The notes under the pieces were generated by a model. That model saw nothing but the letters and a program-made list of their open reading frames with translations, did not search any database and was not told where the DNA came from. A stretch of DNA of 64,000 nucleotides from Minisyncoccia bacterium (GTDB lineage Bacteria > Patescibacteriota > Minisyncoccia > Phycocordibacterales > UBA6065). This document shows positions 1 to 64,000 of this stretch, piece by piece (position 1 is the stretch's first letter; the number at the start of each line of letters is the position of its first letter). Position numbers and translations under genes: made by a program. The stretch covers positions 16,701 through 80,700 of the forward strand of contig JBIIJY010000001.1 in the NCBI GenBank assembly GCA_044233485.1, in the 5' to 3' direction.

Positions 1-557
1 TTATACACCACCATCTTTTTCCCTTCTTGTTTTGAGAAAAAGTCTCGCCACATACCCGCTGCTGGCGAGTGCATCAGGCTCAGTAGTTGCTCTTCCTTGA
101 GCGTCAGATCAAACCGCGCATTATCAAAAATCTGTTTAAGAAAATAGCGGTATGGCGCAAGAAGTTTTGAGTTCAAAAATACCGCTTGCGTCTCGGGACT
201 AATCTTTCCCATCGCTAGAGTAAAAAAGACGATCTTGTTGGCAGACTTTTGCAATCGCTGTTCGAGAAACGTCGCACGCTCTTGAGCTACTGTGTCAGCT
301 GAGTTGATCTCGAAGGCGAGCTGGAAATAAAAAACTGGCTTCCAGGTACCGGCCACTTTGGTCAGCGCCTCCCAATCACGTATTGCTTCATAGAGACTTG
401 TTTCAGAAGCAGTAAAATCTACGCCTTCATATTTTGACGCAAAATCGGTGTAGGTCTTTTCGAGAAAAAGGCAGTCGGTCTCTATTTGCGGATCAGTATG
501 TGAGGCATAGAGCAAGGTTAAATCCCACTCTGTTTTATATGGAGAGTTTGTACTCAT
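1..557 (-). CDS. Partial CDS (N-terminal ~185 aa; continues past the left window edge). Possibly an M3-family oligoendopeptidase F-like protein.
   Basis: Hand translation of the minus strand from the ATG at 555-557 gives MSTNSPYKTEWDLTLLYASHTDPQ... with no stop before position 1. It is absent from the ORF track because it runs off the edge. The WDLxxLY N-terminus recalls PepF, but the similarity is weak. Confidence 0.4.
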   Translation of the reverse strand, partial: MSTNSPYKTEWDLTLLYASHTDPQIETDCLFLEKTYTDFASKYEGVDFTASETSLYEAIRDWEALTKVAGTWKPVFYFQLAFEINSADTVAQERATFLEQRLQKSANKIVFFTLAMGKISPETQAVFLNSKLLAPYRYFLKQIFDNARFDLTLKEEQLLSLMHSPAAGMWRDFFSKQEGKKMVVY

Positions 558-585
558 GATGATCTCATACTAGCAGAAAACTCGC

Positions 586-897
586 TTATTCTCTAACCAC
601 CTCACCACCGCTCGCCATCCAAGACGAAAGCCCTCCTTCGAGGTTATAGACCTCGTTAAACCCAAGTCCAGTCAAGTAAAGCGCCGCGACTTTACTTCTC
701 CCTCCGCTCAGACACTGGCAAACTATCTGCGCATCTTTTTTGAGTAAGTTGATTTTTGATTCAAATTCATTAAGTGGAACTGAGAGTGCGCCAGGGATAT
801 GCCCTTCTGTAAATTCAGAACTTGAACGCACATCAACAAGGAGTGTATTTGGATTTTCTTTTATTGTTTTAAACTCGGGTACAGTGATGTTTTTCAT
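586..897 (-). CDS. Single-domain rhodanese-like sulfurtransferase.
   Basis: 103 aa. Active-site loop CQCLSGGRS (Cys-x5-Arg) and a typical rhodanese fold sequence. Confidence 0.85.
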   Translation of the reverse strand: MKNITVPEFKTIKENPNTLLVDVRSSSEFTEGHIPGALSVPLNEFESKINLLKKDAQIVCQCLSGGRSKVAALYLTGLGFNEVYNLEGGLSSWMASGGEVVRE

Positions 898-962
898 TTG
901 ATTTCTGCTTCACTTTTTGTGTTATCTACAAAACGATACTTCTATATTTTCTAGTTAACCTT

Positions 963-1415
963 CTACCCCCAGAGATTAAGGAAGACACCAATATAGTGGA
1001 CAACCACATACAAGAAAAATAAATATCCTGCGATAGCTACGATCAGTGTAATGGAAATGATGTTAAGTATTTCATTTCGTCTTTTCTTTGCCTCATCGAT
1101 AGTACAGATACCTTTTGCTCGTCGAAAATAGTAGATAAGTGCCCCTGCAAGCGACACAAGTCCTGCCCCACGGAAATACCATGCATAGTCTCCGTAGAGA
1201 GTATCTGCCAAGGACGTAGCGAAGCTCGCTGTCGATAATCCAAGCAACACCAGGATCACCGGAGACAAGCAGCACAGTGAGGCGAACATCACCGGCAGAG
1301 AAGACAGCTTCAGGGCATCGCGCAAGAGTGTTTTCTGTGTATTTGTTATCGAGTTTTGAGCTTTTGGTTCCATATGAGTTAGTGTGGTAATTATACCAGA
1401 TGTGTAAATTGTCAC
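963..1415 (-). CDS. MerT-like membrane transport protein.
   Basis: ASLCCLSPVILVLLGLS, with a vicinal Cys pair in the first TM, matches MerT ASACCLGPLVLIALGFS. The following region with a conserved Cys also aligns (GDYAWYFRGAGLVSLAGALIYYFRRAKGIC vs MerT LEPYRPIFIGAALVALFFAWRRIYRP...C). No merA, merP or merR is nearby. Confidence 0.6.
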   Translation of the reverse strand: MTIYTSGIITTLTHMEPKAQNSITNTQKTLLRDALKLSSLPVMFASLCCLSPVILVLLGLSTASFATSLADTLYGDYAWYFRGAGLVSLAGALIYYFRRAKGICTIDEAKKRRNEILNIISITLIVAIAGYLFFLYVVVHYIGVFLNLWG

Positions 1416-1538
1416 GTATCAGCTATTAGGACTAAGAGGATTAAGCAAGTAATACATTTCTGCGAAATGTCGTGCGCGACCCCCCATTGCACGACAATCA
1501 GAACTTTATGAGAGGAGATTAAAACTAGTATACAAAAA

Positions 1539-2075
1539 CTAGGATTTAATTTTTAGAAACACCTTCTCGTATTTTTCAGCAGAAACCTTATCAATGAGTT
1601 CTTTTTTGAATTGCCCAAAACCATTTAAAGTTACTGGGACACTGACTCTTGTATTTTCATTCCTAAGAGACAAACATTTTGCTGTTGCAAAGTAATCAAT
1701 AACTTTTACATCTGACCAATTAATTTTTTTAGAGTTACCTAAGAAATTTGTACTCTTAACCACCGTATCGTTAAATTCTACCCGAGTGTTTTTATAGTAT
1801 AAGACCATATACGAGCCCATCGATCCAAATACCACCAACATAAAAATTGACATTGTAAGGAATTGGCTATCTCTATTATAAACATCTACGTAATACAAAA
1901 CTGGAAAAACAGCCCCGAGCAATATTGAAAGTAAACCAATGTAACCAAAAACCTTGTCAGCTCTCATCACTTTTCCACCAGAAACATCTAAAGCTGGTTC
2001 ATCGGATTTAGTTATCAGGTATTTTGAAAAGGCAATTACACCTATAGAAATAAGTGCGTATGTAAGGAGATTCAT
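1539..2075 (-). CDS. Hypothetical membrane protein (N-terminal TM segments plus a soluble C-terminal domain).
   Basis: 178-aa ORF with hydrophobic N-terminal helices. No recognisable motif. Confidence 0.45.
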   Translation of the reverse strand: MNLLTYALISIGVIAFSKYLITKSDEPALDVSGGKVMRADKVFGYIGLLSILLGAVFPVLYYVDVYNRDSQFLTMSIFMLVVFGSMGSYMVLYYKNTRVEFNDTVVKSTNFLGNSKKINWSDVKVIDYFATAKCLSLRNENTRVSVPVTLNGFGQFKKELIDKVSAEKYEKVFLKIKS

Positions 2076-2140
2076 GGAACTATATTACCATAATTACATT
2101 CACGGTATTCGTAATTCTGTATTGTAGCGTAACCTGATTC

Positions 2141-2734
2141 TTATAACACCTTGTCAACACTAAAGATATCGCCGACTCTATCTGTAGCTTTGAGAACATC
2201 TATTCTCTTGCGAAGATATTCACTATTAATTGAATACACCTTCATAAAGTTGGCAATATCCTCAAGGTCATTCTTCCCCACATCCTTACCCCTTTGAAGA
2301 ATAGCTTTAATGAGCAAGACGTCCTCGGGAGGTAAAAGCCAGAGTGCCTTATCTTTATGAGTTAACCTTATTCGATTGCTTAAAATATCATCGGTTATGT
2401 GCAAATCATATACCTTCTCGCTAATCGTAATAGTTAGATGACTCGTAAGCTGTATGGAGTGGTCATTTTCAGGATTAGAGTTACGAACATTCTCGGTCTC
2501 AGATTTATACTGAAAAGATTTAATTCCGAGGAGTGTATCTACTTTGTCGTGGTCTTCATTTGCAATATAAATATCCACATCATCTGGGAATCTTTTATTT
2601 CCCAATAAAAACAGACTTCCACTACCGCCAATCATCCATTGGATTTTATTTTTATCGAGTAATGAAAGTGTACTCAATAATTTGGGAAACTTTTCTATAA
2701 ATTGTTCAACTGACTCTCCGTTCATATAGATCAA
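2141..2734 (-). CDS. ANT(2'')-like minimal nucleotidyltransferase (aminoglycoside/lincosamide NTase fold).
   Basis: GGSGSLFLLGNKRFPDDVDIYI matches the G[GS]-x(9-13)-DxD NTase motif. It parallels ANT(2'')-Ia GGGWAIDARLGRVTRKHDDIDL. 197 aa. Confidence 0.5.
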   Translation of the reverse strand: MIYMNGESVEQFIEKFPKLLSTLSLLDKNKIQWMIGGSGSLFLLGNKRFPDDVDIYIANEDHDKVDTLLGIKSFQYKSETENVRNSNPENDHSIQLTSHLTITISEKVYDLHITDDILSNRIRLTHKDKALWLLPPEDVLLIKAILQRGKDVGKNDLEDIANFMKVYSINSEYLRKRIDVLKATDRVGDIFSVDKVL

Positions 2735-2802
2735 GTATATAGTAATACTGAGATTTTTTACTCTATTCTTAAGTCGCTACATAAGTTTTTTAGTGGTGAA
2801 AT

Positions 2803-2849
2803 ATCGGGATTCGGTCACGTATAAATTTCTGCTGAAATTTTATGCGACC
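2803..2849. repeat. 47-bp repeat R1, copy A. It contains a decayed tRNA-Glu 3'-end-like segment followed by GTCAC.
   Basis: atcgggattcggtcacgtataaatttctgctgaaattttaYgcgacc is identical apart from one Y to 3677-3723. It is preceded by gtgaaat rather than gtgaccct. Confidence 0.8.
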
Positions 2850-2930
2850 ACACTGCGCGGCTTTTTGAGCTGGTCAACCACAGATATGAAATCAGAGAGA
2901 AAAGCTGAATCTACAAACGATACTGGTATA

Positions 2931-3473
2931 TTAGTAAAACCAAGGAATAAGACCAACTCTCTTTTTATACTCAGAATATGTAGCCCCGAACTTCCTTTCA
3001 AGGAAATGATCTTCTTTTTTGATTACATGTAATATGAAAAATATAACAGGTGCCATCAAGAATACTAGCCAATAATTTAACTGAAGATAAATACCAACAC
3101 CAGTAAGTATTGCTCCAATGTAGTAAGGATGTCTGGTAAATTTGTAGGGTCCTCCTGTAAATAGAGTATCTCCAGAATCATCACCCATAAATCCCCAGTC
3201 CTTGTTTCTATTTAATCTAGTCCAGAACATGAGAATTAATCCGAATAAGGAAAACATTACACCTAAGTAATAAGTGGGATTAAAGATATTAGTTTCTACT
3301 ATTTCCAACAAAAGTAGTATTGGTACCAAAAAAGATATAAATATCTCAATAAATTTTCTGCCCCAATAGATAAACGAGGTGACCATTCTTCTGTTTCTCT
3401 TTCCTTGGACTAAAGTAAAGCTATTTCGGAAAACAATGAATGCGAAAAGTAATATTAATGTTACTATTTTCAT
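2931..3473 (-). CDS. Isoprenylcysteine carboxyl methyltransferase (ICMT/PEMT) family membrane methyltransferase.
   Basis: C-terminal motif TRHPYYIGAIL...EEDHFLERKFGATYSEYKKRV (RHPxY...EE...FG..Y..Y). Multi-TM, 180 aa. Confidence 0.8.
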   Translation of the reverse strand: MKIVTLILLFAFIVFRNSFTLVQGKRNRRMVTSFIYWGRKFIEIFISFLVPILLLLEIVETNIFNPTYYLGVMFSLFGLILMFWTRLNRNKDWGFMGDDSGDTLFTGGPYKFTRHPYYIGAILTGVGIYLQLNYWLVFLMAPVIFFILHVIKKEDHFLERKFGATYSEYKKRVGLIPWFY

Positions 3474-3521
3474 GGGTTACATTTTATCACTTTTAGACAT
3501 TTTTGATATAATTTACGGATC
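3474..3521 (-). promoter_or_regulatory. Conserved ~45-bp upstream element (promoter/5' leader module), copy 1, directly upstream of the ICMT gene.
   Basis: cattttatcacttttagacatttttgatataatttacggatcaa is near-identical to 6939-6985, which lies upstream of the CDPS operon. On the coding strand it reads ...TAAATTATATCAAAA.G.CTAAAAGTGATAAAATG, with a TGaTAAAAT-like -10. Confidence 0.5.
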
Positions 3522-3616
3522 AAGTGTGAGCCACAATAATTTGTTCGTCGTCACTCACAAATTTTCCAGCCCCGGACTCGACTGTTTTTCTTGCTAGAAA
3601 AACATGTCTCCGTCTT

Positions 3617-3687
3617 CACAAAATTTAAAAAGAGTGAAGCAGTTCACTCTTTTTAGAAACCAAATTTTGTGACCCTATCGGGATTCG
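3617..3687. repeat. Hairpin (terminator-like) plus an exact 21-nt copy of the tRNA-Glu 3' end (att-like remnant), copy 1.
   Basis: cacaaaatttaaaaagagtgaagcagttcactctttttagaaaccaaattttgtgaccc is followed by tatcgggattcg. 3667-3687 equals 11530-11550 of tRNA-Glu. The hairpin stem differs from the copy at 7138-7196 only by compensatory changes. Confidence 0.8.
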
Positions 3688-3744
3688 GTCACGTATAAAT
3701 TTCTGCTGAAATTTTACGCGACCCCGCCTCGCGCCGTCGCGCTC
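3677..3744. repeat. R1 copy B (3677-3723) fused to the 28-bp GC-rich motif R2 (3717-3744).
   Basis: R2 cgcgaccccgcctcgcgccgtcgcgctc is identical to 59214-59241, and a diverged relative lies at 60450-60476. It is followed by the long hairpin gtcacaatagtaaaaagccacgtgtagtggctttttattattgtgac and another ttgtgaccct at 3790-3799. Confidence 0.75.
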
Positions 3745-4014
3745 GGGCCGTCACAATAGTAAAAAGCCACGTGTAGTGGCTTTTTATTATTGTGACCCTA
3801 CTGTCCCTGGAGTGGAACTCCATAGAACAAGAGATTTTACGCTGGAAAAGTATTGTTTCTGTTTATGGTCATTTGATTATGTCTCCAAGTATGGCTTGAA
3901 AAGCTTACTTTTAAGTCTGTGATAGGAAGTTATTTCTACCAGTCTAGTTATAGGACTGTATTAGGTTAAACGGTTGGTGAAAAAATTAAATCTTCAGGCG
4001 ATACTGCTCCTACA

Positions 4015-4891
4015 TCAGGGCTGGCCTTTTTTTGGTTCACGTACTTTCATTTCCTTCGTGGCGAACATCTCGGCGAGTGTTTGATGGGTACTGGTGTCTC
4101 GCTTATCAACCTCGCCAGTTTTAGGGTTGTACATCTCTTTCTTTAACAAATCACTGATGATGTAAGCGGGTATGGATGAGGTAAGGGACGTTCCGTATGT
4201 GTATGTAAGTGCTATACCAGGAGGCACTCTAATGGCACCTCTTTCTATTAAACCTCCATAAAGTAATACTTCCACTTTACCTGTCACAGAATTAAAAATA
4301 GTAGAGCCACTTGAACCGCTTTGCACCATTGCGTCTATGAGTAAGCCGTGGGGATGTGAACAAGGAAAGGGTTGAACCGCACTCACAATACCTCGTTGCA
4401 ATACGGGGTTAATTTGATGTACCCAACCTGGGGCACGAAGTGTTCTGGTTCCCATTGGAAACCCTGCAATAAAAACCTCGTCGCCTTCGTTGAGATTGAA
4501 TGATGTTTCTAGTTAGAACAGGTAATCCTTTTGCTTTCACATAAATAAATCCAACATCAGGCACGTCTGTTCCGTAATGAGCACCCTCGACTGGTTCTTC
4601 TCTCGTTAATGTTCCAACTCCCTCGACTTCAAGAAATACTGATGCCATTCCTTTGCCTGGAAGGTTTTGTAGATACATTACCAGAATTGGCCATTCGTCG
4701 TCTGGTGCTCCCTTGCGTCTTGGTAGTTGCTTAATCACGTTTACAACGTGGTCATTGGTTACTATCAACCCGTCTTCTCGAACAATAAAGCCAGTCCCGA
4801 TAATATCGGGCATATCAGGATTTTGAGAAATTCTCCCGACTATGGCTACGATTGCTGGCTTTAGTTTTTGGTATTGAGAAGTGAATGACAT
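4015..4891 (-). pseudogene. Trypsin-like (S1, HtrA/DegP-like catalytic domain, no PDZ) serine protease interrupted by a frameshift. The two ORFs are 4409..4891 and 4015..4455.
   Basis: The upstream ORF carries the His motif LIVTNDHVV and ...KGLPVLT. The downstream frame, extended upstream past its ATG, reads SFNLNEGDEVFIAGFPMG and contains the Ser motif SGSSGSTIF. The frames meet near 4500-4515 (ctaactagaaac), where each frame hits a stop in the other. Confidence 0.65.
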
Positions 4892-4895
4892 AGTT

Positions 4896-5762
4896 TTATT
4901 TTGTATCGGGTTCTTTCTTGTGCCATGCCATAATCTTTTTCAGTTGCTCCTTCGTAAGCCCGCTATCGAAAGGCTTGAACAGCCTGTCAGCTTCTTGGAA
5001 ACCCTCTTGGTCTTTGAGGTACAAAAATGAGTTCTTAAGGTTCAGTAAAATTTTGATGAGTAAGTCTTTAACAATATGAAAATTATTTACGCAGTAGTGG
5101 TAACCAGCCTGCTCTTCAAAGTCGAAATCTAGCTTAAATACGTCAACGCTTTCAAGTAGTCCAGCATATCCGCTGTGGGTGTAACTAGACATAATCTTGT
5201 AACACTTCCCAAGCATTTCCTTGATAGGCTGTTCCTCGTTCTCGTAAAATTCTGCAAGCTCGGTATTCAAATGTTCGTGATAAAATTCTCTGGCATCTAC
5301 GTTGCCAATGATTTTGCCTTTGAACCACTTATCAAGAAGGGCCTTATTCTTATCGTCCCAGAACAGCATTGCCAAATCTAATGCTTCCGTACCAGAACGT
5401 GATAGCTCCATCGCTTCAAGGTTCCTACCGTGACGACAAACTAGAAGCGTAGTCTTCAAATTACCGAAAGCCCTCGCAAGGAGAAGATAAGCAGCCGCAG
5501 TCTTTGTTTGTTCGGTAATAGATGTGAGATAAGGGAAAATCCTTCGTATCAATTTCTCTACATCAGGAAGGATTGCCTCAATTTCATCGCATAGCTGGTT
5601 TATTTCCGCCACGCTCCTTGCCTTATCGACTGCGGGAGAATCTGGGTTCGCTTGTGCATATAGAAAGCCCTTCTTTTTATTTATATCTGCAACACGGTTT
5701 TTTACGTATTCTTCAGGAGTTTCGTCTTTTTCAAGCTCTTCAGGGAAAGGAGGTTTTGTCAT
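4896..5762 (-). CDS. Hypothetical protein (288 aa), last gene of the CDPS-SET operon.
   Basis: Its start overlaps the SET stop by 4 nt (ATGA). Acidic N-terminus, probably all-alpha. No motif identified by eye. Confidence 0.6.
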   Translation of the reverse strand: MTKPPFPEELEKDETPEEYVKNRVADINKKKGFLYAQANPDSPAVDKARSVAEINQLCDEIEAILPDVEKLIRRIFPYLTSITEQTKTAAAYLLLARAFGNLKTTLLVCRHGRNLEAMELSRSGTEALDLAMLFWDDKNKALLDKWFKGKIIGNVDAREFYHEHLNTELAEFYENEEQPIKEMLGKCYKIMSSYTHSGYAGLLESVDVFKLDFDFEEQAGYHYCVNNFHIVKDLLIKILLNLKNSFLYLKDQEGFQEADRLFKPFDSGLTKEQLKKIMAWHKKEPDTK

Positions 5763-6232
5763 AGGGATGTAGAAAGATAGTCAGAAATATAACCTTTGTA
5801 TTTTTCCTTTATTTCATTAGGAAGCTCTTTATAACAACCGAGCCTGCCTCTGCATATTGCGGAACCGCACTTACAGATACGCTCTTCTTCGGAAAGCTCG
5901 TCGCCATATTCATATCCAATCATTGCATAGTCTATGGCGAGTTCCTCGTCTTTCTTTATATTCCTCATTGCAACAAATAATGTGCGTTCCTTTACTCCCA
6001 GATTTGGGTCACACGAATGGCAAATAAACTGGCAGAGGTTTCCTTCTGGCATGGTAGGATCAATCTTCAAGCTCTCACTGATTGGTATGGTGTAAGCAGT
6101 TGCGTTTTCAACGATTGAACCAAAGGCTACGAACACAACCTCATCCTTTATAAAATCACGTTGGGCAAATAGGCTTTTCCCGTACTTACCTGTGTCCTTT
6201 GAGTAAACGTTGTCTTCGATTTTGTAAGTCAT
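5759..6232 (-). CDS. SET-domain methyltransferase.
   Basis: FICHSCDPN (NHSCxPN), ELAIDY (ELxFDY), and a post-SET Cys cluster CKCGSAICRGRLG. 157 aa. Confidence 0.85.
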   Translation of the reverse strand: MTYKIEDNVYSKDTGKYGKSLFAQRDFIKDEVVFVAFGSIVENATAYTIPISESLKIDPTMPEGNLCQFICHSCDPNLGVKERTLFVAMRNIKKDEELAIDYAMIGYEYGDELSEEERICKCGSAICRGRLGCYKELPNEIKEKYKGYISDYLSTSL

Positions 6233-6236
6233 AAAT

Positions 6237-6926
6237 TTAGCGAACCACGAGGAGAACTTTAGGTTTTGTGTCCATTACTTTGTCACGAACATCGAGGAAT
6301 AATTCTCCTTTCTGTATGCCTTCTACCAGTTCAGGTAGCTTGCCGTCGTAGGGATAGGCGTATGCATCGAATACCAATCCTTTGATTGGTGTACGTCCCA
6401 GGATTTCAGGAAATTCTGCTATGACATACGAACCCAGCTTTACCTTATCTTCGTAAGAGAAGACCCTATTTTCTTTGCTAGTAAAACTATCCACGAGTTC
6501 GATAATCGCACTTTTGAACTCACTATCTGTGTCGTACTTCTTGTTTAGGAAATCTAGCTTCTCTTGGAAGGCAGGGGTAAAAAGTTCGTCCCACTTTGCG
6601 AAGTGTAATTTCGAGAACTGGTCAGAAGTGAGCTTGGATTTTGCCAGAACTTTAACCCCTTCGAGTATTTCGTCTCCAAGTCGCAGGGCAGTCTCTTTCG
6701 CTTTTTCAGGAGACTTGCGGTTGCGCACTTCGATATTGATTGCGTGAATGCCATCGGCCACGTAAATGACCACGAACTCTTTTGTATGTTCAAGTGACCA
6801 CTCAACCAGACCCACAATGTTTTCAGTAGAAAACCACTTGTTTCCCAAGCTTATTCCAACCCCTATATTGTATTGCTTTGCGTAGAGGTCTTTTTCTGTT
6901 CCGCCTCGAACTTTGTATAACCGCAT
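6237..6926 (-). CDS. tRNA-dependent cyclodipeptide synthase (CDPS, AlbC/YvmC family).
   Basis: 229 aa. IGVGISLGNKWFSTEN matches the AlbC catalytic pocket IGISAGNSYFSQKN (GxS..N..F). VVIYVADGIHAINIE matches VVYVDTHIDEM. SYVIAEFPEIL matches NYVLAEAPLF (YxxxE). An aromatic-rich YAYPYD region matches the Y202 region. The SET gene follows 4 nt downstream. Confidence 0.75.
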   Translation of the reverse strand: MRLYKVRGGTEKDLYAKQYNIGVGISLGNKWFSTENIVGLVEWSLEHTKEFVVIYVADGIHAINIEVRNRKSPEKAKETALRLGDEILEGVKVLAKSKLTSDQFSKLHFAKWDELFTPAFQEKLDFLNKKYDTDSEFKSAIIELVDSFTSKENRVFSYEDKVKLGSYVIAEFPEILGRTPIKGLVFDAYAYPYDGKLPELVEGIQKGELFLDVRDKVMDTKPKVLLVVR

Positions 6927-6938
6927 AAAAGTAAAGTC

Positions 6939-6985
6939 ATTTTATCACTTTTAAGCCATTTTGATATAATTTACCTATCAATCAC
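6939..6985 (-). promoter_or_regulatory. Conserved ~45-bp upstream element, copy 2, directly upstream of the CDPS operon.
   Basis: cattttatcacttttaagccattttgatataatttacctatcaa is near-identical to 3477-3521. Confidence 0.5.
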
Positions 6986-7137
6986 CTCCCTGTGTAGTCA
7001 ATGCAGATCCCTCCCAGAGATTTGCATTTTGTGTCACGAGTTACTAAGTGTTCTCGATCGCTTTGCAATCTGCGAGCACTAAGCACTCGCGACCCCAGCT
7101 CGGCACTTTTTCAGCTGAAAAAGTATGCCTGCGCTTT

Positions 7138-7196
7138 CACAAAATTTAAAAAGACTGGAGCAGTCCAGTCTTTTTGGAAACCAAATTTTGTGACCC
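7138..7196. repeat. Hairpin plus a 9-nt tRNA-Glu 3'-end core (ttgtgaccc), copy 2. It forms the left junction of the GC-rich element.
   Basis: cacaaaatttaaaaagactggagcagtccagtctttttggaaaccaaattttgtgaccc. The stem agactgga/tccagtct corresponds to agagtgaa/ttcactct in copy 1, with base pairing preserved. Base composition changes abruptly after 7196. Confidence 0.8.
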
Positions 7197-7480
7197 ACAA
7201 CAGGACATACCTCGAACTTGGGACCGGATTCTCGACACCTTGGCAGCGTTGAACATGAAGGGCCTTCTGCCTGACCTGGCATCCGTTGTGGAACCAGAGC
7301 ATGCCTCTTTGAACGATGGCCTGCCGGATCACTTTGGCACCTAGCCCAAGCGGTTCGCCCCCCTTGCGGCGGATCAGGAAAGCATCAAAATCCGCCGACG
7401 AGATCGAGTGTCTGTTGGACGTGTGTCAGCAGCTCGGTCTCATCGATCACGGCGGTATCGGCGGCACGGGTAGAGCTGTG

Positions 7481-7717
7481 ATGGAACCGTTTGCCGTATT
7501 CGTTGATCAGTTCGATGCGGGACAGGATCGTCTGGGCTGCCGCCAGCGGATCAGCCGGCTGAGCGTCGCGAATCTTCCCGATGAAATCACCGAGCCCTGT
7601 TGTCCCGAGGACGCCCGACCGAATCCGGAACGGGTTCAGACCAAGGCGGCCCTGGAGGAACTGCTGGGCGACGACGAGGACGGTCTGGCCGCCACCTTCG
7701 AGGATTACCGCCTATGA
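7481..7717 (+). CDS. Hypothetical small acidic protein (start uncertain: 7316 or 7481).
   Basis: High GC at third codon positions in this frame from about 7480. The stop overlaps the next ORF's start (ATGA at 7714-7717). Confidence 0.4.
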   Translation: MEPFAVFVDQFDAGQDRLGCRQRISRLSVANLPDEITEPCCPEDARPNPERVQTKAALEELLGDDEDGLAATFEDYRL

Positions 7718-7986
7718 GCGCCCCGAAGTTCGGCCTGGGCCGGTTGGTGGCCACGCCCAATGCGTTGGCCCATGTCTCCCACGCGGAGATCCTGAAGGCC
7801 GTGTCCCGGCATCTGGCCGGCGATTGGGGCGACTGCGGGGCGGAGGATTGGGCAACCAATGACGCCGCCCTGGTGCAGGGCACCCGCCTGCTGTCGGTGT
7901 ATCACGCCGTGGACCGGACGAAGTTCTGGCTCATCACGGAATGGGACCGGTCGGTGACGACCGTGCTCCTGCCCGAAGACTACTGA
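7714..7986 (+). CDS. Hypothetical protein (~90 aa), translationally coupled to the upstream ORF.
   Basis: MSAPKFGLGRLVATPNALAHVSHAEILKAVSRHLAGDWGDCGAEDWATNDAALVQGTRLLSVYHAVDRTKFWLITEWDRSVTTVLLPEDY has protein-like composition. Confidence 0.5.
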   Translation: MSAPKFGLGRLVATPNALAHVSHAEILKAVSRHLAGDWGDCGAEDWATNDAALVQGTRLLSVYHAVDRTKFWLITEWDRSVTTVLLPEDY

Positions 7987-8124
7987 TTTCACGGCCTCCC
8001 ACTTCTGCGGAGGCCGCTTTTCTTCCCGCCGGCCCTTAAACCAAGGGGCCGTCCACGCTCCCGGCGGAGAGACTCACACCCAGAGCTACCTGCATCAACA
8101 GGCGGACGGCCCGAGAGAGACATC

Positions 8125-8631
8125 ATGGAAGAACCCGAGTTGTTCAAGGTCGCAGTGCGACCTCCCAAGAAGAAGAAGCCACCCCAGGAATACAAGGTGG
8201 TGGCGTTGCGGGACTGTCCGCTGCCGGAGTATCTGCTCAAATGCGAGTCCCCGGAGCACGCGGCCGACTACTGGCGGCGGTGCATCAGCACCCTGCCGAG
8301 TTACGATCCCGACAAGGAATCGTTCGTCGTGCTGTTGCTGACCACCCGCAAGCACGTCAAGGGCCACCAGGTGGTGACCACCGGCATCCTCGACCAGGTG
8401 CTGGTCCATGCCCGCGAAGTGTTCCGGCCCGCGATTGTGGCCGCCGCCCATGCGGTGGTCCTCATGCACAACCACCCCGGGGGAGACCCCTCGCCCAGCG
8501 AGGCGGACCTTCGTGTCACGCGTGACCTGATCCGCGCCGGCCAGCTCCTCAAGATCGAGGTGCTGGACCATGTCATCGTCACCCCGTTCCGGCACTGTTC
8601 ACTGCGGACGTTGGGTTACTTTGCAGGCTGA
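8125..8631 (+). CDS. radC: RadC-like JAB/MPN-domain protein.
   Basis: HNHPGGDPSPSEADLRVTRDLIRAGQLLKIEVLDHVIV matches the RadC/JAB motif HNHPSG..PS..D...T..L......I.LLDH.IV. Confidence 0.85.
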   Translation: MEEPELFKVAVRPPKKKKPPQEYKVVALRDCPLPEYLLKCESPEHAADYWRRCISTLPSYDPDKESFVVLLLTTRKHVKGHQVVTTGILDQVLVHAREVFRPAIVAAAHAVVLMHNHPGGDPSPSEADLRVTRDLIRAGQLLKIEVLDHVIVTPFRHCSLRTLGYFAG

Positions 8632-8635
8632 CCAA

Positions 8636-8672
8636 GCCCGCTCCGATGGAGCGGGCTTTTGTTGGCGATGAA
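8636..8672 (+). terminator. Rho-independent terminator after radC.
   Basis: aagcccgctcc-gatg-gagcgggctt followed by ttgttgg. Confidence 0.6.
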
Positions 8673-8831
8673 TTACGCTAAGAAGCTCCCGAGACTGCGA
8701 AACTGGTTCTAGGCGAACCTCGTGGCTTCGTTTCGGGCTACTGGCAAACCGCATGTCCTGTAAGGCGTGAAAGTTGAGAACCAGTCGCCCAGCCGACGCT
8801 GTTTCGGCTGGGCGGCACGCCTCGCGTTGCA

Positions 8832-9125
8832 TCATCCGCCTTTTCGGCGGACTTCTTTGACGACGACGGTCGCAATTTCCATAACAACGGCCCCGTGTTG
8901 TGCCAAAAATCGCACGGCAGGCCGAGCCCATATCGGCGCCAAGACGACCAGCGATCCCGTGACCACGTCGTGCCAACCGCGGTGCCAGCCGAACATCGCA
9001 AGCATGCCCAGGCCGGCGAAGCTGATCGGTATCCAATTGACGCTTTTCGAGATATGTGGTGCAGATTTCTTGCGCCCTTGCCGGCGGCGACGATTTGCGT
9101 TATCGTTATCTTGTTTACGCATAAC
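8832..9125 (-). CDS. Possible small membrane protein (~98 aa). Ambiguous against overlapping plus-strand ORFs.
   Basis: MRKQDNDNANRRRRQGRKKS... followed by a hydrophobic stretch WIPISFAGLGMLAMFGWHRGWHDVVTGSLVVLAPIW. The plus-strand ORFs 8767..9138 and 8895..9146 have poorer composition, but a plus-strand terminator at 9174 argues that something on the plus strand ends there. Confidence 0.3.
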   Translation of the reverse strand, partial: VMRKQDNDNANRRRRQGRKKSAPHISKSVNWIPISFAGLGMLAMFGWHRGWHDVVTGSLVVLAPIWARPAVRFLAQHGAVVMEIATVVVKEVRRKGG

Positions 9126-9173
9126 AGTGTTAGTGTGATTGTTTAATTGTGTAAACACCCGGGTTTTTCCGGG

Positions 9174-9211
9174 TAGGCCGCCTGCTGTAACAGGCGGCCT
9201 TTTTTGTTTGG
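9174..9211 (+). terminator. Rho-independent terminator (second of two tandem hairpins).
   Basis: aggccgcctg-ctgtaa-caggcggcct followed by tttttt. It is preceded by the hairpin acccgggtttttccgggt. Confidence 0.55.
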
Positions 9212-9300
9212 ACCGCACTTGCAGCCCACAGCCGACACTAGCAAGCGACTGCGCGAAGATGTTTGGGGTTTGGGTGGCGCATGGTGATTGGAAATGGTCG

Positions 9301-9624
9301 TTAAGCGGCCTGGCCAGCAATGGTCGCCAGAACCTGACGACGCTGGGTTTGCTGGTGGCCGGTCTGGGCAGCGAGTGCCTTGGCACGGGCCGCCACATCT
9401 CGGGCTACTTCGCCATAGAGACCGCTGAAGAGTTCGCTCGCCGAGCGCTGGTAGATGGCCTCGTAGGCGAGGGCCGCCCTAAGTCCGGGTTCACGGGCGA
9501 AGCGTTCATGCCGCGAGACCTTGGCCCCGCTCTGGGTGCCCAGCAGAAAGGCCACGTCCTCCTGGGAGAGTCCCAGGCGTTTGCGGTTCGAAAGCAGGTA
9601 GTTGGGTAGCAGGGTTGAAGACAT
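9301..9624 (-). CDS. XRE-family helix-turn-helix transcriptional regulator.
   Basis: LGLSQEDVAFLLGTQSGAKVSRHERF is a classic HTH_3 segment. It is transcribed divergently from the small ORF and the recombinase. Confidence 0.75.
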   Translation of the reverse strand: MSSTLLPNYLLSNRKRLGLSQEDVAFLLGTQSGAKVSRHERFAREPGLRAALAYEAIYQRSASELFSGLYGEVARDVAARAKALAAQTGHQQTQRRQVLATIAGQAA

Positions 9625-9872
9625 GGGGGTGGAACTCGCGGGGAGTCCGAGCCTTCACCCTACCGGATCGGTGAAACTATCGTAGGCGGGAACCTTTGCC
9701 GCTGACGGCAAGTGCGAAGGCCAACACCGGACAAATCAGTCCGGTGGAAGGATTAGGATTATACCATGTTATTACCCGTCCGTCAAAGATGCCCCCGAAA
9801 GGCGAAGGTGTCGTCACCGGCAGACATCCCCGTCTTCGGCCGCCAAGATTGAGGCGGTAGAGTGGGTCGCAC

Positions 9873-10106
9873 ATGAAGCCAAACCCCACTCCCACCCTGC
9901 GTGAGCTGTATCCCCACTTCACCGAGCACGAGCTGGCCGAGGCAGAGGATAACGTCGAACGCTATCTGGCGCTCATGCTGCGGATATTTGATCGCCTGGA
10001 GGCCGAGGCTGCCCCGTCGCCCGATCCATTGTCCCCTGACCCGGATGTGATACAATGCTCATTGCCGGATTCAGCCCCGCTTCCCCGGCCTCTCCCACAC
10101 CCATGA
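9873..10106 (+). CDS. Small protein (77 aa) translationally coupled to the serine recombinase. A possible directionality or accessory factor (speculative).
   Basis: Its stop TGA (10104-10106) overlaps the recombinase ATG (10103-10105). Confidence 0.45.
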   Translation: MKPNPTPTLRELYPHFTEHELAEAEDNVERYLALMLRIFDRLEAEAAPSPDPLSPDPDVIQCSLPDSAPLPRPLPHP

Positions 10107-11602
10107 ACGGATACATCGGCTACATCCGTGTCTCCACGGTGAAACAAGGAACCCAAGGAGTCTCGCTGCAGGAACAGCGCGAGGCGATTTTGCGTTACGC
10201 CGAACGCAATCGACTGCCGATTGGCATCTGGCTGGAGGAGATGGAAACCGCGGCCAAGCAGGGTCGTCCCGTGTTCAACCGCGCACTCAAACTGCTTCGT
10301 AGCCGAGGCGCCCGGGGAATCATCCTGCATAAGCTGGACCGGGGAGCGCGCAACCTCCGGGATTGGGCGGCTATCGGCGAGCTTTCTGATCAAGGCGTTG
10401 AGATTCACTTCGTTTCCGAAGGGCTGGATCTCCAGTCCAGGGGTGGCCGACTTTCGGCCGACATTCAGGCGGTCGTGGCCGCCGATTACATCCGCAATTT
10501 GCGTGAGGAGACCCGCAAGGGATTTTACGGACGTCTGAAGCAGGGCCTCTACCCGCTGCAGGCTCCGCTCGGCTATGTCGATCAGGGCCGGGGAAAGGCC
10601 AAGACGATTGACCCCGTGATGGGACCGATCGTCCGGCAGGCGTTCGAGCTTTATGCCAGCACCCACTTCAATCTGGAATCCTTGGGCACGGAATTGCATA
10701 GGCGGGGACTCCGCAACCGCCGCGGGGGACGGGTGACCCGCAATGGACTCTCCACGCTGCTCAACAATCCCTTCTATTTCGGCCTCATCCACCTTCAAAA
10801 GACGGGTGAGACCTTCGCGGGCGTGCATGAACCGCTCATTGGCAAGGTCCTCTTTGACCGCGTGCAGGGAGTTCTCACCGGCAAAACCAACACCCGCAGT
10901 CAGCGGCATCGGTTCCAGTATCGCCGGCTGTTTGCCTGTCAGTCCTGCCGTCATTCACTCGTGGGCGAGCGCCAGAAGGGGCACGTCTATTACCGTTGCC
11001 ACGGCAAATCCTGCCCGCCGTCTTCCGTCCGCGAGGAGGCCATCGGGATGCAGGTGGAAAACCTGCTCCGGAAAATCCGTTTCAATGAACAGGAACAGGC
11101 CTACTTCAAAGCCCGACTCCGCCTGATGAAAACGACGTGGGCCAATCGGCAGGAACAGGAGGCCAGACTTTTGAACATCAAGCTGGGCCAGCTCAGGGAT
11201 CGCCTCAACCGATTAACCGACGCCTACCTGGACCAGGCCCTCGATAAAACCATGTTTGAAGCCCGGAAACAGAGCCTGTTGCTGGAGCAGAGGGAGACCG
11301 AGGCGCAGCTAGCCAACCTGATCCGTCACCACGGCACTTCGCCGGATCGGCTTGAGAAATTCCTCGAACTGGCCGGCGACGCCTGGTTGAGCCACCAGAA
11401 GGCATCGCCCGAGGAACAGCGTGAACTGGTCAGCATCTTCACCTCGAACCGGCAGGTGCAGGGAAAAAAGGTCGAATTGGAGCCGTCGCTTCCGTTTAGG
11501 GAAATAGCGGAACGGTCGACTTCGGATGGTTGTGACCCTATCGGGATTCGAACCCGAGTTACAGGCTTGAAAAGCCCGTGTCCTGACCAGACTAGACGAT
11601 AG
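10103..11602 (+). CDS. Large serine recombinase (resolvase/invertase catalytic domain, recombinase domain, zinc ribbon, coiled coil).
   Basis: MNGYIGYIRVSTVKQ carries the catalytic Ser. Zn ribbon: CQSCRHSLVGERQKGHVYYRCHGKSC. Coiled-coil C-terminus. The ORF nominally reads through tRNA-Glu (11533-11606); the true stop and the role of the last ~25 codons are uncertain. Confidence 0.88.
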   Translation: MNGYIGYIRVSTVKQGTQGVSLQEQREAILRYAERNRLPIGIWLEEMETAAKQGRPVFNRALKLLRSRGARGIILHKLDRGARNLRDWAAIGELSDQGVEIHFVSEGLDLQSRGGRLSADIQAVVAADYIRNLREETRKGFYGRLKQGLYPLQAPLGYVDQGRGKAKTIDPVMGPIVRQAFELYASTHFNLESLGTELHRRGLRNRRGGRVTRNGLSTLLNNPFYFGLIHLQKTGETFAGVHEPLIGKVLFDRVQGVLTGKTNTRSQRHRFQYRRLFACQSCRHSLVGERQKGHVYYRCHGKSCPPSSVREEAIGMQVENLLRKIRFNEQEQAYFKARLRLMKTTWANRQEQEARLLNIKLGQLRDRLNRLTDAYLDQALDKTMFEARKQSLLLEQRETEAQLANLIRHHGTSPDRLEKFLELAGDAWLSHQKASPEEQRELVSIFTSNRQVQGKKVELEPSLPFREIAERSTSDGCDPIGIRTRVTGLKSPCPDQTRR

Positions 11603-11606
11603 GGCC
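11533..11606 (-). tRNA. tRNA-Glu (anticodon TTC).
   Basis: GGCCCTATCGTCTAGTCTGGTCAGGACACGGGCTTTTCAAGCCTGTAACTCGGGTTCGAATCCCGATAGGGTCA. It closely resembles E. coli tRNA-Glu. Anticodon loop TTTTCAA. No CCA is encoded. Confidence 0.85.
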
Positions 11607-11700
11607 AAGGAGTACCTTCAGCAATGACTGACTCGTACTGTCGATAATTTATAACATACTTTTGAAATGATTTCAAAAGTGCTACACTCACTTCTGCACT

Positions 11701-11787
11701 GGAAGCGTGGCTGAGTGGTTGAAAGCACCGCTCTCGAAAAGCGGCATAGGGGTAACCTTATCGGGAGTTCAAATCTCCCCGCTTCCG
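11701..11787 (+). tRNA. tRNA-Ser (anticodon CGA), type II with a long variable arm.
   Basis: GGAAGCGTGGCTGAGTGGTTGAAAGCACCGCTCTCGAAAAGCGG...GGGAGTTCAAATCTCCCCGCTTCCG. The acceptor, D, anticodon (CTCGAAA), variable and T arms all fold. Confidence 0.85.
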
Positions 11788-12045
11788 CAGGATAGGAAGT
11801 GTTGGGGACACTTCCGTGGAGATTTGAAAGGACTTTCCTGAAAGACGAGAAGTTTGTGGCTTCGAGTATTTCGGAAAGTCACCTGCCGATGTAATCGGAA
11901 AATCTCCCCGCTTCCGCAGGATAGGAAGTGTTGGGAACACTTCCGTGGAGATTTGAAAGGACTTTCCTGAAAGACGAGAAGTTTACTGCTTCGAGTATTT
12001 CGGAAAGTCACCTGCCGATGTAGTCGGAAAATCTCCCCGCTTCCG
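11771..12045. repeat. Tandem 129-bp direct repeats (2 full units plus 17 nt), each beginning with the tRNA-Ser 3' end.
   Basis: aaatctccccgcttccg occurs at 11771, 11900 and 12029. The units are near-identical and contain the internal palindrome ggaagtgttggggacacttcc. Confidence 0.85.
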
Positions 12046-12056
12046 CAGGAGATTAT

Positions 12057-15000
12057 TTACTCTAAAAATAGCCCCCAACTCTCGAGCAAGGCCTGTGTTT
12101 GGAATTGCAAGAATTCAAGGAGTGCCCGCTCAGTATTTTGACCGAACGTAGAAGTTTCTCTTCCTGGAGAGCCCGGACCAGTCTCGACGATCTCGAACCC
12201 GCTACGGTTAAGGAAGATTTGAAGATCTCGTACTCCGCTTGTGGCTGTGTTCAAGTTACCTACAGCCTCTTCACTTGCTGGGGTACTCACAGGCAATTGA
12301 ACACTCTGTACTACCGGAGCTTGAGGTGAAGCAGGAACCACAGGTATAGGCAGGGTCGTGGCGATCCGTGCCAGTCGACGTCCTGCATTTCCAGTACTTG
12401 AAGCCGGTTGAGGCGCTTGAGTGGCCACTTCTTCTACAGGCTGCGGACGCAACTGGATAGTCAGAACACGTAGTTCAACCCCACGCACACCGTCATCGGC
12501 TGGAAAAAATAATTTGTTTCCGAGAAGTTTTGCCTCGGACATCTCAGGACTTGAATCCGAACTCCCCGGATAGATATCGTCAACTAGGACAGTACCTTCA
12601 GTAGTACCGTCGCTTTTCCAGAGCTCGATACCATTCACGCCATCGGTCGCATTGAAATAGATTGTACCATCGATATCGACCAGACCACTCGGTTCACTAC
12701 TTCCTGTTTGATGTATATCCTTCACCATCACCGTTCCTTCTTCGGTGCCGTCGGATTTCCAGAGTTCGAATCCATTCACACCATCGATTGCCCTAAAATA
12801 CAAGTTATTATTGTAATTTAAAAAATATTGCGGCGAGGATGCATCTGAGTTTGCTGGAGCGATATTTTTCACCATGACCGTTCCCTCAGTGGTGCCGTCG
12901 GATTTCCAGAGTTCTAGATCATTCGCGAAACCATCAAACCCTGAAAAAAATAACGTGCCGTTGACAGTCAGCGCAAAATGCTCGAAACCAACATTCCCTG
13001 GCGGGTAGGTATCCTTCACAAGCACGGTGCCCAGAGTAGTACCGTCAGTCTTCCAGAGTTGAGTGAGCGAATTAAAGAAGTAGATGACATTCTCACCGAC
13101 TGTAAAGTTACTTAATTCTGCTGAATCAATATCTGTGACCACTATCGTCCCGTCCGTAGTGCCATCAGTTTTCCAGAGTTGTCTCCCATGCGTACCGTCA
13201 TTTGCAGTGAAATAAAGTGCATTTTTCCAAATGAAAAAACTAGTGGGGTCTGAGTAACCACCGTCTGGATTTATATCTTTTACCAGTACCGTTCCACCTT
13301 CAGTGCCATCAGTTTTCCAGAGTTCAGTTCCATATACATTGTCAGGGTCCGTAGCGCCAAAATAAACCACTCCATTGTAGGAGGCAATCTCTGTTGGAGT
13401 AGGGGCATCGATAATTTTTTGCGTTCCTTCACTTGTCCCATCGCTTTTCCAGAGTTCTCCATTACCATCAACATCAAAAGCAAAGAAATATAGTTGATTT
13501 CCGTTAACTGTGAGTACAGAGGGATCTGAACCAGAAAGCCCCGGGACAATATCTTTAACCATCACCGTCCCCTCGGTGGTGCCGTCACTTTTCCAGAGCT
13601 CGATACCATGAACCCCGTCATCGGCAATAAAATAGAAATTTTCTTTAAAGAGAATACTGCCCCCTGGATATGAACTGACAGTATTTGTATTCAAGTCTTC
13701 AATTAGCACCGTCCCCCCTTGCGTACCGTCACTTTTCCAGAGTTCATAGCCACGAACCCCATCATCGGCAGTAAAATACAACGCACCACCGCTCACAAGA
13801 AAACCTTGAGGGTTTGAATATCCAGGCTCAGCCCTATCTTCAGTATTTATATCTTTCACCATTACTGTTCCCACATCTGTCCCATCACTTTTCCAAAGTT
13901 CAAACCCATTAACACCATCGTCTGCTGAAAAATATAATGTACCAGCCGCACCAACCATGCGTCCGCCTGAAAGCCCATCGGTTTCGTCTCCACTGATATC
14001 CTTCACCATCACTGTTCCTTCTTCGGTACCATCACTTTTCCAGAGTTCAAACCCATTCACTCCGTCATTCCCTCCAAAGTAAAGCGTGCCGCCAATATCA
14101 ACTAGTGCAGATGGTAAATTCGTCTCTCCTTCAGTCGTATCAACATCCTTCACCATTACCGTTCCTTCTTCGGTACCATCACTTTTCCAGAGTTCATAAT
14201 CCTCATCAGTTGAAGCCGCCACAAAAAACAGGGTGCCACCTGAAACTACCAAACTATTGACCCCAGAACTACTATTTCCGGGATTTATATCTTTCACAAC
14301 CACCGTACCTAGTGTAGTACCGTCGGTCTTCATGAGCTCATACCCAGCGGCATTAGTACTCGCGCCGAAATATAAAACACCGTCGAATTCTGCAGCTGCG
14401 AAACCTTCAGATATCCCATCTCCACCTGTATAAAGGTCTTTTACGAGCACGGTGCCCAGAGTAGTACCGTCGGTCTTGTACAGCTCGTATCCAGTCCCGT
14501 CATTATAGCCTCTAAAATACAAATTTCCGCCAGCGTTAATGAATTGAGTAGTTACCGAGCCTGCTGGTCCCGGGCGAATATCCTTCACCATCACCGTTCC
14601 TTCTTCCGTGCCGTCACTTTTCCAGAGTTCAGATCCCGTAACGTCATTGTCCGATGCCGCGGAAAAGAATATCTCTCCATTTAGAATACCTACCTCACGA
14701 CCATCAAGCTGGAGAACCCCTTCTCCGGCTCCAGGATTGATATCCTTCACTATCACCGTCCCCTCCTCGGTACCGTCACTTTTCCAGAGTTCAGTACCGA
14801 GATTTGTCAAAGCAGAAAAAAAGAACACGTCCCCGACGACGTACAAATCACCGATCTGCGCATTCGCAACTCCAGCAGCAAACTGTTTTACAAGCATCGT
14901 ACCCTCAGAAGTTCCATCACTCTTCCAAATTTGATTATTATTCCGGACAAAATAAGTTGATCCGAGAAACTCGATTAATTCAGAAGAGATGCCGGCTGAG

Positions 15001-15146
15001 TCCGTATCGGTATTTATATCTTTCAAGAGCACTGAAGAGGCGCGCGCAGACTGCGCGGTTACCAGACTCGCAAAGATAACTAGCAAGAGTGCTGTCTTGA
15101 CGACGAAATTCACTTTTCTAGTATAGCAGAAAGTACCACTCGTCAA
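12057..15146 (-). CDS. Large secreted cell-surface protein: about 17 ELWxxDGT-type repeats (likely beta-propeller) plus a C-terminal peptidoglycan-binding (PG_binding_1-like) domain.
   Basis: Signal peptide. Repeated ELWKSDGTEEGTVMVKDI... units. The C-terminus, RDLQIFLNRSGF...GPGSPGRETSTFGQNTERALLEFLQFQ, resembles PG-binding domain 1. Confidence 0.85.
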   Translation of the reverse strand: MTSGTFCYTRKVNFVVKTALLLVIFASLVTAQSARASSVLLKDINTDTDSAGISSELIEFLGSTYFVRNNNQIWKSDGTSEGTMLVKQFAAGVANAQIGDLYVVGDVFFFSALTNLGTELWKSDGTEEGTVIVKDINPGAGEGVLQLDGREVGILNGEIFFSAASDNDVTGSELWKSDGTEEGTVMVKDIRPGPAGSVTTQFINAGGNLYFRGYNDGTGYELYKTDGTTLGTVLVKDLYTGGDGISEGFAAAEFDGVLYFGASTNAAGYELMKTDGTTLGTVVVKDINPGNSSSGVNSLVVSGGTLFFVAASTDEDYELWKSDGTEEGTVMVKDVDTTEGETNLPSALVDIGGTLYFGGNDGVNGFELWKSDGTEEGTVMVKDISGDETDGLSGGRMVGAAGTLYFSADDGVNGFELWKSDGTDVGTVMVKDINTEDRAEPGYSNPQGFLVSGGALYFTADDGVRGYELWKSDGTQGGTVLIEDLNTNTVSSYPGGSILFKENFYFIADDGVHGIELWKSDGTTEGTVMVKDIVPGLSGSDPSVLTVNGNQLYFFAFDVDGNGELWKSDGTSEGTQKIIDAPTPTEIASYNGVVYFGATDPDNVYGTELWKTDGTEGGTVLVKDINPDGGYSDPTSFFIWKNALYFTANDGTHGRQLWKTDGTTDGTIVVTDIDSAELSNFTVGENVIYFFNSLTQLWKTDGTTLGTVLVKDTYPPGNVGFEHFALTVNGTLFFSGFDGFANDLELWKSDGTTEGTVMVKNIAPANSDASSPQYFLNYNNNLYFRAIDGVNGFELWKSDGTEEGTVMVKDIHQTGSSEPSGLVDIDGTIYFNATDGVNGIELWKSDGTTEGTVLVDDIYPGSSDSSPEMSEAKLLGNKLFFPADDGVRGVELRVLTIQLRPQPVEEVATQAPQPASSTGNAGRRLARIATTLPIPVVPASPQAPVVQSVQLPVSTPASEEAVGNLNTATSGVRDLQIFLNRSGFEIVETGPGSPGRETSTFGQNTERALLEFLQFQTQALLESWGLFLE

Positions 15147-15165
15147 TGTTTTTGATATATACTAT

Positions 15166-16074
15166 TTGTATATGAAACCTTCGTATTTCTACTCTCTCGT
15201 CGGCGTGTTTCTCACACTCATCTGTATTGTCTTTGCCTTTTTTACCGTTAATTCATATTCCTCTCAATCTGAGCTCGCTTTTCAAGTGAATAGCCTCAAC
15301 ACCAGACTCGCCTCCACAACCGCGCTTGCCAGTGACCTCAATTCTCTTTCGGAAAAACTCACCGCCGAACAGGTACGCGTCTCGAAACTTGAGGACTCAC
15401 TGAAGGAATCACAAAAAAAACTTACCAGCATCGAGAAAAACTTCGGCAAAGTAACCGACTCACTGAGTGAGCTCGAGAAGATAGCGAAAGCCGACCCCAA
15501 GCTCCTCCAGAAGTATTCGAAAGTATATTTCCTCAACGAGCACTATGAGCCCGCTCGACTCTCGGAGATAGATTCTGTCTATACAGTAAATACCAATCGC
15601 TCTGAGACAATTCACGCCAGTGTCTGGCCGTACCTGCGGACGATGCTCCAAAACGCCGAAGATGCCCGCGTACCACTTCGTATCGCTTCTGCGTATCGCT
15701 CATTTAATACTCAGGCATCTTTAAAGACAAACTACTCCGTCACGTATGGCGCTGGTACCGCCAATCAGTTTTCGGCTGACCAGGGCTATTCTGAGCATCA
15801 GCTCGGCACCACCGTAGACTTTTCAACTCCCGAGCTTGGAACAAATTTCACAAATTTTGAAAGGACTTCAGCCTTTGCTTGGCTCAAAGAAAATGCCTAC
15901 AAGTACGGCTTCATATTGTCATACCCTCCGAATAATCAATACTATGTCTACGAGCCATGGCACTGGCGATTCGTCGGCAAGGATCTCGCCGAACATCTCC
16001 ATACGACCAATATGCAATTTTATGAACTCGAGCAGCGAAAAATCGATGAATTCCTCCCACGTATGTTTGACTAG
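15166..16074 (+). CDS. VanY-like D-alanyl-D-alanine carboxypeptidase (peptidase M15B) with an N-terminal TM and coiled coil.
   Basis: SAYRSFNTQ, YSEHQLGTTVDFS and EPWHWRFVG match M15 zinc-peptidase motifs. Confidence 0.85.
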   Translation: MYMKPSYFYSLVGVFLTLICIVFAFFTVNSYSSQSELAFQVNSLNTRLASTTALASDLNSLSEKLTAEQVRVSKLEDSLKESQKKLTSIEKNFGKVTDSLSELEKIAKADPKLLQKYSKVYFLNEHYEPARLSEIDSVYTVNTNRSETIHASVWPYLRTMLQNAEDARVPLRIASAYRSFNTQASLKTNYSVTYGAGTANQFSADQGYSEHQLGTTVDFSTPELGTNFTNFERTSAFAWLKENAYKYGFILSYPPNNQYYVYEPWHWRFVGKDLAEHLHTTNMQFYELEQRKIDEFLPRMFD

Positions 16075-16168
16075 TCGACCGATCTCTCTGTTTGACTTAT
16101 TATAAAAGATAAGTTATAATAGTCTTTGGAGTTCAGGAGCAAAACCCACCTGAACGCAGGACTTCACA

Positions 16169-16681
16169 ATGAGCTCATCATCAAATACTCCTAAGACCTC
16201 TCACTTTTTCACGTATTTTTTCACGTATTTAATTGTTTCGCTTCTTATAGCGGCGGTAATGTTTGGTTTGTTCGGATTTTCTTTATCCTTCTTGGCCGAC
16301 TACATCAAGAAATCAGCTGAAAACCCACCTCATGTGGAGCTCGAACCGACCATCGTAACCAATCTTGTTCCAAAAACCGGCTTCGGAAGTGAGCTTCACG
16401 GAAATATCAGCTACGTGACCCGTAAAGGATTCAACGGGGGAATCGCCCCACTTTTTGATCCGGGTTCATCCGACCTGGGCGAGCAGTGGGATCTGATCAA
16501 AAAAGTAGTTGCCAATGTCCCCGACCCCACTATGCTTCCCCCGATAACGATCCAGGTAGTCTCTCGGGAGTTTGTCCTAGTGGGTACCAATATGGTGCCC
16601 TACCACGGACAAGCAGGCTTCAGGACAACACTTCCAGCGGGAATCATTGTCACCTACCCTCCAGGCAGTCAGTTTCGTTAG
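16169..16681 (+). CDS. Hypothetical membrane-anchored protein, a paralog of the ORF at 18583..18963.
   Basis: GIAPLFDPGSSDLGEQWDLIKKV... aligns with GTLAPLYDPDSTDPQKNWTVIEQIL in the other ORF. Confidence 0.5.
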   Translation: MSSSSNTPKTSHFFTYFFTYLIVSLLIAAVMFGLFGFSLSFLADYIKKSAENPPHVELEPTIVTNLVPKTGFGSELHGNISYVTRKGFNGGIAPLFDPGSSDLGEQWDLIKKVVANVPDPTMLPPITIQVVSREFVLVGTNMVPYHGQAGFRTTLPAGIIVTYPPGSQFR

Positions 16682-16695
16682 TCTGCACACGTTCC

Positions 16696-16732
16696 ATCGC
16701 GGGGCGGCCAAAGGTCGCCCCGCTTTTTTTAT
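16696..16732. terminator. Bidirectional rho-independent terminator.
   Basis: gcggggcggcc-aaag-gtcgccccgc followed by ttttttt. Confidence 0.6.
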
Positions 16733-16736
16733 TTTC

Positions 16737-18479
16737 TTAATTGCCTAACACTTTCGCTTTAGTCAGATCTCCAAAATACCCTATCGCAGGATAAATTCCT
16801 TTGCTCTTTTGATACTGTATGAGTGCAGCTCGGGTTTTTTCGCCAAAAAATTCTGTCTCACTACCCGGCGAGCCGGCGCCAGTAGCTGAGATGACGAATC
16901 CTTGTGAGTTTAAAAATGTTTGTAAAGTCTTAACATCACTTCCTCGAGCACCTAGAGAAAGATGGCGACTAAATGAATTCATACTGATCGGTGTCACCAC
17001 TGTGACTACTGGTACCTGCGGCATCACCACTTGAGATGGTGTTTGAACGCTTGGACGAGGACTTGCCTGACGCCGACTCGCCGATCCAGAAGAAGGACGA
17101 GGACACACGCTTGTCGTGAATGTAACCTCATCACTGTAAGCTATTCCGACTTCGTTTTGAGCAAATGAAGCACTGTGGTATGTGGTACCGCAGTTCAGAT
17201 CAGTGAGTACTGTACTGAAATCCCCTCCAGAGAAACTTCCGAGAGTCGAGCTGGTTGCCGTATAGATGTTTGTCAGACCGTACACAAACCCTCGCGCTGT
17301 GACTGTAGTGCTTCCTGTATGAGTAATACTTCCAGCAAGTTGTGCACTTGAGCCGGTAATCGAACCCGCTGCAGACTGAGTGACCGTCGGTAGACTGATC
17401 GTCTCCAAAGTAAACGTACGATCATCACTATACCCTATCCCTTCTGTACTACTTGCATACGCCCTAAAGTGATAGGTCGCCCCCGGTGTGAGACCATTCA
17501 CGAGTCCCATAAAAGCACCTGTACTGAAAGTTCCTGCCTCAGTAGTCGTTGCCCCGTACGCAGTGGTAAGCCCGTACACAAACCCTCGCACAGTCGGCGA
17601 AACAGCTCCCGTAGCTGTTATCTCGCCCGGCAAAGTTGCAGTACTTGTTGAAAACGAACTCACCTGACTTGTCGTCAGTTCTGGAATAGAGACACCAGTA
17701 TAAAGCTCCCTGACGTTTGTCTCACTGAGTACTCGAGTGTAAAAACGGGTATCATCAAAGCTTCCATCAAACGGATCTCCTGTCCGATCATCTCCGACAA
17801 CCATCGGCGCATTCGAAACCGAAGATCCTTGCAAGTGAAAATTACCACTATTAGCTGTGAATGACTGTAGCTGACCATCAACATATATCTTTGTTCCTTC
17901 CACTGTATGCGTACCATCATACGTTAAAACAACATGATGCCACCCAGGTGTTACGTACGCAGGAGTATCGGCGGTACAACCAAAAAGAAATGTTGGACCA
18001 GCTCCGATAACGATAAACCCAAGTGTTGCAAACGTCGCCGGACACCCACCACCACCGATCACTCCGAATCCAAGCACAACACCAGGCCCAGAACCACTCT
18101 GAAGGTTTCCAAAAAATGAATCTGGAGCTGTTTGAGAGTTTGTCTTGTACCAAGTCGAGTAACTAAACGGTTCCGTCTTTTCAAAATCAAATGTCGAGAG
18201 ACTGTTGGTAATTTCTATATAATCATTCACACCATCAAATGTCACCGCGTCGCCGTAGACACCAGCAGTCGTCGAAGTCGCACTCCCACTAAGTTTTAGA
18301 AAGCCAGTGTGCCCATTGCCGGAACTATCAACAACATTCTGTGCTCCGCCAAGTCCGTCATACGTCCAATGCAAGAGCAGATCCTGACTGGTATCTGCCC
18401 AGAGCGACACTGGAAAAAGGATACAGGCAAACCCCACCAAGAAGCATATACGAAAGTGTTTTATAACATACTGATACAT
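16737..18479 (-). CDS. Secreted LamG-like (concanavalin/LamG_3) domain protein with two ~95-aa repeat domains and a C-terminal peptidoglycan-binding domain.
   Basis: LLHWTYDG...GNGHTG...WHHVVLTYDG...IYVDG is LamG_3-like. The C-terminus, VKTLQTFLNSQGFVISATGAGSPGSETEFFGEKTRAALIQYQKSKG, resembles PG_binding_1. Confidence 0.8.
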   Translation of the reverse strand: MYQYVIKHFRICFLVGFACILFPVSLWADTSQDLLLHWTYDGLGGAQNVVDSSGNGHTGFLKLSGSATSTTAGVYGDAVTFDGVNDYIEITNSLSTFDFEKTEPFSYSTWYKTNSQTAPDSFFGNLQSGSGPGVVLGFGVIGGGGCPATFATLGFIVIGAGPTFLFGCTADTPAYVTPGWHHVVLTYDGTHTVEGTKIYVDGQLQSFTANSGNFHLQGSSVSNAPMVVGDDRTGDPFDGSFDDTRFYTRVLSETNVRELYTGVSIPELTTSQVSSFSTSTATLPGEITATGAVSPTVRGFVYGLTTAYGATTTEAGTFSTGAFMGLVNGLTPGATYHFRAYASSTEGIGYSDDRTFTLETISLPTVTQSAAGSITGSSAQLAGSITHTGSTTVTARGFVYGLTNIYTATSSTLGSFSGGDFSTVLTDLNCGTTYHSASFAQNEVGIAYSDEVTFTTSVCPRPSSGSASRRQASPRPSVQTPSQVVMPQVPVVTVVTPISMNSFSRHLSLGARGSDVKTLQTFLNSQGFVISATGAGSPGSETEFFGEKTRAALIQYQKSKGIYPAIGYFGDLTKAKVLGN

Positions 18480-18582
18480 GTATAGTATCGTATCACGATA
18501 TATCCGTAGACAAGTGAAACCTTGGTTAGAGTAGCTTGATTTCTACTATTTTCTATGCTATAATAAAAAACAAGAAAGGACA

Positions 18583-18963
18583 TTGATGATGAAATTCCAA
18601 TGGCTCGGTATCGCTACTCTTCTCGGGTTGCTGTATCTCTGTCAGAATATCAAGCCTCGTACCCACGAACGCATTCCCGATGGATGCCTCGTGCGCTCGA
18701 GCAACTCAAAAGGCGTGATACGAGTGTACCGTCCTTACCCAGACGGTACTCTCGCTCCACTTTATGATCCAGATTCGACTGACCCGCAGAAGAACTGGAC
18801 AGTCATTGAGCAGATCCTGAAACAACTGTCTGCGGAGGCACCCTTCCGCTCAACTGAGATCGTGACTCATCCATTCTACCTCTTGGAGGGCAGATGGATC
18901 ATGTCGCTAGATGCGCAAGGCACTCCCTTGCCAGCTGAAGTGCTGGCAATCGTTGAACACTGA
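18583..18963 (+). CDS. Hypothetical secreted protein (signal peptide), a paralog of 16169..16681.
   Basis: N-terminal signal peptide. Shares an APL[YF]DP...W motif with the other small ORF. Confidence 0.5.
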   Translation: MMMKFQWLGIATLLGLLYLCQNIKPRTHERIPDGCLVRSSNSKGVIRVYRPYPDGTLAPLYDPDSTDPQKNWTVIEQILKQLSAEAPFRSTEIVTHPFYLLEGRWIMSLDAQGTPLPAEVLAIVEH

Positions 18964-19008
18964 TTTTCAAAAAAAGGCGCGACCTCCGGTCGCGCCTTTC
19001 CTTATTCC

Positions 19009-20301
19009 CTACCGAATCTTCCACTCCGGATCTTGCCGAACAAGCAGGAGGTCTTTCCGCTCTGGCTCGAGCATTATTTCCTCTACTATCTTTTCCATAC
19101 GCACGCCCTGTGAGCCTTTTACCAAAATAATATCTCCTGGCTCAAGCATATTCTGCAAAAACTTTCCGGCCTCGAGTGACTCGTCAAACTGCAATACTCG
19201 CGCTTCATCATACCCTTGATTCATCGCTGACTCCGCGATACCACGAGCCCGAATACCGACGGTAATTATCTTTTCAGCAAACGTCGCACAGAGGATACCG
19301 ATGCGAGCGTGTTCGTCGGCTGAAAATTTACCGAGCTCAAGCATATCGCCAAGCACAACAATCTTTCTACCCTTAGCTCGAAGCTCTTTAAGCGTCTTGA
19401 GCGCAAGCTCAACAGCAACCGGTGCAGCATTGTACGAGTCGTCGATGATCAGCGAATTTTTAATGCCCGGAAGTATCCGCATACGACCACGAGGGAGTTC
19501 ATGCGTATCAAAGGCTCTGACGAGAGACTCTTTATCAATACCAAGATACTCACCGATAGCAAGCGCCGCCGCTATAGGGAAAGCGTGCTGAAGACCGAGA
19601 ATTCCTTTGAGTTTGATGTCGTAATTTTCTTTTTTATAGGCACACGATATATCCATACCTACCGGCAAGAGCTCTTCGTTGTAATCAGTCGCTACTCGCC
19701 GAATCACCACATCATTTCCACCAAGCTCACCAAACGAAATCGTCTGCGCGGAAGTCTTTTCTTTCAATTTCAAAATGTCCTCATCATCACCACCGATGAC
19801 CAGTAACCCTGAAGGCTTAAGAGCCGTAATGACATGAGTTTTCTCTGCAACCACCGCTTCGCGAGTTCCGAAATATTCAACATGCACAGGAACCTTTGCA
19901 ATTTTCGTCAAAACAGAAATATCTGGCGTCAGCCACGACATCAGCCAAGCAAGATCCCCTGGTCGATCTGCCCCGACTTCGAGCACGAGCCATTCCGGAT
20001 AGGTCGATTCAAAATAGACAAGCCAGAGACCTTTAATAAAATTGATTATCCATTTGAATGGATTGTTCCAGCCAGTCGAAAGCCCAAGAATCGTGAGCGG
20101 CACTCCAGTCTCACTGTTGAAACTTTTTTGGCTCTTGCGTACATAAAACTTTTGTGACAGCACACTATAGATAGCATCTTTGGTCGAGGTTTTGCCCACA
20201 TTACCAGTAACCGCAATGATGCGCGGTTTATAACGAGCGAGCACCTTCTTGGCTTGCCAGGTCAGAATTCGAACTACAATTTGTTTGAAATACGGTTTCA
20301 T
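19009..20301 (-). CDS. murF: UDP-N-acetylmuramoyl-tripeptide--D-alanyl-D-alanine ligase.
   Basis: Mur ligase P-loop GNVGKTSTKD. Three-domain Mur ligase architecture within the dcw cluster. Confidence 0.9.
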   Translation of the reverse strand: MKPYFKQIVVRILTWQAKKVLARYKPRIIAVTGNVGKTSTKDAIYSVLSQKFYVRKSQKSFNSETGVPLTILGLSTGWNNPFKWIINFIKGLWLVYFESTYPEWLVLEVGADRPGDLAWLMSWLTPDISVLTKIAKVPVHVEYFGTREAVVAEKTHVITALKPSGLLVIGGDDEDILKLKEKTSAQTISFGELGGNDVVIRRVATDYNEELLPVGMDISCAYKKENYDIKLKGILGLQHAFPIAAALAIGEYLGIDKESLVRAFDTHELPRGRMRILPGIKNSLIIDDSYNAAPVAVELALKTLKELRAKGRKIVVLGDMLELGKFSADEHARIGILCATFAEKIITVGIRARGIAESAMNQGYDEARVLQFDESLEAGKFLQNMLEPGDIILVKGSQGVRMEKIVEEIMLEPERKDLLLVRQDPEWKIR

Positions 20302-21998
20302 CGGTCGGGTGTAACATTATAATAACTTCCAAGGAAATCAACCAGATCAGAAAATGGTATGGTCAGCGAGTGTGACGCGAAATCTACTCCCTTCGGATCG
20401 TACGCATACAGGAGAATTATAAAGCGTGGTCGAGTTGCTGGGAAGTAGCCAAAGAAGGTATGTACATATCTATCGGTGTAGTAACCACCATCAGTACTCG
20501 CCAACACCGCCGTACCTGTCTTTGCCGCCACAGTATAATGTTCTTTCTTGATTTTCCCACCTAAAAGAGCAGTATCTACGGTCGTCGTCAATACCTGCGA
20601 GATGCGGGATGATGTTTCCGGCGTCCAAATCTGCTTCCCTTTTTCTGGTGTAATATCACGGGAAATTCCAGTAATGTACTCAATCCGCTTTACAACGTGA
20701 GGTGTTGGCAAAAATCCACCATTCCCCAGCGCGGAAAGAGCACGGATCGTCGCAATCGGCGTCAGGGCAATACCGTGACCGTACGAAGCGGTTGCGTACT
20801 CAATATCACGAGGACTTTTCAAGTTGGAAACTTTTCCGAGCACTTCACCAGGAAGGTCGATACCCGTCTTTTCACCGAGTCCAAGATCAAACAGATACTG
20901 AGCAAATTTCTCTTTTCCGACTTTCTGCATCATGAAAGCTGCTCCCGTGTTAAGTGACTGATCCATCACCGTCTGCATAGTCGTCACCCCTCGAACCTTT
21001 CGATCATAGTTTCGAATCGTCGATTTATCGAGTGTCAGGAATCCTTCGTCGGTATAAGTCGTCTCCGGTGTTATCTTGTTCTCGTTCAAAGCAATCGCCA
21101 TGGTTATCGCCTTCATGATCGAGCCCATCTCCATCACACTCTCGACATTTGGATTTTGAAAAGCGGCGATATTGGCATCAGAGCGATTGTTCGGATCAAA
21201 TGAAGGATTCCCAGCCATAGCCAAAATCTCACCGGTGTACGGATCCATGATTATTCCACCAGAGAAACGCGGGGTATATTTTTTTGTAATTCCTTCAAGC
21301 TCTTCTTCGAGTCGTGCCTGCACGCCCGGCTCAATCGTCATAACAATATCCCCTTCATCATGTGAGGCCGTGATTGTTGTTCGTATTTTCCCGAACAGTT
21401 CAGCAAAAAAATTCACATACAGCGTTGAATCTGTACGAGCAAGTACTCGCTCATAGTAGCGCTCGAGGCCATATCGACCAGTCATCGTCTTTCCATCATC
21501 GCCAAAACCAATGAAACCGAGAACTTGTGAGGCGATTTTCTCTGCGGGGAATACTCGCCAGCGTTCTTTGGTGAAGATCACTCCGACAAGCTTTCGCTCC
21601 ATGAGCGGTAGCACTTTCGATTCAGGGATTCTTCGTAGCACTTCTTCATAAGGGTCGTCTTTTTTACGTGCCATTTTCAAAAAGCTTTCTTTATCAAGTT
21701 CCGGAAGTGCCTCGTGAAGCTCAGAGTATAATTTTTCTGGGTCAGTAATGAGTCGCGGGTTAAGTGCCAGTGTATATCCGCTTGAAAGACTCGCTGCTGC
21801 TATCTTCTGACCTTCTTTATCTTCAAAATAAATAGTTCCGCGCTCGAAAATCGCTCCAGTAGGACGCACGTACTGGCGATTTGCCCGATCGGTGTACTCA
21901 TCGTGACGAATGATCTGAAGGTAGTACAGTCGCACCCCATACAACGAAAAAACTCCAACAAAGAGGAGAACAATAATGCGGATTCTTTGTGAAGGCAT
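20298..21998 (-). CDS. ftsI: Penicillin-binding protein (FtsI-type transpeptidase).
   Basis: N-terminal TM. SIMK (SxxK), SxN and KTGTA motifs. Lies in the dcw cluster. Confidence 0.88.
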   Translation of the reverse strand: MPSQRIRIIVLLFVGVFSLYGVRLYYLQIIRHDEYTDRANRQYVRPTGAIFERGTIYFEDKEGQKIAAASLSSGYTLALNPRLITDPEKLYSELHEALPELDKESFLKMARKKDDPYEEVLRRIPESKVLPLMERKLVGVIFTKERWRVFPAEKIASQVLGFIGFGDDGKTMTGRYGLERYYERVLARTDSTLYVNFFAELFGKIRTTITASHDEGDIVMTIEPGVQARLEEELEGITKKYTPRFSGGIIMDPYTGEILAMAGNPSFDPNNRSDANIAAFQNPNVESVMEMGSIMKAITMAIALNENKITPETTYTDEGFLTLDKSTIRNYDRKVRGVTTMQTVMDQSLNTGAAFMMQKVGKEKFAQYLFDLGLGEKTGIDLPGEVLGKVSNLKSPRDIEYATASYGHGIALTPIATIRALSALGNGGFLPTPHVVKRIEYITGISRDITPEKGKQIWTPETSSRISQVLTTTVDTALLGGKIKKEHYTVAAKTGTAVLASTDGGYYTDRYVHTFFGYFPATRPRFIILLYAYDPKGVDFASHSLTIPFSDLVDFLGSYYNVTPDR

Positions 21999-21999
21999 G

Positions 22000-22308
22000 T
22001 TATCTACCGACTTGAACGTTTTTCAAACTTGAAAGTGACTCGTACACTGGTGTTTGTACACGCGCAAGACCGATAGACTCTATTTTAGACAAACTGAACG
22101 ACGATGTCATCTTGATAAATGAGACTTCATACTCAGCGACAGTACTCTTGAGCTCCATGATCTCTCGAAGAGTTGATTTATATGAAACAACATTACGTAC
22201 AGTAAGGTTGACGAGGTATGCATAGGTGCACAAGAGGACAACCAAGAGTCCTGTGGCAGTGAACATAAATGGTTTCGATCCGAAAAATTCAAGTGTTGTT
22301 TTATGCAT
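22000..22308 (-). CDS. ftsL: FtsL-like cell-division protein.
   Basis: 102-aa single-TM protein between rsmH and ftsI. Confidence 0.55.
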   Translation of the reverse strand: MHKTTLEFFGSKPFMFTATGLLVVLLCTYAYLVNLTVRNVVSYKSTLREIMELKSTVAEYEVSFIKMTSSFSLSKIESIGLARVQTPVYESLSSLKNVQVGR

Positions 22309-22313
22309 GGAAG

Positions 22314-23207
22314 TTATTTTTTAATAAGTATTCGAAGCTTGGCACTACGAGAACGAGGGTTATGTTTGATTTCGAGAGTGTTGGGAGTGATTGGTTTCTT
22401 GGTGACTGACTCAGCCAGACCAGCGTGAAGCGCCTCAAGGAAGGCGTACTTCACATACCGATCTTCAATACTATGGAACGAAATAATCGCGAGACGGCCT
22501 CCAGGTTTCAAGAGTGAAATAGCCTTGGGAAGTACCTGTTTGAGCGAGTTGATTTCGTCATTAACGGCGATTCGGAGCGCTTGAAACGTACGAGTAGCGG
22601 GATGAATTCGCCCGTATCGATACACTGCCGGAACACTTGATTCGATCACATGAACGAGATCAAAAGTTGTGTCGATGGTTTTAGTCTCGCGTCGAGCGCA
22701 GATAGCACGCGCAATCCTTCGGGCGAAGCGCTCTTCTCCAAAACCAGATAGAATATCAACGATAGAATCCTCTCCCCACTCGTTGACGATATTCCAGGCA
22801 GTGAGTTTTTCTTCCCCGCCTTCAAGCCGAAACGACATGACGAGCGGCTCATCGTATTTGAACGAAAAACCCCGTCCAGATGCTTCAAACTGATTCGAAG
22901 ACCATCCAAGATCAAGCAACATGCCATCCATGCCAGTGAGGCCGCATTTCGCCAAGTGAACATCAATATCTCTGAAGTTCCCGAGGACGGTCTGAATCGC
23001 GTAGTTTTTGGTAGCGAAAAGCTTTTCTGTTCGTGCGAGAGCATCGGAGTCAAGGTCGATTCCGATTTGCCGGACCGCATTACCTGTCCGCTCTGCTATT
23101 TCAAAACTGTGACCGCCGCCGTTGAGGGTTCCATCGACGAAGACATCTCCTGGTTTAAGAGCGAGGCCATCGATGCATTCTTCAAGAAGGACGCTGGTGT
23201 GTGCCAT
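22314..23207 (-). CDS. rsmH: 16S rRNA (cytosine1402-N4)-methyltransferase RsmH/MraW.
   Basis: The N-terminus MAHTSVLLEECIDGLALKPGDVFVDGTLNGGGHS is typical of MraW. Confidence 0.9.
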   Translation of the reverse strand: MAHTSVLLEECIDGLALKPGDVFVDGTLNGGGHSFEIAERTGNAVRQIGIDLDSDALARTEKLFATKNYAIQTVLGNFRDIDVHLAKCGLTGMDGMLLDLGWSSNQFEASGRGFSFKYDEPLVMSFRLEGGEEKLTAWNIVNEWGEDSIVDILSGFGEERFARRIARAICARRETKTIDTTFDLVHVIESSVPAVYRYGRIHPATRTFQALRIAVNDEINSLKQVLPKAISLLKPGGRLAIISFHSIEDRYVKYAFLEALHAGLAESVTKKPITPNTLEIKHNPRSRSAKLRILIKK

Positions 23208-23211
23208 AGGA

Positions 23212-23646
23212 TTAGAGTATTCCTACCCCAGAAAGTCGTTCAGCCAGACTATCCGCCTGCTTTGAAAGCGACTTCTGAAGTGCTTCCCACGCGTCACTCG
23301 CCCAGATCTCTACTCGATTTGAGACACCGATAACAACAGCTGTTTCGTGTATTCCAGAACGTTCTACCAAATGACTTGGCACGAGAATACGACCAGCTCC
23401 ATCAACTTCTACTTCACTCGCCCCTCCAAGGAGGTATCGATTGAAGCTTCGAGAATCGGACGAAAGGAAAGAAGCTTCGGATAGATTCTGTGTGATTTTA
23501 TTCCACTGCGTGGTAGAAAAAACGAAAAGACATCCATCTAGCCCTGGAGTAACCACGACTCTCTTTCCGAGCTCAGTACGAAACTTCGCCGGCAATGAAA
23601 GTCGATTCTTTTGATCGATTGTGTGTCGGTACTCGCCGATTAACAT
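23212..23646 (-). CDS. mraZ: Transcriptional regulator MraZ.
   Basis: GEYRHTIDQKNRLSLPAKFR is typical of MraZ. The start was chosen at the internal Met (the track ORF extends to 23718). Confidence 0.85.
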   Translation of the reverse strand: MLIGEYRHTIDQKNRLSLPAKFRTELGKRVVVTPGLDGCLFVFSTTQWNKITQNLSEASFLSSDSRSFNRYLLGGASEVEVDGAGRILVPSHLVERSGIHETAVVIGVSNRVEIWASDAWEALQKSLSKQADSLAERLSGVGIL

Positions 23647-23828
23647 AGTATTGTTTGAAACCAAAGTACTTATATATCTGGAAAGATTTCGGTTTTCAGA
23701 TATCCCACAATTTCCCACCTAGATGTAATTATATTCCACTTGCTCCCACTTGAATAGTTTCTACCTGTGGATAGAACGTAAAACGCGGGGCGACCTCTGG
23801 TCGCCCCGCGTTTTATCCCCCGCCACAA

Positions 23829-24541
23829 CTATACTCTCTGATCAGTAACCAAAATTACATCTCGCAACTCAGTGATCACACCCGCCGGAAGCGCATTCGT
23901 CCCCCCACTACTTGCAAGGACACGCTCAAGCGCCTCGCGCTTTGCCTCACCTGTACAGAAAACCAGCGCATGAGTAATGTATTTTTTCATAAACGAGAAC
24001 GTAATCGAGATTCGTTCTGGAAACTGATTCTTCGTCCCAGCGTTCATTTTGCCGACAAGCTGTGCACTATTATATTCTCGAGTAAATGCCTCATCACTCA
24101 ACACTTCAGGAATAATTCCCGCAATATGGCCGTCTGGACCAATACCGAGAACAGCGATCACCACCCCTTCAGGGAACTGACGTATCCATAGATGAAGTCC
24201 TCGTTCAAAGCGCGCCCGGAACTCTTCAAACGATTCTCCTGGTAACGGCTCAGATGAAATAGCCCACGTATCACATGCAGTCGCCTCATGATAGAAATCA
24301 GTAGTCTGCAGATGAGCAAAGTTGTTATTTTCCAAATCATGAACATAGCGATCGTCGGTACAAGCCAGTGTCACATGTGTACCAAGAACCTCAGGATCTA
24401 TGAAGTTGTATACCTGGAATGAAGACCCTCCCGCCAAAAGGAGCAACACGTCTCGACCTTCATACTGCTTGAGTAGTGCCGAGAGCTCTGTCGCGGCAAT
24501 CTGAATCGGCAAAATAGTAAGTTGTTTTTTGATCATAAATA
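23829..24541 (-). CDS. NagB/Pgl-family protein (glucosamine-6-phosphate deaminase or 6-phosphogluconolactonase).
   Basis: LLLAGGSS and GIGPDGHIAGIIPE motifs. A terminator hairpin at 24577-24610 falls inside the longer track ORF, so the start was set at Met 24541. Confidence 0.7.
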
Positions 24542-24756
24542 CAAGCTTGAGCTTATCAAGCTTTAAGGAAAAGAAAAGGCACCCGCGTGTAAACACGCGG
24601 GTGCCGACTACGCCCTCCACCACCACTCGGTGGCTTCAAGCCCTCTGTGGGCTGGGTAGCGTCATCACAGAGGAAAGCTGCGAAATATCTACTATGCACA
24701 ATAACATGAATCTACAGACTGTCAAACGACTTTTGTGAGTAGGAAACTCCTCAGAG

Positions 24757-26727
24757 GTGCGATATAGTGAGACCATTATGTCTTCCCCAACAGCGCAATT
24801 CCCCGTCGGTACCGTATTTGAAACAACCATCAAAGTAAACACTAAAGGAGTCGGCATGATTTTCCTCGAAGGTACTGACGAGAAAATCGAAATCGATCCA
24901 ATCAATATGCGAAAAGCCTTCCCAAACGACACGGTGGAGGTGAAAATTATCCCTGGTCTACGCTATGGAAATAGACAAGCAGAGGTAGTGCGTATCATCA
25001 AACGTAACAAAGAAGTATTTGTCGGTTCATCAATCCGTTTTGATGGACGGATGTTCATTGTGCCTGATGACCGCCGTATCTATACAAAATTCCTTCTGCT
25101 CGACCCCGCTCTCAAGGACTTCTCAACTGACTACAAAGTGCTTTTCGAAATGATTGACTGGCCGGCGACAAGTCAATACCCGATTGCTCGCATCAAAGAA
25201 GTAATCGGTAAAAAAGGACTTCACGAGACCGAGATCAAAGCAATTGTCCTTGGTCAAGGTTTTGAAATGGAACACCCAGGTGAAGTAATCCAGGAAGCGG
25301 ATAATCTCAAAAGGACCCAGTGGCCAATTCCAGCAAAGGAACTCTCTTACCGTCGCGACTTTAGAAAAGTCACGACATTTACGATTGATCCAATAGACGC
25401 TAAAGACTTCGATGACGCCATTTCTTTTGAAGATCTTGGCGGTGGAATTTTCGAGGTCGGAGTTCACATTGCTGACGTCTCTCACTACGTGCGAGAAAAA
25501 ACTGCCCTCGACCGCGAAGCCGTCAAACGAGGATTTTCAGTCTATCTCGTCGACCGGACCATTCCCATGCTCCCTGAAGTCCTCTCAAATGAGCTCTGCT
25601 CACTCAACCCCGACGAAGACCGTCTCACCTTCTCTGCCGTCTTCCGTATCGATATGAACGGCGTTATTCATGACCGCTGGTTTGGAAAGACCGTCATTCA
25701 CTCACACAAGCGCTTTACCTATGAGAACGCGCAAGAAGTACTCGATGCTAAAGCTGGCACGTTCTACCGAGAACTTGATACGCTCAACAAAATCGCCTAT
25801 AAACTCCGTGAAGAAAAATTCCGTAAGGGTGCTATCGATTTTGAGCAAGATGAGATTAAGTTCAAGCTCGATGCCAACAAAAAACCAATCGGTATTTATG
25901 TAAAAAAACGTGGCGACACTCATAAGCTCGTCGAGGAATTCATGCTTCTCGCTAACCGTGAAGTGGCTGAATACATGTTCAAAGTACTCAAAGAACATGG
26001 CGGTAAATTCCCGTTTGTGTATCGTATTCACGACATCCCCGACATTGATCGTATGGAAGAATTCCAAATCCTTGTCAAAGCCCTTGGCTACGAGCTTCCA
26101 CTCGGCAAAAAAGGTGTGGCTGTAAAAGACCTTCAAAATCTTCTCAAAGCAGTTGAAGGTACACCAGAAGAAAATCTCATCAAAACCGCCGCTGTGCGAT
26201 CAATGGCAAAAGCAATTTACAGTACGACAAATAAGGGACATTTCGGCCTTGCGTTTGATTACTACACTCACTTCACCTCACCGATCCGACGTTATGCCGA
26301 CCTTCTCGTACATCGACTCTTGTTTGAGACACTGAACAAAGAACCGATCCCTCAGGATCAGTGGTCACTCTATGAGCGTCTCTGTGAGACTGTCAGTCAG
26401 CGTGAAGTCGAAGCCTCACAAGCCGAACGAGCAAGCATCAAGTACAAGCAAGTGGAATATCTCGAGGCCAAGGTCGGTCAGACATTTGAAGGAACAATTT
26501 CAGGAGTTACTGAATGGGGTCTTTATATCGAAGAGAAAGAGAGTCGTGCCGAGGGTATGATTCGCCTCAAAGACATGACTGGCGACACCTACACCCTTAA
26601 TCCGAAAACCTTCACGATCACTGGCGAGCGAAGTGGTAAAAAACTACGCCTCGGTGACAGTGTTCGTATGCGCCTCAAGCGGGCTGATGTTGAAAACCGT
26701 ATGATCGACTGGGAAATCATTTTCTAG
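24757..26727 (+). CDS. rnr: Ribonuclease R (RNB family exoribonuclease, VacB).
   Basis: Cold-shock/OB N-terminus. The RNB domain carries DFDDAIS. C-terminal S1 domain. Confidence 0.9.
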   Translation: MRYSETIMSSPTAQFPVGTVFETTIKVNTKGVGMIFLEGTDEKIEIDPINMRKAFPNDTVEVKIIPGLRYGNRQAEVVRIIKRNKEVFVGSSIRFDGRMFIVPDDRRIYTKFLLLDPALKDFSTDYKVLFEMIDWPATSQYPIARIKEVIGKKGLHETEIKAIVLGQGFEMEHPGEVIQEADNLKRTQWPIPAKELSYRRDFRKVTTFTIDPIDAKDFDDAISFEDLGGGIFEVGVHIADVSHYVREKTALDREAVKRGFSVYLVDRTIPMLPEVLSNELCSLNPDEDRLTFSAVFRIDMNGVIHDRWFGKTVIHSHKRFTYENAQEVLDAKAGTFYRELDTLNKIAYKLREEKFRKGAIDFEQDEIKFKLDANKKPIGIYVKKRGDTHKLVEEFMLLANREVAEYMFKVLKEHGGKFPFVYRIHDIPDIDRMEEFQILVKALGYELPLGKKGVAVKDLQNLLKAVEGTPEENLIKTAAVRSMAKAIYSTTNKGHFGLAFDYYTHFTSPIRRYADLLVHRLLFETLNKEPIPQDQWSLYERLCETVSQREVEASQAERASIKYKQVEYLEAKVGQTFEGTISGVTEWGLYIEEKESRAEGMIRLKDMTGDTYTLNPKTFTITGERSGKKLRLGDSVRMRLKRADVENRMIDWEIIF

Positions 26728-26824
26728 CTCCAAACACTCCATGTTAGATGGTTGACATATAGAGTAAATATTGGTATAATTATAAATACGGTGAAAATCA
26801 ATTCATCGAGAAAGGAAAAGCACT

Positions 26825-27439
26825 TTGAAGACTCATGAATTCAGCGCCCTACTCTCGGTGGCTTTTGTTGTCACTGGGACGATCTGGGCAGTAATCCAAA
26901 TCCTGCAGGGTAACATAAGGCTTATCTTTGCATCGTGGGTAATCAGTGGGACAGCGATCATCTTGTCTGCGATCACCTACTGGACGTCGAGTAACCACTC
27001 TTTACTAGGTGGTGCGCTCAATATCAGTAGCATACTGACCATTTGGAGCATACTCATCGCGACTTACTACGTCAGCTCTAAAAGCAACTCGTCGTTATCG
27101 TTTAGTCCCTTCCAAAAGAACTGCCTTATCGCTTCTGCAGGAATTACAGTCGTTTGGCTAATCTTCAAGTTCTGGCTCAAAAAAACGGGTTTCATCCCGA
27201 ATATCTTGACCCAATTACTGATGATCATTGCTTACACTGTAAACATTCAAAAAGTTTGGCGAGCAGAGGCACATAGTGAATCAACATTTCTCTGGTGGTG
27301 CGTATTCATTGCGAGTTTCATCGCTCTCTATACCGCACACGCTCAACGAGATGTTCTCTCGTGGATCTATGCCATCCGTTCAACAGGTATGTGTGGTCTA
27401 CTACTTTACGCACTACACCGTATCGAATCACGAAAGTGA
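26825..27439 (+). CDS. Hypothetical polytopic membrane protein.
   Basis: 204 aa with about 6 hydrophobic helices. Confidence 0.5.
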   Translation: MKTHEFSALLSVAFVVTGTIWAVIQILQGNIRLIFASWVISGTAIILSAITYWTSSNHSLLGGALNISSILTIWSILIATYYVSSKSNSSLSFSPFQKNCLIASAGITVVWLIFKFWLKKTGFIPNILTQLLMIIAYTVNIQKVWRAEAHSESTFLWWCVFIASFIALYTAHAQRDVLSWIYAIRSTGMCGLLLYALHRIESRK

Positions 27440-27479
27440 ATTCCTACTCAGAACCTCCCCTTGTTTGCGGGAGGTTTTC

Positions 27480-29750
27480 TTATTTTGCAAAAATAGAACC
27501 TTGATCAAACGATATCGAGAGGAGACGAGAATGACCCTCCTGACTCATCGTGACGCCATAGATGATCCCCGCTCGTGACATCGTCTCACGGTTGTGGGTG
27601 ATTACAATAAGCTGTGAGTACTTTGCCAGACTTTCAATCATATCGCCGTACTTGCGACTATTCGCCTCATCGAGTGCCGCATCTGTCTCATCGAGAATAA
27701 TAAACGGTGGTGGATTTACTTGAGAAATCGCAAAGAGGAGCGCGATTGACGTGAGGGCTCGTTCACCACCAGAGAGCATGTGCAGTCCTTTTATTTTTTT
27801 ACGTGGAAGACTTACCTCGATCTCGACCCCTTCAAACACTTCCACTGGCGCCTCAGCGTCAACCACCTCATCACCGTTCAAATCATACACCGGACGAGCA
27901 CGTCGCTCTTCTCGTGAGACAGCCAGCTTTCCTTCCCCACCACCAAACATTAGTTTGAAAAAAGCACCAAACTGCTCATTGATCTTTCCGAGTCCTTCTT
28001 TAAAGGCGCCGGTTAATTTTTCTTCGAGGTCTGCAATCAATGTCTCGAGTGATTCTTTTGCCACTCGAAGATCCGTGAGCTCTTTTGTCAAAAATTCATC
28101 TCGCTCACTCGTCTCTTTATATTCTCGCTCCACCTCGACACCACCCCCAGCTCCCATATCTTCTATTTTTAGTTTTTTACGCTCTACCTGTCGTCGACGT
28201 TCAATCTGAACCCGGCGATCTTCTGTGGCGATAGTCTCGAGTGGGACGGGAACACCCGCCTCGTCAGAGAGAACCAGCGTCTCATACTCATAGACCTGTC
28301 GACCGACAAGCACTCGTCCTTCCTCAACTTCACGTTTAAAGGAAGCCTCTTCCTCGAGAAGCATACCCTTGCGAGCTGCCAGCGCACTCTGTGCCTGTGC
28401 TGCTTCACGCTGAAGTGAAGTCAAGGTGATCATCTCTTTTTCTGCATCACGCTTAGAATCTTTGTCGGCTTCGATCTCAAGTGTTACTTTCTGATACTGT
28501 CCTTCGGCTTCGGAGAGCACTTTTTCAAGCTCTGAGATTTTGGCGACAAGATCTACTTCGCAAGTCTCAAGTTTGGCGATCTCGCTTATAAGCTCGGCAG
28601 TGGCCTGTGGTGTCGCATGGCTACTATATTCTTCAACGATTCGTGATACTTCTTCGACGAGTTCTGTGACACCACGACGGAGATCATCGAGGGACTCAGA
28701 CCTGAGAAGCTCCCGCTGACGCTCACTCATGAGCACAACACTACGTTTTACGCGAGAGAGCGGTATCGGTACGTCTTTAGCCAATTCCTGCTCTTGTCGT
28801 TCCTTAAGGCGCTTTACACTTTTTATCTCACCCTGAATACGACCGAGCTCTACCTGCACTTGAGAGATATGAGAACGTGCGTCTCTGACTTTCTGCTGGG
28901 CACTCGAGAGCGCCTCGCTAAGTGCGTCTTTACCATTTGAGACAGCAATGAGTGATTGTGCTTGTGAGAGTCGCGCTTCAAGCTCGGCACTGCGAGTCTT
29001 GGCAAAAGACTCTTCCGTCTCAAGATTCGTGCGACTGTGCGCCAGATAGACTCGTTCGCGAGCCAGGTACGCCACGAGCTCTTTGCACAATTCTTCTTTG
29101 AGACTTCGCGCCTCGTGAATTCGCTCAACTTGTTTCTTGAGGAATTTTAAATGTGGTGCAAGTTCTCGTCGCTGGCTTTCCACTTGCTTCATATTCTCTT
29201 CTGTCTTGGCGAGTTTTCGCTCACTCTCTTCTTTCTTGTACTGATAGACTTTAAGACCGAGAGCATCCTCGACCATTTCTCGACGCTCTTTCGTACTCGC
29301 CGACAAGATACGATCAGCCTCACCCTGAGAGATGATATGGTGACCCGAAGCGCCAATACGTGCCTGTGCAAGCAGTTCAGCAACGTCCTTGAGGCGCACG
29401 CTCGAACCATTGATAAAATACTCATTCACCCCATCTCGATGAACAACACGTTCAATAGTCACTTCCGGAAAATCGATTTGAAACAATTTACGGGAATTAT
29501 CAAATGTCAGGCGAACATTAGCTCGGTTCAGCCGACTCCCACCACTGCCACCGTTATAGATGAGATCCTCACCTTTCTTCCCACGCATCGACTTCATCGA
29601 CTGCTCACCCAAGACAAAACGAAACGCTTCGGCAACATTGGACTTTCCAGATCCGTTTGGGCCTACCACACCAGAGATCTGCGAGGTAAATGAAAGCTCG
29701 GCTTTTTTGCCGAATGATTTGAACCCATTGATTTCGAGACTTTTGAGCAC
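27480..29750 (-). CDS. smc: SMC-family chromosome segregation ATPase (short form, 756 aa).
   Basis: N-terminal Walker A GPNGSGKSN. Long coiled coils. C-terminal ABC signature LSGGERALTSIALLFAI and Walker B FIILDETDAALD. Confidence 0.8.
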   Translation of the reverse strand: MLKSLEINGFKSFGKKAELSFTSQISGVVGPNGSGKSNVAEAFRFVLGEQSMKSMRGKKGEDLIYNGGSGGSRLNRANVRLTFDNSRKLFQIDFPEVTIERVVHRDGVNEYFINGSSVRLKDVAELLAQARIGASGHHIISQGEADRILSASTKERREMVEDALGLKVYQYKKEESERKLAKTEENMKQVESQRRELAPHLKFLKKQVERIHEARSLKEELCKELVAYLARERVYLAHSRTNLETEESFAKTRSAELEARLSQAQSLIAVSNGKDALSEALSSAQQKVRDARSHISQVQVELGRIQGEIKSVKRLKERQEQELAKDVPIPLSRVKRSVVLMSERQRELLRSESLDDLRRGVTELVEEVSRIVEEYSSHATPQATAELISEIAKLETCEVDLVAKISELEKVLSEAEGQYQKVTLEIEADKDSKRDAEKEMITLTSLQREAAQAQSALAARKGMLLEEEASFKREVEEGRVLVGRQVYEYETLVLSDEAGVPVPLETIATEDRRVQIERRRQVERKKLKIEDMGAGGGVEVEREYKETSERDEFLTKELTDLRVAKESLETLIADLEEKLTGAFKEGLGKINEQFGAFFKLMFGGGEGKLAVSREERRARPVYDLNGDEVVDAEAPVEVFEGVEIEVSLPRKKIKGLHMLSGGERALTSIALLFAISQVNPPPFIILDETDAALDEANSRKYGDMIESLAKYSQLIVITHNRETMSRAGIIYGVTMSQEGHSRLLSISFDQGSIFAK

Positions 29751-29821
29751 CCTTCTATTTTAGTACACTTTTGGCCAAATCAAAAAGCCGGATGCGCGTG
29801 TTTCGCGCATCCGGCCCGTAT

Positions 29822-30178
29822 TTACCAATCTCTTGGAAATCGTCCAGTGTAGTCTGCTCCAGGTTGGAGCGCTTTGACTTCCTGGATCTTTTCCAACAGA
29901 TCGTCGTCTGCCATCCCGTCAACCGGGACAGTGACTCCTCGGAATATCCTTGCAATCACATCTGGATCGAAAGTAACGAGAAAGCCCTGCGACTCTCTTG
30001 TTACCTCCGCGTATGTGACTTCCGTTATAGACACCTTGTATCCTTCACCATCTTTTGTGATGGCAACCACAGACCACCGATTCACATCAGTAGGGTTGAG
30101 GCTGTAGAGTTTCAAGGCGCTCGGAATCCCGGTGATAACTGCGATGCTTACCTGCGTAACATCAAAAGTTCTCATCAT
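29822..30178 (-). CDS. Hypothetical protein (118 aa).
   Basis: ORF between smc and rnc. No motif recognised. Confidence 0.4.
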   Translation of the reverse strand: MMRTFDVTQVSIAVITGIPSALKLYSLNPTDVNRWSVVAITKDGEGYKVSITEVTYAEVTRESQGFLVTFDPDVIARIFRGVTVPVDGMADDDLLEKIQEVKALQPGADYTGRFPRDW

Positions 30179-30286
30179 TCATAATTATATCATATATACA
30201 GTATATGTCAATATACATCCTGGTTGTTCTGGTAGCCTGAAAAAGCACCGTTTACGGTGCTTTTTCAGGCTAGTAGGTAAGCAGAC

Positions 30287-30982
30287 TTAGCGTATTTTCC
30301 AACCCTTCACTTCCATACCTTTTCGGGCGGCCATCTGCTCTGCCTCTTGTTTTGACTGACCTTCCCCTTCTGCCACTTTTTCTTCACCGATATAGACCCC
30401 CATCACAAACCGTTTATCATGATCTGGACCGACTTCTCGGACAAGCTTGTAACTTGGAGTGATCCCTCGCTCTTCTTGGGCTCGTTCCTGGAAGAAGCTC
30501 TTGGCGTCCACCATCGCATTTGCTTTGATGATGTCGGGAAGTGTCGGAGTGACGTAGGTGAGGATAAACTTCTGCGCCGCATCATATCCTTGGTCGAGAA
30601 AGATCGCCCCCGTGAGCGCCTCGAAAGTATTTGCCAAAATATGTCCACGAGCTCGGCCAGTATCTTTACGTTCACCACGAGACAGGAGTAAATGCTCATC
30701 TAGACCGAGCGTATCAGCGATTTTTCCGAGATTGACGGTATTGACCAGTGCCGAACGAAGGACAGTCATTTCCCCTTCTGGTTTATGAGGATACGTACGG
30801 TAAAGGAAATCAGTGACAATAAGCTCGAGCACCGCGTCACCGAGGTACTCCAAACGCTCATTATGAGTCGTTCCACGACCACGATTCTCGTTCAGGTACG
30901 AACGATGCGTAAACGCAGTTTCAAGGAGGGACTCGTTTTTAAATTGTATTGAAATTTTTTTCTGAAACGTAGCGAGTGACAT
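30287..30982 (-). CDS. rnc: Ribonuclease III.
   Basis: RNase III signature ERLEYLGDAVLELIV plus a C-terminal dsRBD. Confidence 0.9.
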   Translation of the reverse strand: MSLATFQKKISIQFKNESLLETAFTHRSYLNENRGRGTTHNERLEYLGDAVLELIVTDFLYRTYPHKPEGEMTVLRSALVNTVNLGKIADTLGLDEHLLLSRGERKDTGRARGHILANTFEALTGAIFLDQGYDAAQKFILTYVTPTLPDIIKANAMVDAKSFFQERAQEERGITPSYKLVREVGPDHDKRFVMGVYIGEEKVAEGEGQSKQEAEQMAARKGMEVKGWKIR

Positions 30983-30991
30983 ACGCGAGAG

Positions 30992-31891
30992 TTATTTGCC
31001 TGCCAAGTAGAGAGAGACCGCCTGGGAAACGATTGGGACAATGTCTGGATAAAAATTGAGATCACCTACATCTTCTACCTTAAACCACTGTGCTTTATCA
31101 AGACCGCCAGAGGTAGCCAAAACTAGCGGCTTGTACGGCGCAGTCGCATAGCAAAATGTGACCTGCTTTCGTATTTTTCCTTTTTCAGGATCAGTAGCAA
31201 TGTACTCATTTTTTCCAAGCTCAGTACCAGCCTCTATCGGTACGCCGATTTCTTCTGACACGACACGATTTACTCCGATGACGAGGTTTTCGTCGGGAAG
31301 TAGGTGTCCTTTAGGTAGAGTCCAGTGACCAAACACATCATGCACAAGAGCAATATAAGCCTGATCACTCTCTGTCGCAACCACGACGGCGCCACCCAGA
31401 GCCTCAATAGGCATCTTTTCGTACGGAATCGTAAACTTATTTTTCGGTTGTGGTTTTGCATCTTTGTCAGGTTCACCCATTTCTTTAAATACGGTACCCA
31501 GTACCCCATTGATAAACTTTCCACTATTCTCTCCTCCAAAAGTCTTTGCTAGTTCAATTGATTCATTGATAGCTACCTTTGAAGGCACTTCCCCCTTGTC
31601 AGCGAAAATAAGCTCAAAGAGCCCGATACGCAAAACGTTTCGGTCTACAGCAGAGATCTTATCAAGTGGCCACTCTGGCGCAGCTTTGACGATAATTGCA
31701 TCAATCTCTTTTTGTTTAGAGATGATTCCTTTGAGGAGTTTATTAACGAAATTGAGATCGGTCAGACCAGGCGCATATTCTTCACAATCTCGAACAGCAA
31801 TAGCAAGTGCTTCTTCTTCAGTGCAGCCACGAAAATCCCATTCGAAGAGTACCTGAAGAACGAGTGAGCGGGCTAAGTGTCTGTTTGCCAT
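30992..31891 (-). CDS. nusB: NusB antitermination factor fused to a C-terminal NUDIX hydrolase domain.
   Basis: NusB N-terminus RSLVLQVLFEWDF. The C-terminal half has a Nudix box GHLLPDENLVIGVNRVVSEEIGV (GX5EX7REUXEEXGU). Confidence 0.75.
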   Translation of the reverse strand: MANRHLARSLVLQVLFEWDFRGCTEEEALAIAVRDCEEYAPGLTDLNFVNKLLKGIISKQKEIDAIIVKAAPEWPLDKISAVDRNVLRIGLFELIFADKGEVPSKVAINESIELAKTFGGENSGKFINGVLGTVFKEMGEPDKDAKPQPKNKFTIPYEKMPIEALGGAVVVATESDQAYIALVHDVFGHWTLPKGHLLPDENLVIGVNRVVSEEIGVPIEAGTELGKNEYIATDPEKGKIRKQVTFCYATAPYKPLVLATSGGLDKAQWFKVEDVGDLNFYPDIVPIVSQAVSLYLAGK

Positions 31892-31930
31892 TGGTGTTTG
31901 TGTAAAGTGCGTCCGGATCGAGAGAGGAGA

Positions 31931-32152
31931 CTATTTTGTCTCTTTCGGCGCGGACTTCTTTGATTTTCGCGCTACTGCCTCTACTTTGTCAATAATAGTT
32001 ATCCCCCGATACATACCAGTATCAAGTGACACTCGATGTCGGAGATGTGGAACACCTCCGTCTTTTGGAGTGGTGAGCGCTCGCGCTTCAAGAGCGTGAT
32101 GAGCTCGTCGTTGGTCGCGCTGTGAGCGCGTATGTCGCATTCGTACTACCAT
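31931..32152 (-). CDS. rpmF: 50S ribosomal protein bL32.
   Basis: RHTRSQRDQRRAHHAL...KDGGVPHLRHRVSLDTGMYRGI matches L32 (SRSRRDMRRSHDAL...HLRHH...YRG). The start was set at the internal Met. Confidence 0.7.
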   Translation of the reverse strand: MVVRMRHTRSQRDQRRAHHALEARALTTPKDGGVPHLRHRVSLDTGMYRGITIIDKVEAVARKSKKSAPKETK

Positions 32153-32424
32153 AATGTGTACTATAGTACTACAGTTTAGTCTAAAAGGCAACAAAGGGCG
32201 GGCAACTTTTGGTCGCCCGCCCTGATTCCCTGCATTTCACCAACCACTACCCGCTGCGCGCGGATGCTTCTTCGCATACCGACTCTTCCCGGTCGGATTC
32301 TTCATCCGTGTAGCTCGCGTAGCTGCCTGGGCGCTACGCTGGGCTCGCCGACGCCTTTCCCTGCACAATTTCGTAGGTACTTGATATCACCTCCTTTCCG
32401 TTCGATTTGTAATTATAGTATCGC

Positions 32425-33030
32425 TTAAACAAGTTCTGTCAATTTTCGCAAAAAACTTTTTCGATGAATCGGTGTAGTCCCCAGACTACCGATCGCCTTT
32501 CGATGCTCGAGGGTGCCATAACCACAGTTACGCGCGAAGCCGTAGCCAGGATACTTCGACTCAATCTTTTTCATATACGCATCACGAGTCTCTTTGGCAC
32601 AGATAGAGGCAAGGCCGATAGTAAAATGTGCACTGTCACCTCGAATGATAGTTGTCTGATTGGTGAATTCCCCTGGCGCTCGCAAGCCCCCGTCAAGGAG
32701 TATCTTCACTGAAGTCGGAAGATTGTTTCGCTCTGTAATCACCTTGAGAGCTTTCGTTAGTGCTTTGTCGATTGCTGGCACTATCCCTTTTGTATCAATA
32801 TACGTCGAAGCAATAGAAACGACTTCAAAGTCAATTCCCAGGCTTGCTTTCTCCTGCTTAAGAAAGCGGTATATCTCCGCTCGCTTTTTCGCACTCAACT
32901 GTTTTGAATCAAAATTACCAACAAAAAATTTTCGTGCCTGCTCCGGGACGAGTAGTGCACATACAGTTACTGGCCCAGCCAGTGGCCCCCGCCCGACTTC
33001 ATCAATACCAATACAAAATCGTTGCTTCAC
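32425..33030 (-). CDS. rnhB: Ribonuclease HII.
   Basis: The N-terminus IGIDEVGRGPLAGPV is typical of RNase HII. Confidence 0.9.
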   Translation of the reverse strand: MKQRFCIGIDEVGRGPLAGPVTVCALLVPEQARKFFVGNFDSKQLSAKKRAEIYRFLKQEKASLGIDFEVVSIASTYIDTKGIVPAIDKALTKALKVITERNNLPTSVKILLDGGLRAPGEFTNQTTIIRGDSAHFTIGLASICAKETRDAYMKKIESKYPGYGFARNCGYGTLEHRKAIGSLGTTPIHRKSFLRKLTELV

Positions 33031-33034
33031 CCGA

Positions 33035-33535
33035 CTAGTCTACCAAAAAAGTGATTACAGGGAGTCCTGTCATATTCGTACATTCATTATATGTAGCAAA
33101 GCCTGCCATGTCAGAAGCATAGCCAATAACTACCGGGCGGCCTGCACAGTTACTACCAGTTACACTCCACCAAGTGAGAAAGACCGCATTGGCTGAGTAC
33201 CCATACCAACGATACGTGCCTGGAGGAACGTTTGAAGTGTATCCGAGAGGGTCATTGGGCATTGTCGGCATCCAGTTTGCCACAAATGTACCAACCGCAC
33301 CCCACGCACTAGAATCTACCCAAGAAACTGTCGGCAATGTACCCGTCTCCGACTGCGCTGCACGAATCGCGTCGCGAATCTGTCGAAGCTCCATAGTACG
33401 GCGTGCGATGCGAGCCTTGGTGCGAGTGGTGTTGAGCGTTGAAAGCACCACACTCGAGAGCATGCCAATGATCGAGATCACAACGAGGAGTTCGATGAGG
33501 GTGAAGGCTTTGGGATTTTTCCTAAATAGCGTCAT
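33035..33535 (-). CDS. Type IV pilin-like protein (prepilin N-terminal methylation motif).
   Basis: KAFTLIELLVVISIIGMLSSVVL is a class III signal/prepilin motif. Confidence 0.8.
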   Translation of the reverse strand: MTLFRKNPKAFTLIELLVVISIIGMLSSVVLSTLNTTRTKARIARRTMELRQIRDAIRAAQSETGTLPTVSWVDSSAWGAVGTFVANWMPTMPNDPLGYTSNVPPGTYRWYGYSANAVFLTWWSVTGSNCAGRPVVIGYASDMAGFATYNECTNMTGLPVITFLVD

Positions 33536-33552
33536 GTCGACTTAGTGATTAG

Positions 33553-34050
33553 TTATAAGATACAGTCTGTATCAGTAAATGTGCCACCAACACTAAAATC
33601 AACCCCACGAGTAGTCTGTTCTCGTGCCACTCCATTTGAATCTACACAAAACCACGTACCAGTACCCCGAAGCTGCACCACCATAGCCCAGCGCCCGGTC
33701 GGCGCAACCGCGCATGAAACGCTCGTCAAATTATTAAAACAGTTTGCTAAAGCACTCGAGATACACATACTCTGATTTGCGGTCTGGGTTCCGTTTGTGT
33801 GTGCATTGCGATACATCTCACCAGTATTTGTCCCGGCGGTACATAAAGTATCGTAGGTGCCAGTAGTATCGAAGAGCAGGGCAGCGGCTGTACGCACCTG
33901 ACTGAGCTGGTTTTTAACAGTCGAGTTTCGCGCTTTATCACGAGCACTATTTAAACTCGAGAGCACCACACTTGAGAGCATACCAATAATCGAGATCACG
34001 ACGAGGAGTTCGATGAGGGTAAACGCGCGTAGATTTCTATGTTCACTCAT
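33553..34050 (-). CDS. Type IV pilin-like protein (second tandem copy).
   Basis: LRAFTLIELLVVISIIGMLSSVVL. The start was set at the internal Met. Confidence 0.8.
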   Translation of the reverse strand: MSEHRNLRAFTLIELLVVISIIGMLSSVVLSSLNSARDKARNSTVKNQLSQVRTAAALLFDTTGTYDTLCTAGTNTGEMYRNAHTNGTQTANQSMCISSALANCFNNLTSVSCAVAPTGRWAMVVQLRGTGTWFCVDSNGVAREQTTRGVDFSVGGTFTDTDCIL

Positions 34051-34158
34051 TATGCACCAAGTATAGACCATACATGTGGATTAGTTACACACAGGTGTCT
34101 GTGGATACCGTAAAAAGCCACTCGCCCAGACGGTGTGATTTAGGTACAATAGACTCAC

Positions 34159-37100
34159 TTGTCTATCATGTCGTTCACCCATCTTCACGTCCATTCTCAC
34201 TATTCACTCTTGCAAGCCCTGCCCAAGATCAGTGATCTCGTCGAACACGCAAAAACTCTGGGTTGTAGTGCCCTTGCTCTGACGGACAATGGCAACCTCT
34301 ACGGAGCTATCGATTTTTACAAAGAGTGTAAGGGTGCTGGTATCAAAGCAATTATTGGCTGTGATCTCTATATCGCCGCTCGAACTCGTTTTGATAAGCA
34401 GTCCGGAGTGGACTCTCGAGGACGGACTCGCATTCTCGTCCTTGCTCGCAATCTCGAGGGGTACAAAACCTTGATGCGACTCGTGACTGATTCATACCTC
34501 GAGGGCTTTTACTACAAACCGCGAGTCGATCACGACCTCCTCAGTAAGCACCACGAAGGGCTTATTGCCATCGCTCCAACTTTCTCAAGCGACATCGCTC
34601 AAGCGCTGAAAAATGGCGACAAGGCCAAAGCTCTCGAACTAGTCACCTTCTACAAAAATCTCTACGGAGCAACAAACTTTTATATTGAAATAGTTCGCCA
34701 CAAAGACAATCCAGAGCATGTTGAGATATCAGAAAAGATGCTCGCCCTTGCCCGGGAGACACAGACACCGATTCTCGCCTGCCACGATGTCTTTTACTTG
34801 CTTCCAGAAGATAAAGCCGCTCGAAACACCCTGATGATGGTGCAAACTTCCGGCGACCCGAGTGAACGCTTTGGCAACGATCCAAACGATTATTCATTTG
34901 TCCCTCCGGAAGAAATGAAGAAGCGCTTTGCAGATATTCCTGACGCGTATGAAAATGTAGAGAAACTCGTGGAAGAAATCAACCTCGATGTTCCCCTTGG
35001 AAAATGGGTATTTCCAGATATCAAAATCCCCGAAGGAACCACCTACGACGGCGAGCTCAAGCGTATTGTTTATGAAGGGTTTCCTCGACGCGGTGTTCCC
35101 CAATCAGAAGAGATAGTAAAGCGAGTCGAGTATGAACTCTCGGTGATTAAGCAAAAAGGGTATGCTCCCTACTTCCTCGTAGTGGCTGACTTGCTTCGCT
35201 ATGCTCGAGAAAATGGAATCCTTTCAAACATTCGAGGATCTGTCTCTGGCTCGATGGTGACATACCTCTCTGGCATTACCAATATCGACCCACTCGAATA
35301 TCAAATTCCTTTCGAACGATTCTTGAACCCTGAGCGACCTTCAGCGCCTGATATCGATATGGACTACGCTGATAACCGGCGAGATGAAATGTTTGAGTAC
35401 ATCAAGGGTAAGTACGGTGCCGATCGTATCGCACAGATTGGTACGTTTGGAACGATGATGGCCCGTGGATCCGTACGAGACACATCTCGGGCTCTCGGTT
35501 TTTCATACGAAATCGGTGACCAGATCGCCAAGCTCATCCCAATGGGTAAGCAAGGTTTCCCAATGACCATTGACCTCGCTCTCGAAGAAGTTCCTGAGCT
35601 CAAGAAACTCTACGATGAAGACGAAGACGTAAAGACGATTATCGACATGGCGCGAAAGATTGAAGGGTGTGCTCGACACATTTCGGTGCACGCTGCCGGT
35701 ACGGTGATCGCGCCGAGCGCTCTGACCGACTTCACTCCGATTCAGTACGATACCAAAGAAGGTAACAAGATTATTACTCAGTACGATATGTACTCAGTCG
35801 AAGACGCCGGCCTTTTGAAATTCGACTTTCTCGGACTCACCAACCTCTCAATCATCAAGTCGGCGATTGACCTTGTTCGTAGACACTATGGAATCGAGAT
35901 CGATATCGACAAAGTAGCCGTAAACGACAAAAAAACGTTCGAGATGCTTGCCCGCGGAGAGACAGTCGACACCTTCCAGCTGAACGGTGACGGCATGACT
36001 CGTTTCCTTATGGAATTGAAGCCGACAACCATTCACGACATCAATGCGATGGTCGCTCTCTATCGTCCAGGCCCGATCCAGTTTATTCCTGAGTATATTG
36101 CTCGTAAGCATGGTAAATCTCCTATCCTCTACCTCGACCCTGCTCTCGAGCCTATCCTTGAAAAGACGTACGGAATCCTTGTCTATCAAGACGACCTTCT
36201 CATGATGGCGCACAAACTCGCTGGCTACTCATGGGGTGAAGTTGATAAATTCCGAAAGGCCGTTGGTAAGAAAATCCCTGAGGAGATGGCACTCCAGAAA
36301 GAAAAGTTTATCCAAGGGTGTGTAAAATATTCTGGCTGGGAACTTTCGAAAGCCCAGGAGATTTGGAAATGGATTGAACCATTTGCTTCATACGGTTTCA
36401 ACAAAGCTCACTCAGTGTCGTATGGTCGTGTTGCCTACATCACCGCCTATCTGAAGGCAAACTACCCGGTTGAATACATGACCGCAACACTCAACGCGGA
36501 GACCGGCGAGATCGAGAAAGTCGGTGTAACCGTCGCCGAGTGTAAGCGCATGGGACTTTTAGTACTGCCTCCTGATATCAATTCGAGCTTCGAAAACTTC
36601 ACCGCCATCAAAGGCGTTGACGGTACGCCGGACACGATTCGCTTCGGACTAACGACAATCAAAAACTTCGGTGAAGGTATCGCTAAGGCCATCATTACTG
36701 AACGACAAAAAAACGGTACCTTCACCTCACTGGCAAACTTTCTCGAACGAGTTCTCGACAGAAATCTTAATAAAAAATCTCTCGAGGCGTTGATCATGGC
36801 CGGCGCACTCGACGCCTTTGGAGAGCGTGGCACAATGCTTGCCAACATCGAACGCCTCCTCGCGTTCAACAAAGAGCATTCAAAGAATACTGGGGCAATG
36901 GATTCACTCTTTGGAGGACTTGAGCAACACTCGAGCGAGCAGTACCTCAAACTTGAACCGACTCCTCCGACACCGCCAGCGATTCGCCTCGCCTGGGAAA
37001 AAGAACTTCTCGGACTCTATGTCTCAGGACATCCACTCGACCCATGGAAGAAACGCATCGAGGAAAAGAAGTCGAGTATCGCTACTACTCTTACGACGGC

Positions 37101-37359
37101 AAAAAATAAACAACCCGTTCTCATTGCTGGCATCATCGAAGAGGTCAAAGAGATTCAGACAAAAAATAAAGAGCTCATGGCTTTCGTGAAGCTCGCTGAT
37201 TTTACCGGTAGCATCGAAACGGTTGTCTTCCCGAAAACGTATCCAACCCTCAAAGAGATCTTAAAACAAGATGCCGTAGTGGCAATCAAAGGGACACTTT
37301 CGAAACGTGACGATGAATGGAGTATTTTGGTCGATGGCGCAAAAAAGCTTGAATCCTAG
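34159..37359 (+). CDS. dnaE: DNA polymerase III alpha subunit.
   Basis: PHP domain HLHVHSHYSLLQ. Polymerase core, then HhH and OB domains. 1066 aa. Confidence 0.95.
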   Translation: MSIMSFTHLHVHSHYSLLQALPKISDLVEHAKTLGCSALALTDNGNLYGAIDFYKECKGAGIKAIIGCDLYIAARTRFDKQSGVDSRGRTRILVLARNLEGYKTLMRLVTDSYLEGFYYKPRVDHDLLSKHHEGLIAIAPTFSSDIAQALKNGDKAKALELVTFYKNLYGATNFYIEIVRHKDNPEHVEISEKMLALARETQTPILACHDVFYLLPEDKAARNTLMMVQTSGDPSERFGNDPNDYSFVPPEEMKKRFADIPDAYENVEKLVEEINLDVPLGKWVFPDIKIPEGTTYDGELKRIVYEGFPRRGVPQSEEIVKRVEYELSVIKQKGYAPYFLVVADLLRYARENGILSNIRGSVSGSMVTYLSGITNIDPLEYQIPFERFLNPERPSAPDIDMDYADNRRDEMFEYIKGKYGADRIAQIGTFGTMMARGSVRDTSRALGFSYEIGDQIAKLIPMGKQGFPMTIDLALEEVPELKKLYDEDEDVKTIIDMARKIEGCARHISVHAAGTVIAPSALTDFTPIQYDTKEGNKIITQYDMYSVEDAGLLKFDFLGLTNLSIIKSAIDLVRRHYGIEIDIDKVAVNDKKTFEMLARGETVDTFQLNGDGMTRFLMELKPTTIHDINAMVALYRPGPIQFIPEYIARKHGKSPILYLDPALEPILEKTYGILVYQDDLLMMAHKLAGYSWGEVDKFRKAVGKKIPEEMALQKEKFIQGCVKYSGWELSKAQEIWKWIEPFASYGFNKAHSVSYGRVAYITAYLKANYPVEYMTATLNAETGEIEKVGVTVAECKRMGLLVLPPDINSSFENFTAIKGVDGTPDTIRFGLTTIKNFGEGIAKAIITERQKNGTFTSLANFLERVLDRNLNKKSLEALIMAGALDAFGERGTMLANIERLLAFNKEHSKNTGAMDSLFGGLEQHSSEQYLKLEPTPPTPPAIRLAWEKELLGLYVSGHPLDPWKKRIEEKKSSIATTLTTAKNKQPVLIAGIIEEVKEIQTKNKELMAFVKLADFTGSIETVVFPKTYPTLKEILKQDAVVAIKGTLSKRDDEWSILVDGAKKLES

Positions 37360-37373
37360 CTCTTCGCGAGGGC

Positions 37374-37401
37374 TTGACTAATCTGTATATAGTAGTATAA
37401 T
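37374..37401 (+). promoter_or_regulatory. Sigma70-like promoter (TTGACT, 16-nt spacer, TATAAT) driving a short non-coding transcript.
   Basis: ggcTTGACTaatctgtatatagtagTATAATtat. Confidence 0.5.
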
Positions 37402-37407
37402 TATATA

Positions 37408-37536
37408 TGAGAGGTGAGTCGGTTGTGTACCAGTCTCCGTGTGTCTGGAATACAATCTATTCACCCGCTGCCTCCGTGTGGAGAACAGTGTAAAAATCTC
37501 GACGGGTCGCCCACCTTGTGCGATCCGTTTTTTTTA
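37408..37536 (+). ncRNA. Candidate small RNA (~130 nt) of unknown family.
   Basis: Bounded by a consensus promoter and a rho-independent terminator (acgggtcgc-ccaccttgt-gcgatccgt followed by tttttttt). No ORF. Confidence 0.3.
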
Positions 37537-37633
37537 TATTTTAAACTCTATAACACCACCATCTTCTCCCAACAGAAAACCCACCTCTCAAGCATGGATT
37601 TTCCGTGTTTGAGATGGTGGGTGGACGAATGAC

Positions 37634-37852
37634 TTACGCCGACACTCTTTCATGAGCGCGTTGAGATTCTTCCTGTTCATCGGAAAGAAAATCTTCGCAC
37701 TCTTTTTCGGTGCCGACAAAGACATCCATATCGAGGCCATACATACACACAACGACGTGTGAAGATGCGGGGCCATCGGTGTTAGGGTTTTGCCTGACTT
37801 CGAGATCTGAAATGCTCCAGACTTGAGTTGCTACTACTCCAGTTTTTGTCAT
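37634..37852 (-). CDS. Hypothetical small acidic protein (72 aa).
   Basis: ORF followed on the minus strand by a terminator hairpin at about 37570-37615. Composition is the only support. Confidence 0.3.
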   Translation of the reverse strand: MTKTGVVATQVWSISDLEVRQNPNTDGPASSHVVVCMYGLDMDVFVGTEKECEDFLSDEQEESQRAHERVSA

Positions 37853-37934
37853 AACAAAGGACTCCTTAATGTTTGGGTCGATTTATACTGTTCAACTACT
37901 ATTATATCAATATAATAGTACTATGTCAAGTATC

Positions 37935-39035
37935 CTAGATCTTAAACTCCATCACATCTCCATCTTTCACAATATACTCTTTCCCTTCGGTACGGAGGAG
38001 GCCTTTTTCGCGAGCAGTGGCAAATGAGCCCGACTCGAGGAGCTTGTCCCACTCGATTACTTCAGCACGGACAAATTTCTCTTTGAAGTCTGTATGGATC
38101 GCCGTTCCCGCTTCTGGCGCTGTCCATCCACGACCAATCGTCCACGCGCGAGTCTCTTTTTCTCCCGTCGTGAAGTACGTAATCAGGTCAAGAATCTCGT
38201 ACCCTTTACGGATCAGTGTGTTGATACCAGAGTCGCCTGTAAATCCGAGTGAACTGCGCATCTCGTCTCGCTCAGTTCCCTCAAAAGCTGAAAGTTCTTG
38301 CTCAATTCCCGCATCCACCACAACGTAATCTGCGCCGATTTCTTTGATAAATGTAATGAGTTTTGTGTAGCGCTCGTCACCAGTCTCGTCGAGATTCACT
38401 CCGCCGGTCTTTTTGTTGAGCACATAGAGGAATTTTTTTGCCGTAAGGAGGTGTAGTGACTTCAAGAATGGCTTCTCAAATTCATCTGGTGTGACCGTAC
38501 CCGCAAGTTTACCTGCCAAGAGCGCTGTCTCGAGTCGCTTCAAAAGCCCTTCTTCGATCACCGCTTCTTTTTTACCCGCCTTTACTTCACGACCAATATT
38601 TGAGAGTCGTTTTGAAACTGTCTGAAGGTCAGCGAGCACAAGCTCGAGATTGATGACCTCGATATCTTTAATCGGGTCTATTTTGCCATCCACATGAATG
38701 ATGTTGTCGTCCTCGAAAATACGGACGACCTCAGCGATCGCATCGGTCTCACGAATATTTGAGAGGAACTGGTTTCCAAGTCCCTCCCCCTCTGAGGCAC
38801 CTTTCACCAGCCCAGCAATGTCGACGAACTCTACCGCTGCGGGGACGACTTTTTGAGTTTTAGAAAACTCTGCAAGCTTGGTGAGGCGATCATCAGGAAC
38901 AGCGACCACTCCCACTGAAGGATCAATCGTAGCGAAGGGATAGTTGGCGACAAGCACACTCTTGCGGGTAAGCGCATTAAAGAGTGTCGATTTACCGACA
39001 TTAGGGAGACCGACGATTCCAATTTTTAGTGACAT
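37935..39035 (-). CDS. ychF: Ribosome-binding ATPase YchF (Obg-family GTPase fold plus TGS domain).
   Basis: [19 protein letters not shown]-loop. C-terminal TGS-like [13 protein letters not shown]. Confidence 0.9.
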
Positions 39036-39104
39036 GACTAGACAACACTAGCAGAAAAATGTCGTTTTTGAAAGATAACTCCCGGCCATGGTACGCTACA
39101 GAGG

Positions 39105-39293
39105 ATGAGCTCTTCACTACGGTCATGGCTTTGTGCCGTGCAGATTCTGGGTATGCTCACACTTTGCGTTGTCTACTTCCTTCTCTTCATGGGCGGCACA
39201 GTCTTGTATACGCTTATTGCTTGGGGACGATTTAAGATTACCGGGGTTCAAAGCAAACCTCTCTTTCAGGTCTTGTTTCGCATGGTCTCCTGA
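39105..39293 (+). CDS. Possible small hydrophobic protein (62 aa, 2 TM).
   Basis: ORF followed by a plus-strand terminator at 39307-39345 (gcgctgcgac-cctcta-gtcgcagcgc followed by ttttt). The RBS is poor. Confidence 0.3.
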   Translation: MSSSLRSWLCAVQILGMLTLCVVYFLLFMGGTVLYTLIAWGRFKITGVQSKPLFQVLFRMVS

Positions 39294-39370
39294 CCCAACG
39301 ACGAGATACACCAAAGCGCTGCGACCCTCTAGTCGCAGCGCTTTTTCCATTACTACCCCTCACCCACACC

Positions 39371-39964
39371 CTAGCGCCCAGCCATTCCGAAACGACGAGC
39401 TTTTTCAATCCAACTCTTTTTGCGCGCCTCACCAGACCACTTCACACTACCAAACTTTGTCACTCGGCTTTTGACTCCAGAAAATCCCAGAATCGCATCA
39501 GCAAGAATCCGCGAGGTATCACCATACAAGAACCACAAGAAAAATGGATGAGTATCCGAGGTAATAAAAATCCGTGCCGAACGACCCTTCAGACGCGCAA
39601 TCCACGTAAACTTTCGCTTGAGGAAACTTCCCTCCTTGTGGAAATTGTAGGCAAAACCTGGAATCCAGAGACGATCAAAAAGACCTTTGACGAGTGCCGG
39701 CATTGATGACCACCAGGTAGGATATGAGATCACAATATGTTCTGCCCAATTAAAACTTTCTTTCAAAGCAACGAGGTCTGGCTCGAGAGCCTGTATCTCT
39801 CGGTAGGCCTTGCGCAAGATCGGGTCAAATGAGAGCTCACCGATATTGACTCGACGCACCTCATGGCCCGCTTCGCGCGCCCCTGCTTCATAGGCATCGA
39901 GCAGTGCGCCATTGAGCGAATCCTTGAGTGGATGCCCGAGGAGAATAAGTATTTTTTTTGACAT
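39371..39964 (-). CDS. Flavodoxin-like fold NAD(P)H-dependent oxidoreductase (NAD(P)H:quinone dehydrogenase / FMN reductase family).
   Basis: KKILILLGHPLKDSLNGALLDAY...HIVISYPTWWSSMPALVKGLFDRL matches the Flavodoxin_2 family. Confidence 0.8.
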   Translation of the reverse strand: MSKKILILLGHPLKDSLNGALLDAYEAGAREAGHEVRRVNIGELSFDPILRKAYREIQALEPDLVALKESFNWAEHIVISYPTWWSSMPALVKGLFDRLWIPGFAYNFHKEGSFLKRKFTWIARLKGRSARIFITSDTHPFFLWFLYGDTSRILADAILGFSGVKSRVTKFGSVKWSGEARKKSWIEKARRFGMAGR

Positions 39965-39969
39965 GAAGA

Positions 39970-40218
39970 TTATGAGCGTTTGAGGGCTTCGAGCTCACTT
40001 TTGTACTTGCGCATTACTTCCATCGAAACCGCCATCTGATTTTTGCCAGCTTTTACACCAGCTTCGATCTCTTTTGAGATTTTTGTAAAGAGTTCAGGAT
40101 TCTTCTCAATCATCTCGAGAAGCATCTCTTTCTGCTCGTCTGGAATATTCATTCCACTTTTCTTGAGCTGGTGGTCGATCATCTTTCGCATCAGTGCATT
40201 TTTGAGGTTTCCAAACAT
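39970..40218 (-). CDS. Hypothetical small helical protein (82 aa).
   Basis: ORF directly downstream of the LexA-box gene. No motif. Confidence 0.4.
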   Translation of the reverse strand: MFGNLKNALMRKMIDHQLKKSGMNIPDEQKEMLLEMIEKNPELFTKISKEIEAGVKAGKNQMAVSMEVMRKYKSELEALKRS

Positions 40219-40292
40219 GGTAGTTAACGATTATGAATATAGCACTAGTATACGAAGGGATAGGACTCAAAACAACTAGACAGGCAGTTCAC

Positions 40293-40499
40293 CTATCGGG
40301 CGAACCGTGAGGCCAACTTACCAAAGAAACCTGACGTAAATGGAGACTCTACTGAAATACTCTGGAGCTGTTTAAGTAAAAATCGGTGGCGCAGAGACTC
40401 TCGCTTGTATGACAAGCCTTTAAGTATTCGCAGGTCAATCTCACGGTTGAGTCTTTCGATTTCTTTGTTTAATTCGCGAGCGAGGGTGTGTTTACTCAT
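40293..40499 (-). CDS. Small protein (68 aa) of unknown function with a LexA box in its promoter. A putative SOS-induced gene.
   Basis: The promoter copies the lexA promoter architecture (-35 TTGTAC, LexA box, -10 TACACT), 36 bp upstream of the ATG. Confidence 0.45.
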   Translation of the reverse strand: MSKHTLARELNKEIERLNREIDLRILKGLSYKRESLRHRFLLKQLQSISVESPFTSGFFGKLASRFAR

Positions 40500-40534
40500 G
40501 ATGATTGTGTGTTACTGGTATGGATACAGTGTAG

Positions 40535-40550
40535 GTGAACGTTCGTTCAC
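40535..40550. promoter_or_regulatory. LexA (Cheo-type GAAC-N4-GTTC) operator.
   Basis: GTGAACGTTCGTTCAC lies between the -35 and -10. The extended flank, including gtgtggataag, is shared with 56301-56316. Confidence 0.6.
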
Positions 40551-40634
40551 GTACAAGTATTCGCTGTGGATAAGTAATAAAAAACCGCCCGCGACATCGC
40601 GCGGGCGGCACATTGCAAATTCCGATGACACCAC

Positions 40635-41093
40635 CTACTGATACCGTGACACTAAATTACCACGGACAAATCCCTCCACATCTACCATTGCATCCACACT
40701 CCTGGAATCGAACACCCTAACATTCACCGCTTCTTCTTCTCGGATGCCACAGTGCTGAATTTCTTCAGTAGTTCCAACGAAGGCGATAGAATCCTTTGGG
40801 TCAGCTTTTGAGCTAATGTCCCTCAGATTCCCCGAAGAGAAGAGCACATAGACACCCCACTTCGAGCGGAGCTTGTGGGCGAGTTTAACCCACGCATCCC
40901 TGTCTTGAACTTGGTTACTGACATGGAGTCGCAACCTTGGCATACTCAAGACTGCATGAGCGACTCTATCAGCAAGATCAGGTATCACGTGCCACATACG
41001 AGGGCCCATATGAGCACAGGTCAAAGCGTGTATTCGTTCAAACTTAGAAACGAAGGCTGACTTGATAATTGCGATTGGACTAGAAGCATCCAC
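40635..41093 (-). CDS. Hypothetical protein (152 aa).
   Basis: ORF with protein-like composition. No confident motif. Confidence 0.45.
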   Translation of the reverse strand: MDASSPIAIIKSAFVSKFERIHALTCAHMGPRMWHVIPDLADRVAHAVLSMPRLRLHVSNQVQDRDAWVKLAHKLRSKWGVYVLFSSGNLRDISSKADPKDSIAFVGTTEEIQHCGIREEEAVNVRVFDSRSVDAMVDVEGFVRGNLVSRYQ

Positions 41094-41220
41094 GGGTATT
41101 TTGGTCTTTCACATGCCGGATCAGACTCCACTTCTACAGGCGCACACTCATGCACCCAGACGAAATGAATACAATCCAGCTTCATATATAATTATACACT
41201 ATTTACAAAAATAGTCAATA

Positions 41221-42447
41221 CTACCCCTTCTTTTGTACCGCTTGCTCATAGGTACCAAGAGGTACTTCTCGTTCCCATTTTTTGACCGAATCAATCACCT
41301 TCCAACTTGCCAAGATCTCGGCTTTTGAAACTGCAGATGAGAAGTCTCCCTTGGACGCGGCGTGGTACATCTGGGCATATTCAGAGACAGCGGGCTTTGG
41401 GGTTGCCAGTGGAATCGTGACAATCTCTCCGTCGCCAAAAGTAATGACGCATTCCGAGACCGCCTCAGCAAAACCCTTTCCTGATTCAAGAACAAATTCA
41501 GTTCCGGCAAAACGCTTGAGCGCACTATGGAGGTGTAATTTAAAATAGGTCTCAGTATCACTTCCCGTTCCGTCAAAGTTTGTACACTCGTAGCCCGCGT
41601 ACTGAGAACGCGTATAGGCTGTCTTAATAGTCTTTTGAGTCAGTGGAATGAGCGATTCGAGAAAAGCTTCTCGACGCTTTTTGATATCTCGGGGGGTTTT
41701 GATGAACTGTGCACCAAACTGTGCACCGAGCTCAAGCAAATGATTTTGCCCAACGTCCTTAAGTGCACCAGCCGGGTTGTAAAATGTACACCGATTCCCC
41801 ACCACTGAATTCTCAAGTAATTTCAGATGAACTCGCACTGGCGTGCGTGTGTCAGGAATATACTGGGCAAGCGTCTGAGCACCTGGCTTAAAGAGATAGT
41901 GATCGACAAGAAAGAGTTGCTTCTCATCAAGAAAGCGCTCAAGCTTTAGAAACAATCTCTTACTCGTAATGAGATCGTCGCCGAATGGCTTTTCAAATAA
42001 CAGACAACAGCTCTCCGCTACTGTCGCGAGACCAGAGCTGAGTTCACGCCGAAGACCCTCGATGATTTCATCATATGAGCTGACTGGTAGAGCAATATGA
42101 AACAGTACCCGCTTTAAAGCTTTCTGATTTAAAAGAATCGTCTTTGAAAGTTCACTGAAGGTGTCGGGCTTTTCGAGTGGACCACGAACAAAGCGCCATG
42201 CATCGAGGTAGGCCTTCTCAGCCGTAGCTCCGATAAGCTCTCGTATATATTCCCGAGCCTGCTCATCACTCCAGTCTCGTCGGTGCACGCCAACAAAAAC
42301 CGGACTCTCGAGGGTTTTGGCGACGAAGTTCTCGTGAAGAGCTTTGATGAGCTTTTTTTGAGCAAGGTCACCGGTGAAGCCAAATAAGACGATTGTTGTC
42401 GACATGGGAGTAGGACTGTCAGTATATGATAATTTTTCCGAATACAA
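41221..42447 (-). CDS. zwf: Glucose-6-phosphate 1-dehydrogenase (short form).
   Basis: N-terminal NADP-binding motif FGFTGDLAQKKLIKAL (GxxGDLA). The LVDHYLFK segment resembles RIDHYLGK. Confidence 0.75.
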   Translation of the reverse strand: MYSEKLSYTDSPTPMSTTIVLFGFTGDLAQKKLIKALHENFVAKTLESPVFVGVHRRDWSDEQAREYIRELIGATAEKAYLDAWRFVRGPLEKPDTFSELSKTILLNQKALKRVLFHIALPVSSYDEIIEGLRRELSSGLATVAESCCLLFEKPFGDDLITSKRLFLKLERFLDEKQLFLVDHYLFKPGAQTLAQYIPDTRTPVRVHLKLLENSVVGNRCTFYNPAGALKDVGQNHLLELGAQFGAQFIKTPRDIKKRREAFLESLIPLTQKTIKTAYTRSQYAGYECTNFDGTGSDTETYFKLHLHSALKRFAGTEFVLESGKGFAEAVSECVITFGDGEIVTIPLATPKPAVSEYAQMYHAASKGDFSSAVSKAEILASWKVIDSVKKWEREVPLGTYEQAVQKKG

Positions 42448-42485
42448 AAAGCCGGCGCGACTGTAGGTCGCGCCGGTATAAAAAC

Positions 42486-43115
42486 TTACCTCACAAGTTG
42501 GAATTCGAGCAATTCTCCACGACTAGCCGCATGGAATAAATCACCTCGATGCACCAGAATGCCTACAGTATCCAGAAAACTAATCGTCCTGTTTATGAAG
42601 GCATCATGCCTTTCCAAAGCGTTTAAGCTTTCCCTCATTCCAGGAATTCTCCAATCGCCCGACTTTTTAAGAACTTCAATCTCCTGCTGGAGCCTCAAGC
42701 TTTCGTGAACCGCTATAGAGATACGGAGGACGACACTCCTTTCGTCTGGATCATCTCCAGCAATCTCACACATCTTTGACCAAGCTGAGTTAAACTCTTC
42801 AATCTTTGTTGAGGAGTTTTTTTCCTTATTGAAGAGCCAAAGAAGCAAGCATAGCCCACCGAACATGGTAACCACGATCGCAATCATCACGTTGCCAACA
42901 ACCATATAACGAACTTCACTACTGACTTCTGAAAAATACGAGTAGTGGACAACACTAGCAACAGAGAGTGAGAGTAACAAGTAGAATGCTTGATAGCACA
43001 TGCGGATCGCACGTTTCCACCGAGCAACTTCCCGCTCAATGGTCTCGAAGTTGATACCCGCAGACTTCGAGTAGACCGTTCGAAACCAATTTATGTTTGA
43101 TCTTGACCAATTCAC
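42486..43115 (-). CDS. Hypothetical membrane protein.
   Basis: 209 aa with two central hydrophobic helices. Confidence 0.45.
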   Translation of the reverse strand: MNWSRSNINWFRTVYSKSAGINFETIEREVARWKRAIRMCYQAFYLLLSLSVASVVHYSYFSEVSSEVRYMVVGNVMIAIVVTMFGGLCLLLWLFNKEKNSSTKIEEFNSAWSKMCEIAGDDPDERSVVLRISIAVHESLRLQQEIEVLKKSGDWRIPGMRESLNALERHDAFINRTISFLDTVGILVHRGDLFHAASRGELLEFQLVR

Positions 43116-43259
43116 GTTACTATCCTCTTTTTCAAATCAGGGGGTTTCAGCCCATTCTCAAAGACTTTCGGTCAAAGAGAATACTTCCTGCCATTTGAGA
43201 CATGTCGAGGTGCTCATATCTATGTATAGTATACTACACAAAAAGTAGTGTGTCAAACA

Positions 43260-44726
43260 CTACTTATGCTCACCTTTTGGGCGCATCAGAGGAAACAAGA
43301 CAATCTCACGTGCCGGACGGTCAGCGAGCATTGCAAAGAGTCGGTCACCATACGCAAAGCCAAATGTTGGCGGCATACCATGCTCGAGCATCTCGACGAA
43401 TTCCCATTCTGGCATCATCGCCTCACTGTCTCCTCCTTCGAGAAGTTTTTGCTGGGTCAAGAATCGTTCACGCTGATCAACTGGATCATTGAGCTCCGAG
43501 AAGCCATTGGTACACTCTGCTCCGGCGAGGATGAGCTGCACTCGCTCAGTCAGGAGTGGATTGTCTTGTTTTGCTTTTGAAAGTGGAGAGACGAGTTTTG
43601 GTACATCGACAAGCCAGACTGGGCCCGAGATTTGCTTTCGACAGTATTTCCAAAGCGTGTCGGTGAGGCGCTCACGATTCGTACCTTCGTATTTGACCCC
43701 AAGCTCAGTGAGCTTTGCCTCCATTGCCTCTGTGGTGGCCGTGAGCACGTCGATGCCAGTCTTTTCGAGTACAGTGTCGACATAGCCGATACGTGGCCAA
43801 GTACCTGCGAGTGAGAAGGTATGTCCACGAGTTGAAAAGTCGAGTGTGCCGAAAGTCTCCTGTGCCACAGTCTTGATCATTGCTTCAGTAAACGTAATAC
43901 CTTCGAGATAATCCATATAGGCACAGTAGAACTCGAGATTGGTGAACTCTTGTAGGTGCTCAGGACTTGAACCTTCATTTCGAAAGACTCGACCGATTTC
44001 AAATGTTCGAGGAAATCCTCCTGCCATCAGTCTCTTTTGCCATAGCTCTCCGACTGAAATACGCAAAAATACATCGAGATCATAGTCATTGTGATGAGTC
44101 TTGAACGGTGTCGCTTCCGCACCACCCGTTGTGAGCTCAAGCATCGGTGTCTCGACTTCGAGGAAACCAGCATCTTTCAAAATCCGTCGAGTTACTTCCC
44201 AGAACTTCGCTTTTTTGTAGAACAAATCTCGAACCTCAAAGTCAGTGAGCGTCTCGAGATATCGCTTTCGGTAGCGCTCTTCAACATCGACAAGGCCTGC
44301 CCATTTGTCTGGCAGTGGCGCGAGCGACTTCGTCGCCATTTGCCACTTCAAGGCCAGAATACTTGCCTGTCCTCGTTCAGTCGTAAAGGCTGTACCAGTC
44401 ACCGAGATGAAATCACCAATATCAACCGTCTCTCCAAAGAGGTTGAAATTTACCTCTTCCATCTGATCCTTCTTCAAGACTGCCTGAAATTTTTCGGTTC
44501 CGTCATACAAAACCACAAAAAGTATTGCTCCTTGGCCACGGATAGCGAGCACTCGACCAGCTACGGCAAATTGCTTTCCGCTTGTCGCGAGCTCAGCGTG
44601 AGTACGTGCGACTTGAGCGAGTGAAAAGTCACGGGGGACGCGGGCTGGATACGCCTCCATCCCTGCACGCTTGAGCACTTCAAGTTTATCGAGTCGGGCT
44701 TTTTTGAGTTCTTCGAGTGAGGCCAT
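43260..44726 (-). CDS. lysS: Lysyl-tRNA synthetase (class II).
   Basis: N-terminal OB fold. Class II motif 2 FEIGRVFRNEGSSPEHLQEFTNLEFYCAY. Confidence 0.9.
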   Translation of the reverse strand: MASLEELKKARLDKLEVLKRAGMEAYPARVPRDFSLAQVARTHAELATSGKQFAVAGRVLAIRGQGAILFVVLYDGTEKFQAVLKKDQMEEVNFNLFGETVDIGDFISVTGTAFTTERGQASILALKWQMATKSLAPLPDKWAGLVDVEERYRKRYLETLTDFEVRDLFYKKAKFWEVTRRILKDAGFLEVETPMLELTTGGAEATPFKTHHNDYDLDVFLRISVGELWQKRLMAGGFPRTFEIGRVFRNEGSSPEHLQEFTNLEFYCAYMDYLEGITFTEAMIKTVAQETFGTLDFSTRGHTFSLAGTWPRIGYVDTVLEKTGIDVLTATTEAMEAKLTELGVKYEGTNRERLTDTLWKYCRKQISGPVWLVDVPKLVSPLSKAKQDNPLLTERVQLILAGAECTNGFSELNDPVDQRERFLTQQKLLEGGDSEAMMPEWEFVEMLEHGMPPTFGFAYGDRLFAMLADRPAREIVLFPLMRPKGEHK

Positions 44727-44827
44727 GGTGATATGTATTATGAGATATGTCTATTGTATATGTATGTGTAGTAAAACGAAAGCGAGGCACCGGAGGTGCC
44801 TCGCTTTCAAAAAATAGCGCGTGACAC

Positions 44828-45295
44828 CTATTCAATACTGACAAGCTTATATGAAGTCTTACCAGCTGGAGTTTTGACTTCCACTGAATCCCCCTTCTTT
44901 TTACCCATAAGCGCTGCACCGATCGGTGAGTGATTTGAAAGCTGACCCTTGGTCATATCCGCTTCATCTGATCCGACGATTTTAAATTTCCGAGTTGCAG
45001 ACTCGCCAACTTTTTGAATGACAATAGTTGAACCCATACCCACAGAGTCTGTGTGTCGGTCTTTGACGATCTGAGCGTTCTTGAGCATTGACTCAAGTTT
45101 TGCAATACGCTCTTCCACGACTGCCTGCTGTTCACGGGCTTCTTGATATTCAGCATTCTCAGATAAGTCTCCGAGTGATTTAGCATACTGGAGTTTTTCT
45201 GCAATCTTCTTACGCTCTTCATGCTTGAGTTTCTCAAGTTCAAGAGTCAATTCATTAAACTTTTCTTGGGTAAGGAAATGCGCTTCGTCTGCCAT
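44828..45295 (-). CDS. greA: Transcription elongation factor GreA.
   Basis: Coiled-coil N-terminus with GDLSENAEY. C-terminal FKBP-like domain. Confidence 0.9.
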   Translation of the reverse strand: MADEAHFLTQEKFNELTLELEKLKHEERKKIAEKLQYAKSLGDLSENAEYQEAREQQAVVEERIAKLESMLKNAQIVKDRHTDSVGMGSTIVIQKVGESATRKFKIVGSDEADMTKGQLSNHSPIGAALMGKKKGDSVEVKTPAGKTSYKLVSIE

Positions 45296-45323
45296 ATGTT
45301 TATATTAGTAGGTGTATTATACC

Positions 45324-46391
45324 TTATTTTTTCTTTTTACTCAATAGATTCGTGAGCGTCCGTCTGAGCGAATCTCGTAGCGTGAACTGCAGTCGTCGGA
45401 GAAGAAAGATAGCGTAGTGCGGGTACCGGAGGACAATATCACCCGCGTGAGTGTGATAGAGCGCATATCCGCCAAATTTTTTCTTGAAATAGGTCAATGA
45501 TTCGTACTTTGAGCCGGGAGTCTCGTCGATCGCTCCGAAATTATACGCCGTGAGCCCGCGCCGATGACTTTCCTCGATAGCATTCCAGTGTGCAGCATAG
45601 GGTGGGTTTGCCTTGCGCTCACTTGAGTCAGAGCCACCAAAGACAAAATGTGCAACAGTACCAAAGATAAAATACAAATGTATGGTGTGCAGCGCCCCGT
45701 TGATGCGAGCCACTGAAAGGAATCCATTTCCAGGCAGAGTCTTGAAGATCGACTGATAATATTCTCGCGGGTGCAGGAGGAATCCGTTTCGCGCACCGGT
45801 TTCCGACATCAGACGATAGAAATCCTCAAAATACACCTCAAACTGATCGGTGATGATTTCGCTTTCTACACCATGACGGAGCGCGTTGCGTATCCCATAG
45901 CGAGTCTTCTCGTGAAGTGACTTAAAAATTTCTTCAGTTGACTTTGAGAGTGGAAGTAGCCACTCCGTTCGTGGTTGAAAGGCCGCCGAGAGGTACGTGA
46001 AAGCAGGCGGCACCAGAGTACCTGCTACTTGTTCTTGTTTTGATTCACCCGTGAGGTACGTACTGTCGATACGCGTAAAAAAGAGTCCAAGCGACTGTGC
46101 GCGACCGCGGAGGAACTTCACCACCTCACTCATATCAAGCGAAGAATCAAAAATCACTGGACCATAAGGTATGTACCCGTAGTTCCACTTCATAAACGGA
46201 AATACGATCAGTGCGCACACCGCCATGAGCGCTCCCTGCTCATTTGTCACACGATACACCTCTACCCTGCGACCTTGAGCCACCTGCCATGACAAGTAAA
46301 TATTACTTTGTAGAAATGGGAAAAGAGGTCGATCTTTGTACTCAGAGAGAGTCTCCAGTGGAATCTGTGTGAACTGATAGATAGTGCTCAT
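45324..46391 (-). CDS. FemAB-family peptidoglycan peptide-bridge aminoacyltransferase (aminoacyl-tRNA dependent).
   Basis: Size and the C-terminal region YNFGAIDETPGSKYESLTYFKKKFGG fit FemABX. It is adjacent to pbp2. Confidence 0.65.
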   Translation of the reverse strand: MSTIYQFTQIPLETLSEYKDRPLFPFLQSNIYLSWQVAQGRRVEVYRVTNEQGALMAVCALIVFPFMKWNYGYIPYGPVIFDSSLDMSEVVKFLRGRAQSLGLFFTRIDSTYLTGESKQEQVAGTLVPPAFTYLSAAFQPRTEWLLPLSKSTEEIFKSLHEKTRYGIRNALRHGVESEIITDQFEVYFEDFYRLMSETGARNGFLLHPREYYQSIFKTLPGNGFLSVARINGALHTIHLYFIFGTVAHFVFGGSDSSERKANPPYAAHWNAIEESHRRGLTAYNFGAIDETPGSKYESLTYFKKKFGGYALYHTHAGDIVLRYPHYAIFLLRRLQFTLRDSLRRTLTNLLSKKKK

Positions 46392-46396
46392 TGCTA

Positions 46397-48160
46397 TTAT
46401 TCTATCTCAACTCTGATTGGTTCGGTAATTGACGGAAGGATAATTGGCTTTGATGAAGTACTCTGAACTGGTACCACTTCAGTTTTGGGCTTAAGACCAA
46501 AATATGCCGGTCGATTCTCGTGGATCCATCGCACTGCCTGAATCATCACCGATACTGCTCCTCGATGGGTCGAGTCGGGCCCGCGTTCCATCATCACTAC
46601 GTAGGCATACTGTGGATTATCGTACGGGAAGTATCCTTCAATCCAGGTATTTACGAATCCTTTACGCACACCGACCTCAGCTGTACCCGTCTTACCGGCA
46701 ATTTTTACATATGGAACATTGAGTGATTTGGCTGAACCATCGGTGATTGTCATGCGCATACCCTCTCGAACAACTTGAAGGTATGCGGGAGTAAGGCCGA
46801 GATTTATATCAGCGCTTGTGTCGGTATCTCCGTAGATAAGTGTCGGGGCAACGAGCGTGCCACCATTGGCAATGGCACCAACTGCTCGTACTACTTGTAG
46901 CGGACTCACTTGAAAGCCGTACTGACCGATCGAAGTGAAATACGTATCACCAAGGCGCCACGGGTCATTGTTGAAATTTTTTGCCTTCCACGCCGGATCT
47001 GGCACCGTCCCACTCACCCCAGCGAAAAAACCTCCAGGAGCAACCGGACTACCGAAGCCAAATAGACGAAACGTCTGTGCAAGTTTGGTAATACCTAGAC
47101 CTTTCTGGTCTTCAAAACCTCCACCAATTTCATAAAAATAAACGTTAGATGAAACCGCTATCGCTCGTCGCATGTCTACCCAACCGTGCGCCTTCCAGTC
47201 GTTAAACACCGAAACTTGTCCGGGATTGTAAATGTTTGGTATTGAAATAGATCCAGTACTCAAAATAGCTTTCTCAGGCTTGATTATCTTCTCCACAAGT
47301 GCACCGTATGCGACGTAGGGCTTCATGATCGAACCAGGAGTAAATGCACCGTCAATAGCACGATTCAAGAAAGGCTTCAGCGGATCTGTGATGTATGAGC
47401 CAGTCGACGACGCGCGTCCCATCAAGACATTGGGATTGTATTCTGGGTAATTTGTCAGTGCGACTATCTCGCCAGTATGAATATTCATCAACACTGCCGA
47501 TCCTGAACGATACCCCACTTCAGTAGCGATTGAACGTATCGAGGTGTGGAGCATCGATGTTAGTTCTGCATCGAGAGAAAGTGTGAGTGTTTTTCCGTCT
47601 TGCGGGGGCTCGAGCCGTGACTCAGAGAGCTCTACGCCACGCGCATTCACTTCAACCACTTTTAACCCATCTCGCCCGGTGAGGAGCTGATTATATTCTT
47701 TTTCCACACCGTCGACACCCTCATACAGACTACGAAAATAATTACCCGCACTGTCTTTTGCCGGATAACGGACGAAACCAAGCACATGAGCTACGCCAGG
47801 GAGAGTTGTATATTCGCGACCGGCAAATTCCTCATCAGGAAGTGGGACGTTCCAAGCGAGACGAGTACCAAATCGATCAGTGATGATTCCTCGCTCGGCA
47901 AATACTTTTGTATGTTCGAGACGATTGTTTTCGCTACGCTCACGAAACTCTTCGCCACGATTGATCTGTAGATACCACAGCCGTATCACAAATACTGCCA
48001 CCAGCATACTCACTGCAAAAATAAGAGCACGGTATGAGAATTTCGATAGCGGCATATCGAAACGACCCTCGAGTTGATGCTCGTTTAAATTAGCGAGGTT
48101 TTTGGAATCAATTAACACCTCATCGGGGAATAAATCGACTTCGCGAGCACGTTTCTTCAT
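46397..48160 (-). CDS. mrdA: Penicillin-binding protein 2 (elongasome transpeptidase).
   Basis: N-terminal TM. GSIMKPY (SxxK), SSN and KTGTAE motifs. Downstream of mreBCD. Confidence 0.88.
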   Translation of the reverse strand: MKKRAREVDLFPDEVLIDSKNLANLNEHQLEGRFDMPLSKFSYRALIFAVSMLVAVFVIRLWYLQINRGEEFRERSENNRLEHTKVFAERGIITDRFGTRLAWNVPLPDEEFAGREYTTLPGVAHVLGFVRYPAKDSAGNYFRSLYEGVDGVEKEYNQLLTGRDGLKVVEVNARGVELSESRLEPPQDGKTLTLSLDAELTSMLHTSIRSIATEVGYRSGSAVLMNIHTGEIVALTNYPEYNPNVLMGRASSTGSYITDPLKPFLNRAIDGAFTPGSIMKPYVAYGALVEKIIKPEKAILSTGSISIPNIYNPGQVSVFNDWKAHGWVDMRRAIAVSSNVYFYEIGGGFEDQKGLGITKLAQTFRLFGFGSPVAPGGFFAGVSGTVPDPAWKAKNFNNDPWRLGDTYFTSIGQYGFQVSPLQVVRAVGAIANGGTLVAPTLIYGDTDTSADINLGLTPAYLQVVREGMRMTITDGSAKSLNVPYVKIAGKTGTAEVGVRKGFVNTWIEGYFPYDNPQYAYVVMMERGPDSTHRGAVSVMIQAVRWIHENRPAYFGLKPKTEVVPVQSTSSKPIILPSITEPIRVEIE

Positions 48161-48164
48161 ATCA

Positions 48165-48563
48165 CTAGTATCTCAAGTCTGCCTTTCGCAACACAAAGGA
48201 TTGTATCGAGAGTGCCACCACAAACAACACTGCCGCACTCAAGGTGAATATCCATCGCTCAAAGAAAGGATATGTTGCGGGTAGATAGAGCGAATCAAGT
48301 ATAAGCGAGATTATAAAAATCTCCACGTAGTAAGGGTGACGCATCAGGGCATAGAGGGCGCCACAGATGACTACCCACCACGGCAAGATAAACAAGGCTA
48401 TACAGAGGACGACGGTAGTGAGAACACGTTTAGCGACGAGTAGCATGAGTGGTCGTAGAATTACGTGTCGAAACGACGTCAACAAACGAAAGCTCAAGTA
48501 TGTTCTGATCTGGACGAACAGTGTAAGTAAAGACAGGATCAGTTGCTCGGCCACGCTTATCAA
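48165..48563 (-). CDS. mreD: Rod shape-determining protein MreD (start uncertain; the track ORF overlaps mreC by about 130 nt).
   Basis: Small polytopic membrane protein between mreC and pbp2. Confidence 0.5.
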   Translation of the reverse strand: MISVAEQLILSLLTLFVQIRTYLSFRLLTSFRHVILRPLMLLVAKRVLTTVVLCIALFILPWWVVICGALYALMRHPYYVEIFIISLILDSLYLPATYPFFERWIFTLSAAVLFVVALSIQSFVLRKADLRY

Positions 48564-49260
48564 CTATCGTGCCAAACACCGCACCCTGATTGTCCGGACT
48601 ACGCACTGAGTCTCCGACTGAAAACTCAAGATCACGAGAGAGTTCGAACTCGACATTGCCCGCACCAACTCCCCGCAACTCTACTTGTATGTTACGACTA
48701 CCGATGAGTCCCGTATGCTTCATTCGTGTCGATGAATACAATACTGCCTGCGAAGTCTCTTCACTAACACTACTTATCTCACCGAAAACGAATTTTGAAT
48801 ACATAAGAACGTCGCCCACAGACACACCGGCGCGACTTCCTTGGTCGAGAATAATTGTCTCGACTGGCGAGAGTGGTGGTCGGGCAAGTATACGGGCCGT
48901 GACGGCATGTTTAGAGCCATCTCGAGCGCCGAGTAGTCGCTTAAGCTCTTCATTCTCATCAAAAATGATATCGACGAACTGCATATCAACCGTTCGCTTC
49001 TCCATCTCTTCTTTAAGACGTCTATTCTCCACGAGTAATTCCTGCTTGCTTTGGAGAAGAGCAAAAGCACCACCAAAGAGAAACGAGCTTTCAGCTTTGT
49101 ATTTAAACCCATTCCCCATCACAACAGTAATTACCGACTTGGTGAATGAACCGGCGGCAATGAGAATCGCGAGTACAGAAAAAGTAGCGAGAACAATCCA
49201 AAGCGCTCGAGGCTTACTACGTCGTACATGCTGATTTTTAATTTGAAAATTCCTCATCAC
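48430..49260 (-). CDS. mreC: Rod shape-determining protein MreC.
   Basis: N-terminal TM, coiled coil, then beta domains. Follows mreB. Confidence 0.7.
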   Translation of the reverse strand: MMRNFQIKNQHVRRSKPRALWIVLATFSVLAILIAAGSFTKSVITVVMGNGFKYKAESSFLFGGAFALLQSKQELLVENRRLKEEMEKRTVDMQFVDIIFDENEELKRLLGARDGSKHAVTARILARPPLSPVETIILDQGSRAGVSVGDVLMYSKFVFGEISSVSEETSQAVLYSSTRMKHTGLIGSRNIQVELRGVGAGNVEFELSRDLEFSVGDSVRSPDNQGAVFGTIVDKRGRATDPVFTYTVRPDQNILELSFVDVVSTRNSTTTHATRR

Positions 49261-50302
49261 TAGGGATTAAGACATCCTGATAACTTGAGAGATTTTCGAT
49301 AATCACCCCCGTGCCACGCACGACCGCCGTCAGCGGATCTTCAGGAATATGCACCGGAACCTTTGTATAGTCTGAAATAATTTTATCAAGACCTTCAATG
49401 AGAGCGCCGCCGCCGATCAGGTACATACCTCGATGCATCACATCACCGAGAATTTCCGGCGGAGTTGTCTCGAGTATTTCTTTCACTGCCTCAATAAGCA
49501 TATTGAGTGCAGGGATAATCGCCTCTCGAATATCACTATCGGTAATCACTACCTCTCGGGGTAAGCCCGTGACCAGATCGCGACCCTTGATTTGCGCTTC
49601 GACTGGTTTGTCTTTTGGAATCACCTTTCCAACTTCTATTTTGAGCCGTTCTGCCGTCTTCAAGCCGATTAAGATTTTAAATTCATTTCGAACGTACGAG
49701 ATAATGTCCGCATTGAGACGGTCACCGGCAATTTTCAGACTCTTCGAGCGGACGATGCCACCAAGCGAGATAACCGCAATGTCAGTCGTCCCCCCACCAA
49801 TATCTACGACCATCGAACCAAGTGGATCATGTACGGGGAGGTTGATTCCAATCGCCCCGGCCATCGGCTGCTCGACGATATATACTTCTCGCGCACCAGC
49901 ACTTCGAGCTGCATCCCGAACAGCACGCGTCTCGACGTTGGTTACCTGACTGGGCACACCGATCACGACTCGCGGGCCAAAGAAACGTTTACGTCCATCA
50001 TTCTCAGCTTTATTCAAAAGATACGCCACCATTTCCTCAGCCACTTCAAAATCAGAGATCACACCATCGACAAGCGGACGGACGACTTCGATATGAGCTG
50101 GTGAGCGTCCGAGCATGTCTTTGGCACTATTACCGACCGCTACCACTCGACCGGTCTTGGTATTGATCGCTACCACTGAAGGCTCATTGATGACGATTCC
50201 TCGACCCTTTACATAGACCAGTGTATTTGCAGTACCAAGATCAATACCAATATCATGGCTGAATTTTTCATACACCCGAGCAATATATTCACTGATCTTC
50301 AT
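49238..50302 (-). CDS. mreB: Rod shape-determining protein MreB (actin homolog).
   Basis: GIDLGTANTLVYV and the DIGGGTTD ATPase motifs. Confidence 0.95.
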   Translation of the reverse strand: MKISEYIARVYEKFSHDIGIDLGTANTLVYVKGRGIVINEPSVVAINTKTGRVVAVGNSAKDMLGRSPAHIEVVRPLVDGVISDFEVAEEMVAYLLNKAENDGRKRFFGPRVVIGVPSQVTNVETRAVRDAARSAGAREVYIVEQPMAGAIGINLPVHDPLGSMVVDIGGGTTDIAVISLGGIVRSKSLKIAGDRLNADIISYVRNEFKILIGLKTAERLKIEVGKVIPKDKPVEAQIKGRDLVTGLPREVVITDSDIREAIIPALNMLIEAVKEILETTPPEILGDVMHRGMYLIGGGALIEGLDKIISDYTKVPVHIPEDPLTAVVRGTGVIIENLSSYQDVLIPSDEEFSN

Positions 50303-50306
50303 GTAT

Positions 50307-51554
50307 TTATCCGAGTTTAGTGTAGACCGATTCTAGAGTGCAGATCACTGCGTCGTTGCCCGTGCGAGCTTTGTACTCCACTCCACCAGCGGCGAGTGAT
50401 TTTTCACTCACGACGACTCGGTGCGGAATGCCGATCATGTCTGCTTCGGCAAACTTCTCTCCTGGGCGCATATCACGATCATCTACCAGCACCTCAAAAC
50501 CTCGTGACTCAAGATCTTTGACGAGAGCTGAGGTAGCTGTCTGTACTGGTTCTGAATCTGAAAGACGAATCACATGCACATCAAATGGCGCAACCTCTGC
50601 TGGCCACACCAGACCTTTCTCATCCGCCAAAAGTTCCACAATCGTTCCCATCACTCGAGCTGGGCCAATACCATAACTTCCCATCACGACAGGTACTGAT
50701 TCGCCTTTTTCATTTTTATACATGAGGCCGAGCGCTTCAGAAAAACGCGTACCGAGTGAGAAAATGTTTCCGACCTCAACGGCTTTTTCTTCACGCAGTT
50801 CAGATTCCTGCACACCAAGATCAGTCAACACTTCTGGAGTGAGTACTTCTTTATTGATCGCGATCTTTTTCCCTTCATGGACATAGACAATGTCCTCTCC
50901 AGCACTGGTGAGCGCCTGAAACTCATGAGAATACTTTGCAAAACTTCCACCAGAGGCAAAGGTAACATACGTCTTATGACCGATTCCGAGGCGATCAAAT
51001 ATTTTTACATAGGCATCGCGCATCTTATCATAGAGCACCTGATGCTCAGCAGTATCTTTGGCGAACGAATAGAGATCCTTCATGATGAACTCACGACTGC
51101 GCATAATACCACTCTTGGCTCGAACTTCATTACGGAACTTTGTCTGAAACTGATACACGAGACGCGGAAGATCCTTATATGACGAAACATATTCTTTGAG
51201 AAGCGGTGTGATTGCCTCTTCGTGAGTAAAACCGAGGCCGAGCTCTGAACCACTGGCAAGCTTTGTCTTGAACCAGTTATCCACCACCTCGTCTGACCAA
51301 CGATTTGTTTTCTGCCAATGTTCAGGATTTTGTAAAGCGGTGAGCAATAACTCCGAGCCACCGACCGCATTCATTTCTTCGCGGATGATTCCAATTATCT
51401 TTGAAAGTACTTTAAGTCCCAGGGGTAGAAACTCATACACACCAGCGAGATGCTTATGTACAAACCCCGCTCGGATCAAGAGCTGTGCGTTCTTTGAGAC
51501 CTCGTCCGCTGGCGCTTCTTTTCGAACTTTAGTGAAGATGGTGCTCTGGAGCAT
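50307..51554 (-). CDS. proS: Prolyl-tRNA synthetase (short form, 415 aa).
   Basis: The N-terminus VRKEAPADEVSKNAQLLIRAGFVHKHLAGVYEFLPLGLKVLSKI parallels E. coli ProRS. Class II core. Confidence 0.8.
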   Translation of the reverse strand: MLQSTIFTKVRKEAPADEVSKNAQLLIRAGFVHKHLAGVYEFLPLGLKVLSKIIGIIREEMNAVGGSELLLTALQNPEHWQKTNRWSDEVVDNWFKTKLASGSELGLGFTHEEAITPLLKEYVSSYKDLPRLVYQFQTKFRNEVRAKSGIMRSREFIMKDLYSFAKDTAEHQVLYDKMRDAYVKIFDRLGIGHKTYVTFASGGSFAKYSHEFQALTSAGEDIVYVHEGKKIAINKEVLTPEVLTDLGVQESELREEKAVEVGNIFSLGTRFSEALGLMYKNEKGESVPVVMGSYGIGPARVMGTIVELLADEKGLVWPAEVAPFDVHVIRLSDSEPVQTATSALVKDLESRGFEVLVDDRDMRPGEKFAEADMIGIPHRVVVSEKSLAAGGVEYKARTGNDAVICTLESVYTKLG

Positions 51555-51642
51555 TGAAATATAGTTATACAGCTAGTGTACATGAGAACTCTATGTCTGT
51601 TAACTTTACGTACAGGCTAAGTCGCAGGCCTGTAGCAGGTAC

Positions 51643-51670
51643 TTGCTTTTTACTGCGGGCGTGGTATAAT
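51643..51670 (+). promoter_or_regulatory. Promoter with an extended -10 (TTGCTT, 16 nt, TGgTATAAT).
   Basis: acTTGCTTtttactgcgggcgTGgTATAATagtg. Confidence 0.5.
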
Positions 51671-51676
51671 AGTGAA

Positions 51677-51893
51677 TGGATGAACCACCCTGCAGGAGGG
51701 GAGACCGCCGAGAGCGGATCCATCCGGACCGGTCAGGTCCGGCTTGCTGACGGGCTCGTCGTATCCGCCCTGGATATGATGAACCCCGAAAAACTCGCAG
51801 CCCTAATATTTGAAGGGCTATTCCCGGGATAACCAGGGAACTATCGAGGCGCCGGCCGTGCAATGCACGTGCCGGCGCTCTTTCATTATTTTG
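51677..51893 (+). ncRNA. Candidate structured small RNA (~215 nt) of unknown family.
   Basis: Starts at an extended -10 promoter and ends at a plus-strand terminator (gcgccggccgtgcaatgcacgtgccggcgc followed by tctttcattattttg). GC-rich internal hairpins. No plausible ORF that starts after the promoter. Confidence 0.35.
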
Positions 51894-51932
51894 TAGATTT
51901 AAAAAGCGGCGCCCGAAGGGCGCCGCTTTTTC

Positions 51933-53039
51933 TTACCGTACCACTTTAAGAATATCTTTGATTGTAATCACCAGCATCAAAAGCATGAGAAGTCCAAAGC
52001 CAACGATATTTATCCAGTTAATAATCACTGGTTTTATCGATCGACGGATAAGACCCTCCACTGCCACTACGAGCACTCGCCCACCATCAAGCGCCGGGAA
52101 CGGCACCATGTTAAGCACAGCAAGATTGATAGAAATAATCGCTACGAAACCAAACAATTCTGAAAGCCCAGTACTTGCCGCGTCTTTCACGAGTCGTGCA
52201 ATCCCCACTGGTCCAGAAATATTTGAGAAATCACCGTCGCCTTTGAAAGCCTGCATCGCGAAGCCAGCCAACCCTTCAACCGTGCGCACTATACCATAGA
52301 AGGTAGTCTTCACAGCTTCGATCGGAGCTTTATAAAACGGCAGACGGATTCGTGCCACCTCAGTAAGCTCTACACCGATAACAAATCGTTCTCCGACGAG
52401 TTCAGGCGAAGCTGAGACAAAGACATTCTCCTTATTTCGCAACATTTCAAAACCGACCGGACTGCCCTGTGACCCCTGAATCGAGAGACGTACCTGCTCT
52501 GAAGCAGTCGGCGCCTCGACATAGAGTTTACTTGTACTTGCATTAAAGACCTTGAGCACCGCATCTCCTGGTTTTATTCCTGCTCTATGAGCTGGAGTTC
52601 CTGAGGCCACCGCAACAATCACGACTCGAGAGTTCGTAGCATATGGCATTAGATGTGCCTCGGGAACGCGATCAAAACCGATCATGTAACTCACCGTGAA
52701 GAGCATCCAGGCAAAAATCACATTAAATGTAACACCAGCAACGAGTACCGCCACTTGTATCCAGCGACTCTTTGCACCGATAGACCGACTCGCATCAGCA
52801 TCACCACTGGTATTCTCCTCAGGATTCTCGCCATGTATCTTTACATATCCGCCAACTGGGATGAGTCCAATTGAATAGGTAGTCTCCCCTACTTTTTTTG
52901 AATAGATACGCGGAGGAAAACCGACAGCGAACTCATCGACTCGGATTCCAGACTTCTTTGCGACCAAGAAGTGTCCAAGTTCGTGAACAAAGACGAGAAC
53001 CGAGATAACGACAATAAAGAGGAGGATGATGGAGATCAT
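51933..53039 (-). CDS. rseP: RIP zinc metalloprotease RseP (site-2 protease family, M50).
   Basis: HELGHFLVAKK (HExxH), a PDZ domain, and the LNMVPFPALDGGR motif. Confidence 0.9.
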   Translation of the reverse strand: MISIILLFIVVISVLVFVHELGHFLVAKKSGIRVDEFAVGFPPRIYSKKVGETTYSIGLIPVGGYVKIHGENPEENTSGDADASRSIGAKSRWIQVAVLVAGVTFNVIFAWMLFTVSYMIGFDRVPEAHLMPYATNSRVVIVAVASGTPAHRAGIKPGDAVLKVFNASTSKLYVEAPTASEQVRLSIQGSQGSPVGFEMLRNKENVFVSASPELVGERFVIGVELTEVARIRLPFYKAPIEAVKTTFYGIVRTVEGLAGFAMQAFKGDGDFSNISGPVGIARLVKDAASTGLSELFGFVAIISINLAVLNMVPFPALDGGRVLVVAVEGLIRRSIKPVIINWINIVGFGLLMLLMLVITIKDILKVVR

Positions 53040-53045
53040 GGTTGA

Positions 53046-53591
53046 TTATGAGCGAATTTCTTTTTCTTTTTTTGCAAACAATTCATCAAGGGCTTTTGTC
53101 GCTTCATCAACATACTTCTGGAGGTCTTTCTCACTTCGCTTAACATCGTCTTCACTGACACCGCCAGCTTTTTTCTGCTTTTCAAGATCCTTCACGACGT
53201 CACCTCGTGTTTGGCGAACCTGAATTTTTGCCTGTTCGAGCTTCTCTTTAGCGAGTTTTACATACTGTTCACGTCGCTCACCAGTGAGCTCAGGGAAAAT
53301 CACTCGCAAACCTTTGTCGTCAGTGACCACTGAGAGGCCGAGATTTGAGCCAATAATGGCACGCTCTACTTCTTTCGCCACTGACATATCCCACGGAGAA
53401 ATACGAAGCGTCCGAGCTTCTTCAATGGTAATACTCCCGACTTGATTGAGAGGAACCATATCTCCATACGAAGATACTTTAACTCCATCGAGAATAGCAG
53501 GGTTTGCTCGGCCGGTTCGGATTCCACCAAATTCAGCCACGAGCCACTCCTGCGATTTCTTTAGTTTTTCTTTAACAGTATTTGGATTCAT
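53046..53591 (-). CDS. frr: Ribosome recycling factor.
   Basis: 181 aa. RRF N-terminus and coiled-coil C-terminus. Confidence 0.9.
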   Translation of the reverse strand: MNPNTVKEKLKKSQEWLVAEFGGIRTGRANPAILDGVKVSSYGDMVPLNQVGSITIEEARTLRISPWDMSVAKEVERAIIGSNLGLSVVTDDKGLRVIFPELTGERREQYVKLAKEKLEQAKIQVRQTRGDVVKDLEKQKKAGGVSEDDVKRSEKDLQKYVDEATKALDELFAKKEKEIRS

Positions 53592-53610
53592 AGGCTTATA
53601 TCATAGCATA

Positions 53611-54267
53611 TTAGTCATCTTTTCGAAGGACTTGCTTCATGACTGGTAGTACATGGTCGGAGACAATTTTACGATAACCATCGGCGTTCGGATGGATCTG
53701 ATCGGCGATCTTAAGACTAGAATTGAGAGCTACCCCTTCAAGAAAGTACTCGATGAAAGGCACGTCGTACTCCTCAGCCAATCTCGGATAGAGTTCGTTA
53801 AAGGCAGGACGATCCGCACTCCCAAGCTTGATCGAACGCATACCTCCAAGTACCACTAGCACTTTTTCTGCTTGAAGGCGCTCAATGAGTGTTCGCATAT
53901 TGGCTTCAGTCTGCCCGACCGGTACATTTCTGAGCATATCGTTACCTCCCAGAACAAGAATCACGACTTCTGGTTTTTCATCAATGACTTCATCGAGGCG
54001 CTTGAGAGCGTCGGCGGTAGTGTCACCACTCACCCCTTTGTTCACAAGTGTATAGCGATACCCTCGTGTGCGGAGCTCCTCTGTGAGGAGTGCAGGATAG
54101 CTCTCACTTTCACTCACACCGTAGCCAGCAGTCAAACTATCCCCAAAAGCCACCACGACTCCCGTTCGGCGATGAGGATTTGGCGAGTAGCGAGAAGATC
54201 CAACAAAGTGCCAGAGTATTCCGGCAACAAGTACAGCACTACACACCCAGATTATTTTCTCTTTCAT
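53611..54267 (-). CDS. SGNH/GDSL-family hydrolase (arylesterase/lysophospholipase-like), secreted.
   Basis: VVAFGDSLTAGYG (block I Ser), GGNDM (block III) and DQIHPNADGY (block V). Confidence 0.85.
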   Translation of the reverse strand: MKEKIIWVCSAVLVAGILWHFVGSSRYSPNPHRRTGVVVAFGDSLTAGYGVSESESYPALLTEELRTRGYRYTLVNKGVSGDTTADALKRLDEVIDEKPEVVILVLGGNDMLRNVPVGQTEANMRTLIERLQAEKVLVVLGGMRSIKLGSADRPAFNELYPRLAEEYDVPFIEYFLEGVALNSSLKIADQIHPNADGYRKIVSDHVLPVMKQVLRKDD

Positions 54268-54284
54268 ACAGATATCAGTGTACC

Positions 54285-55541
54285 CTAAAATACATTTCCC
54301 ATGCAGGGCAGAGACAGCGGACGAGTCTTGCTGTACGAGGACACTTCACCGCCCTTCTTATTTTGCACCACGAGACTAGCCAGACTTGAAGCCATGACCA
54401 CACTGTAGGCACCAAAACGATGATCTAGAGTATCTGTGATTTGGTGAACTTGATCATGCACCTCTGCCTTTTTAGAATAGCCAAATAAATCCTGTCCAAA
54501 CCCAGTGGAGACTAAATCGCTGCAAGTGATACCTGTCGCTTTCACTGTTACTGCCTGAGTACACAGAGAAGTAAAAGCGCGTCTCACGATCTGAAGTATT
54601 GGTTCTGGTGAACATGTCGGAACAATGCATTTCCAGGCGCGAGTGATAAAACGACCTTCTTTTGTTTTAAGAAAAATTGAAAACTGTCGGGTAACAAGTT
54701 TTTGCTTGCGCAATGTTTTACAAGCATTCTCAATATTTTTTGAAAGCTCGGCATAGATATACGACTCTTCCGAACTTGTAAACCCAAACGAGCGAGTGTT
54801 TGAAATAGATTTCTGCGGTTCATATTCCGATGAAAACAGTAAAACTGATTCTCCTCTCAGCTCGTGCCAAATCTCACAGAATGGTTTAGAGAGAGCCTGG
54901 TACACCCATTCTCGACTACGACTTACGAAATCCTGTGCGGTACTGATCCCGTACCCGCGTAATTTTTGTGAAGTCTCTCCGCCGATTCCCCACACACTAC
55001 CGATATCCAGACACGAGAGTACACCCGCACTCTTCTCGAGAGGTAGATAGGTAAAACCATTCGGCTTGCGTTGCTTTGAAGCGACCTTCGCTAAAACTTT
55101 TGAGCACGAAATACCACATGTCACCGTAATCCCGAGTTCACGATGAATATCGTTTTGTATATTACGTGCACAAGTGAGCACAGAATCTACAGAAGTAAAC
55201 CGAGAATCGAACCAAGCAAAACACTCATCAATACTATAACGCTCAATGTACGGAGTATATCGTTCGACGATACGAAACATCCGTTCAGAAAATAATTCAT
55301 ACAAGTGAAAGTTGGAGGGGAGGATAATCACCTGCGGAAACAACTTCCTAATCTGGAAAGACGGCATCGCTCGCACCACCCCGAGTCTTTTGGCTTCATA
55401 GCTCATCGCGCAGGCGATACCTCGATCACCACCGACCACGACCGGCTTACCGACGAGTTCACGCCGTAGAGCTACTTCCACACTGGCGAAAAACGCATCT
55501 CCGTCGAGATGGAGAATCCATGGAGAGAATGTATTCTTCAT
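54285..55541 (-). CDS. dinB: Y-family DNA polymerase (DinB / Pol IV-like).
   Basis: ILHLDGDAFFASVEV and the following palm motifs. It lies downstream of lexA. Confidence 0.85.
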   Translation of the reverse strand: MKNTFSPWILHLDGDAFFASVEVALRRELVGKPVVVGGDRGIACAMSYEAKRLGVVRAMPSFQIRKLFPQVIILPSNFHLYELFSERMFRIVERYTPYIERYSIDECFAWFDSRFTSVDSVLTCARNIQNDIHRELGITVTCGISCSKVLAKVASKQRKPNGFTYLPLEKSAGVLSCLDIGSVWGIGGETSQKLRGYGISTAQDFVSRSREWVYQALSKPFCEIWHELRGESVLLFSSEYEPQKSISNTRSFGFTSSEESYIYAELSKNIENACKTLRKQKLVTRQFSIFLKTKEGRFITRAWKCIVPTCSPEPILQIVRRAFTSLCTQAVTVKATGITCSDLVSTGFGQDLFGYSKKAEVHDQVHQITDTLDHRFGAYSVVMASSLASLVVQNKKGGEVSSYSKTRPLSLPCMGNVF

Positions 55542-55716
55542 ACTGAAGTTCTAGAGATACAAAGTAAAAGAGAAAAAGCGATTGGTGACTTTCCACTCCC
55601 TAACTACTTTTGTGCACGATGAGATGCAGAGTCGGAAATTTCGACGATACTCTGGGTATAGGAACCCGCTATCACGACCGACGAATTCATTGAGACGTTT
55701 TTTGTGTACAAACATA

Positions 55717-56286
55717 TTATTTGGAGTATTTACGTATCACCGCTTTTACTACCGCCACGACCTTGAGCTCTCCTTCTGGGTAGATATCATCATAGTCTTC
55801 ATTGGCTGCCTCGAGATAGACTCGTCCGCTTGGATCTTTGCGGTAATACTTCATCGTGTATTCACCATCGACATCAGCGATCACTATCTCTCCAAGCCGA
55901 GGTGCACGGCCTCGCTCGACGATCACCATGTCTCCTTCCACGATACCTGCATCTTTCATCGAGAGACCTTTTACTTTGAGCATGTAGGTAGCTTCAGGTT
56001 TTTCGACAAGCCACTCATCAAGGCTCATCGTATCATCGAGAGTTTCTTCTGCTGGCGAAGGAAACCCAGCTTCCACAAGACCAAGCATCTTCAAATTTCC
56101 AAAACTTTTCGGGACGAGCCGTCCGAGAGAGTCTTTAGCTACGAGCCCTTCTTCAAGCATTTTTTGCACGAGTCGGAAGACCGCATTTTTAGACTTGAGC
56201 CCGAGAAGCTCGCCGATCTCAGAGTAGCTCGGCATACGCTTTGACTCACGATAGAAAGCAAATATTTTTTGAAAGCGATCATTCAT
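55717..56286 (-). CDS. lexA: LexA repressor (winged HTH plus S24 peptidase).
   Basis: N-terminal wHTH. C-terminal GLSMKDAGIVEGDMVIVER with the Ser, and KYYRKD with the Lys, of the catalytic dyad. The start was set at the Met 15 bp downstream of its own LexA box. Confidence 0.85.
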   Translation of the reverse strand: MNDRFQKIFAFYRESKRMPSYSEIGELLGLKSKNAVFRLVQKMLEEGLVAKDSLGRLVPKSFGNLKMLGLVEAGFPSPAEETLDDTMSLDEWLVEKPEATYMLKVKGLSMKDAGIVEGDMVIVERGRAPRLGEIVIADVDGEYTMKYYRKDPSGRVYLEAANEDYDDIYPEGELKVVAVVKAVIRKYSK

Positions 56287-56300
56287 AGTTTTGAGTATAG

Positions 56301-56316
56301 GTGAACAATCGTTCAC
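56301..56316. promoter_or_regulatory. LexA operator (autoregulation) within the lexA promoter.
   Basis: GTGAACAATCGTTCAC lies between the -35 TTGTAG and the -10 TATACT. Confidence 0.65.
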
Positions 56317-56404
56317 CTACAAGAGCTGAGTGTGGATAAGCTCAGGAACTTCTTATATAAAAAGCCCGGAATCAAAATTCCGGGCTCTGTAAAACGTGTG
56401 GGGT

Positions 56405-58288
56405 TTATTCCCCACCATGAGCATCCCACATACGTTTAAACTGTGGGCATGAATTCAAGAGTTCTGGAAGTGTTCCAGAAGCAATGACTTGTCCTGATTC
56501 GAAGACAAATATGTGATCAAAGAGTGGCAAGAGGTGGAGCTTGTGCAAAGCTGATATCACCAACCTTCCCTCGAAAGCTCTGAAGAAGCTCTCATAGATC
56601 TGCCTCTCAGTAAATGAATCCAAACCACTCGTCGGTTCATCGATAGCAACAATTTGTTTATCGGCGGACTCGAGCAACCCCCGCGCAAGCGCGAGACGCT
56701 GACCCTGACCACCAGACAAATTAACACCTTTTTCAGTTGCAAGTGAATCGAGACCTTTCGGAAGAAGTGGAATGACTGAATCGAATCGTGAGATTCGGAG
56801 TGCCTCGGCAAGTTGCGCCTCAGTGTATTGGGCTCCGAGAGTGATATTGTGTAAAATGGTCGCTTGAAATATTTCCGGATTTTGAGGCACAAGTGCCACA
56901 GAATCACAAAAGTCTTCAAATCCATTCTGACAGCGAACACCATCGACCCACACTTCACCAGTCTTCGGCTTAAAGAGTCCCCGAATCAGCTTAAGAAGTG
57001 TTGTCTTACCACTGCCGCTTTCACCAACAAACGCAACCCGACTACCCCTTGTAAGAGACATCGAGATATCTGTTAGCGGTGCGGAGCGCGAGTCCGGATA
57101 GGCAAACCCGAGTGATTTGATCTCGATAGTTTGCCACCCGTGCGGAAGTTCGCCAGTATCGTAACTACGCTGAGCGAAATTCTCTGCAACATGTTCTGCA
57201 TTTTGAGCACGCACTCTCCATTTAACAATATTCGAGTAGAAACTAGTGAAACGGAAGAATACCTCGTTAACTCGCTTCAGATACGACATAAGTAAATACA
57301 CCGTTCCGATGAGCACTGGTGCATTGCTGTTCGAGAGAGTCCAGAAATAGTGCCCAAGCACCGACGCCGTCATCAGTGCACAGCACATACTAGTCAGGAA
57401 CCATTTGGTTTCGCTAAGTCTGTTTGTGCGAAAGGTCAGAGCTTGTTGATCTCTCATTTTGCTGACAATAGAACTCAGGACGAGTTTTTCAATCCGCAAA
57501 ATTACCACCGTAGTGATATTTGAAAGTGCATCGAAGACTGCCTGCGATACCTTATTCTCACCCCGCGAAATTTCGGCATAATTCTTTACCAGAATCGTGT
57601 CGATTTTGATCGTTATCAGAACTGAGATGACCAGAAACACAAGCGCGAGTGCTCCAGCTGTTAGACTGAAGAATGCCAAGACCGCGCAACAGATGATCAG
57701 ATTTGCGAAAGTATACAGCAACTCATATGTCTCTTCAGAGAACAGATAGAGAGCGCTAGTTCCCTTCTCAATTCGATCAATCGTATCACCAGAATGATTA
57801 TCATTGTGCCACTGCATCGGTAGATGCATGACGCCGTTTAGGAAAAATCGGCGATAATTCATACGGAGTAAAAACGCATTATTCATTTCCATCACTCGTG
57901 CTGGCCCATGAAGCGACCAGAACACAAACGTGCAAGCAAGTGATGCGACCAAATACAGAAAGAGTCTTGGAAGGTTAGCTTCCGTCACCCCTTCTTGTTG
58001 AACCGTATCCATAATTCTCGCTATGACCAACGGTTCTAGTGAGAGCGGGACAAGACTTGCGAGGGCGAACATACACCAGAAGAGAATCACTGTCTTTCGA
58101 TTACCCTCTGAGTATCTCCACATTTTGCCGAAGAGATAGTGAATCGGATTTTTTCTTTTTTGTTTCATGTAACTTCCTTTCCTGCTTGAAGTGTTTACCA
58201 AAGAGCAAAATAAAACGCCACACATGTGGCGTTTTAAATACTGAACGAGTAGTTTAGCACTTACAACGACACACGAACGACAGATCAC
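56405..58288 (-). CDS. ABC exporter: fused transmembrane and ATP-binding domains.
   Basis: Six TM helices. Walker A GESGSGKTT, signature LSGGQGQRLALARGLL and Walker B IVAIDEPTSGLD. The true start is likely the internal Met near 58168. Confidence 0.85.
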   Translation of the reverse strand: MICRSCVVVSAKLLVQYLKRHMCGVLFCSLVNTSSRKGSYMKQKRKNPIHYLFGKMWRYSEGNRKTVILFWCMFALASLVPLSLEPLVIARIMDTVQQEGVTEANLPRLFLYLVASLACTFVFWSLHGPARVMEMNNAFLLRMNYRRFFLNGVMHLPMQWHNDNHSGDTIDRIEKGTSALYLFSEETYELLYTFANLIICCAVLAFFSLTAGALALVFLVISVLITIKIDTILVKNYAEISRGENKVSQAVFDALSNITTVVILRIEKLVLSSIVSKMRDQQALTFRTNRLSETKWFLTSMCCALMTASVLGHYFWTLSNSNAPVLIGTVYLLMSYLKRVNEVFFRFTSFYSNIVKWRVRAQNAEHVAENFAQRSYDTGELPHGWQTIEIKSLGFAYPDSRSAPLTDISMSLTRGSRVAFVGESGSGKTTLLKLIRGLFKPKTGEVWVDGVRCQNGFEDFCDSVALVPQNPEIFQATILHNITLGAQYTEAQLAEALRISRFDSVIPLLPKGLDSLATEKGVNLSGGQGQRLALARGLLESADKQIVAIDEPTSGLDSFTERQIYESFFRAFEGRLVISALHKLHLLPLFDHIFVFESGQVIASGTLPELLNSCPQFKRMWDAHGGE

Positions 58289-58559
58289 TCCATGAATAGT
58301 GGAGTTCGTTTGGAGCGGTATTAAGTTTTGACATGTGATATGTCATATAATTCATATAATACACCATATAGCGGTATATGTCAAAGTTTTGATTTCAGTA
58401 TTCTTCACCGGGAGTGAGTGGTGGACTTCAGTTTTATTTTTCTGAACCAGCCTGTGAAGGAGATGAAATATTTAAGAGAAATTTTGAAATAATAAAACCC
58501 AGACCGAATTGTCTGGGTTTGAAGAATTTATCGAACGCCCTTCAAAGCGTCACTAGCTG

Positions 58560-59084
58560 TTAGTAGACACCTCTAGCGTGATCCTCAACAAGTATTTTCA
58601 CGAAGCGTTTATTTTGGCATTCATACGTCTCACGCTCGATCTTAGGACTGGATGAGCAATAGAAAGCAAAACGCCCGAGCTTCTTACCTGTTACACTCAA
58701 ACTCAAGAAACCGAGTCCGGAGTGGACGGTGTAACCGGAAGCCTCACCTTCATCAAGAACTTTTTCTTTTAGCCCATCCGCTTCAACGAGGATGAACTTG
58801 TTCTTACCAAGACTAGGTGCGCCACCTAGCTCGTCCTGCGTGTAGTGATACACGAAGAACTTTGTGCTGGGCGGTATTTCGGAAGCACTTTTCCGAAGTT
58901 CGATCGGTGGTGTCACTTCACAACCAAGTATTTTTACGATTTTTGCAATTGGTAGACGGTTTGTCTCGCGATTGCACATGTTAATGAGCGGTAGTCTATA
59001 CATACTTTCTTTACTCCTTCTGTATGTACTTGCATAGTTGCAAGCAACTGTCGCTGCTTTTGAAGCAGGTACAGCATAAAACAA
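58560..59084 (-). CDS. Hypothetical protein.
   Basis: 174-aa ORF, followed on the minus strand by a terminator at 58496-58522. No motif. Confidence 0.4.
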   Translation of the reverse strand: MFYAVPASKAATVACNYASTYRRSKESMYRLPLINMCNRETNRLPIAKIVKILGCEVTPPIELRKSASEIPPSTKFFVYHYTQDELGGAPSLGKNKFILVEADGLKEKVLDEGEASGYTVHSGLGFLSLSVTGKKLGRFAFYCSSSPKIERETYECQNKRFVKILVEDHARGVY

Positions 59085-59213
59085 AGAGATTATCTTTACT
59101 TTATGCTGTACCCATTTTCGACTATCTCAATTTATTATATCACTTGTAATCTATTTGTCAACTATTGTGGAATGTACAGGCCTCGGTCACAGGTCTCGCA
59201 CTGCTGTGCTCGC

Positions 59214-59262
59214 CCGCGACCCCGCCTCGCGCCGTCGCGCTCCGGCTTTCGAGTCCTGTAAT
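59214..59262. repeat. R2 GC-rich 28-bp motif (exact copy) followed by an inverted 13-nt tRNA-Ala T-arm fragment.
   Basis: cgcgaccccgcctcgcgccgtcgcgctc (59214-59241) equals 3717-3744. ttcgagtcctgta at 59249-59261 equals the tRNA-Ala T-arm in the opposite orientation. Confidence 0.7.
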
Positions 59263-59313
59263 ACCCAGCCAGCAAGAAAAAACACCCGCGCATGCGGATG
59301 TTTTTTCTTGCTG

Positions 59314-59386
59314 TGGACCCTACAGGACTCGAACCTGCCACCCCCGCTTTGCAAAAGCGGTGCTCTACCAGATGAGCTAAGGGCCC
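59314..59386 (-). tRNA. tRNA-Ala (anticodon TGC).
   Basis: GGGCCCTTAGCTCATCTGGTAGAGCACCGCTTTTGCAAAGCGGGGGTGGCAGGTTCGAGTCCTGTAGGGTCCA. It is followed by a long hairpin terminator (gcaagaaaaaacatccgc / gcgggtgttttttcttgc). Confidence 0.85.
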
Positions 59387-59471
59387 AAAAACCTACGATG
59401 TAAATAGTACTATTTTTGGTAAAAAGTGCAAGGTGGGTTGACGCGCAAGCTACAGGTACTACAATAAATCT

Positions 59472-59837
59472 ATGCATCGTGTACACACGCTCATCGCTAC
59501 TGTACTCCTTCTCTGCGTTACAATCACAGCTGGCTTTGGTTTTATCTCTCTCTTCCATTCAGGCCATCACGCAGACACCTCCCTCTCGTGCCCGTTCTCA
59601 AACCACGTCGAACGTACCTGTAGCAACACAATACTCGGACACTTTGAAGCTTGGTCACATACGTTCCTTCTTATATTTGCCCTCACCCTCGTCTTCATAC
59701 CATTACGACGTCTTGTACTAGCACGGACCCTCTCTATTTCATATAGCCCACCACAAAGACCAATCCAAGCAGATACCGTCCCTTCTCCACTACAGTGGGC
59801 ATTCTCCCGAGGCATACTCAATACCAAGGCCTACTAG
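59472..59837 (+). CDS. Small membrane protein with His/Cys-rich loops (possible metal binding).
   Basis: TM helices plus HSGHHADTSLSCPFSNH. Adjacent to the DUF305 protein. Confidence 0.4.
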   Translation: MHRVHTLIATVLLLCVTITAGFGFISLFHSGHHADTSLSCPFSNHVERTCSNTILGHFEAWSHTFLLIFALTLVFIPLRRLVLARTLSISYSPPQRPIQADTVPSPLQWAFSRGILNTKAY

Positions 59838-59887
59838 TCACTCTACTGGGTTTTCTCTTATCTTGATCAAATAAACGTTTAATTTTA

Positions 59888-60301
59888 TTGACTACTAACA
59901 TAACATTCATGGACAAAAAAAATATTCTTATTGCAGTCGGAGGAGTCGTTGCAGGCATAGTCATTGGCGCACTTCTTGTACGGAGTGGTGCTTGCCCGAT
60001 GATGAACAAACTCAGCGGACACGGAGGTAAAAACTGCACGATGATGGGGCAAGGTCACGGAAACATGTCTCACATGATGAGTGACATGGTAGAGGGACTT
60101 GAAGGAAAGCGTGGTGATGCTTTTGATGCCGCTTTCCTGGATGAGATGGTTATTCATCATGAAGGAGCAGTAGCGATGGCTGAAGAAGTGCTCGAACACT
60201 CAAAGCGACCAGAGCTCTTGAAACTCGCTGATGAAATTATCTCGGCACAGACAAAAGAAATCGAGATGATGAAAGCGTGGAAGGCACGGTGGTTTAAGTA
60301 A
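59888..60301 (+). CDS. DUF305-family protein with a Met/His-rich region (putative copper homeostasis).
   Basis: MMGQGHGNMSHMMSDM, a Met/His copper-binding-like stretch. The DUF305 core reads DAAFLDEMVIHHEGAVAMAEEVL...AQTKEIEMMKAW. Confidence 0.65.
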   Translation: MTTNITFMDKKNILIAVGGVVAGIVIGALLVRSGACPMMNKLSGHGGKNCTMMGQGHGNMSHMMSDMVEGLEGKRGDAFDAAFLDEMVIHHEGAVAMAEEVLEHSKRPELLKLADEIISAQTKEIEMMKAWKARWFK

Positions 60302-60357
60302 CTACAATCCGTCGCTTCCAACAAAAACCACCCATACGGGTGGTTTTTAATTGTCTA

Positions 60358-60423
60358 GATCCCCCACGCAGAGCAAAGCAGTTTGCTCTGCTCCACCTCA
60401 CGATGTGTCGGCGGGTGGGATCG
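60358..60423. repeat. 66-bp direct repeat, copy 1: hairpin plus the last 18 nt of tRNA-Met, then GTCAC.
   Basis: Identical to 60502-60567, which is the intact tRNA-Met 3' end plus its downstream hairpin gcagagcaaagcagtttgctctgc. The two copies diverge immediately after gggatcg (gtcac in copy 1, aacca in copy 2). Confidence 0.8.
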
Positions 60424-60549
60424 GTCACAACTCTTTTACTTCGTAAAAGGTCGCTACCCCGCCTCGTCTGTCTCGCATAGCTCGACATGACTCTGGCCTT
60501 CGATCCCCCACGCAGAGCAAAGCAGTTTGCTCTGCTCCACCTCACGATG

Positions 60550-60623
60550 TGTCGGCGGGTGGGATCGAACCACCGACCTTGGGCTTATGAGTCCCACGCT
60601 CTAGCCAACTGAGCTACGCCGAC
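60550..60623 (-). tRNA. tRNA-Met (anticodon CAT); initiator vs elongator vs Ile2 not resolved.
   Basis: GTCGGCGTAGCTCAGTTGGCTAGAGCGTGGGACTCATAAGCCCAAGGTCGGTGGTTCGATCCCACCCGCCGACA. Anticodon loop CTCATAA. GGG/CCC in the anticodon stem. Confidence 0.8.
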
Positions 60624-60657
60624 ATCTACTTTCTGTATCTATTCTGCCAACTATACC

Positions 60658-60909
60658 CTATTTCTGTCGTTTTTCAATAGATCCGGAAGGTAGTTTCTGT
60701 GGAGATTTATCCACAAATGTCTGAGTGAAGGCACACCACGGACACGTGAGGCGAGTTCGTGGAGTCATGTGTATGTCGGCGATCGTCCACCACTTTGAAC
60801 ACGAGACACACAAAAAGTGTACCAAGATTTCTCTTGAGTACACCCCTGTAGTTTTTCGTGTGGATTGTTTACCGGGCTTCATCAAGCGTTTCGAGCGGAA
60901 TGCGTTCAT
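60658..60909 (-). CDS. Possible small zinc-ribbon protein (CxxC...CxxC).
   Basis: CVSCSKWW...CPWC. Overlaps the next ORF's start by about 40 nt. Weak. Confidence 0.3.
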   Translation of the reverse strand: MNAFRSKRLMKPGKQSTRKTTGVYSREILVHFLCVSCSKWWTIADIHMTPRTRLTCPWCAFTQTFVDKSPQKLPSGSIEKRQK

Positions 60910-61912
60910 CTGCAGGAGATTCCTGATTTTGCATCATATCAATCCGAATTTGTCGCTGATAGTCTTCTACCATCATCTGTTGTCTGCGTTGTGCCTCAAG
61001 TCCCTTCATACGTGCAGTATTAAGTGAAGCAAGGACTATACTTCCCAGTAGTACTGGCATAATGAGGACTGAAAGAAACGAAAGATAGTACCACTTCTTC
61101 TGGTGAGTGAGCGTGGTCTCTATTGCAGTTTCAAGATTACCACCGAGTTCAAACTTCTTTGCACCCACAAGAGCTTGATACCACGTATAGACGTAAACAA
61201 GAACTATCACGGTAACCATACTAGAGACAAGCGCCACAAAACCAGCAGCAAGATATGGAATTCCCAAGCTGCCTGCGACAATTCCTAGCCCTATCGCCAC
61301 CAGAAAGAAACAAATAACCATAATCACACCAAGACCGAGAAAGTGACCAAAGGTTACCCAAAACTTACCACGGAGGAGTGTCATGGCTGTCGCAATCGCT
61401 CGCATACCTTTTCGACCAGAGACAATATAGTCAGTGAGGGCGAGATACATTACTGCGCTCAAGAGCAGACCAGGGATAATAAAGAGTACTGAGCCAGCGA
61501 ACGAAAGCGCTGTACCGATAATTGATATCCAGATAAGTGAGAAGATGCCTTTTGTAAGAGTGAGGGCCTCATCAGTGGCGGTTGTCTGTAAGCCACTTTC
61601 GCGTTTATGTATATAGGCCACAAGTGCATACCCGAGAACAAACTGAACAACCGTCGCAATGATTGTACCTGCAAGAAGATTGAAGAGAAGGAGGGTTGAG
61701 AGGTGATCTGACTCTGAAGACGACTTCAACATGTCTGCCATTATTGACTGACCAAGAGAAGCCAGGGCAATCACGACAAGCACTCCAACAATCTCATAAA
61801 AATATTTCTTAAATAAACTAAGGGTGCTGCTCACATGCTGACCGAATGTAGGATATATTCCCACTAACTGTGCTCCAGCTGGCACAGTGTTTGGTGTTAT
61901 ATTATTTTCCAT
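60869..61912 (-). CDS. Hypothetical polytopic membrane protein with a C-terminal coiled-coil tail.
   Basis: 347 aa with about 7 hydrophobic helices. Confidence 0.55.
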   Translation of the reverse strand: MENNITPNTVPAGAQLVGIYPTFGQHVSSTLSLFKKYFYEIVGVLVVIALASLGQSIMADMLKSSSESDHLSTLLLFNLLAGTIIATVVQFVLGYALVAYIHKRESGLQTTATDEALTLTKGIFSLIWISIIGTALSFAGSVLFIIPGLLLSAVMYLALTDYIVSGRKGMRAIATAMTLLRGKFWVTFGHFLGLGVIMVICFFLVAIGLGIVAGSLGIPYLAAGFVALVSSMVTVIVLVYVYTWYQALVGAKKFELGGNLETAIETTLTHQKKWYYLSFLSVLIMPVLLGSIVLASLNTARMKGLEAQRRQQMMVEDYQRQIRIDMMQNQESPADERIPLETLDEAR

Positions 61913-62870
61913 GTGCCAATTGTAGCACGTGTTCGACGAACTCCGGAAGTGAAGAGCCTACTGAGCGAAGAGCTTTTGGGAGGAGTGATTCACCCGTGAG
62001 ACCAGGGAGTGTATTAACTTCGAGAAAGTAGATTCCTCTACGCGGAGTGACGATAAAATCCGAACACGAGTAGTGATCAAGACCGAGTATAGTGTGTACC
62101 TCACGAGCAGCCGATTCAAGTTCCACCACCTCGTCACGAGAAAAGTTACCTGGAAATATCTCATCACTCGCCCCTTCGTACTTCGCCTCATAATCAAAAA
62201 ATCGCTTGTGTGCATGAGGGATAATTTCTCCTGGCGGAAGTGAATACAGTGACTGCCCACGAAAATCTTCCACAACCCCCACCGTTGCTTCCTTCCCTTT
62301 GATGTATTCCTCGACCAGCACCTGATCACTCACCTCAAAAGCACGAGTGAGCGCCCGGTCTAGTTCATCTACAGAGTGAACAATAGATATTCCTACCGAT
62401 GAACCCAGCGAGACTGGTTTGATGATTGCTGGATGAGGAAATGTGCGGTATAGATCGATCACAAAATCCCGCGTGTGCTCATTTTTGTGTACGAGTCGAT
62501 GCAGGGCAAACTTCACTTTTGCTCCGAAACGCTTCAAGACATCTTTCGTATGTGCTTTGTGCATCGCAAGAGCTGAAGGAACTTTACCAGAACCCGTATA
62601 CGGAATCGCATGATGGTCAAGAACATGTTGCACCTGTCCATCTTCACCATACTCACCATGAAGAGCATTAAAAGCGACATCAATCTTGCGATGAAGCATA
62701 TCTGGCGTGACTACCATCCCATCGATACGCCATACACCGTCTTTCCCGATAAAGACATCAACGGGAATGTATTTTTCTTGATTGAGCGACTTCAAAACAT
62801 GCTCGCCACTTTTGAGCGAGACTTCGTATTCAGAAGATGGACCACCACGCAAGACTCCTACTCGTATCAT
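61902..62870 (-). CDS. ddl: D-alanine--D-alanine ligase.
   Basis: N-terminus IRVGVLRGGPSSEYEVSL. ATP-grasp C-terminus EVNTLPGLT. Confidence 0.9.
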   Translation of the reverse strand: MIRVGVLRGGPSSEYEVSLKSGEHVLKSLNQEKYIPVDVFIGKDGVWRIDGMVVTPDMLHRKIDVAFNALHGEYGEDGQVQHVLDHHAIPYTGSGKVPSALAMHKAHTKDVLKRFGAKVKFALHRLVHKNEHTRDFVIDLYRTFPHPAIIKPVSLGSSVGISIVHSVDELDRALTRAFEVSDQVLVEEYIKGKEATVGVVEDFRGQSLYSLPPGEIIPHAHKRFFDYEAKYEGASDEIFPGNFSRDEVVELESAAREVHTILGLDHYSCSDFIVTPRRGIYFLEVNTLPGLTGESLLPKALRSVGSSLPEFVEHVLQLAHGK

Positions 62871-62915
62871 GAGTCTAATTCTATCCTAAATATTGCACCT
62901 CGGGTGACTACCTGT

Positions 62916-64000
62916 TTATGAACGCTTCGCGCGAGGTGTAAGAAAGGTGTTGGCTCGAGTTTTACGATGATACTTTACCGCAAAACGATGAGCTTCACTG
63001 TTGACGAGGACTATTTCTTTTTCATACACTTTGATAAATTCCTGATTCCCTAGGAGCTTCTCAGGTTTGTGTTTATCATTCTTCGTCACTGCCACTACTT
63101 CAATATCAAAATGAGTCTCGGCAAGCAGCTTCAATATACTCGAACGCTGCGGCTCCCCACCATCAACGACAATACAATTCGGGAACGGCCATTCTGGATG
63201 CTCAAGTCGTCGAGAGACGATTTCTCGGGTGTTGGCAATATCATCATTACCTTTTCCGCTTTTGATCTTGAACATACGGTACTGGTTTTTCGAGACCACT
63301 CCATCCTCGATCACCGTCATCACACCGACTGTTCCTCGTCCGGCTGTATGGGCAATGTCATACGCTTCAATACGCAGACGAGCCGCTGGTGCAGAAGGCG
63401 TCAGTGTACGCTTAACTTCTGATTCACTTCGAATGAGCATTGAGTCTCGGATATGAGTGAGTGCAAAAATAGTTTTTTTGATTTCGTGTGCCTCCTCAAA
63501 GTGAAGCTCTTTGGCATATGCGTTCATTTCTCGAGTCAGGTCCTGGATTAGTTCACCTTTCTTGCCCTGAAAAAACAAAACAATGTGTCGTATATTTTGC
63601 GCATACACCTCTTTGGTAATCGCCCCTACACAGACACCCGGACAAAGTCCGATTTGTGCATTAAAACATTTTTTCGGTTTCGTCTGTTTTGTAGCGTCTG
63701 GCACTTCGCAACGATCACGATATGGAAATATCTTTCGGATTATCTTTAACCCTTCACGAATCGCTGGGCCATGCACAAACGGGCCAAAAGAATACTTACG
63801 TGGCAGGGTGAAGTCTCCATTTTCAAGATCTTTCTCACGAACAAGGACAATGCGTGGAAACACCTCATCGGTAATCACAACATAGTCAAAACTCGTATCG
63901 TCTTTCTCCTTGGTATTGTAATAGGGTGAATACGTCTTAATGGCATTGGCTTCAAGAACAATCGCATCCAGCACTGAATCTGCCTGCACCCACGAGAGCT
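62916..64000 (-). CDS. uvrC: Excinuclease ABC subunit C (partial: the N-terminal GIY-YIG part lies beyond the right window edge; no C-terminal HhH domain is apparent).
   Basis: ...YNTKEKDD is the region after GIY-YIG. The RIEAYDIAHTAGRGTVGVMTV block, IVVDGGEPQ (cf. DGGKGQ) and EAHRFAVKYHRKTR are all UvrC-like. Confidence 0.8.
   Translation of the reverse strand, partial: LSWVQADSVLDAIVLEANAIKTYSPYYNTKEKDDTSFDYVVITDEVFPRIVLVREKDLENGDFTLPRKYSFGPFVHGPAIREGLKIIRKIFPYRDRCEVPDATKQTKPKKCFNAQIGLCPGVCVGAITKEVYAQNIRHIVLFFQGKKGELIQDLTREMNAYAKELHFEEAHEIKKTIFALTHIRDSMLIRSESEVKRTLTPSAPAARLRIEAYDIAHTAGRGTVGVMTVIEDGVVSKNQYRMFKIKSGKGNDDIANTREIVSRRLEHPEWPFPNCIVVDGGEPQRSSILKLLAETHFDIEVVAVTKNDKHKPEKLLGNQEFIKVYEKEIVLVNSEAHRFAVKYHRKTRANTFLTPRAKRS

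What the first reader, a model, noticed from the sequence alone, without database searches (positions are those of the whole stretch)
2803..7196. Stacked array of tRNA-Glu 3'-end remnants with a covarying hairpin: a multi-event integration hotspot
There are four copies of the tRNA-Glu 3' core (ttgtgaccc...). One is decayed (2796-2813). One is an exact 21-mer (3667-3687). A bare 10-mer (ttgtgaccct) sits at 3790-3799. The last is a 9-mer at the island junction (7188-7196). Two of them follow a 59-bp hairpin module. The two hairpins differ only by compensatory stem changes (agagtgaa/ttcactct versus agactgga/tccagtct), so the structure rather than the sequence is conserved. The 21-mer and the decayed copy are both followed by the same 47-bp R1 flank beginning GTCAC. 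Together these suggest successive insertions of related elements downstream of tRNA-Glu, delivering ICMT, the CDPS operon and the GC-rich element.
Basis: seen in the sequence. Interest (0 to 1): 0.6.

Follow-up and report, generated by a model that had tools for sequence, protein, structure and literature searches.

The report
Stacked insertions behind a tRNA-Glu gene
Downstream of one tRNA-Glu gene in a tiny-celled (Paceibacteria/CPR) bacterium, about 10 kb of foreign DNA has piled up through repeated site-specific insertions. Each older insertion is marked by a leftover copy of the tRNA's end and a conserved folded DNA/RNA module. The newest is a serine-recombinase element whose own gene is cut by the insertion.

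Summary
The repeats are real, non-random and present in independent assemblies.

The locus (about 1411-11531) is an insertion stack behind tRNA-Glu(ttc) (minus strand, 11532-11606) in a Paceibacteria genome.

1. The GC-rich segment (7197-11529, 61% GC against 47% host) is a different kind of element. It is a large-serine-recombinase (LSR) element flanked by the 9-bp core TTGTGACCC. Its attP lies inside the LSR reading frame, so integration detaches the conserved last 48 codons.
2. The older layers carry the CDPS operon, a PEMT/ICMT-like methyltransferase, and a nucleotidyltransferase plus membrane protein. None encodes a recombinase. Three are closed on the far side by a conserved module (GC box, 16-bp covarying hairpin, GTGAC) abutting a T-loop-to-3'-end copy of tRNA-Glu; a fourth module abuts only the tRNA trailer. 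The copies decay with distance from the tRNA.
4. The same module sits at tRNA-Ala and tRNA-Met in this window. It also occurs in other Paceibacteria, once at the 3' end of rpsI.

The enzyme for the older layers is unknown, and no empty site was found. This is a new variant of tRNA-island accretion. The self-split LSR resembles integrases reported only from archaea.

The parts
11532..11606 (-). Intact tRNA-Glu(ttc), the anchor of the stack. Its 3' end faces lower coordinates.
   Evidence: ARAGORN; Rfam tRNA, 62.6 bits.
11530..11538 (.). Right copy of the 9-bp LSR core TTGTGACCC (last 7 nt of the tRNA plus 2 nt of trailer). It encodes Cys-Asp-Pro of the LSR.
7197..11529 (.). GC-rich LSR element, 4333 bp, 60.9% GC. 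It carries the LSR, RadC and three small ORFs with no family match.
   Evidence: Composition; Pfam; PHROGs.
10103..11602 (+). Large serine recombinase, integrated form (499 aa). The reading frame runs into the tRNA gene, so the last 21 codons are tRNA antisense.
   Evidence: Pfam Resolvase, Recombinase and Zn_ribbon_recom; homologues.
7197..7343 (+). Detached 3' end of the LSR gene (QQDIPRTWDRILDTLAALNMKGLLPDL...*). It is contiguous with 11538 in the circular form.
   Evidence: the rejoined 527-aa protein is colinear with 10 full-length homologues.
7188..7196 (.). Left copy of the LSR core TTGTGACCC.
7137..7187 (-). HP2, a bidirectional intrinsic terminator. The outer stem TCACAAAATTT/AAATTTTGTGA uses the tRNA tail; the inner stem is AAAAAGACTGGA.
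7030..7107 (-). R1-family module, long-hairpin variant. It ends GTGAC|ACAAAATGC.
   Evidence: Covariance model R2, 30.8 bits, E about 6e-6.
6938..6981 (.). D4 repeat (copy 2). It holds a + strand promoter-like site, TTATCA-17-TGaTATAAT, directly upstream of the CDPS start.
   Evidence: D4.
4015..6926 (-). Cargo of layer B: CDPS, SET-domain protein, DUF5677-like protein and a trypsin-like peptidase (frameshifted in this assembly).
3750..3799 (-). HP3, a third hairpin of the same design (arms GTCACAATA/TATTGTGAC, inner stem AAAAAGCCAC). It carries the 10-mer at 3790-3799.
   Evidence: I2; (-30.4 kcal/mol, z = -6.1).
3685..3736 (-). R1 module 'Glu2': GC box, 16-bp hairpin, then GTGAC abutting the 21-mer.
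   Evidence: 75 bits.
3667..3687 (.). Exact 21-nt copy of the tRNA-Glu stretch from the T-loop to the 3' end plus 2 nt (a displaced tRNA end).
   Evidence: D8.
3616..3666 (-). HP1, the terminator hairpin homologous to HP2.
3480..3523 (.). D4 repeat (copy 1), directly upstream of the methyltransferase start.
   Evidence: D4.
2931..3473 (-). Cargo of layer A: PEMT/ICMT-family membrane methyltransferase (32% GC).
2811..2862 (-). R1 module 'Glu1', with a degenerate GC box.
   Evidence: 68 bits.
2796..2813 (.). Decayed copy of the tRNA-Glu 3' segment (12 nt exact plus GTGA).
1539..2734 (-). Cargo of the outermost layer: nucleotidyltransferase and a 178-aa membrane protein (34% GC).
1425..1487 (-). 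Decayed R1-like module, marking the outer edge of the stack.
   Evidence: ATTTCTGC-N12-GCGACC at 1456-1481: 3 matches in the window against 0 expected; alignment.
59166..59312 (-). Same module family at tRNA-Ala: a 16/20 copy of the tRNA-Ala 3' end (59166-59185), the module (59183-59234), an inverse T-arm piece and a terminator.
60358..60567 (-). Same module family at tRNA-Met: an exact 66-bp direct repeat (hairpin plus tRNA 3' end) around a 78-bp insert that begins GTCAC.

Best explanation
The region is an integration hotspot built by serial site-specific insertions into the 3' half of tRNA-Glu in a Paceibacteria (CPR) genome. Two kinds of element are involved.

(a) Youngest layer, 7197-11529. 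This is a 4.3-kb large-serine-recombinase (LSR) element from a GC-rich source. Recombination took place inside the 9-bp core TTGTGACCC, which spans the tRNA's last 7 nt and 2 nt of trailer. The element's attP lies inside the LSR reading frame (codons Cys-Asp-Pro). Integration therefore swaps the enzyme's conserved last 48 residues for 21 residues of tRNA antisense and leaves the true tail at the far end of the element.

(b) Older layers. Each incoming DNA brought four things:
- a replacement for the tRNA from the T-loop (TCG|A) to the 3' end;
- its own terminator hairpin, which uses the tRNA tail as part of its stem;
- sometimes a promoter block (D4) with cargo genes;
- at its far end, a conserved 'R1' module made of a GC box, a 16-bp hairpin with a fixed base and a free-varying top, and GTGAC.

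Each insertion pushed the previous tRNA end outward, where it decays: 21/21 identical, then about 16/21, then about half. These layers encode no recombinase. Either they were moved in trans or they have lost the gene.

Shown: the anatomy, the covariation, the split LSR gene, the recurrence of LSR elements at tRNA-Glu in other CPR contigs, and the recurrence of the R1 module at other targets and in other genomes.

Inferred: that R1 is the element-side arm of a recombination site, the order of events, and mobility itself.
For: Repeats and their significance.

LSR domains. There are more than 5500 homologues. The top ones are 520-540 aa and cover only 96% of the window protein. Their C-termini (...CDPxQDIPRTWDxILDxL..LPDL) equal the window's right end plus its left end. 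The rejoined 527-aa protein is colinear with 10 homologues to residue 509-520.

Other integrated forms end in tRNA antisense: P0157, P0198 and P0229. P0157 sits at tRNA-Glu(ctc) with the same core TTGTGACCCTA in another CPR contig. A different LSR (21% identity) also reads ...NCDP| into tRNA-Glu, and a CDPS gene (69% identity) lies beside it.

Composition falls into three classes: 34%, 42% and 61% GC against 47% for the host.

The R1 hairpin in the four window copies is 93.8% paired on the tRNA-sense strand, and 8 of 16 pairs changed on both sides. With four copies from three other Paceibacteria added, pairing is 92.6% and one G.U pair is invariant in all eight.

Every clear module in the window abuts a copy of the local tRNA's 3' part. 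One module in another genome abuts a 9-nt copy of the end of rpsI. rpsI and tRNA 3' ends are classic integrase targets (general knowledge). Stacking of partial tRNAs by successive integration is described for Prochlorococcus tycheposons.

Independent assemblies agree.
Against: - No tyrosine integrase or other candidate enzyme lies in or near any R1-bounded layer. This holds in the window and in the three other genomes that carry the module.
- No empty site, circular junction or strain that differs at this locus was found. All retrievable contigs are 99.98-100% identical.
- The cargo-less units at tRNA-Met (144 bp) and tRNA-Ala (125 bp) are too small to be ordinary double-stranded circles. The exact 66-bp repeat at tRNA-Met reaches 46 bp beyond the tRNA. 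A classical integrase model does not explain these features well.
- The strand-specific G.U pattern fits an RNA (or single-strand DNA) role at least as well as a duplex recombination arm.
- The module at 7030-7107 joins the tRNA trailer, not the T-loop.
Confidence: 0.6

Rival explanations
1. Local segmental duplication. One ancestral block (tRNA end, terminator, D4, gene, R1) was duplicated in place and diverged, and genes were later replaced. There were no independent insertions except the LSR element.
For: D4, HP and R1 pairs are 82-91% identical and occur nowhere else in the window. No recombinase is encoded in these layers. No polymorphism was seen.
Against: The cargo genes are unrelated and differ in GC (34% against 42%). 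R1-family modules also sit at tRNA-Ala, tRNA-Met and, in other genomes, tRNA-Ala and rpsI, sharing exact strings of 24-28 nt. The copies of the tRNA end start at the same T-loop position at three different tRNAs.
Confidence: 0.12
2. The R1 module and the hairpins are functional RNA elements of the tRNA-sense transcripts, such as 3' end, processing or stability signals, or a small RNA. They are not recombination sites. The tRNA-end copies next to them are part of that RNA's fold, and the stack arose by other means.
For: Pairing is better on the tRNA-sense strand (93.8% against 85.9%), with an invariant G.U pair. All cargo genes are on that strand, so the modules lie in their 3' regions. HP1 and HP2 score as terminators, and D4 holds a near-consensus promoter. 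An inverse copy of the target segment upstream of the GC box can pair with the direct copy.
Against: No Rfam family matches. The modules mark the boundaries between compositionally distinct blocks. They are flanked by direct repeats of the target gene's end, including an exact 66-bp repeat. A pure RNA role does not explain why intact and displaced copies of a tRNA end coexist. The two readings are not exclusive.
Confidence: 0.15
3. The older layers are ordinary tyrosine-integrase islands whose integrase genes were deleted. R1 is simply the conserved arm of their attP.
For: The identity block from the T-loop to the 3' end is the classic footprint of tRNA-targeting tyrosine integrases (Islander abstract; general knowledge). 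The outer copies decay.
Against: No integrase remnant lies in any of five layers or near the modules in three other genomes. The only recombinases seen at these CPR tRNA-Glu islands are serine recombinases. Cargo-less units of 125-144 bp exist.
Confidence: 0.1
4. Chance similarity or an assembly artefact.
For: Short motifs such as a 9-mer can recur by chance. The source is metagenomic.
Against: Shuffle controls. Several independent assemblies from different samples carry the same sequence across all junctions.
Confidence: 0.02

Closest known systems
tRNA-anchored genomic islands built by tandem integration (accretion), e.g. Prochlorococcus tycheposon islands; integrase-less cis-mobilisable elements (CIMEs) of Streptococcus thermophilus
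   Same: There is an intact tRNA at one end. Displaced partial tRNA copies mark successive insertions, with newer elements pushing older ones outward (tycheposon preprint). Some layers lack their own recombinase, as in CIMEs (own knowledge).
   Different: The host is a CPR bacterium. The older layers share a conserved structured module that recurs at different target genes and in other genomes. Cargo-less units are only 125-144 bp. No tyrosine integrase is seen anywhere.
Large serine recombinase (serine integrase) elements such as phiC31, Bxb1 and TP901-1
   Same: The three-domain LSR is present. A short shared core lies at both junctions and there are no long repeats. The recombinase gene sits at the element edge.
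   Different: attP lies inside the recombinase's own reading frame, so integration removes its conserved C-terminal 48 residues. The target is the extreme 3' end of a tRNA gene. The element is tiny (4.3 kb) and has no phage or plasmid genes.
Archaeal 'suicidal' SSV-type tyrosine integrases; integration-dependent immunity of mycobacteriophages
   Same: The att site lies inside a gene of the element, so integration changes the gene product. A 2021 review states that recombinases disrupting their own gene are known only from archaea (PMC8371274). In mycobacteriophages, attP inside the repressor gene changes its C-terminus (own knowledge).
   Different: Here the enzyme is a serine recombinase in a bacterium. 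Only the C-terminal tail beyond the known domains is detached, so the catalytic part stays intact.
Integron attC sites and cassette arrays
   Same: The recombination-site candidate is conserved as a hairpin with a fixed base and a variable top. Gene units stack in one orientation next to a fixed anchor. Pairing is strand-specific.
   Different: No IntI gene is present. There are no R''/R' (RYYYAAC/GTTRRRY) boxes. The units carry their own promoter and terminator. The anchor is a tRNA gene.

Membership tests
tRNA-linked genomic island formed by site-specific integration | Intact tRNA gene at one boundary, and a direct repeat of its 3' segment at the other | tested here: met
   tRNA-Glu is intact. 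There is an exact 21-nt copy at 3667-3687 and decayed copies further out.
tRNA-linked genomic island formed by site-specific integration | Integrase or recombinase gene inside the element, usually next to the tRNA | tested here: inconclusive
   Met for the GC-rich layer (LSR next to the tRNA). Not met for the CDPS, methyltransferase and nucleotidyltransferase layers.
tRNA-linked genomic island formed by site-specific integration | Composition differs from the host | tested here: met
   34%, 42% and 61% GC against 47% for the host. GC3 is 71-83% in the LSR element.
tRNA-linked genomic island formed by site-specific integration | Presence/absence variation among related genomes (an empty site) | not testable with these tools
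   All retrievable contigs are the same clone. The nearest species share no synteny. The pattern scan of metagenomes gave only chance hits.
Large serine recombinase integrative element | Protein with Resolvase, Recombinase and zinc-ribbon domains | tested here: met
   Pfam E = 8e-26, 1.1e-11 and 1.5e-4; PHROG integrase, E = 7e-75.
Large serine recombinase integrative element | Short common core at both junctions, with no long direct repeats | tested here: met
   An exactly 9-bp core, TTGTGACCC, at 7188-7196 and 11530-11538. The rebuilt attB equals the uninterrupted HP1/21-mer junction at 3657-3687.
Large serine recombinase integrative element | Recombination activity; a recombination directionality factor | not testable with these tools
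   No assay was possible. The small ORFs of the element have no family match.
Integron | IntI-type tyrosine recombinase with attI next to the array | tested here: not met
   No Phage_integrase family hit among the called genes across the window and its flanks.
Integron | attC sites with RYYYAAC / GTTRRRY boxes | tested here: not met
   The module base is GGTCGC/GTGACC. No GTTRRRY lies at the junctions.
Intrinsic (rho-independent) terminator (HP1, HP2, HP3) | GC-containing stem-loop followed by a T run | tested here: met
   The scan reports HP1 and HP2 on the minus strand, with stems of 12-13 pairs and T-rich tails. Folds have z = -3 to -6.
Known RNA families (Rfam 15) | A match at or near the gathering score | tested here: not met
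   Only the four tRNAs match. The permissive search gave nothing credible over the modules.

The most novel reading that the evidence does not exclude
The R1 module may be a new kind of folded recombination site that mimics its target. It has a GC box, a covarying hairpin with an invariant G.U pair, the sequence GTGAC, and an inverse copy of the target segment that can pair with the displaced gene end.

An enzyme acting in trans and not yet recognised would use this site to stack promoter-bearing gene cassettes, and also empty units, onto the 3' ends of tRNA and rpsI genes across Paceibacteria. That would be an integron-like cassette platform in which a tRNA gene plays the part of attI.
Probability: 0.15. 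Interest if true: 0.85.

Novelty: new variant of a known kind. Interest (0 to 1): 0.6.

Why it matters
CPR/Patescibacteria have very small genomes, and little is known about how they gain genes. This locus shows a concrete route.

One tRNA gene has collected at least five separate DNA layers. They include a cyclodipeptide-synthase operon that is carried by a serine-recombinase element at the same tRNA in another CPR genome.

Two features deserve follow-up:
- A widespread LSR family (more than 5500 homologues) keeps its attachment site inside its own reading frame, so the enzyme's C-terminus depends on whether the element is integrated. A 2021 review states that self-disrupting integrases are exclusive to archaea. 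The design could be a built-in directionality switch. It also shows how target choice can change by editing two or three codons (CDP, CPP, CGP, CAP variants).
- A conserved structured module marks recombinase-less units at several conserved genes in several genomes. The enzyme and the mechanism are unknown.

Tried and rejected
- **Synteny search for an empty tRNA-Glu site.** The PepF neighbour was searched across 185,579 species genomes. It returned 80 Paceibacteria loci, best identity 51%, and none had tRNA-Glu nearby.
- **Exact 19-mer (hairpin plus core) across metagenome contigs.** Seven hits, all unrelated chance matches.
- **Viral contig scans.** The R1 junction, the GC box and an LSR homologue all found nothing.
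- **Neighbour-gene walk.** Using VanY homologues, the only close relative (79%) sits on a 2.3-kb contig. All other contigs are the same clone.
- **The 3790 10-mer as an old LSR junction with a coding tail.** The 43-aa peptide found no recombinase among 1.84 billion proteins. Rejected in favour of a hairpin arm.
- **R1 as the coding tail of a recombinase.** There is an in-frame stop in the Glu copies, and hairpin covariation argues against coding.
- **The module as a pseudo-tRNA, a retroviral-type primer-binding site, or an IS200/IS605, IS91 or IS110-type end.** Considered from the sequence and set aside. The copies are tRNA-sense and extend into the trailer, target-end duplications of 20-66 bp do not fit these transposons, and no such transposase is nearby.
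- **Rfam.** No family matches.
- **The 22-codon ORF across HP1/HP2.** The compensatory stem changes alter the amino acids, so the structure is what is conserved, not the peptide.
- **Logan contig ends at 2831, 3757, 6985 and 11559 as possible hints of population branching.** They cannot be told apart from repeat or palindrome breaks.

Full report
**Observation**

ARAGORN and Rfam place an intact tRNA-Glu(ttc) on the minus strand at 11532-11606.

- TTGTGACCC occurs four times in the window (3667, 3790, 7188, 11530) against 0.41 expected.
- The 21-mer at 3667-3687 is identical to 11530-11550.
- The copy at 2796-2813 keeps 12 nt exactly, plus GTGA.
- The hairpin block is a 90-nt repeat at 82% identity, and R1 is a 58-nt repeat at 91%. 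Neither occurs elsewhere in the window.
- A contig from a different JGI sample covers 1-12286 at 99.98% identity, and a Logan contig covers 3757-11559. The arrangement is therefore not an assembly duplication.

**Host**

Relatives of the flanking PepF gene are all Paceibacteria/Parcubacteria-type CPR genomes, the best at 51% identity. No close species is available, and all contigs carrying window proteins are 99.98-100% identical to the window. An empty site could therefore not be sought by comparison. Two large pattern or synteny scans gave nothing useful.

**The GC-rich layer**

Segment 7197-11529 has 60.9% GC against 47% for the host, and GC3 of 71-83%. It is bounded by exactly 9 bp, TTGTGACCC. 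It encodes a large serine recombinase with Resolvase, Recombinase and Zn-ribbon domains, plus RadC.

The LSR frame runs into the tRNA gene. More than 5500 homologues exist. The closest (65-78% identity) are 520-540 aa and leave the last 4% of the window protein unmatched. Their C-termini read ...IANRPxxxCDPxQDIPRTWDxILDxLxxLNxxGLLPDL.... The first part matches the window up to 11538, and the rest is encoded at 7197-7343, at the opposite end of the element. Joining the two ends gives a 527-aa protein colinear with ten homologues to residue 509-520. So attP lies within the LSR gene, at the codons Cys-Asp-Pro, which are TGTGACCC.

Other family members look like integrated forms whose tails are tRNA antisense: P0157, P0198 and P0229. 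P0157 sits at tRNA-Glu(ctc) of another CPR contig with the same core TTGTGACCCTA, in an element of 51-57% GC within a 38-44% GC host. In a third CPR contig, an LSR only 21% identical also reads ...NCDP| into tRNA-Glu, and a CDPS gene (69% identity) lies beside it.

A full-length copy also occurs inside a 705-kb contig with no tRNA nearby, so not every copy is split.

A 2021 review states that recombinases disrupting their own gene are known only from archaea. Here only the tail beyond the known domains is detached.

**The hairpins**

On the tRNA-sense strand, each remaining TTGTGACCC copy is the start of a long hairpin. GTCACAAAATTT pairs with AAATTTTGTGA around an inner stem AAAAAG(AGTGAA or ACTGGA). 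HP1 and HP2 keep all 23 pairs. They differ at 5 of 60 positions, and four of those differences form two compensatory pairs. They score as terminators. The hairpin at 3750-3796 has the same design with a different inner stem, and it explains the 10-mer (I2). These are terminators that follow the tRNA end.

**R1 is the informative element**

The sequence after each displaced tRNA piece begins GTCAC. It folds into a 16-bp hairpin and continues into a GC box (GCGACCCCGCCTCGCGCCGTCGCGCTC).

The same module sits at two other tRNAs in the window:
- At tRNA-Ala it follows a 16/20 copy of that tRNA's 3' end and carries the identical 27-mer.
- At tRNA-Met it opens a 78-bp insert between two exact 66-bp repeats, each made of a hairpin plus the tRNA 3' end.

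In all three cases the identity to the tRNA starts at the same T-loop position (TCG|GTCAC on the + strand).

Covariation supports a conserved fold:
- Across the four window copies the hairpin is 85.9% paired on the + strand and 93.8% on the tRNA-sense strand. Eight of 16 pairs changed on both sides.
- A covariance model finds the module in three other Paceibacteria genomes. One of these is a tandem pair of units downstream of tRNA-Ala(cgc). Another is at the 3' end of rpsI, with a 9-nt copy of the gene's end.
- With eight sequences, pairing is 92.6% and one G.U pair is invariant.
- Exact strings of 24-28 nt are shared between copies, including between genomes whose PepF proteins are only 39% identical.

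A second model reveals another module at 7030-7107, between D4 and HP2. A decayed one lies at about 1425-1487. tRNA-Ser has two 129-bp tandem units, each ending in a copy of its 3' 19 nt, with a different module sequence.

**Anatomy of the stack**

Read from the tRNA outward:
1. The LSR element.
2. HP2, a small hairpin and a module (7196 to 7030).
3. D4, the CDPS operon, HP3 and module Glu2 (to 3685).
4. The 21-mer, HP1 and a degenerate trace of a module (to about 3549).
5. D4, the methyltransferase and module Glu1 (to 2811).
6. The decayed tRNA piece, the nucleotidyltransferase, the 178-aa protein and a decayed module (to about 1425).
7. Host genes (MerT-like, rhodanese, PepF).

GC content separates the layers: 42% for the CDPS layer and 34% for the outer two.

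**Mechanism and limits**

The best reading is serial site-specific insertion that regenerates the tRNA each time, as described for other tRNA islands. The LSR layer is well supported.

For the R1-bounded layers the enzyme is unknown. No integrase lies in or near any of them. Three features do not sit easily with a classical duplex attP arm: the very small empty units, the 66-bp exact repeat, and the strand-specific pairing. These leave room for an RNA role or for a single-strand, attC-like site. Local duplication is less likely because cargo and composition differ between layers and the module occurs at other genes and in other genomes.

**Verdict**

This is a new variant of a known kind, with two features worth follow-up: the self-split LSR and the R1 module family.

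Noticed in passing
window 11771-12050: tRNA-Ser(cga) is followed by two 129-bp tandem units (96% identical), each ending in a copy of the tRNA's last 19 nt. Each unit also holds an inverse copy of the T-loop (GGAGATTTGAA) and a long hairpin. Its sequence is unrelated to the R1 module.
   Followed up: partly
window 60358-60567: tRNA-Met has an exact 66-bp direct repeat reaching 46 bp beyond the tRNA end, around a 78-bp insert that is an R1-family module. The unit is only 144 bp, and 100% repeat identity suggests a recent event.
   Followed up: partly
window 4515: The window lacks 2 bp (CA) that three other assemblies carry. This splits the trypsin-like peptidase gene (292 aa elsewhere) into ORFs of 160 and 146 aa. 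It is either a real variant or an assembly error.
   Followed up: partly
window 3484-3512 and 6942-6970: The D4 repeat contains a near-consensus + strand promoter (TTATCA, 17 nt, TG-extended TATAAT). It points away from the cargo genes toward the terminator hairpin, which would give a short transcript of about 140-200 nt. A 22-codon ORF ending in the TGA of TTGTGACCC is present in both copies, but its amino acids are not conserved.
   Followed up: partly
LSR homologues P0122-P0240: The residues at the att core vary among family members (CDP, CDQ, CPP, CGP, CAP, CCL) while the flanking motif DIPRTWD is conserved. Target choice appears to be written into two or three codons of the enzyme's own gene.
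   Followed up: partly
L111 6676-9158: In a 30% GC CPR contig, a 557-aa LSR only 21% identical to the window's also ends inside tRNA-Glu(ctc) at ...NCDP|. A CDPS gene (69% identity) lies next to it. The same site and cargo go with a different recombinase lineage.
   Followed up: partly
L108/L109: The CDPS-SET gene pair is 83% identical at the DNA level in another population, but its neighbours differ (NYN, DUF1761, DUF192, ribonucleotide reductase). There is no tRNA, D4 or hairpin module nearby.
   Followed up: partly
window 12057-15146: A 1029-aa protein is built of many ELWKSDGTxxGT repeats. Assemblies from other samples break inside it.
   Followed up: no
L106 212-1969: A second, 585-aa LSR with a C-terminal HTH domain lies in the same island as the tRNA-Glu-integrated LSR, together with RHS/YD-repeat toxin genes.
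   Followed up: no

Follow-up and report, generated by a model that had tools for sequence, protein, structure and literature searches.

What does a cyclodipeptide synthase (CDPS) gene produce when the gene that follows it encodes a SET-domain methyltransferase, and do the genes behind this pair belong to the same pathway? CDPS pathways are valued for turning a few small genes into decorated diketopiperazines, and the known decorations are the work of P450s, oxidases, prenyltransferases and Rossmann methyltransferases. The ORF calls for the window, by which we mean the whole 64-kb stretch of DNA that was analysed, place every ORF of the operon on the minus strand, and the three-gene transcription unit proposed in a sequence-only reading of the same DNA proved to contain four genes, the protease gene having been overlooked. 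The features are as follows.

6926..6237, minus strand: CDPS of 229 aa, XYP subfamily, ParcuCDPS-like
6232..5759, minus strand: SET + post-SET methyltransferase of 157 aa, belonging to a CDPS-linked subfamily
5762..4896, minus strand: all-helical protein of 288 aa, apparently a distant DUF5677-superfamily member
4891..4015, minus strand: trypsin-like (S1C, Trypsin_2) serine protease gene, disrupted in the window
3750..3796, no strand assigned: perfect-stem hairpin with 21-nt arms and a 5-nt loop (inverted repeat I2, 95% complementary)

The CDPS stop codon is separated from the SET start by 4 nt, the ATG of the 288-aa ORF overlaps the SET TGA (ATGA), and another 4 nt lie between the stop of the 288-aa ORF and the protease start; for the first three genes the coordinates, the gap and the overlap match those first described. 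Tight spacing of this kind is consistent with the translational coupling that had been claimed, and no Shine-Dalgarno sequences were found at the operon. A terminator scan found no convincing internal terminator within 4015-6926, and the hairpin at 3750..3796, about 220 nt past the protease stop, is likely to be the operon terminator. We infer that the four genes are co-transcribed.

Judged from its sequence, the first gene encodes a genuine CDPS, as had been proposed, because the curated HMM cut-offs are passed (37.1 bits against a cut-off of 27 for Pfam PF16715, and 63.3 bits against 45 for TIGR04539), the alignment to ParcuCDPS (PDB 7QB8) runs gapless over residues 1-229 with 41% identity (E=1.4e-58), and the catalytic and His-recognition residues are kept. 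Both motifs on which the original assignment was based can be found in the protein, with GISLGNKWFSTEN spanning residues 24-36 and YVIAEFPE residues 167-174, and the catalytic Ser/Tyr/Glu positions align as S26, Y167 and E171, which are invariant among 43 homologues together with the second tyrosine, Y191, and with D58 (AlbC S37/Y178/E182/Y202 are equivalent to ParcuCDPS S26/Y167/E171/Y191). The full-length gapless alignment to the 7QB8 crystal structure also points to a class-I aaRS-like Rossmann fold. The match that had been drawn to the AlbC/YvmC pocket is correct for the shared catalytic Ser/Tyr/Glu, but the pocket itself is of the XYP/ParcuCDPS type and not NYH, with the XYP signature at L40, Y191 and P192 and the His-pocket (P1) residues Y55, E174 and Y189 retained (residue functions taken from PMC7613923).

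ParcuCDPS (CDPS 90), from Parcubacteria bacterium RAAC4_OD1_1, is equal in length to the window CDPS, belongs with it to the XYP subfamily and is identical at S26, D58, Y167, E171, Y191, Y55, E174 and Y189. Its products are cyclo(His-Pro) and cyclo(His-Glu) (PMC5816076, PMC7613923), and by analogy the window enzyme may be specific for His. The earlier impression that CDPSs are foreign to CPR-like bacteria has to be abandoned, since CPR CDPSs are known and have been characterised: ParcuCDPS has been assayed and crystallised, and homologues turn up widely among MAGs of Patescibacteria and DPANN. Unlike the window locus, however, the ParcuCDPS locus has no SET gene within 10 kb.

The identification of the second gene was equally sound. 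The 157-aa protein has a SET fold and scores 43.4 bits against PF00856 (cut-off 22.4), which is its sole Pfam match, with no Methyltransf_* family and no Rossmann SAM-binding domain. H72-S73-C74 of the (N)HSC motif, the catalytic tyrosine Y102 of the DY motif and the post-SET zinc cysteines C120/C122/C127 (CxCx4C) are invariant across 42 SET sequences, and with its catalytic Tyr and post-SET Zn cluster the protein keeps the full protein-lysine machinery; it is a canonical SET/post-SET methyltransferase. The top structural match of its predicted model is BurB of Burkholderia thailandensis (PDB 9L4T, 22% identical), a methionine S-methyltransferase with a SET domain that belongs to the malleicyprol/DMSP pathway (PMC12542666), whereas a sequence search places it nearest the KMT2/MLL histone-lysine methyltransferases (E 7e-16; BurB reaches 7.6e-10), with the NSD and SETD2 lysine methyltransferases also among its closest relatives. 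BurB acts on free methionine by S-methylation and has no CDPS link; the window SET, by contrast, has a classic CxCx4C post-SET and is by sequence nearer to the KMT2-type enzymes. It differs in turn from the KMT2/MLL type in having neither accessory domains nor partner subunits, in being encoded in a prokaryotic operon with a CDPS, and in its subfamily-specific SET-I segment, YTIPI, which is conserved in the CDPS-linked SET subfamily and absent from unlinked relatives. To our knowledge BurB is the only known small-molecule SET methyltransferase, and together with SETD3 it provides precedents for small-molecule and non-lysine SET substrates.

The operon sits on an islet, as had been read from the sequence, within a composite island adjoining a tRNA-Glu gene, and its surroundings contain the following features.

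11532..11606, minus strand: intact tRNA-Glu(UUC), integration target of the stacked islands (ARAGORN, Rfam)
7197..11531, no strand assigned: inserted element of 57-64% GC, outside the operon (composition, ORFs)
7107..7196, minus strand: tRNA-Glu 3'-end remnant (decayed, about 7180-7196) and terminator hairpin (7148-7175) (repeat D3, tRNA alignment)
6938..6981, minus strand: upstream module of 44 nt shared with the PEMT/ICMT gene (repeat D6)
3586..3733, minus strand: tRNA-Glu 3'-end copy region, which closes the CDPS islet downstream and opens the PEMT islet (repeats D3, D4, D9)

The island of 57-64% GC, which had been overlooked, separates the intact tRNA-Glu from the operon and carries genes for RadC (8125-8631), an XRE-like protein (9301-9624) and a serine recombinase (10055-11602), named here after the Pfam assignments that these genes have in other assemblies. 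The tRNA-Glu att remnants described earlier were confirmed. The last 21 nt of the tRNA-Glu gene recur without a mismatch at 3667-3687 (2 matches within the window versus 0 expected by chance), and shorter or decayed copies occur at 2802-2816 and 7180-7196. Repeat D3 relates 7107..7196, the upstream boundary of the CDPS islet, to 3586-3675 with 82% identity, the terminator hairpin is duplicated at 7148-7175 and 3626-3655, and in the region 3586..3733 the perfect copy is flanked by this hairpin and by a 58-nt repeat that recurs at 2802-2859.

The claim of a ~45-bp promoter module common to the operon and the ICMT gene held as regards the sharing (6938-6981 versus 3480-3523, 44 nt, 86% identical, both copies ending 6-11 nt ahead of the start codon), but the promoter role is still putative and the module is lineage-specific. 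Within this putative promoter/operator lie an extended -10-like element, TGnTAAAAT, and an inverted repeat, TTGATA/TATCAA. We rejected it as a general feature of CDPS operons, as it is absent 5' of the CDPS in three of the related loci (L131, L132 and L005).

The third protein had been thought to have no recognisable family, and profile relatives now suggest that it is a divergent and distant member of the DUF5677 superfamily. Its own match to DUF5677 (PF18928) is weak (20.7 bits, cut-off 27.1), as are comparable matches in 9 of 22 homologues, but a profile search started from it reaches three proteins, P0376, P0383 and P0388, with DUF5677 scores of 34-39 bits. The protein is about 120 residues longer than the DUF5677 model, which has 166 positions, and does not show the HEPN Rx4-6H motif on a four-helix bundle. 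DUF5677 is reported to be enriched beside serine recombinases in Bacillota (bioRxiv 10.1101/2025.10.07.681051), and the DUF5677-like relatives of the 288-aa protein are found on recombinase-bearing elements and next to an R-M system; in a published test of ORFs for phage defence, the DUF5677 ORF included was not listed with those that conferred it. A 2-bp deletion near 4514 splits the protease gene in the window into ORFs 4891..4409 and 4455..4015, neither of which reaches the PF13365 cut-off. The gene is intact at 292 aa in four other assemblies (L001-L003 and a JGI/NCBI contig), where the L001 protein scores 60.8 bits against PF13365 (Trypsin_2, cut-off 27.6) and carries the TNDHV and GSSGS motifs.

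The spacing of 4 nt, ATGA overlap and 4 nt with no internal terminator found, the presence of an identical block in those four assemblies and the island location beside a serine recombinase would all fit a single four-gene system, for example in defence or signalling, in which a cyclodipeptide acts as the signal and the DUF5677-like protein and protease as sensor and effector. The protease also gives partial matches to the PADLOC candidate-defence models PDC-M35A and PDC-S45. However, the four assemblies are of the same organism and 100% identical, the protease is frameshifted in the window, and by tblastn the 288-aa protein and protease are absent from all 116 other CDPS or SET loci (L005-L120), so that the two pairs occur together at none of them. 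Each pair moreover exists without the other. Two loci, L131/L132, carry CDPS-SET-NYN (84% identical), and L005, also among the closest CDPS relatives, carries CDPS-SET-RmlD-like, in each case without the 288-aa gene and protease; conversely, the 288-aa protein and protease (78% and 77% identical) are found together in L128, on an element that includes a serine recombinase but not CDPS-SET. Relatives of the 288-aa protein occur on mobile elements devoid of CDPS and SET, accompanied by the same protease (once) or by different partners, and in seven homologue contexts neither gene was adjacent. The trio therefore does not stand as the conserved unit that had been envisaged, conserved trio or quartet synteny was rejected, and we regard a single four-gene system as very unlikely. 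The 288-aa protein and protease, here called module 2, are independent of CDPS-SET and, from their context, probably conflict- or defence-related. A known anti-phage defence system had no support in PADLOC-DB 2.0, which gave no match for the SET or the 288-aa protein and only a spurious 14.8-bit match for the CDPS. Phage origin was likewise rejected, neither the SET nor the 288-aa profile having reached relatives on IMG/VR contigs.

The CDPS and SET behave differently. We sampled 48 metagenomic loci of the SET subfamily, with SETs at least 44% identical to the window SET, and found a CDPS adjacent, overlapping or fused at 24 of them and a probable divergent CDPS-like gene of ~245 aa directly upstream of SET at 10 more. 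Three carry the same transporter as is found between CDPS and SET in L079, three end at a contig edge, and eight have other neighbours and no CDPS-like gene. CDPS-SET adjacency or overlap is kept in 24-37 of the 45 informative loci, with a CDPS-to-SET gap of -20 to +14 nt in 18 loci. Across 17 distinct pairs the mean identity is 38% for CDPS and 57% for SET, the SET being the more conserved in 99% of comparisons (Spearman 0.43). The only fusion, a single ORF with both domains (L087/L088), looks like a deletion chimera and carries little weight; we rejected it as Rosetta-stone evidence, as the CDPS YP motif, the SET N-terminus and one post-SET Cys are missing.

Could the two genes be adjacent merely as small island cargo at tRNA integration sites, with no functional link? 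The window locus is indeed a stack of islets at tRNA-Glu, and several related loci have a tRNA gene immediately upstream. Against this, order, strand and near-zero spacing are kept in the 17 distinct pairs down to a CDPS identity of about 30%, the flanking genes differ from one CDPS-SET locus to another, and more distant SETs (<=38% identity) never adjoin a CDPS (0/32 loci), which leaves such coincidence extremely unlikely. The main finding is the CDPS-SET pair, which is seen again and again in uncultured microbes of ultra-small size; a SET is an uncommon partner for a CDPS and has apparently not been described as one. Its unfamiliarity as a CDPS partner, remarked on at the outset, was borne out by a search for literature combining CDPS, diketopiperazine, CPR or DPANN with the SET domain, which returned no relevant paper within a coverage that excludes subscription journals. 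The Rossmann-fold (class I) CDPS methyltransferases Amir_4628 and Ndas_1145/1149 (PMC5767969, PMC5816076) likewise form a minimal tailoring cassette of CDPS and SAM-dependent methyltransferase, but these systems belong to Actinobacteria hosts, whereas the window-type pair is found in CPR/DPANN-type MAGs and its methyltransferase has the unrelated SET (class V) fold.

The association is also asymmetric. Genome loci found by the CDPS profile have a SET in only 1 of 37 cases, so that most CDPSs of the clade are without SET while most subfamily SETs are with a CDPS, and the prevalence of CDPSs without SET is what one would expect if the SET has a tailoring function. On balance we think it probable that the locus is a CDPS+SET tailoring cassette joined to the independent mobile module 2 under one upstream region. 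In module 1, a minimal two-gene biosynthetic cassette, the CDPS would accept His-tRNA(His) in P1 and then another aminoacyl-tRNA, carrying Pro or Glu on the analogy of ParcuCDPS, and would release a cyclo(His-X) diketopiperazine by the ping-pong mechanism usual for CDPSs, with an acyl-enzyme formed at Ser26. An optional tailoring enzyme, the SET would act with S-adenosylmethionine on a small molecule, methylating either this product or a precursor still bound to the enzyme, and the likely outcome, by the same analogy, would be a methylated His-containing diketopiperazine. Module 2 would be a separately mobile pair that came to lie behind SET in the window lineage alone.

Partner CDPSs of the SET subfamily include some with His-type pockets and many with hydrophobic P1 pockets, and His-specific methylation therefore cannot explain the whole subfamily and is weakened as a general role for SET. 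A moiety common to different cyclodipeptides, such as the ring or alpha-nitrogen, or else the second residue, would be a more plausible target than the product-specific P1 side chain.

The KMT2-like sequence and machinery of the SET, and the 8/48 loci with no CDPS-like neighbour, count against the tailoring reading. CPR and DPANN organisms are episymbionts, and the SET might instead be an ordinary protein-lysine methyltransferase directed at the CDPS, a translation/tRNA-associated protein or a host nucleoid protein, with the pairing reflecting regulation or a joint effector role. Its nearest sequence relatives (KMT2/MLL, NSD and SETD2), the invariant HSC motif, Tyr102 and CxCx4C cysteines, and the occurrence of some members alone beside GNAT, HAD or other genes would all suit such an enzyme, and the strong conservation of SET whatever the P1 pocket of its partner fits a constant macromolecular target. 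It is harder to reconcile with the maintenance of adjacency or overlap with very divergent CDPSs, with the dependence of SET on CDPS and not the reverse, as in tailoring enzymes, or with BurB as the best structural match and a SET-I motif specific to the subfamily. We consider a protein-lysine role unlikely, if a good deal less so than a single four-gene system.

The tailoring reading may extend beyond the window. Proteins of the c2 clade have no Pfam match, yet hhalign aligns c2 with CDPS at an E of about 1e-4 and brings the four catalytic motifs into register, and c2 is probably a divergent CDPS-like enzyme family. We suggest, tentatively, that the SET subfamily could comprise methyltransferases of small molecules or enzyme-bound intermediates that serve CDPSs across CPR, and possibly DPANN, in making methylated diketopiperazines, and that it marks this Pfam-invisible clade. 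The SET gene would then be useful as a genomic marker that retrieves a probable new CDPS-like family missed by current HMMs.

If the conserved SET-fold partner is a tailoring enzyme, it would bring new tailoring chemistry to CDPS pathways, add to the very few SET enzymes known to work on anything but protein lysine and represent a second known class of non-protein SET chemistry, after BurB. It would also imply that ultra-small symbionts make a family of methylated diketopiperazines not yet described, and the spread of the pair through uncultured, reduced-genome, host-dependent lineages would suggest that a small molecule plays a part in this way of life.

Four consecutive genes share the minus strand in head-to-tail order, the first three of them, with the 4-nt gap and the ATGA overlap, as the sequence-only reading had described them, and the fourth an addition to it:

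6926..6237, minus strand, cyclodipeptide synthase (CDPS), 229-aa ORF, first of the four
6232..5759, minus strand, SET methyltransferase, 157-aa ORF starting 4 nt past the CDPS stop
5762..4896, minus strand, 288-aa protein, ORF with its ATG overlapping the SET TGA (ATGA)
4891..4409 and 4455..4015, minus strand, trypsin-like protease in two overlapping ORFs, starting 4 nt past the 288-aa gene

The spacing of these ORFs fits what would be a single transcription unit with coupled translation. A terminator scan found no convincing terminator within 4015-6926, a perfect hairpin with a 21-bp stem lies past the operon end (3750-3796), and a Shine-Dalgarno-like sequence is absent at all four starts. 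Aligned with L001, a locus from another assembly, the protease stretch is 100% identical save for a 2-bp deletion (TG) in the window near 4514, and the protease is an intact 292-aa Trypsin_2 protein in L001-L003 and one JGI/NCBI contig. The split at 4514, relative to these four otherwise identical assemblies, reflects either pseudogenization at the strain level or a mistake in the assembly.

The CDPS scores 37.1 bits with Pfam CDPS (curated cut-off 27) and 63.3 bits with TIGR04539 (curated cut-off 45), which secures the identity first proposed for it. Its closest solved relative is ParcuCDPS (PDB 7QB8, with its point mutants; E 1.4e-58), with which it shares 41% identity and aligns from 1-229 on 1-229 without a gap; the published ParcuCDPS numbering is directly transferable and is used here. 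In E. coli, ParcuCDPS makes cyclo(His-Pro) and cyclo(His-Glu) (PMC5816076, PMC7613923). The catalytic residues Ser-26, Asp-58, Tyr-167, Glu-171, and Tyr-191 are all kept in the window CDPS, as are the His-recognizing P1 residues Tyr-55, Glu-174, and Tyr-189; across an alignment of 43 homologues, the five catalytic residues and Pro-192 are invariant. Judged by these residues, the protein belongs to the XYP subfamily, with a ParcuCDPS-type pocket. The residue-for-residue likeness to AlbC and YvmC claimed earlier therefore holds for the catalytic Ser, Tyr, and Glu but not for the rest of the pocket. The family comprises 119 clusters in a 5.8-billion-protein collection and occurs across Patescibacteria and DPANN-type archaeal MAGs, so that a CDPS in a CPR-like genome, which had been thought surprising, is to be expected; ParcuCDPS itself is among those already known from Patescibacteria. 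The window CDPS is a new member of an already characterized clade.

Scanning one genome per species with a CDPS profile gave 37 loci, with SET present only at L005, in a Patescibacteria MAG, where it starts 5 nt downstream (CDPS 49% and SET 72% identical to those of the window). A SET-profile scan of metagenome contigs gave 80 loci: in 48 of them SET identity to the window protein is 44% or more, and in the other 32 it is 38% or less. In the closer group, 24 of the 48 loci have a CDPS beside or fused to SET: directly upstream at 18, directly downstream at 2 (in one of these the SET is frameshifted and the CDPS scores under Pfam's cut-off), fused at 2, as an upstream fragment at a contig edge at 1, and upstream beyond an SSF-type transporter at 1. 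The others carry directly upstream of SET a protein of ∼245 aa that matches no Pfam family, here called c2 (10/48), have an SSF-type transporter upstream with the contig end beyond it (3/48), have SET at a contig edge (3/48), or show unrelated genes next to SET (8/48). No CDPS lies beside the more distant SETs (0/32). Over 17 non-redundant full-length pairs, mean identity is 38% for CDPS and 57% for SET, with SET the more conserved in 99% of pair comparisons and only a moderate correlation between the two (Spearman 0.43); at L041, the SET is 77% identical to that of the window and the CDPS just 31%. The genes flanking the pair vary by locus (RmlD-like, glyoxalase, HI0933-like flavoprotein, Bro-N, NYN). 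The adjacency counts, the divergence of the pairs, and their varying flanks together show that the adjacency is functional and not chance, and that dependence runs one way: a CDPS accompanies most SETs of the subfamily, but most CDPSs of the clade occur without SET. This matches the behavior of optional tailoring enzymes toward a core synthase.

The c2 loci (L042, L044, L045, L052, L060, L064, L070, L075, L076, and L082) are joined by a further copy at L031:11553-12341. The c2 motifs GISMS, YsD, F.LEE, and CYPGKP align with CDPS Ser-26, Asp-58, Tyr-167-Glu-171, and Tyr-191-Pro-192 (hhalign E ∼1e-4), and c2 is probably an unrecognized, very divergent CDPS-like clade. The SSF-type sodium:solute symporter lies between CDPS and SET (L079:162-2810) or directly upstream of SET (L062, L063, L080), and may export or import a product or precursor. 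At L087:2007-2900 and L088:5479-6372, in two samples, one 297-aa ORF runs from CDPS residues 1-178 straight into SET residues ∼36-153. Missing from it are the CDPS YP motif, the SET N terminus, and one of the post-SET cysteines, and it resembles a chimera left by a deletion within an adjacent CDPS-SET pair. In several SET loci, tRNA genes precede the CDPS or c2 gene on the same strand by 6-640 nt, far more commonly than expected from tRNA density:

L005:3945-4016, tRNA-Gln
L060:1009-1081, tRNA-Cys
L082:45-118, tRNA-Arg
L049:3716-3787, tRNA-Trp
L059:272-342, tRNA-Trp
L071:1646-1808, tRNA-Ala and tRNA-Ser

These may mark hot spots of integration or may supply dedicated substrate tRNAs. The neighbor of the window operon is a tRNA-Glu, and the ParcuCDPS products include cyclo(His-Glu).

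The window SET passes PF00856 (43.4 bits, cut-off 22.4), its AlphaFold model is confident (pLDDT 94.9), and Gly-18, His-72-Ser-73-Cys-74, Tyr-102, and the post-SET cysteines 120, 122, and 127 are invariant among 42 homologues; it is a canonical SET/post-SET protein, as had been proposed. CDPS-linked SETs have in common a SET-I motif, YTIPI, that unlinked relatives lack. The main rival to a cyclodipeptide-directed role is methylation of a macromolecule, and the nearest solved proteins by sequence profile are indeed KMT2A/MLL1-type SET domains (E 7e-16). The best structural match of the model is BurB (E 7.6e-10 in the same profile comparison), a Burkholderia SET-domain enzyme whose reaction, part of a biosynthetic pathway, is the S-methylation of free methionine (PMC12542666); its lead over MLL1 is small, and the likeness shows only a precedent for small-molecule SET chemistry. 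Were the cyclodipeptide route the target, the pockets of the partner CDPSs would narrow it. Positions 55/174/189 are Y/E/Y in the CDPSs of the window, L005, L050, L051, and L066, and L/M/L, V/L/L, or L/V/I in many other SET partners, the hydrophobic sets resembling those engineered into ParcuCDPS that shift it to Leu or Phe (PMC7613923). Because the P1 pockets differ, His-side-chain-specific methylation is unlikely as the general role of SET, and the target should be something common to all products: possibly a ring nitrogen, the α-amine of the aminoacyl or dipeptidyl intermediate, or the second-pocket residue.

The sequence-only reading had treated CDPS, SET, and the 288-aa protein as a unit, which the wider comparison does not uphold. 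Neither CDPS nor SET occurs in the seven contexts of 288-aa homologues examined, and L131/L132, with the nearest CDPS (84% identical), has the arrangement CDPS-SET-NYN; every four-gene assembly is 100% identical to the window. The four-gene operon is therefore a lineage-specific junction of two pairs. At L128, a 288-aa homologue (78% identical) is followed by a trypsin-like protease (77% identical) in an element with serine recombinase, SNase, FtsK_gamma, and CSD genes; other homologues have an unrelated 199-, 315-, or 364-aa protein downstream, or nothing. The partner genes at L125:6835-7782, L126:6853-7947, and L129:6876-7475 lie 2-16 nt downstream, and the partners (trypsin-like protease, CxxC-rich 364-aa, 315-aa, and 199-aa proteins) form a constant-gene/variable-partner pattern. 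The 288-aa protein, for which no family had been recognized, does match DUF5677 under the cut-off (20.7 bits versus 27.1), as do 9 of 22 homologues weakly; when 1.84 billion representatives were searched with a profile, 166 relatives emerged, some of the most distant exceeding the threshold (34-39 bits). One member, P0259 (457 aa), is fused to a Ser_hydrolase domain. Some homologues adjoin a restriction-modification system or resolvase, DUF5677 is reported to be enriched beside serine recombinases (bioRxiv 10.1101/2025.10.07.681051), and the protease has partial PADLOC matches, which suggests a putative defense or conflict role for the pair.

The proposed islet between att remnants is borne out by tRNA-Glu 3′-end copies at three places, and the surrounding region is a mosaic against a genome GC baseline of 44-49%:

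2802-2816, shorter tRNA-Glu 3′-end copy
3667-3687, perfect 21-nt tRNA-Glu 3′-end copy
∼7180-7196, decayed tRNA-Glu 3′-end copy
8125-8631, RadC; 9301-9624, XRE-like; 10055-11602, serine recombinase, genes of the 7197-11531 element
11532-11606, intact tRNA-Glu, into which the recombinase ORF extends

GC is 40-44% in the operon, 31-37% in the PEMT and nucleotidyltransferase genes, and 57-64% in the 7197-11531 element, which is the most recent insertion at tRNA-Glu and is also present in other assemblies. The 21-nt tRNA-Glu 3′ end has two matches in the window versus none expected, and a duplicated terminator hairpin adjoins two of the three copies. A 58-nt repeat (91% identical, 2802-2859 and 3676-3733), ending in a partial tRNA-Glu 3′ end, brackets the PEMT/ICMT gene (2931-3473) and marks it as its own small islet of 31-37% GC. 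These tRNA-end copies and repeats are what one insertion after another at a single tRNA gene leaves behind. The promoter module said to be shared by the CDPS and PEMT genes is real as a repeat (44 nt, 86% identical), but its promoter role is putative; within it are an inverted repeat and an extended -10-like TGATAAAAT, and related CDPS genes have no such module upstream. A 129-nt tandem repeat at 11771-12050 (2.2 copies, 96-100% identical), starting inside the 3′ end of tRNA-Ser(CGA) (11701-11788), may represent further duplicated tRNA-end att sites, and three 63-nt copies at 12574-12924 (71-83% identical, 141-147 nt apart) indicate that the 1029-aa ORF at 12057-15146 encodes a repeat-domain protein.

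In two broad CDPS surveys, the partners listed are P450s, oxidases, nitroreductases, and Rossmann methyltransferases and no others, and a full-text literature search, its coverage excluding most subscription journals, returned nothing relevant on a CDPS or diketopiperazine with a SET domain, or on CDPS or SET in CPR/DPANN, in keeping with the initial impression of an unfamiliar combination. Overall, that first observation is confirmed and its interpretation partly supported. Whereas the known methyltransferase partners of CDPSs are Rossmann enzymes, the partner in the window operon is a SET protein, and the pairing is genuine, occurs widely, and has apparently gone undescribed. What is new in this CDPS cassette is the class of its partner enzyme.

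Follow-up and report, generated by a model that had tools for sequence, protein, structure and literature searches.

Results

The window analysed here, a 64,000-nucleotide stretch of a Patescibacteria/Parcubacteria chromosome whose LysRS has its best named matches in Parcubacteria, Patescibacteria and Minisyncoccia, carries a 4.34-kb integrative element (positions 7197-11538) inside the gene for tRNA-Glu(UUC). GC content climbs from 0.41-0.43 between 6000 and 7200 to 0.59-0.67 between 7200 and 8600 and drops again near 11500-11800. Over 7197-11531 it is 0.608, against 0.470 ± 0.008 (maximum 0.485) in 4.3-kb host windows across 12-64 kb, which gives z = 18. The tetranucleotide L1 distance between element and host is 0.528, or 3.6 times the host mean (host windows 0.147 ± 0.017, maximum 0.215). 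Both profiles bear out the abrupt rise at 7197 and fall at the tRNA that a preliminary description of this DNA had reported, although its view of the host as AT-rich was wrong, given a host GC of 47.0 ± 0.8%.

The borders are marked by a 9-nt direct repeat, TTGTGACCC, which occurs four times in the 64-kb window, always on the + strand, where 0.41 copies would be expected. The left copy (7188-7196, + strand) is the attL core. The right copy (11530-11538, + strand), the attR core, is the 3' end of tRNA-Glu(UUC) and takes in positions 68-72 of the acceptor stem, together with the discriminator base and three trailer nucleotides. The preliminary description had already noticed these 9 nt at both edges. 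Both recombination products are thus visible and share this block, which holds the crossover. The tRNA gene (11532-11606, − strand, anticodon TTC) forms the B' arm of attR and is intact after the insertion, its own sequence unaltered. In the B arm of attL, a 12-bp perfect hairpin with T/A runs (7148-7175) has the sequence of a bidirectional terminator, and before the insertion it would have stood directly downstream of tRNA-Glu. A second copy of hairpin and core, 92% identical, lies at 3615-3675, and the sequence to the left of 7188 is the terminal part of an older island rather than original chromosome. No exact match to the empty site was retrieved; an unoccupied tRNA-Glu homologue in locus L088 has an identical 3' half and carries TTGTGACCC adjoining a hairpin. 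The locus therefore combines a distal repeat of a tRNA 3' end, an intact proximal tRNA and a foreign interior, as in integrative elements at tRNA genes.

The right part of the element encodes a large serine recombinase (LSR; P0001) of 499 aa in its integrated state (10103-11602, + strand; the start at 10055 given earlier is corrected to 10103), of which residues 1-479 are authentic and the last 20 (IGIRTRVTGLKSPCPDQTRR) are encoded antisense to tRNA-Glu. Pfam identifies Resolvase (PF00239, E 8e-26) and Recombinase (PF07508, E 1e-11) domains, and Zn_ribbon_recom (PF13408) matches at E 1.5e-4, below Pfam's cut-off. Residues R9-V10-S11-T12 are invariant across 35 sequences, with Ser11 in the YIRVST motif, as are Cys279, Cys282 and Cys299; C304 is nearly so. 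In the predicted model, coiled-coil helices span residues 329-376 and 382-408, and the canonical LSR region stops near residue 457. The NCBIfam match is XisF/Ccr, PDB profile matches are to the TP901-1 (catalytic domain), SPbeta and A118 integrases, and Foldseek retrieves SPbeta, phiC31, Bxb1 and LI complexes (E 1e-16 to 1e-9). The protein thus starts with a resolvase-type catalytic domain carrying the nucleophilic serine, followed by a recombinase domain and a four-Cys zinc ribbon with an inserted coiled coil, in agreement with its initial assignment. Enzymes of this class recombine attP with attB at a 2-bp crossover, need no host factors and act unidirectionally unless a recombination directionality factor is present.

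The preliminary description had the recombinase reading into the tRNA, which is correct as far as it goes, but the gene also spans attP and its C-terminal piece has been displaced to the other end of the element. The reading into the tRNA arises because attP lies inside the recombinase ORF, in its 3' part, where the core TTGTGACCC spans codons Cys477-Asp478-Pro479. Joining 10103-11538 to the sequence from 7197 onwards yields a single in-frame ORF of 527 aa, whose final 51 aa align with the conserved tails of homologues. This PRTW...LPDL tail is present in 112 of the 120 best homologues; the eight that lack it include the product encoded in the window and four with tails antisense to a tRNA. 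The displaced 3' end, comprising the P' arm and the tail (CDPQQDIPRTWDRILDTLAALNMKGLLPDLASVVEPEHASLNDGLPDHFGT, then a stop codon), is intact at 7189-7344 (+ strand) and in frame with the core. Because the joined ends restore a conserved ORF, integration has swapped 48 aa for 20 aa encoded antisense to the tRNA. Only residues 480-527 are removed, and the catalytic, recombinase, zinc-ribbon and coiled-coil domains remain whole. In the model, the split point falls in a predicted low-confidence linker (475-477) directly before a helix (479-499), and no docking place for the tail was seen.

The cargo is as minimal as first described. orfA (133 aa, 7316-7717, + strand) begins before the tail ORF has ended, had no family matches and is ATGA-coupled to orfB (90 aa, 7714-7986, + strand), a widespread uncharacterised small protein (3394 matches, best 96% identity) that elsewhere lies behind a DnaG-type primase in regions resembling ICEs. 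A RadC-like JAB/JAMM protein of 168 aa comes next (8125-8631, + strand; PF04002, E 3e-34; phrog_10276), and a GC-rich hairpin with a T run (9175-9210, + strand) is the likely terminator of the tail-orfA-orfB-RadC unit. An ORF previously called at 8832-9398 is probably spurious, being unconserved and containing this strong + strand terminator (9175-9200). Divergent from these genes is an XRE-type HTH regulator (107 aa, 9301-9624, − strand; part of the family's conserved core, 56 loci), preceded on its strand by a promoter-like site at 9786-9758 that matches at 11 of 12 positions. The conserved small ORF orf77 (9873-10106, + strand) overlaps the recombinase ATG with its stop (ATGA), recurs at 50 loci and forms one protein with the recombinase in P0109; it is a candidate accessory or directionality factor. 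We rejected classification as an ICE or mobilisable element, since 7197-11531 holds no relaxase, oriT, coupling protein or type IV secretion genes and its sole ICE-like part is the orfB-RadC module, and as a prophage, since there are no virion, lysis or phage replication genes and the recombinase family is nearly absent from phages.

Seven further integrated copies have a recombinase body that abuts an antisense tRNA 3' end (Glu twice, Arg, Gln, Ala, Lys and Tyr, hence six tRNA species); five are labelled Patescibacteria and two lie in low-GC hosts without a phylum label. One of them, L019, is high in GC and has its displaced tail at the far end, 7.8 kb off, with an 8-nt repeat. The closest relatives of the recombinase (61-78% identity) are intact genes of Verrucomicrobiota, and in the tree it nests within their clade; no near-identical donor recombinase was found in the databases, the best match being 78% identical. 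In the cargo, 7595-8665 (orfB-RadC) is 90.2% identical in nucleotides to an ICE-like region of a 682-kb, 63%-GC contig. The searches with recombinase and orfB that had been suggested thus lead to a Verrucomicrobiota clade and to this contig, and together with the LysRS of the host they uphold the earlier proposal that a CPR genome has here acquired foreign DNA of high GC. Nothing in them points to a host or partner of this bacterium as the donor, which that description had suggested. In other phyla, the majority of the family are intact chromosomal genes with no tRNA nearby, which a simple attP × tRNA model fails to explain. In Verrucomicrobiota there are arrays in which cassettes of 0.2-2.3 kb lie downstream of the recombinase gene in the same orientation and terminate in a copy of the recombination site; their cargo includes defence candidates, and every cassette has a spare C-terminal recombinase coding segment.

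The reconstructed attP contains two frozen CCTCGAAC motifs at a spacing of exactly 110 nt. The ACCTCGAAC motif of the P' arm (7209-7217, + strand; codons ..A CCT CGA AC.) is a candidate binding motif for the zinc-ribbon domain, and its synonymous sites are frozen: all 25 sequences compared use CCT CGA for Pro-Arg, whereas later third positions are 32-68% conserved. The upstream ACCTCGAAC motif (11441-11449, + strand; codons Thr-Ser-Asn) is also conserved and lies 80 nt from the core. From TCGAA to an invariant GT, the distance is 22 nt in P' and 16 nt in all eight target tRNAs. The P' arm thus appears to imitate the 3' half of a tRNA, with TCGAAC standing for the T-loop of real tRNAs, and its position 6 bp further from the core than in the tRNA resembles the zinc-ribbon-domain motif offset of other LSRs. 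In this element the two arms seem to mirror each other (GGTCGA-N11-TGTG-ACC-CACA-N12-TCGAAC), but family-wide DNA conservation is confined to P'; with no mirror of P' visible in the P arm across the family, attP does not look like a textbook pseudo-palindrome, which would span about 50 bp and have similar P and P' arms.

Discussion

Our results support a model in which a large serine recombinase inserted the element 7197-11538 at the extreme 3' end of tRNA-Glu(UUC) through an attP inside its own gene, which was split in the process; we put the probability of this reading at about 0.85. The repeat, the tRNA and the in-frame reconstruction all favor the LSR-driven integration that had been proposed. 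In the circular form, the gene encodes a 527-aa enzyme ending in the conserved helical tail. Recombination of attP with attB leaves the body (residues 1-479) at the right end, running into the tRNA in antisense to give the 499-aa product, and puts the tail-coding piece at the left end, at a distance of 4.3 kb. It would also separate orfA-orfB-RadC from the recombinase transcription unit and place the 3' end of the recombinase gene antisense to the tRNA gene. Because the split costs only the family-specific C-terminal extension and leaves the domains intact, the integrated 499-aa form is probably still a DNA-binding recombinase, with a directionality, stability or expression that probably depends on the integration state. 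Recognition of the universal T-loop would open a wide choice of tRNAs across many phyla to the family, with no need of host factors.

A dead-end ('suicidal') insertion, in which the truncated recombinase is inactive and the trapped element either decays or is rescued by a related full-length enzyme, is unlikely in our view but carries real weight. A conserved tail is indeed missing from the expressed protein, SSV-type integrases provide a precedent (PMC8371274), and four CPR loci with host-like GC (L020, L051, L073 and L074) have no tail or attL within 7 kb, which fits loss of the left end. However, the residues lost lie beyond the canonical LSR domains, all eight integrated copies, those with host-like GC included, keep an uninterrupted body of ~470-480 aa, and in this element both attL, with its intact tail ORF, and attR are undamaged. 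We are considerably more doubtful of an origin within the CPR mobilome itself, with the high GC as a property of the element lineage and no recent import across phyla. The family does occur in five other Patescibacteria classes, always with a tRNA target, and some copies are near host GC, but the Verrucomicrobiota sequences among which this recombinase nests are 72-74% identical to it while labelled CPR copies share only 49-59%, the CPR copies are polyphyletic in the tree, the cargo has its 90% nucleotide match in an ICE-like part of a contig with 63% GC, and a GC of 61% betrays no amelioration. Cross-phylum import is thus well supported, and we infer from these sequence comparisons that it was recent and drew on a high-GC gene pool, bringing together a Verrucomicrobiota-type recombinase module and cargo of the ICE leading-region type.

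It is very improbable that the element is the remnant of a temperate phage, with a serine integrase and a few genes left after deletion. Many classic integrases of phages are LSRs and RadC has a match in one PHROG family, but structural, lysis and replication genes are absent, the ends are exact att sites with no deletion scars, and the recombinase family numbers 300 loci in genome species representatives against 1 among 2.9 million viral contigs (IMG/VR), with at most 27% identity to INPHARED phage genomes. We give even less credence to an assembly chimera or contamination: a GC-rich foreign fragment joined into a CPR contig would explain the abrupt change in composition, but not why each junction coincides precisely with a copy of the 9-nt repeat formed by the tRNA 3' end, why end-to-end joining restores a conserved ORF in frame, or why independent assemblies from other projects have identical geometry, and host genes flank the insert on either side within its 195,912-bp contig.

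Beyond the self-insertion of this element, we tentatively suggest, as a rather speculative extension, that the family is a large one of host-factor-independent serine recombinases with a tRNA-mimicking attP in the 3' end of their own gene, a tail that acts as a switch governed by integration state, and a role in Verrucomicrobiota defence-cassette arrays. If so, the enzyme would find tRNA genes through the universal T-loop and insert across phyla, CPR included. The full-length enzyme of the circle would integrate, and the tail-swapped chromosomal enzyme would differ, for example in being excision-competent or silenced. The same site chemistry would build integron-like anti-phage arrays in Verrucomicrobiota, where the spare tail brought by each cassette would be fused to the recombinase when the preceding cassette leaves.

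Several known systems share parts of this arrangement. Integrons resemble only the Verrucomicrobiota relatives, in having a recombinase followed by same-orientation cassettes with site copies, but they use a tyrosine recombinase and a folded single-stranded attC, whereas the Verrucomicrobiota cassettes carry the spare C-terminal segment. Islander-type tRNA islands (PMC4383910) are alike in inserting at tRNA 3' ends, in an identity block that keeps the tRNA intact and in tandem accumulation, which the window also displays (units at the same tRNA, 2802-7196); they usually have tyrosine integrases and longer identity blocks, and the block is 21 nt in the neighbouring units but 9 nt in the LSR element. 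The phage LSRs (LI/A118, phiC31, Bxb1, SPbeta and TP901-1) share the domain order of catalytic domain, recombinase domain, zinc ribbon and coiled coil, and an outer motif nearer the crossover in attB than in attP, by 5 bp for LI integrase (PMC3783163) and 6 bp here. Identity to them is only 13-27%, however, and this family has an extra C-terminal extension, is not phage-borne, and has an intragenic, tRNA-like attP directed at tRNA 3' ends rather than protein-coding genes, with no evident mirror of P' in the P arm and a second frozen motif 110 nt upstream.

In mycobacteriophages BPs and Brujita (PMC3694055), attP also lies in a coding sequence, and integration alters the C-terminus of a protein and hence its behaviour; in those phages a tyrosine integrase splits the repressor gene, and the C-terminus that is lost is a degradation tag, whereas here the recombinase itself is changed. 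Closest in layout are the 'suicidal' integrases of SSV1, pTN3 and pT26-2, which likewise have an intragenic attP, a tRNA target and a gene split to opposite ends (PMC8371274, PMC7253208). Those are archaeal tyrosine recombinases (Phage_integr_3) in which the N-terminal part is parted from the catalytic C-terminal part, leaving two pseudogenes, whereas in this bacterial large serine recombinase the break after residue 479 of 527 appears from the sequence to leave the catalytic part whole and exchanges only a 48-aa extension. A 2021 review considers such self-splitting tyrosine recombinases exclusive to archaea, and the literature that we found describes the self-splitting arrangement for archaeal tyrosine integrases only.

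Boundaries and composition of the element

The boundaries given in the preliminary description for the GC-rich insertion at the tRNA-Glu gene are exact. Two plus-strand copies of the core TTGTGACCC lie at 7188–7196 (left junction, attL) and 11530–11538 (right junction, attR), and ARAGORN and Rfam agree on a tRNA-Glu(UUC) gene at 11532–11606 on the minus strand, the sequence of which is unaltered by the insertion. The core occurs four times in the window, always on the plus strand, against 0.41 copies expected. The shift in composition, previously claimed by eye, is confirmed by two measures. In a sliding profile, GC content is 0.41–0.43 until 7200, 0.59–0.67 from 7200, 0.56–0.66 up to ~11400 and back at 0.45–0.51 beyond 11600; the value for 7197–11531 is 0.608, compared with 0.470 ± 0.008 (maximum 0.485) for windows of the same length across 12–64 kb (z = 18). 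Likewise, the element lies at a tetranucleotide distance of 0.528 from the host, against 0.147 ± 0.017 (maximum 0.215) for host windows. The host itself, however, is not AT-rich as had been supposed: its GC content between 12 and 64 kb is 46–49%, and the lower values at the start of the window (0.36–0.42 over 7 kb) are due to that stretch being island DNA as well.

The reconstructed attP junction (11538 joined to 7197) reads GGATGGTTGTGACCCACAACAGG, and the reconstructed attB junction (7187 joined to 11539) reads CCAAATTTTGTGACCCTATCGGG. An exact 30-nt query for the empty site had no match in metagenome contigs. When the query was limited to the tRNA part (31 nt), one unoccupied tRNA-Glu gene was recovered, on a metagenome contig of a different low-GC organism, which shares with that of the window an identical 3' half, the G2-U71 pair and a copy of TTGTGACCC adjoining a hairpin.

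Host genes in the window include dnaE, lysS, proS, smc, mrdA, ychF and the gene for RNase R (contig of 195,912 bp, JGI sample 3300059473). The named best matches of the lysyl-tRNA synthetase all come from Parcubacteria, the Patescibacteria group, Nomurabacteria or Minisyncoccia, and the host is thus a CPR bacterium (Patescibacteria). The element carries orfA (7316–7717) and orfB (7714–7986), which share an ATGA overlap, a RadC/JAB gene (8125–8631), an XRE regulator on the minus strand (9301–9624) and orf77 (9873–10106), whose stop codon overlaps the recombinase ATG at 10103. No match to orfA, orfB or orf77 was found in Pfam, PHROGs, NCBIfam or PADLOC. A further candidate gene, orf188 (8832–9398), was dropped, being not conserved in related loci and containing a strong plus-strand terminator at 9175–9200.

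The tRNA-Glu gene is a hot spot, and it had been occupied before the recombinase element entered it. Two tandem units without an integrase lie at the same gene, at 2802–3675 (cargo: a PEMT-like methyltransferase) and 3676–7196 (Trypsin_2, a 288-aa protein, and a SET-domain protein adjoining a cyclodipeptide synthase, PF16715, E 4e-9, in island DNA at 5759–6926). Both units start with the tRNA fragment TATCGGGATTCG and a common 46-nt sequence, and both end with a promoter-like box, a terminator hairpin and TTGTGACCC; the 21 nt at 3667–3687 are identical to 11530–11550. At 3763–3800, a hairpin followed by TTGTGACCCTA resembles another att scar of the tRNA-Glu 3' end. The 28-nt GC-rich sequence CGCGACCCCGCCTCGCGCCGTCGCGCTC is identical at 3717–3744, near the start of the second unit, and at 59215–59242, ~70 nt downstream of a tRNA-Ala 3' end. 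The last 22 nt of tRNA-Ser(CGA), AAATCTCCCCGCTTCCGCAGGA, occur in three copies at 11771–12050 with a period of 129 nt; the two 129-nt units downstream of this gene, which are 96% alike, are possibly miniature att-bounded units or scars. Directly past these repeats, 12057–15146 encodes a 1029-aa protein of many ELWKSDGT.EGT repeats.

The attP site lies inside the recombinase gene

The protein encoded next to the tRNA is a genuine large serine recombinase. Pfam assigns it Resolvase, Recombinase and Zn_ribbon_recom domains, and its family profile matches the TP901-1, SPbeta and A118/LI integrases in the PDB; the closest NCBIfam models, XisF and SCCmec Ccr, are all far under cut-off. An AlphaFold model (mean pLDDT 76.5) contains the catalytic, recombinase and zinc-ribbon domains and a long coiled coil (helices 329–376 and 382–408), followed by a family-specific extension that ends in a low-confidence linker (475–477) and a helix (479–499). 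The best Foldseek matches are the SPbeta, phiC31, Bxb1 and LI integrase–DNA complexes. Identity to any studied large serine recombinase is only 13–27%.

The 120 best database homologues, all from metagenomes or metagenome-assembled genomes, have 65–78% identity when the window's own product is excluded, and 112 of them carry a conserved tail, (Q)DIPRTWD(R/K)IL..L..LN..G.LPDL, after ...C-x-P. The window's protein ends differently. The coding piece for the tail is displaced to 7189–7344, where it begins at the TGT of the left TTGTGACCC and is intact to its stop codon. Because 10103–11538 and the sequence from 7197 onwards join into a single 527-aa open reading frame, the gene runs across the junction in the circular form. 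The 9-nt block encodes Cys477-Asp478-Pro479, and the crossover lies within it; in the integrated state, residues 480–527 are exchanged for 20 residues (IGIRTRVTGLKSPCPDQTRR) read antisense to tRNA-Glu. We thus observe both recombination products, attL and attR, an attP inside the gene and a split located after all canonical domains of such enzymes. That the GC-rich segment is instead a chimera of the assembly is extremely improbable, since the two halves of a conserved open reading frame meet in frame at a tRNA-derived repeat, a placement that no assembler artefact would give.

The intact gene also contains a paired motif. In 40 entries, which represent 38 distinct loci in several phyla, two copies of the 8-mer CCTCGAAC lie in direct orientation at a spacing of exactly 110 nt, and the pair is kept across phyla at 48–74% protein identity. 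Here the upstream copy (11441–11449) occupies Thr-Ser-Asn codons 80 nt from the core and the downstream copy (7209–7217) lies in P', the attP arm on the tail side, so that the crossover falls between them; the motif is written as ACCTCGAAC at both sites. A standard attP is ~50 bp, and the upstream copy at 80 nt therefore lies outside it.

Related loci in Patescibacteria and other phyla

Relatives were sought in one genome per species; of the 300 loci so found, the 80 best were retrieved. Among these 80, the recombinase body (residues 1–479 in the window's copy) ends at an antisense tRNA 3' end in all five loci labelled as Patescibacteria: at tRNA-Arg in the Patescibacteria group (L019), tRNA-Glu in Zambryskiibacteriota (L020, adjoining the same tRNA-Ser as in the window), tRNA-Gln in Saccharibacteria (L051), tRNA-Ala in Liptonbacteria (L073) and tRNA-Lys in Moraniibacteria (L074). 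Low-GC hosts without a label hold split copies at tRNA-Glu (L083) and tRNA-Tyr (L084). Of the best 80 of the 300 loci, the remaining 75 are labelled as other phyla; in none of them does a tRNA lie at the gene end, and at least 37 have an intact attP signature. The tRNA-Arg locus (637–8417 of L019, a 157-kb Patescibacteria contig) is a second complete split-recombinase element, 7.8 kb long, in which an 8-nt repeat (GGTGCCCC) lies together with the displaced tail 7.8 kb away from the tRNA. Its GC content is 0.54–0.64, compared with ~0.45–0.5 for its host, and as cargo it carries genes for an RHS toxin (Tox-REase-7 domain) as well as for one HEAT-repeat and one cohesin/dockerin protein.

In the Verrucomicrobiota-type clade, six loci (L002, L003, L004/L085, L012 and L014, labelled Verrucomicrobiota, and L081, on a contig without label) have an intact gene followed by one or two extra tails in the same orientation, 0.2–2.3 kb apart. 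In these orphan tails, similarity to the gene starts exactly at the core, and the DNA before the core is unrelated, with a short hairpin at its end, resembling the downstream flank of a tRNA. The segments between tails encode a LexA-type or XRE regulator together with one of PDC-S54 (E 3e-80), PD-T7-5 (E 4e-19) or an NYN nuclease. Random deletion, which would make the orphan tails remnants of lost genes, is rejected because the junction falls exactly at the core in every case and because an orf77-like gene before the orphan tail in L003 has its own stop codon and terminator. The arrays look as would be expected if circular cassettes, each with its own site and tail, inserted into the site inside the recombinase gene. 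Such insertion would require attP to pair with an attL-like site, a reaction that studied serine integrases are not known to carry out. No tRNA was found within 7–10 kb of the orphan-tail arrays. Detached tails are common in public data, since a 51-aa tail query returned 23 cluster representatives, 22 of which are short open reading frames of 50–204 aa.

Two other proposals were set aside. Several homologues on 4–5 kb contigs were considered as assembled circles; of these, L081 and L082 lack terminal overlap and are plain fragments. A general rule that intact genes lead cassette arrays ending at a tRNA is not supported by Acidobacteriota or Verrucomicrobiota loci. In three Acidobacteriota loci (L037, L042 and L058), an antisense tRNA-Pro lies 2.8–6.5 kb downstream of the intact recombinase gene, with acceptor sequences that differ from the attP cores, and the 10-kb flanks of Verrucomicrobiota loci contain ordinary genes and no tRNA. 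A common flank sequence precedes the tRNA-Pro in L037 and L058.

Source of the element

The tRNA-inserted copies are dispersed over a neighbour-joining tree. The window's recombinase falls inside a Verrucomicrobiota clade beside L001–L003 (72–74% identity), L084 pairs with the copy on a Verrucomicrobiae chromosome, and L019 pairs with another Verrucomicrobiota sequence. Several of the Verrucomicrobiota copies are safely assigned, since their contigs are 323 kb, 705 kb and 6 Mb long. The cargo agrees with this picture: orfB has matches at 96% identity, and 7595–8665 (the end of orfA, orfB and RadC) has 90.2% nucleotide identity to 9882–10953 of L089, a 682-kb contig of 63% GC (JGI 3300042197), where the matching stretch comes after a TrwB coupling protein, a Replic_Relax protein and a DnaG-type primase. 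This context is consistent with a leading-region module of an integrative and conjugative element (ICE) or plasmid, and, judged from these matches, the element is a mosaic that combines a recombinase module of Verrucomicrobiota type with a module of ICE type. None of these matches identifies the donor as a physical partner of the CPR cell. Its arrival is too recent for its composition to have drifted towards that of the host.

The recombinase family is not phage-borne: it was found at only one locus among 2.9 million viral contigs, and no match in phage genomes exceeded 27% identity. The one plasmid homologue found, which is also the sole homologue found from a cultured organism, is a 515-aa 'recombinase family protein' (WP_259956251.1; 46.5% identity) on plasmid NZ_CP081110.1 of Sulfitobacter mediterraneus M342 (97127–98674), neighboured by repABC and a type IV secretion coupling protein. 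Its C-terminus has neither the PRTW tail nor the paired CCTCGAAC motifs.

Proposed mechanism

For the Pro and Arg of PRTW, 25 of 25 intact genes (50–74% protein identity) use the codons CCT CGA, although the search pattern also allowed CCC and any CGN, and the third positions of the following 25 codons are only 32–68% conserved; the P' arm is probably under constraint as DNA as well as protein. The motif also contains TCGAAC, the antisense of the tRNA T-loop, and the distance from its start to the invariant GT of the core is 22 nt in P' versus 16 nt in all eight target tRNAs. In the LI integrase, the motif of the zinc-ribbon domain is shifted towards the centre by 5 bp in attB relative to attP, an offset on which site discrimination is based (PMC3783163). 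A recombinase reading the universal T-loop at the attB spacing could accept many tRNAs. The C-x-P codons differ among members in the manner of acceptor-stem sequences, TGGTGCCCC and TTGTGGCCC being two examples.

The circular form has orf77, the recombinase, the tail, orfA, orfB and RadC on one strand, and the tail open reading frame overlaps orfA. Integration would sever orfA, orfB and RadC from the recombinase unit and set the 3' end of the recombinase gene opposite the tRNA gene. The helical tail is probably selected as protein, since orphan tails elsewhere stay intact conserved open reading frames, and its loss probably alters the behaviour of the recombinase. That this loss simply inactivates the enzyme, as in the archaeal SSV-type integrases that split their own gene, seems to us rather unlikely: all eight integrated bodies are uninterrupted, which counts against simple decay. 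Tail loss may instead change the directionality of the enzyme.

Relation to known systems

Horizontal acquisition routes of CPR bacteria are poorly documented, and the element represents a precisely bounded transfer of DNA across phyla into a small CPR genome; eight independent insertions into tRNA genes make this case of gene flow testable. Large serine integrases are also common engineering tools, and an enzyme that reads a universal tRNA feature and rewrites its own C-terminus could reveal how site choice and directionality are set.

[quoted passage not shown] The type of enzyme and the type of target are each ordinary; their combined arrangement appears not to have been described for bacteria or for serine recombinases. 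An arrangement thought to be archaeal thus extends to a bacterial serine recombinase family with at least 300 loci among species representatives. In the integration-dependent immunity of mycobacteriophages, attP also lies inside a gene (PMC3694055), but that gene encodes the repressor and not the recombinase. The nearest concept is the suicidal SSV-type integrase; those are tyrosine enzymes that are destroyed by the split, whereas here the enzyme is a bacterial serine recombinase and the split is milder and may be regulatory, not suicidal.
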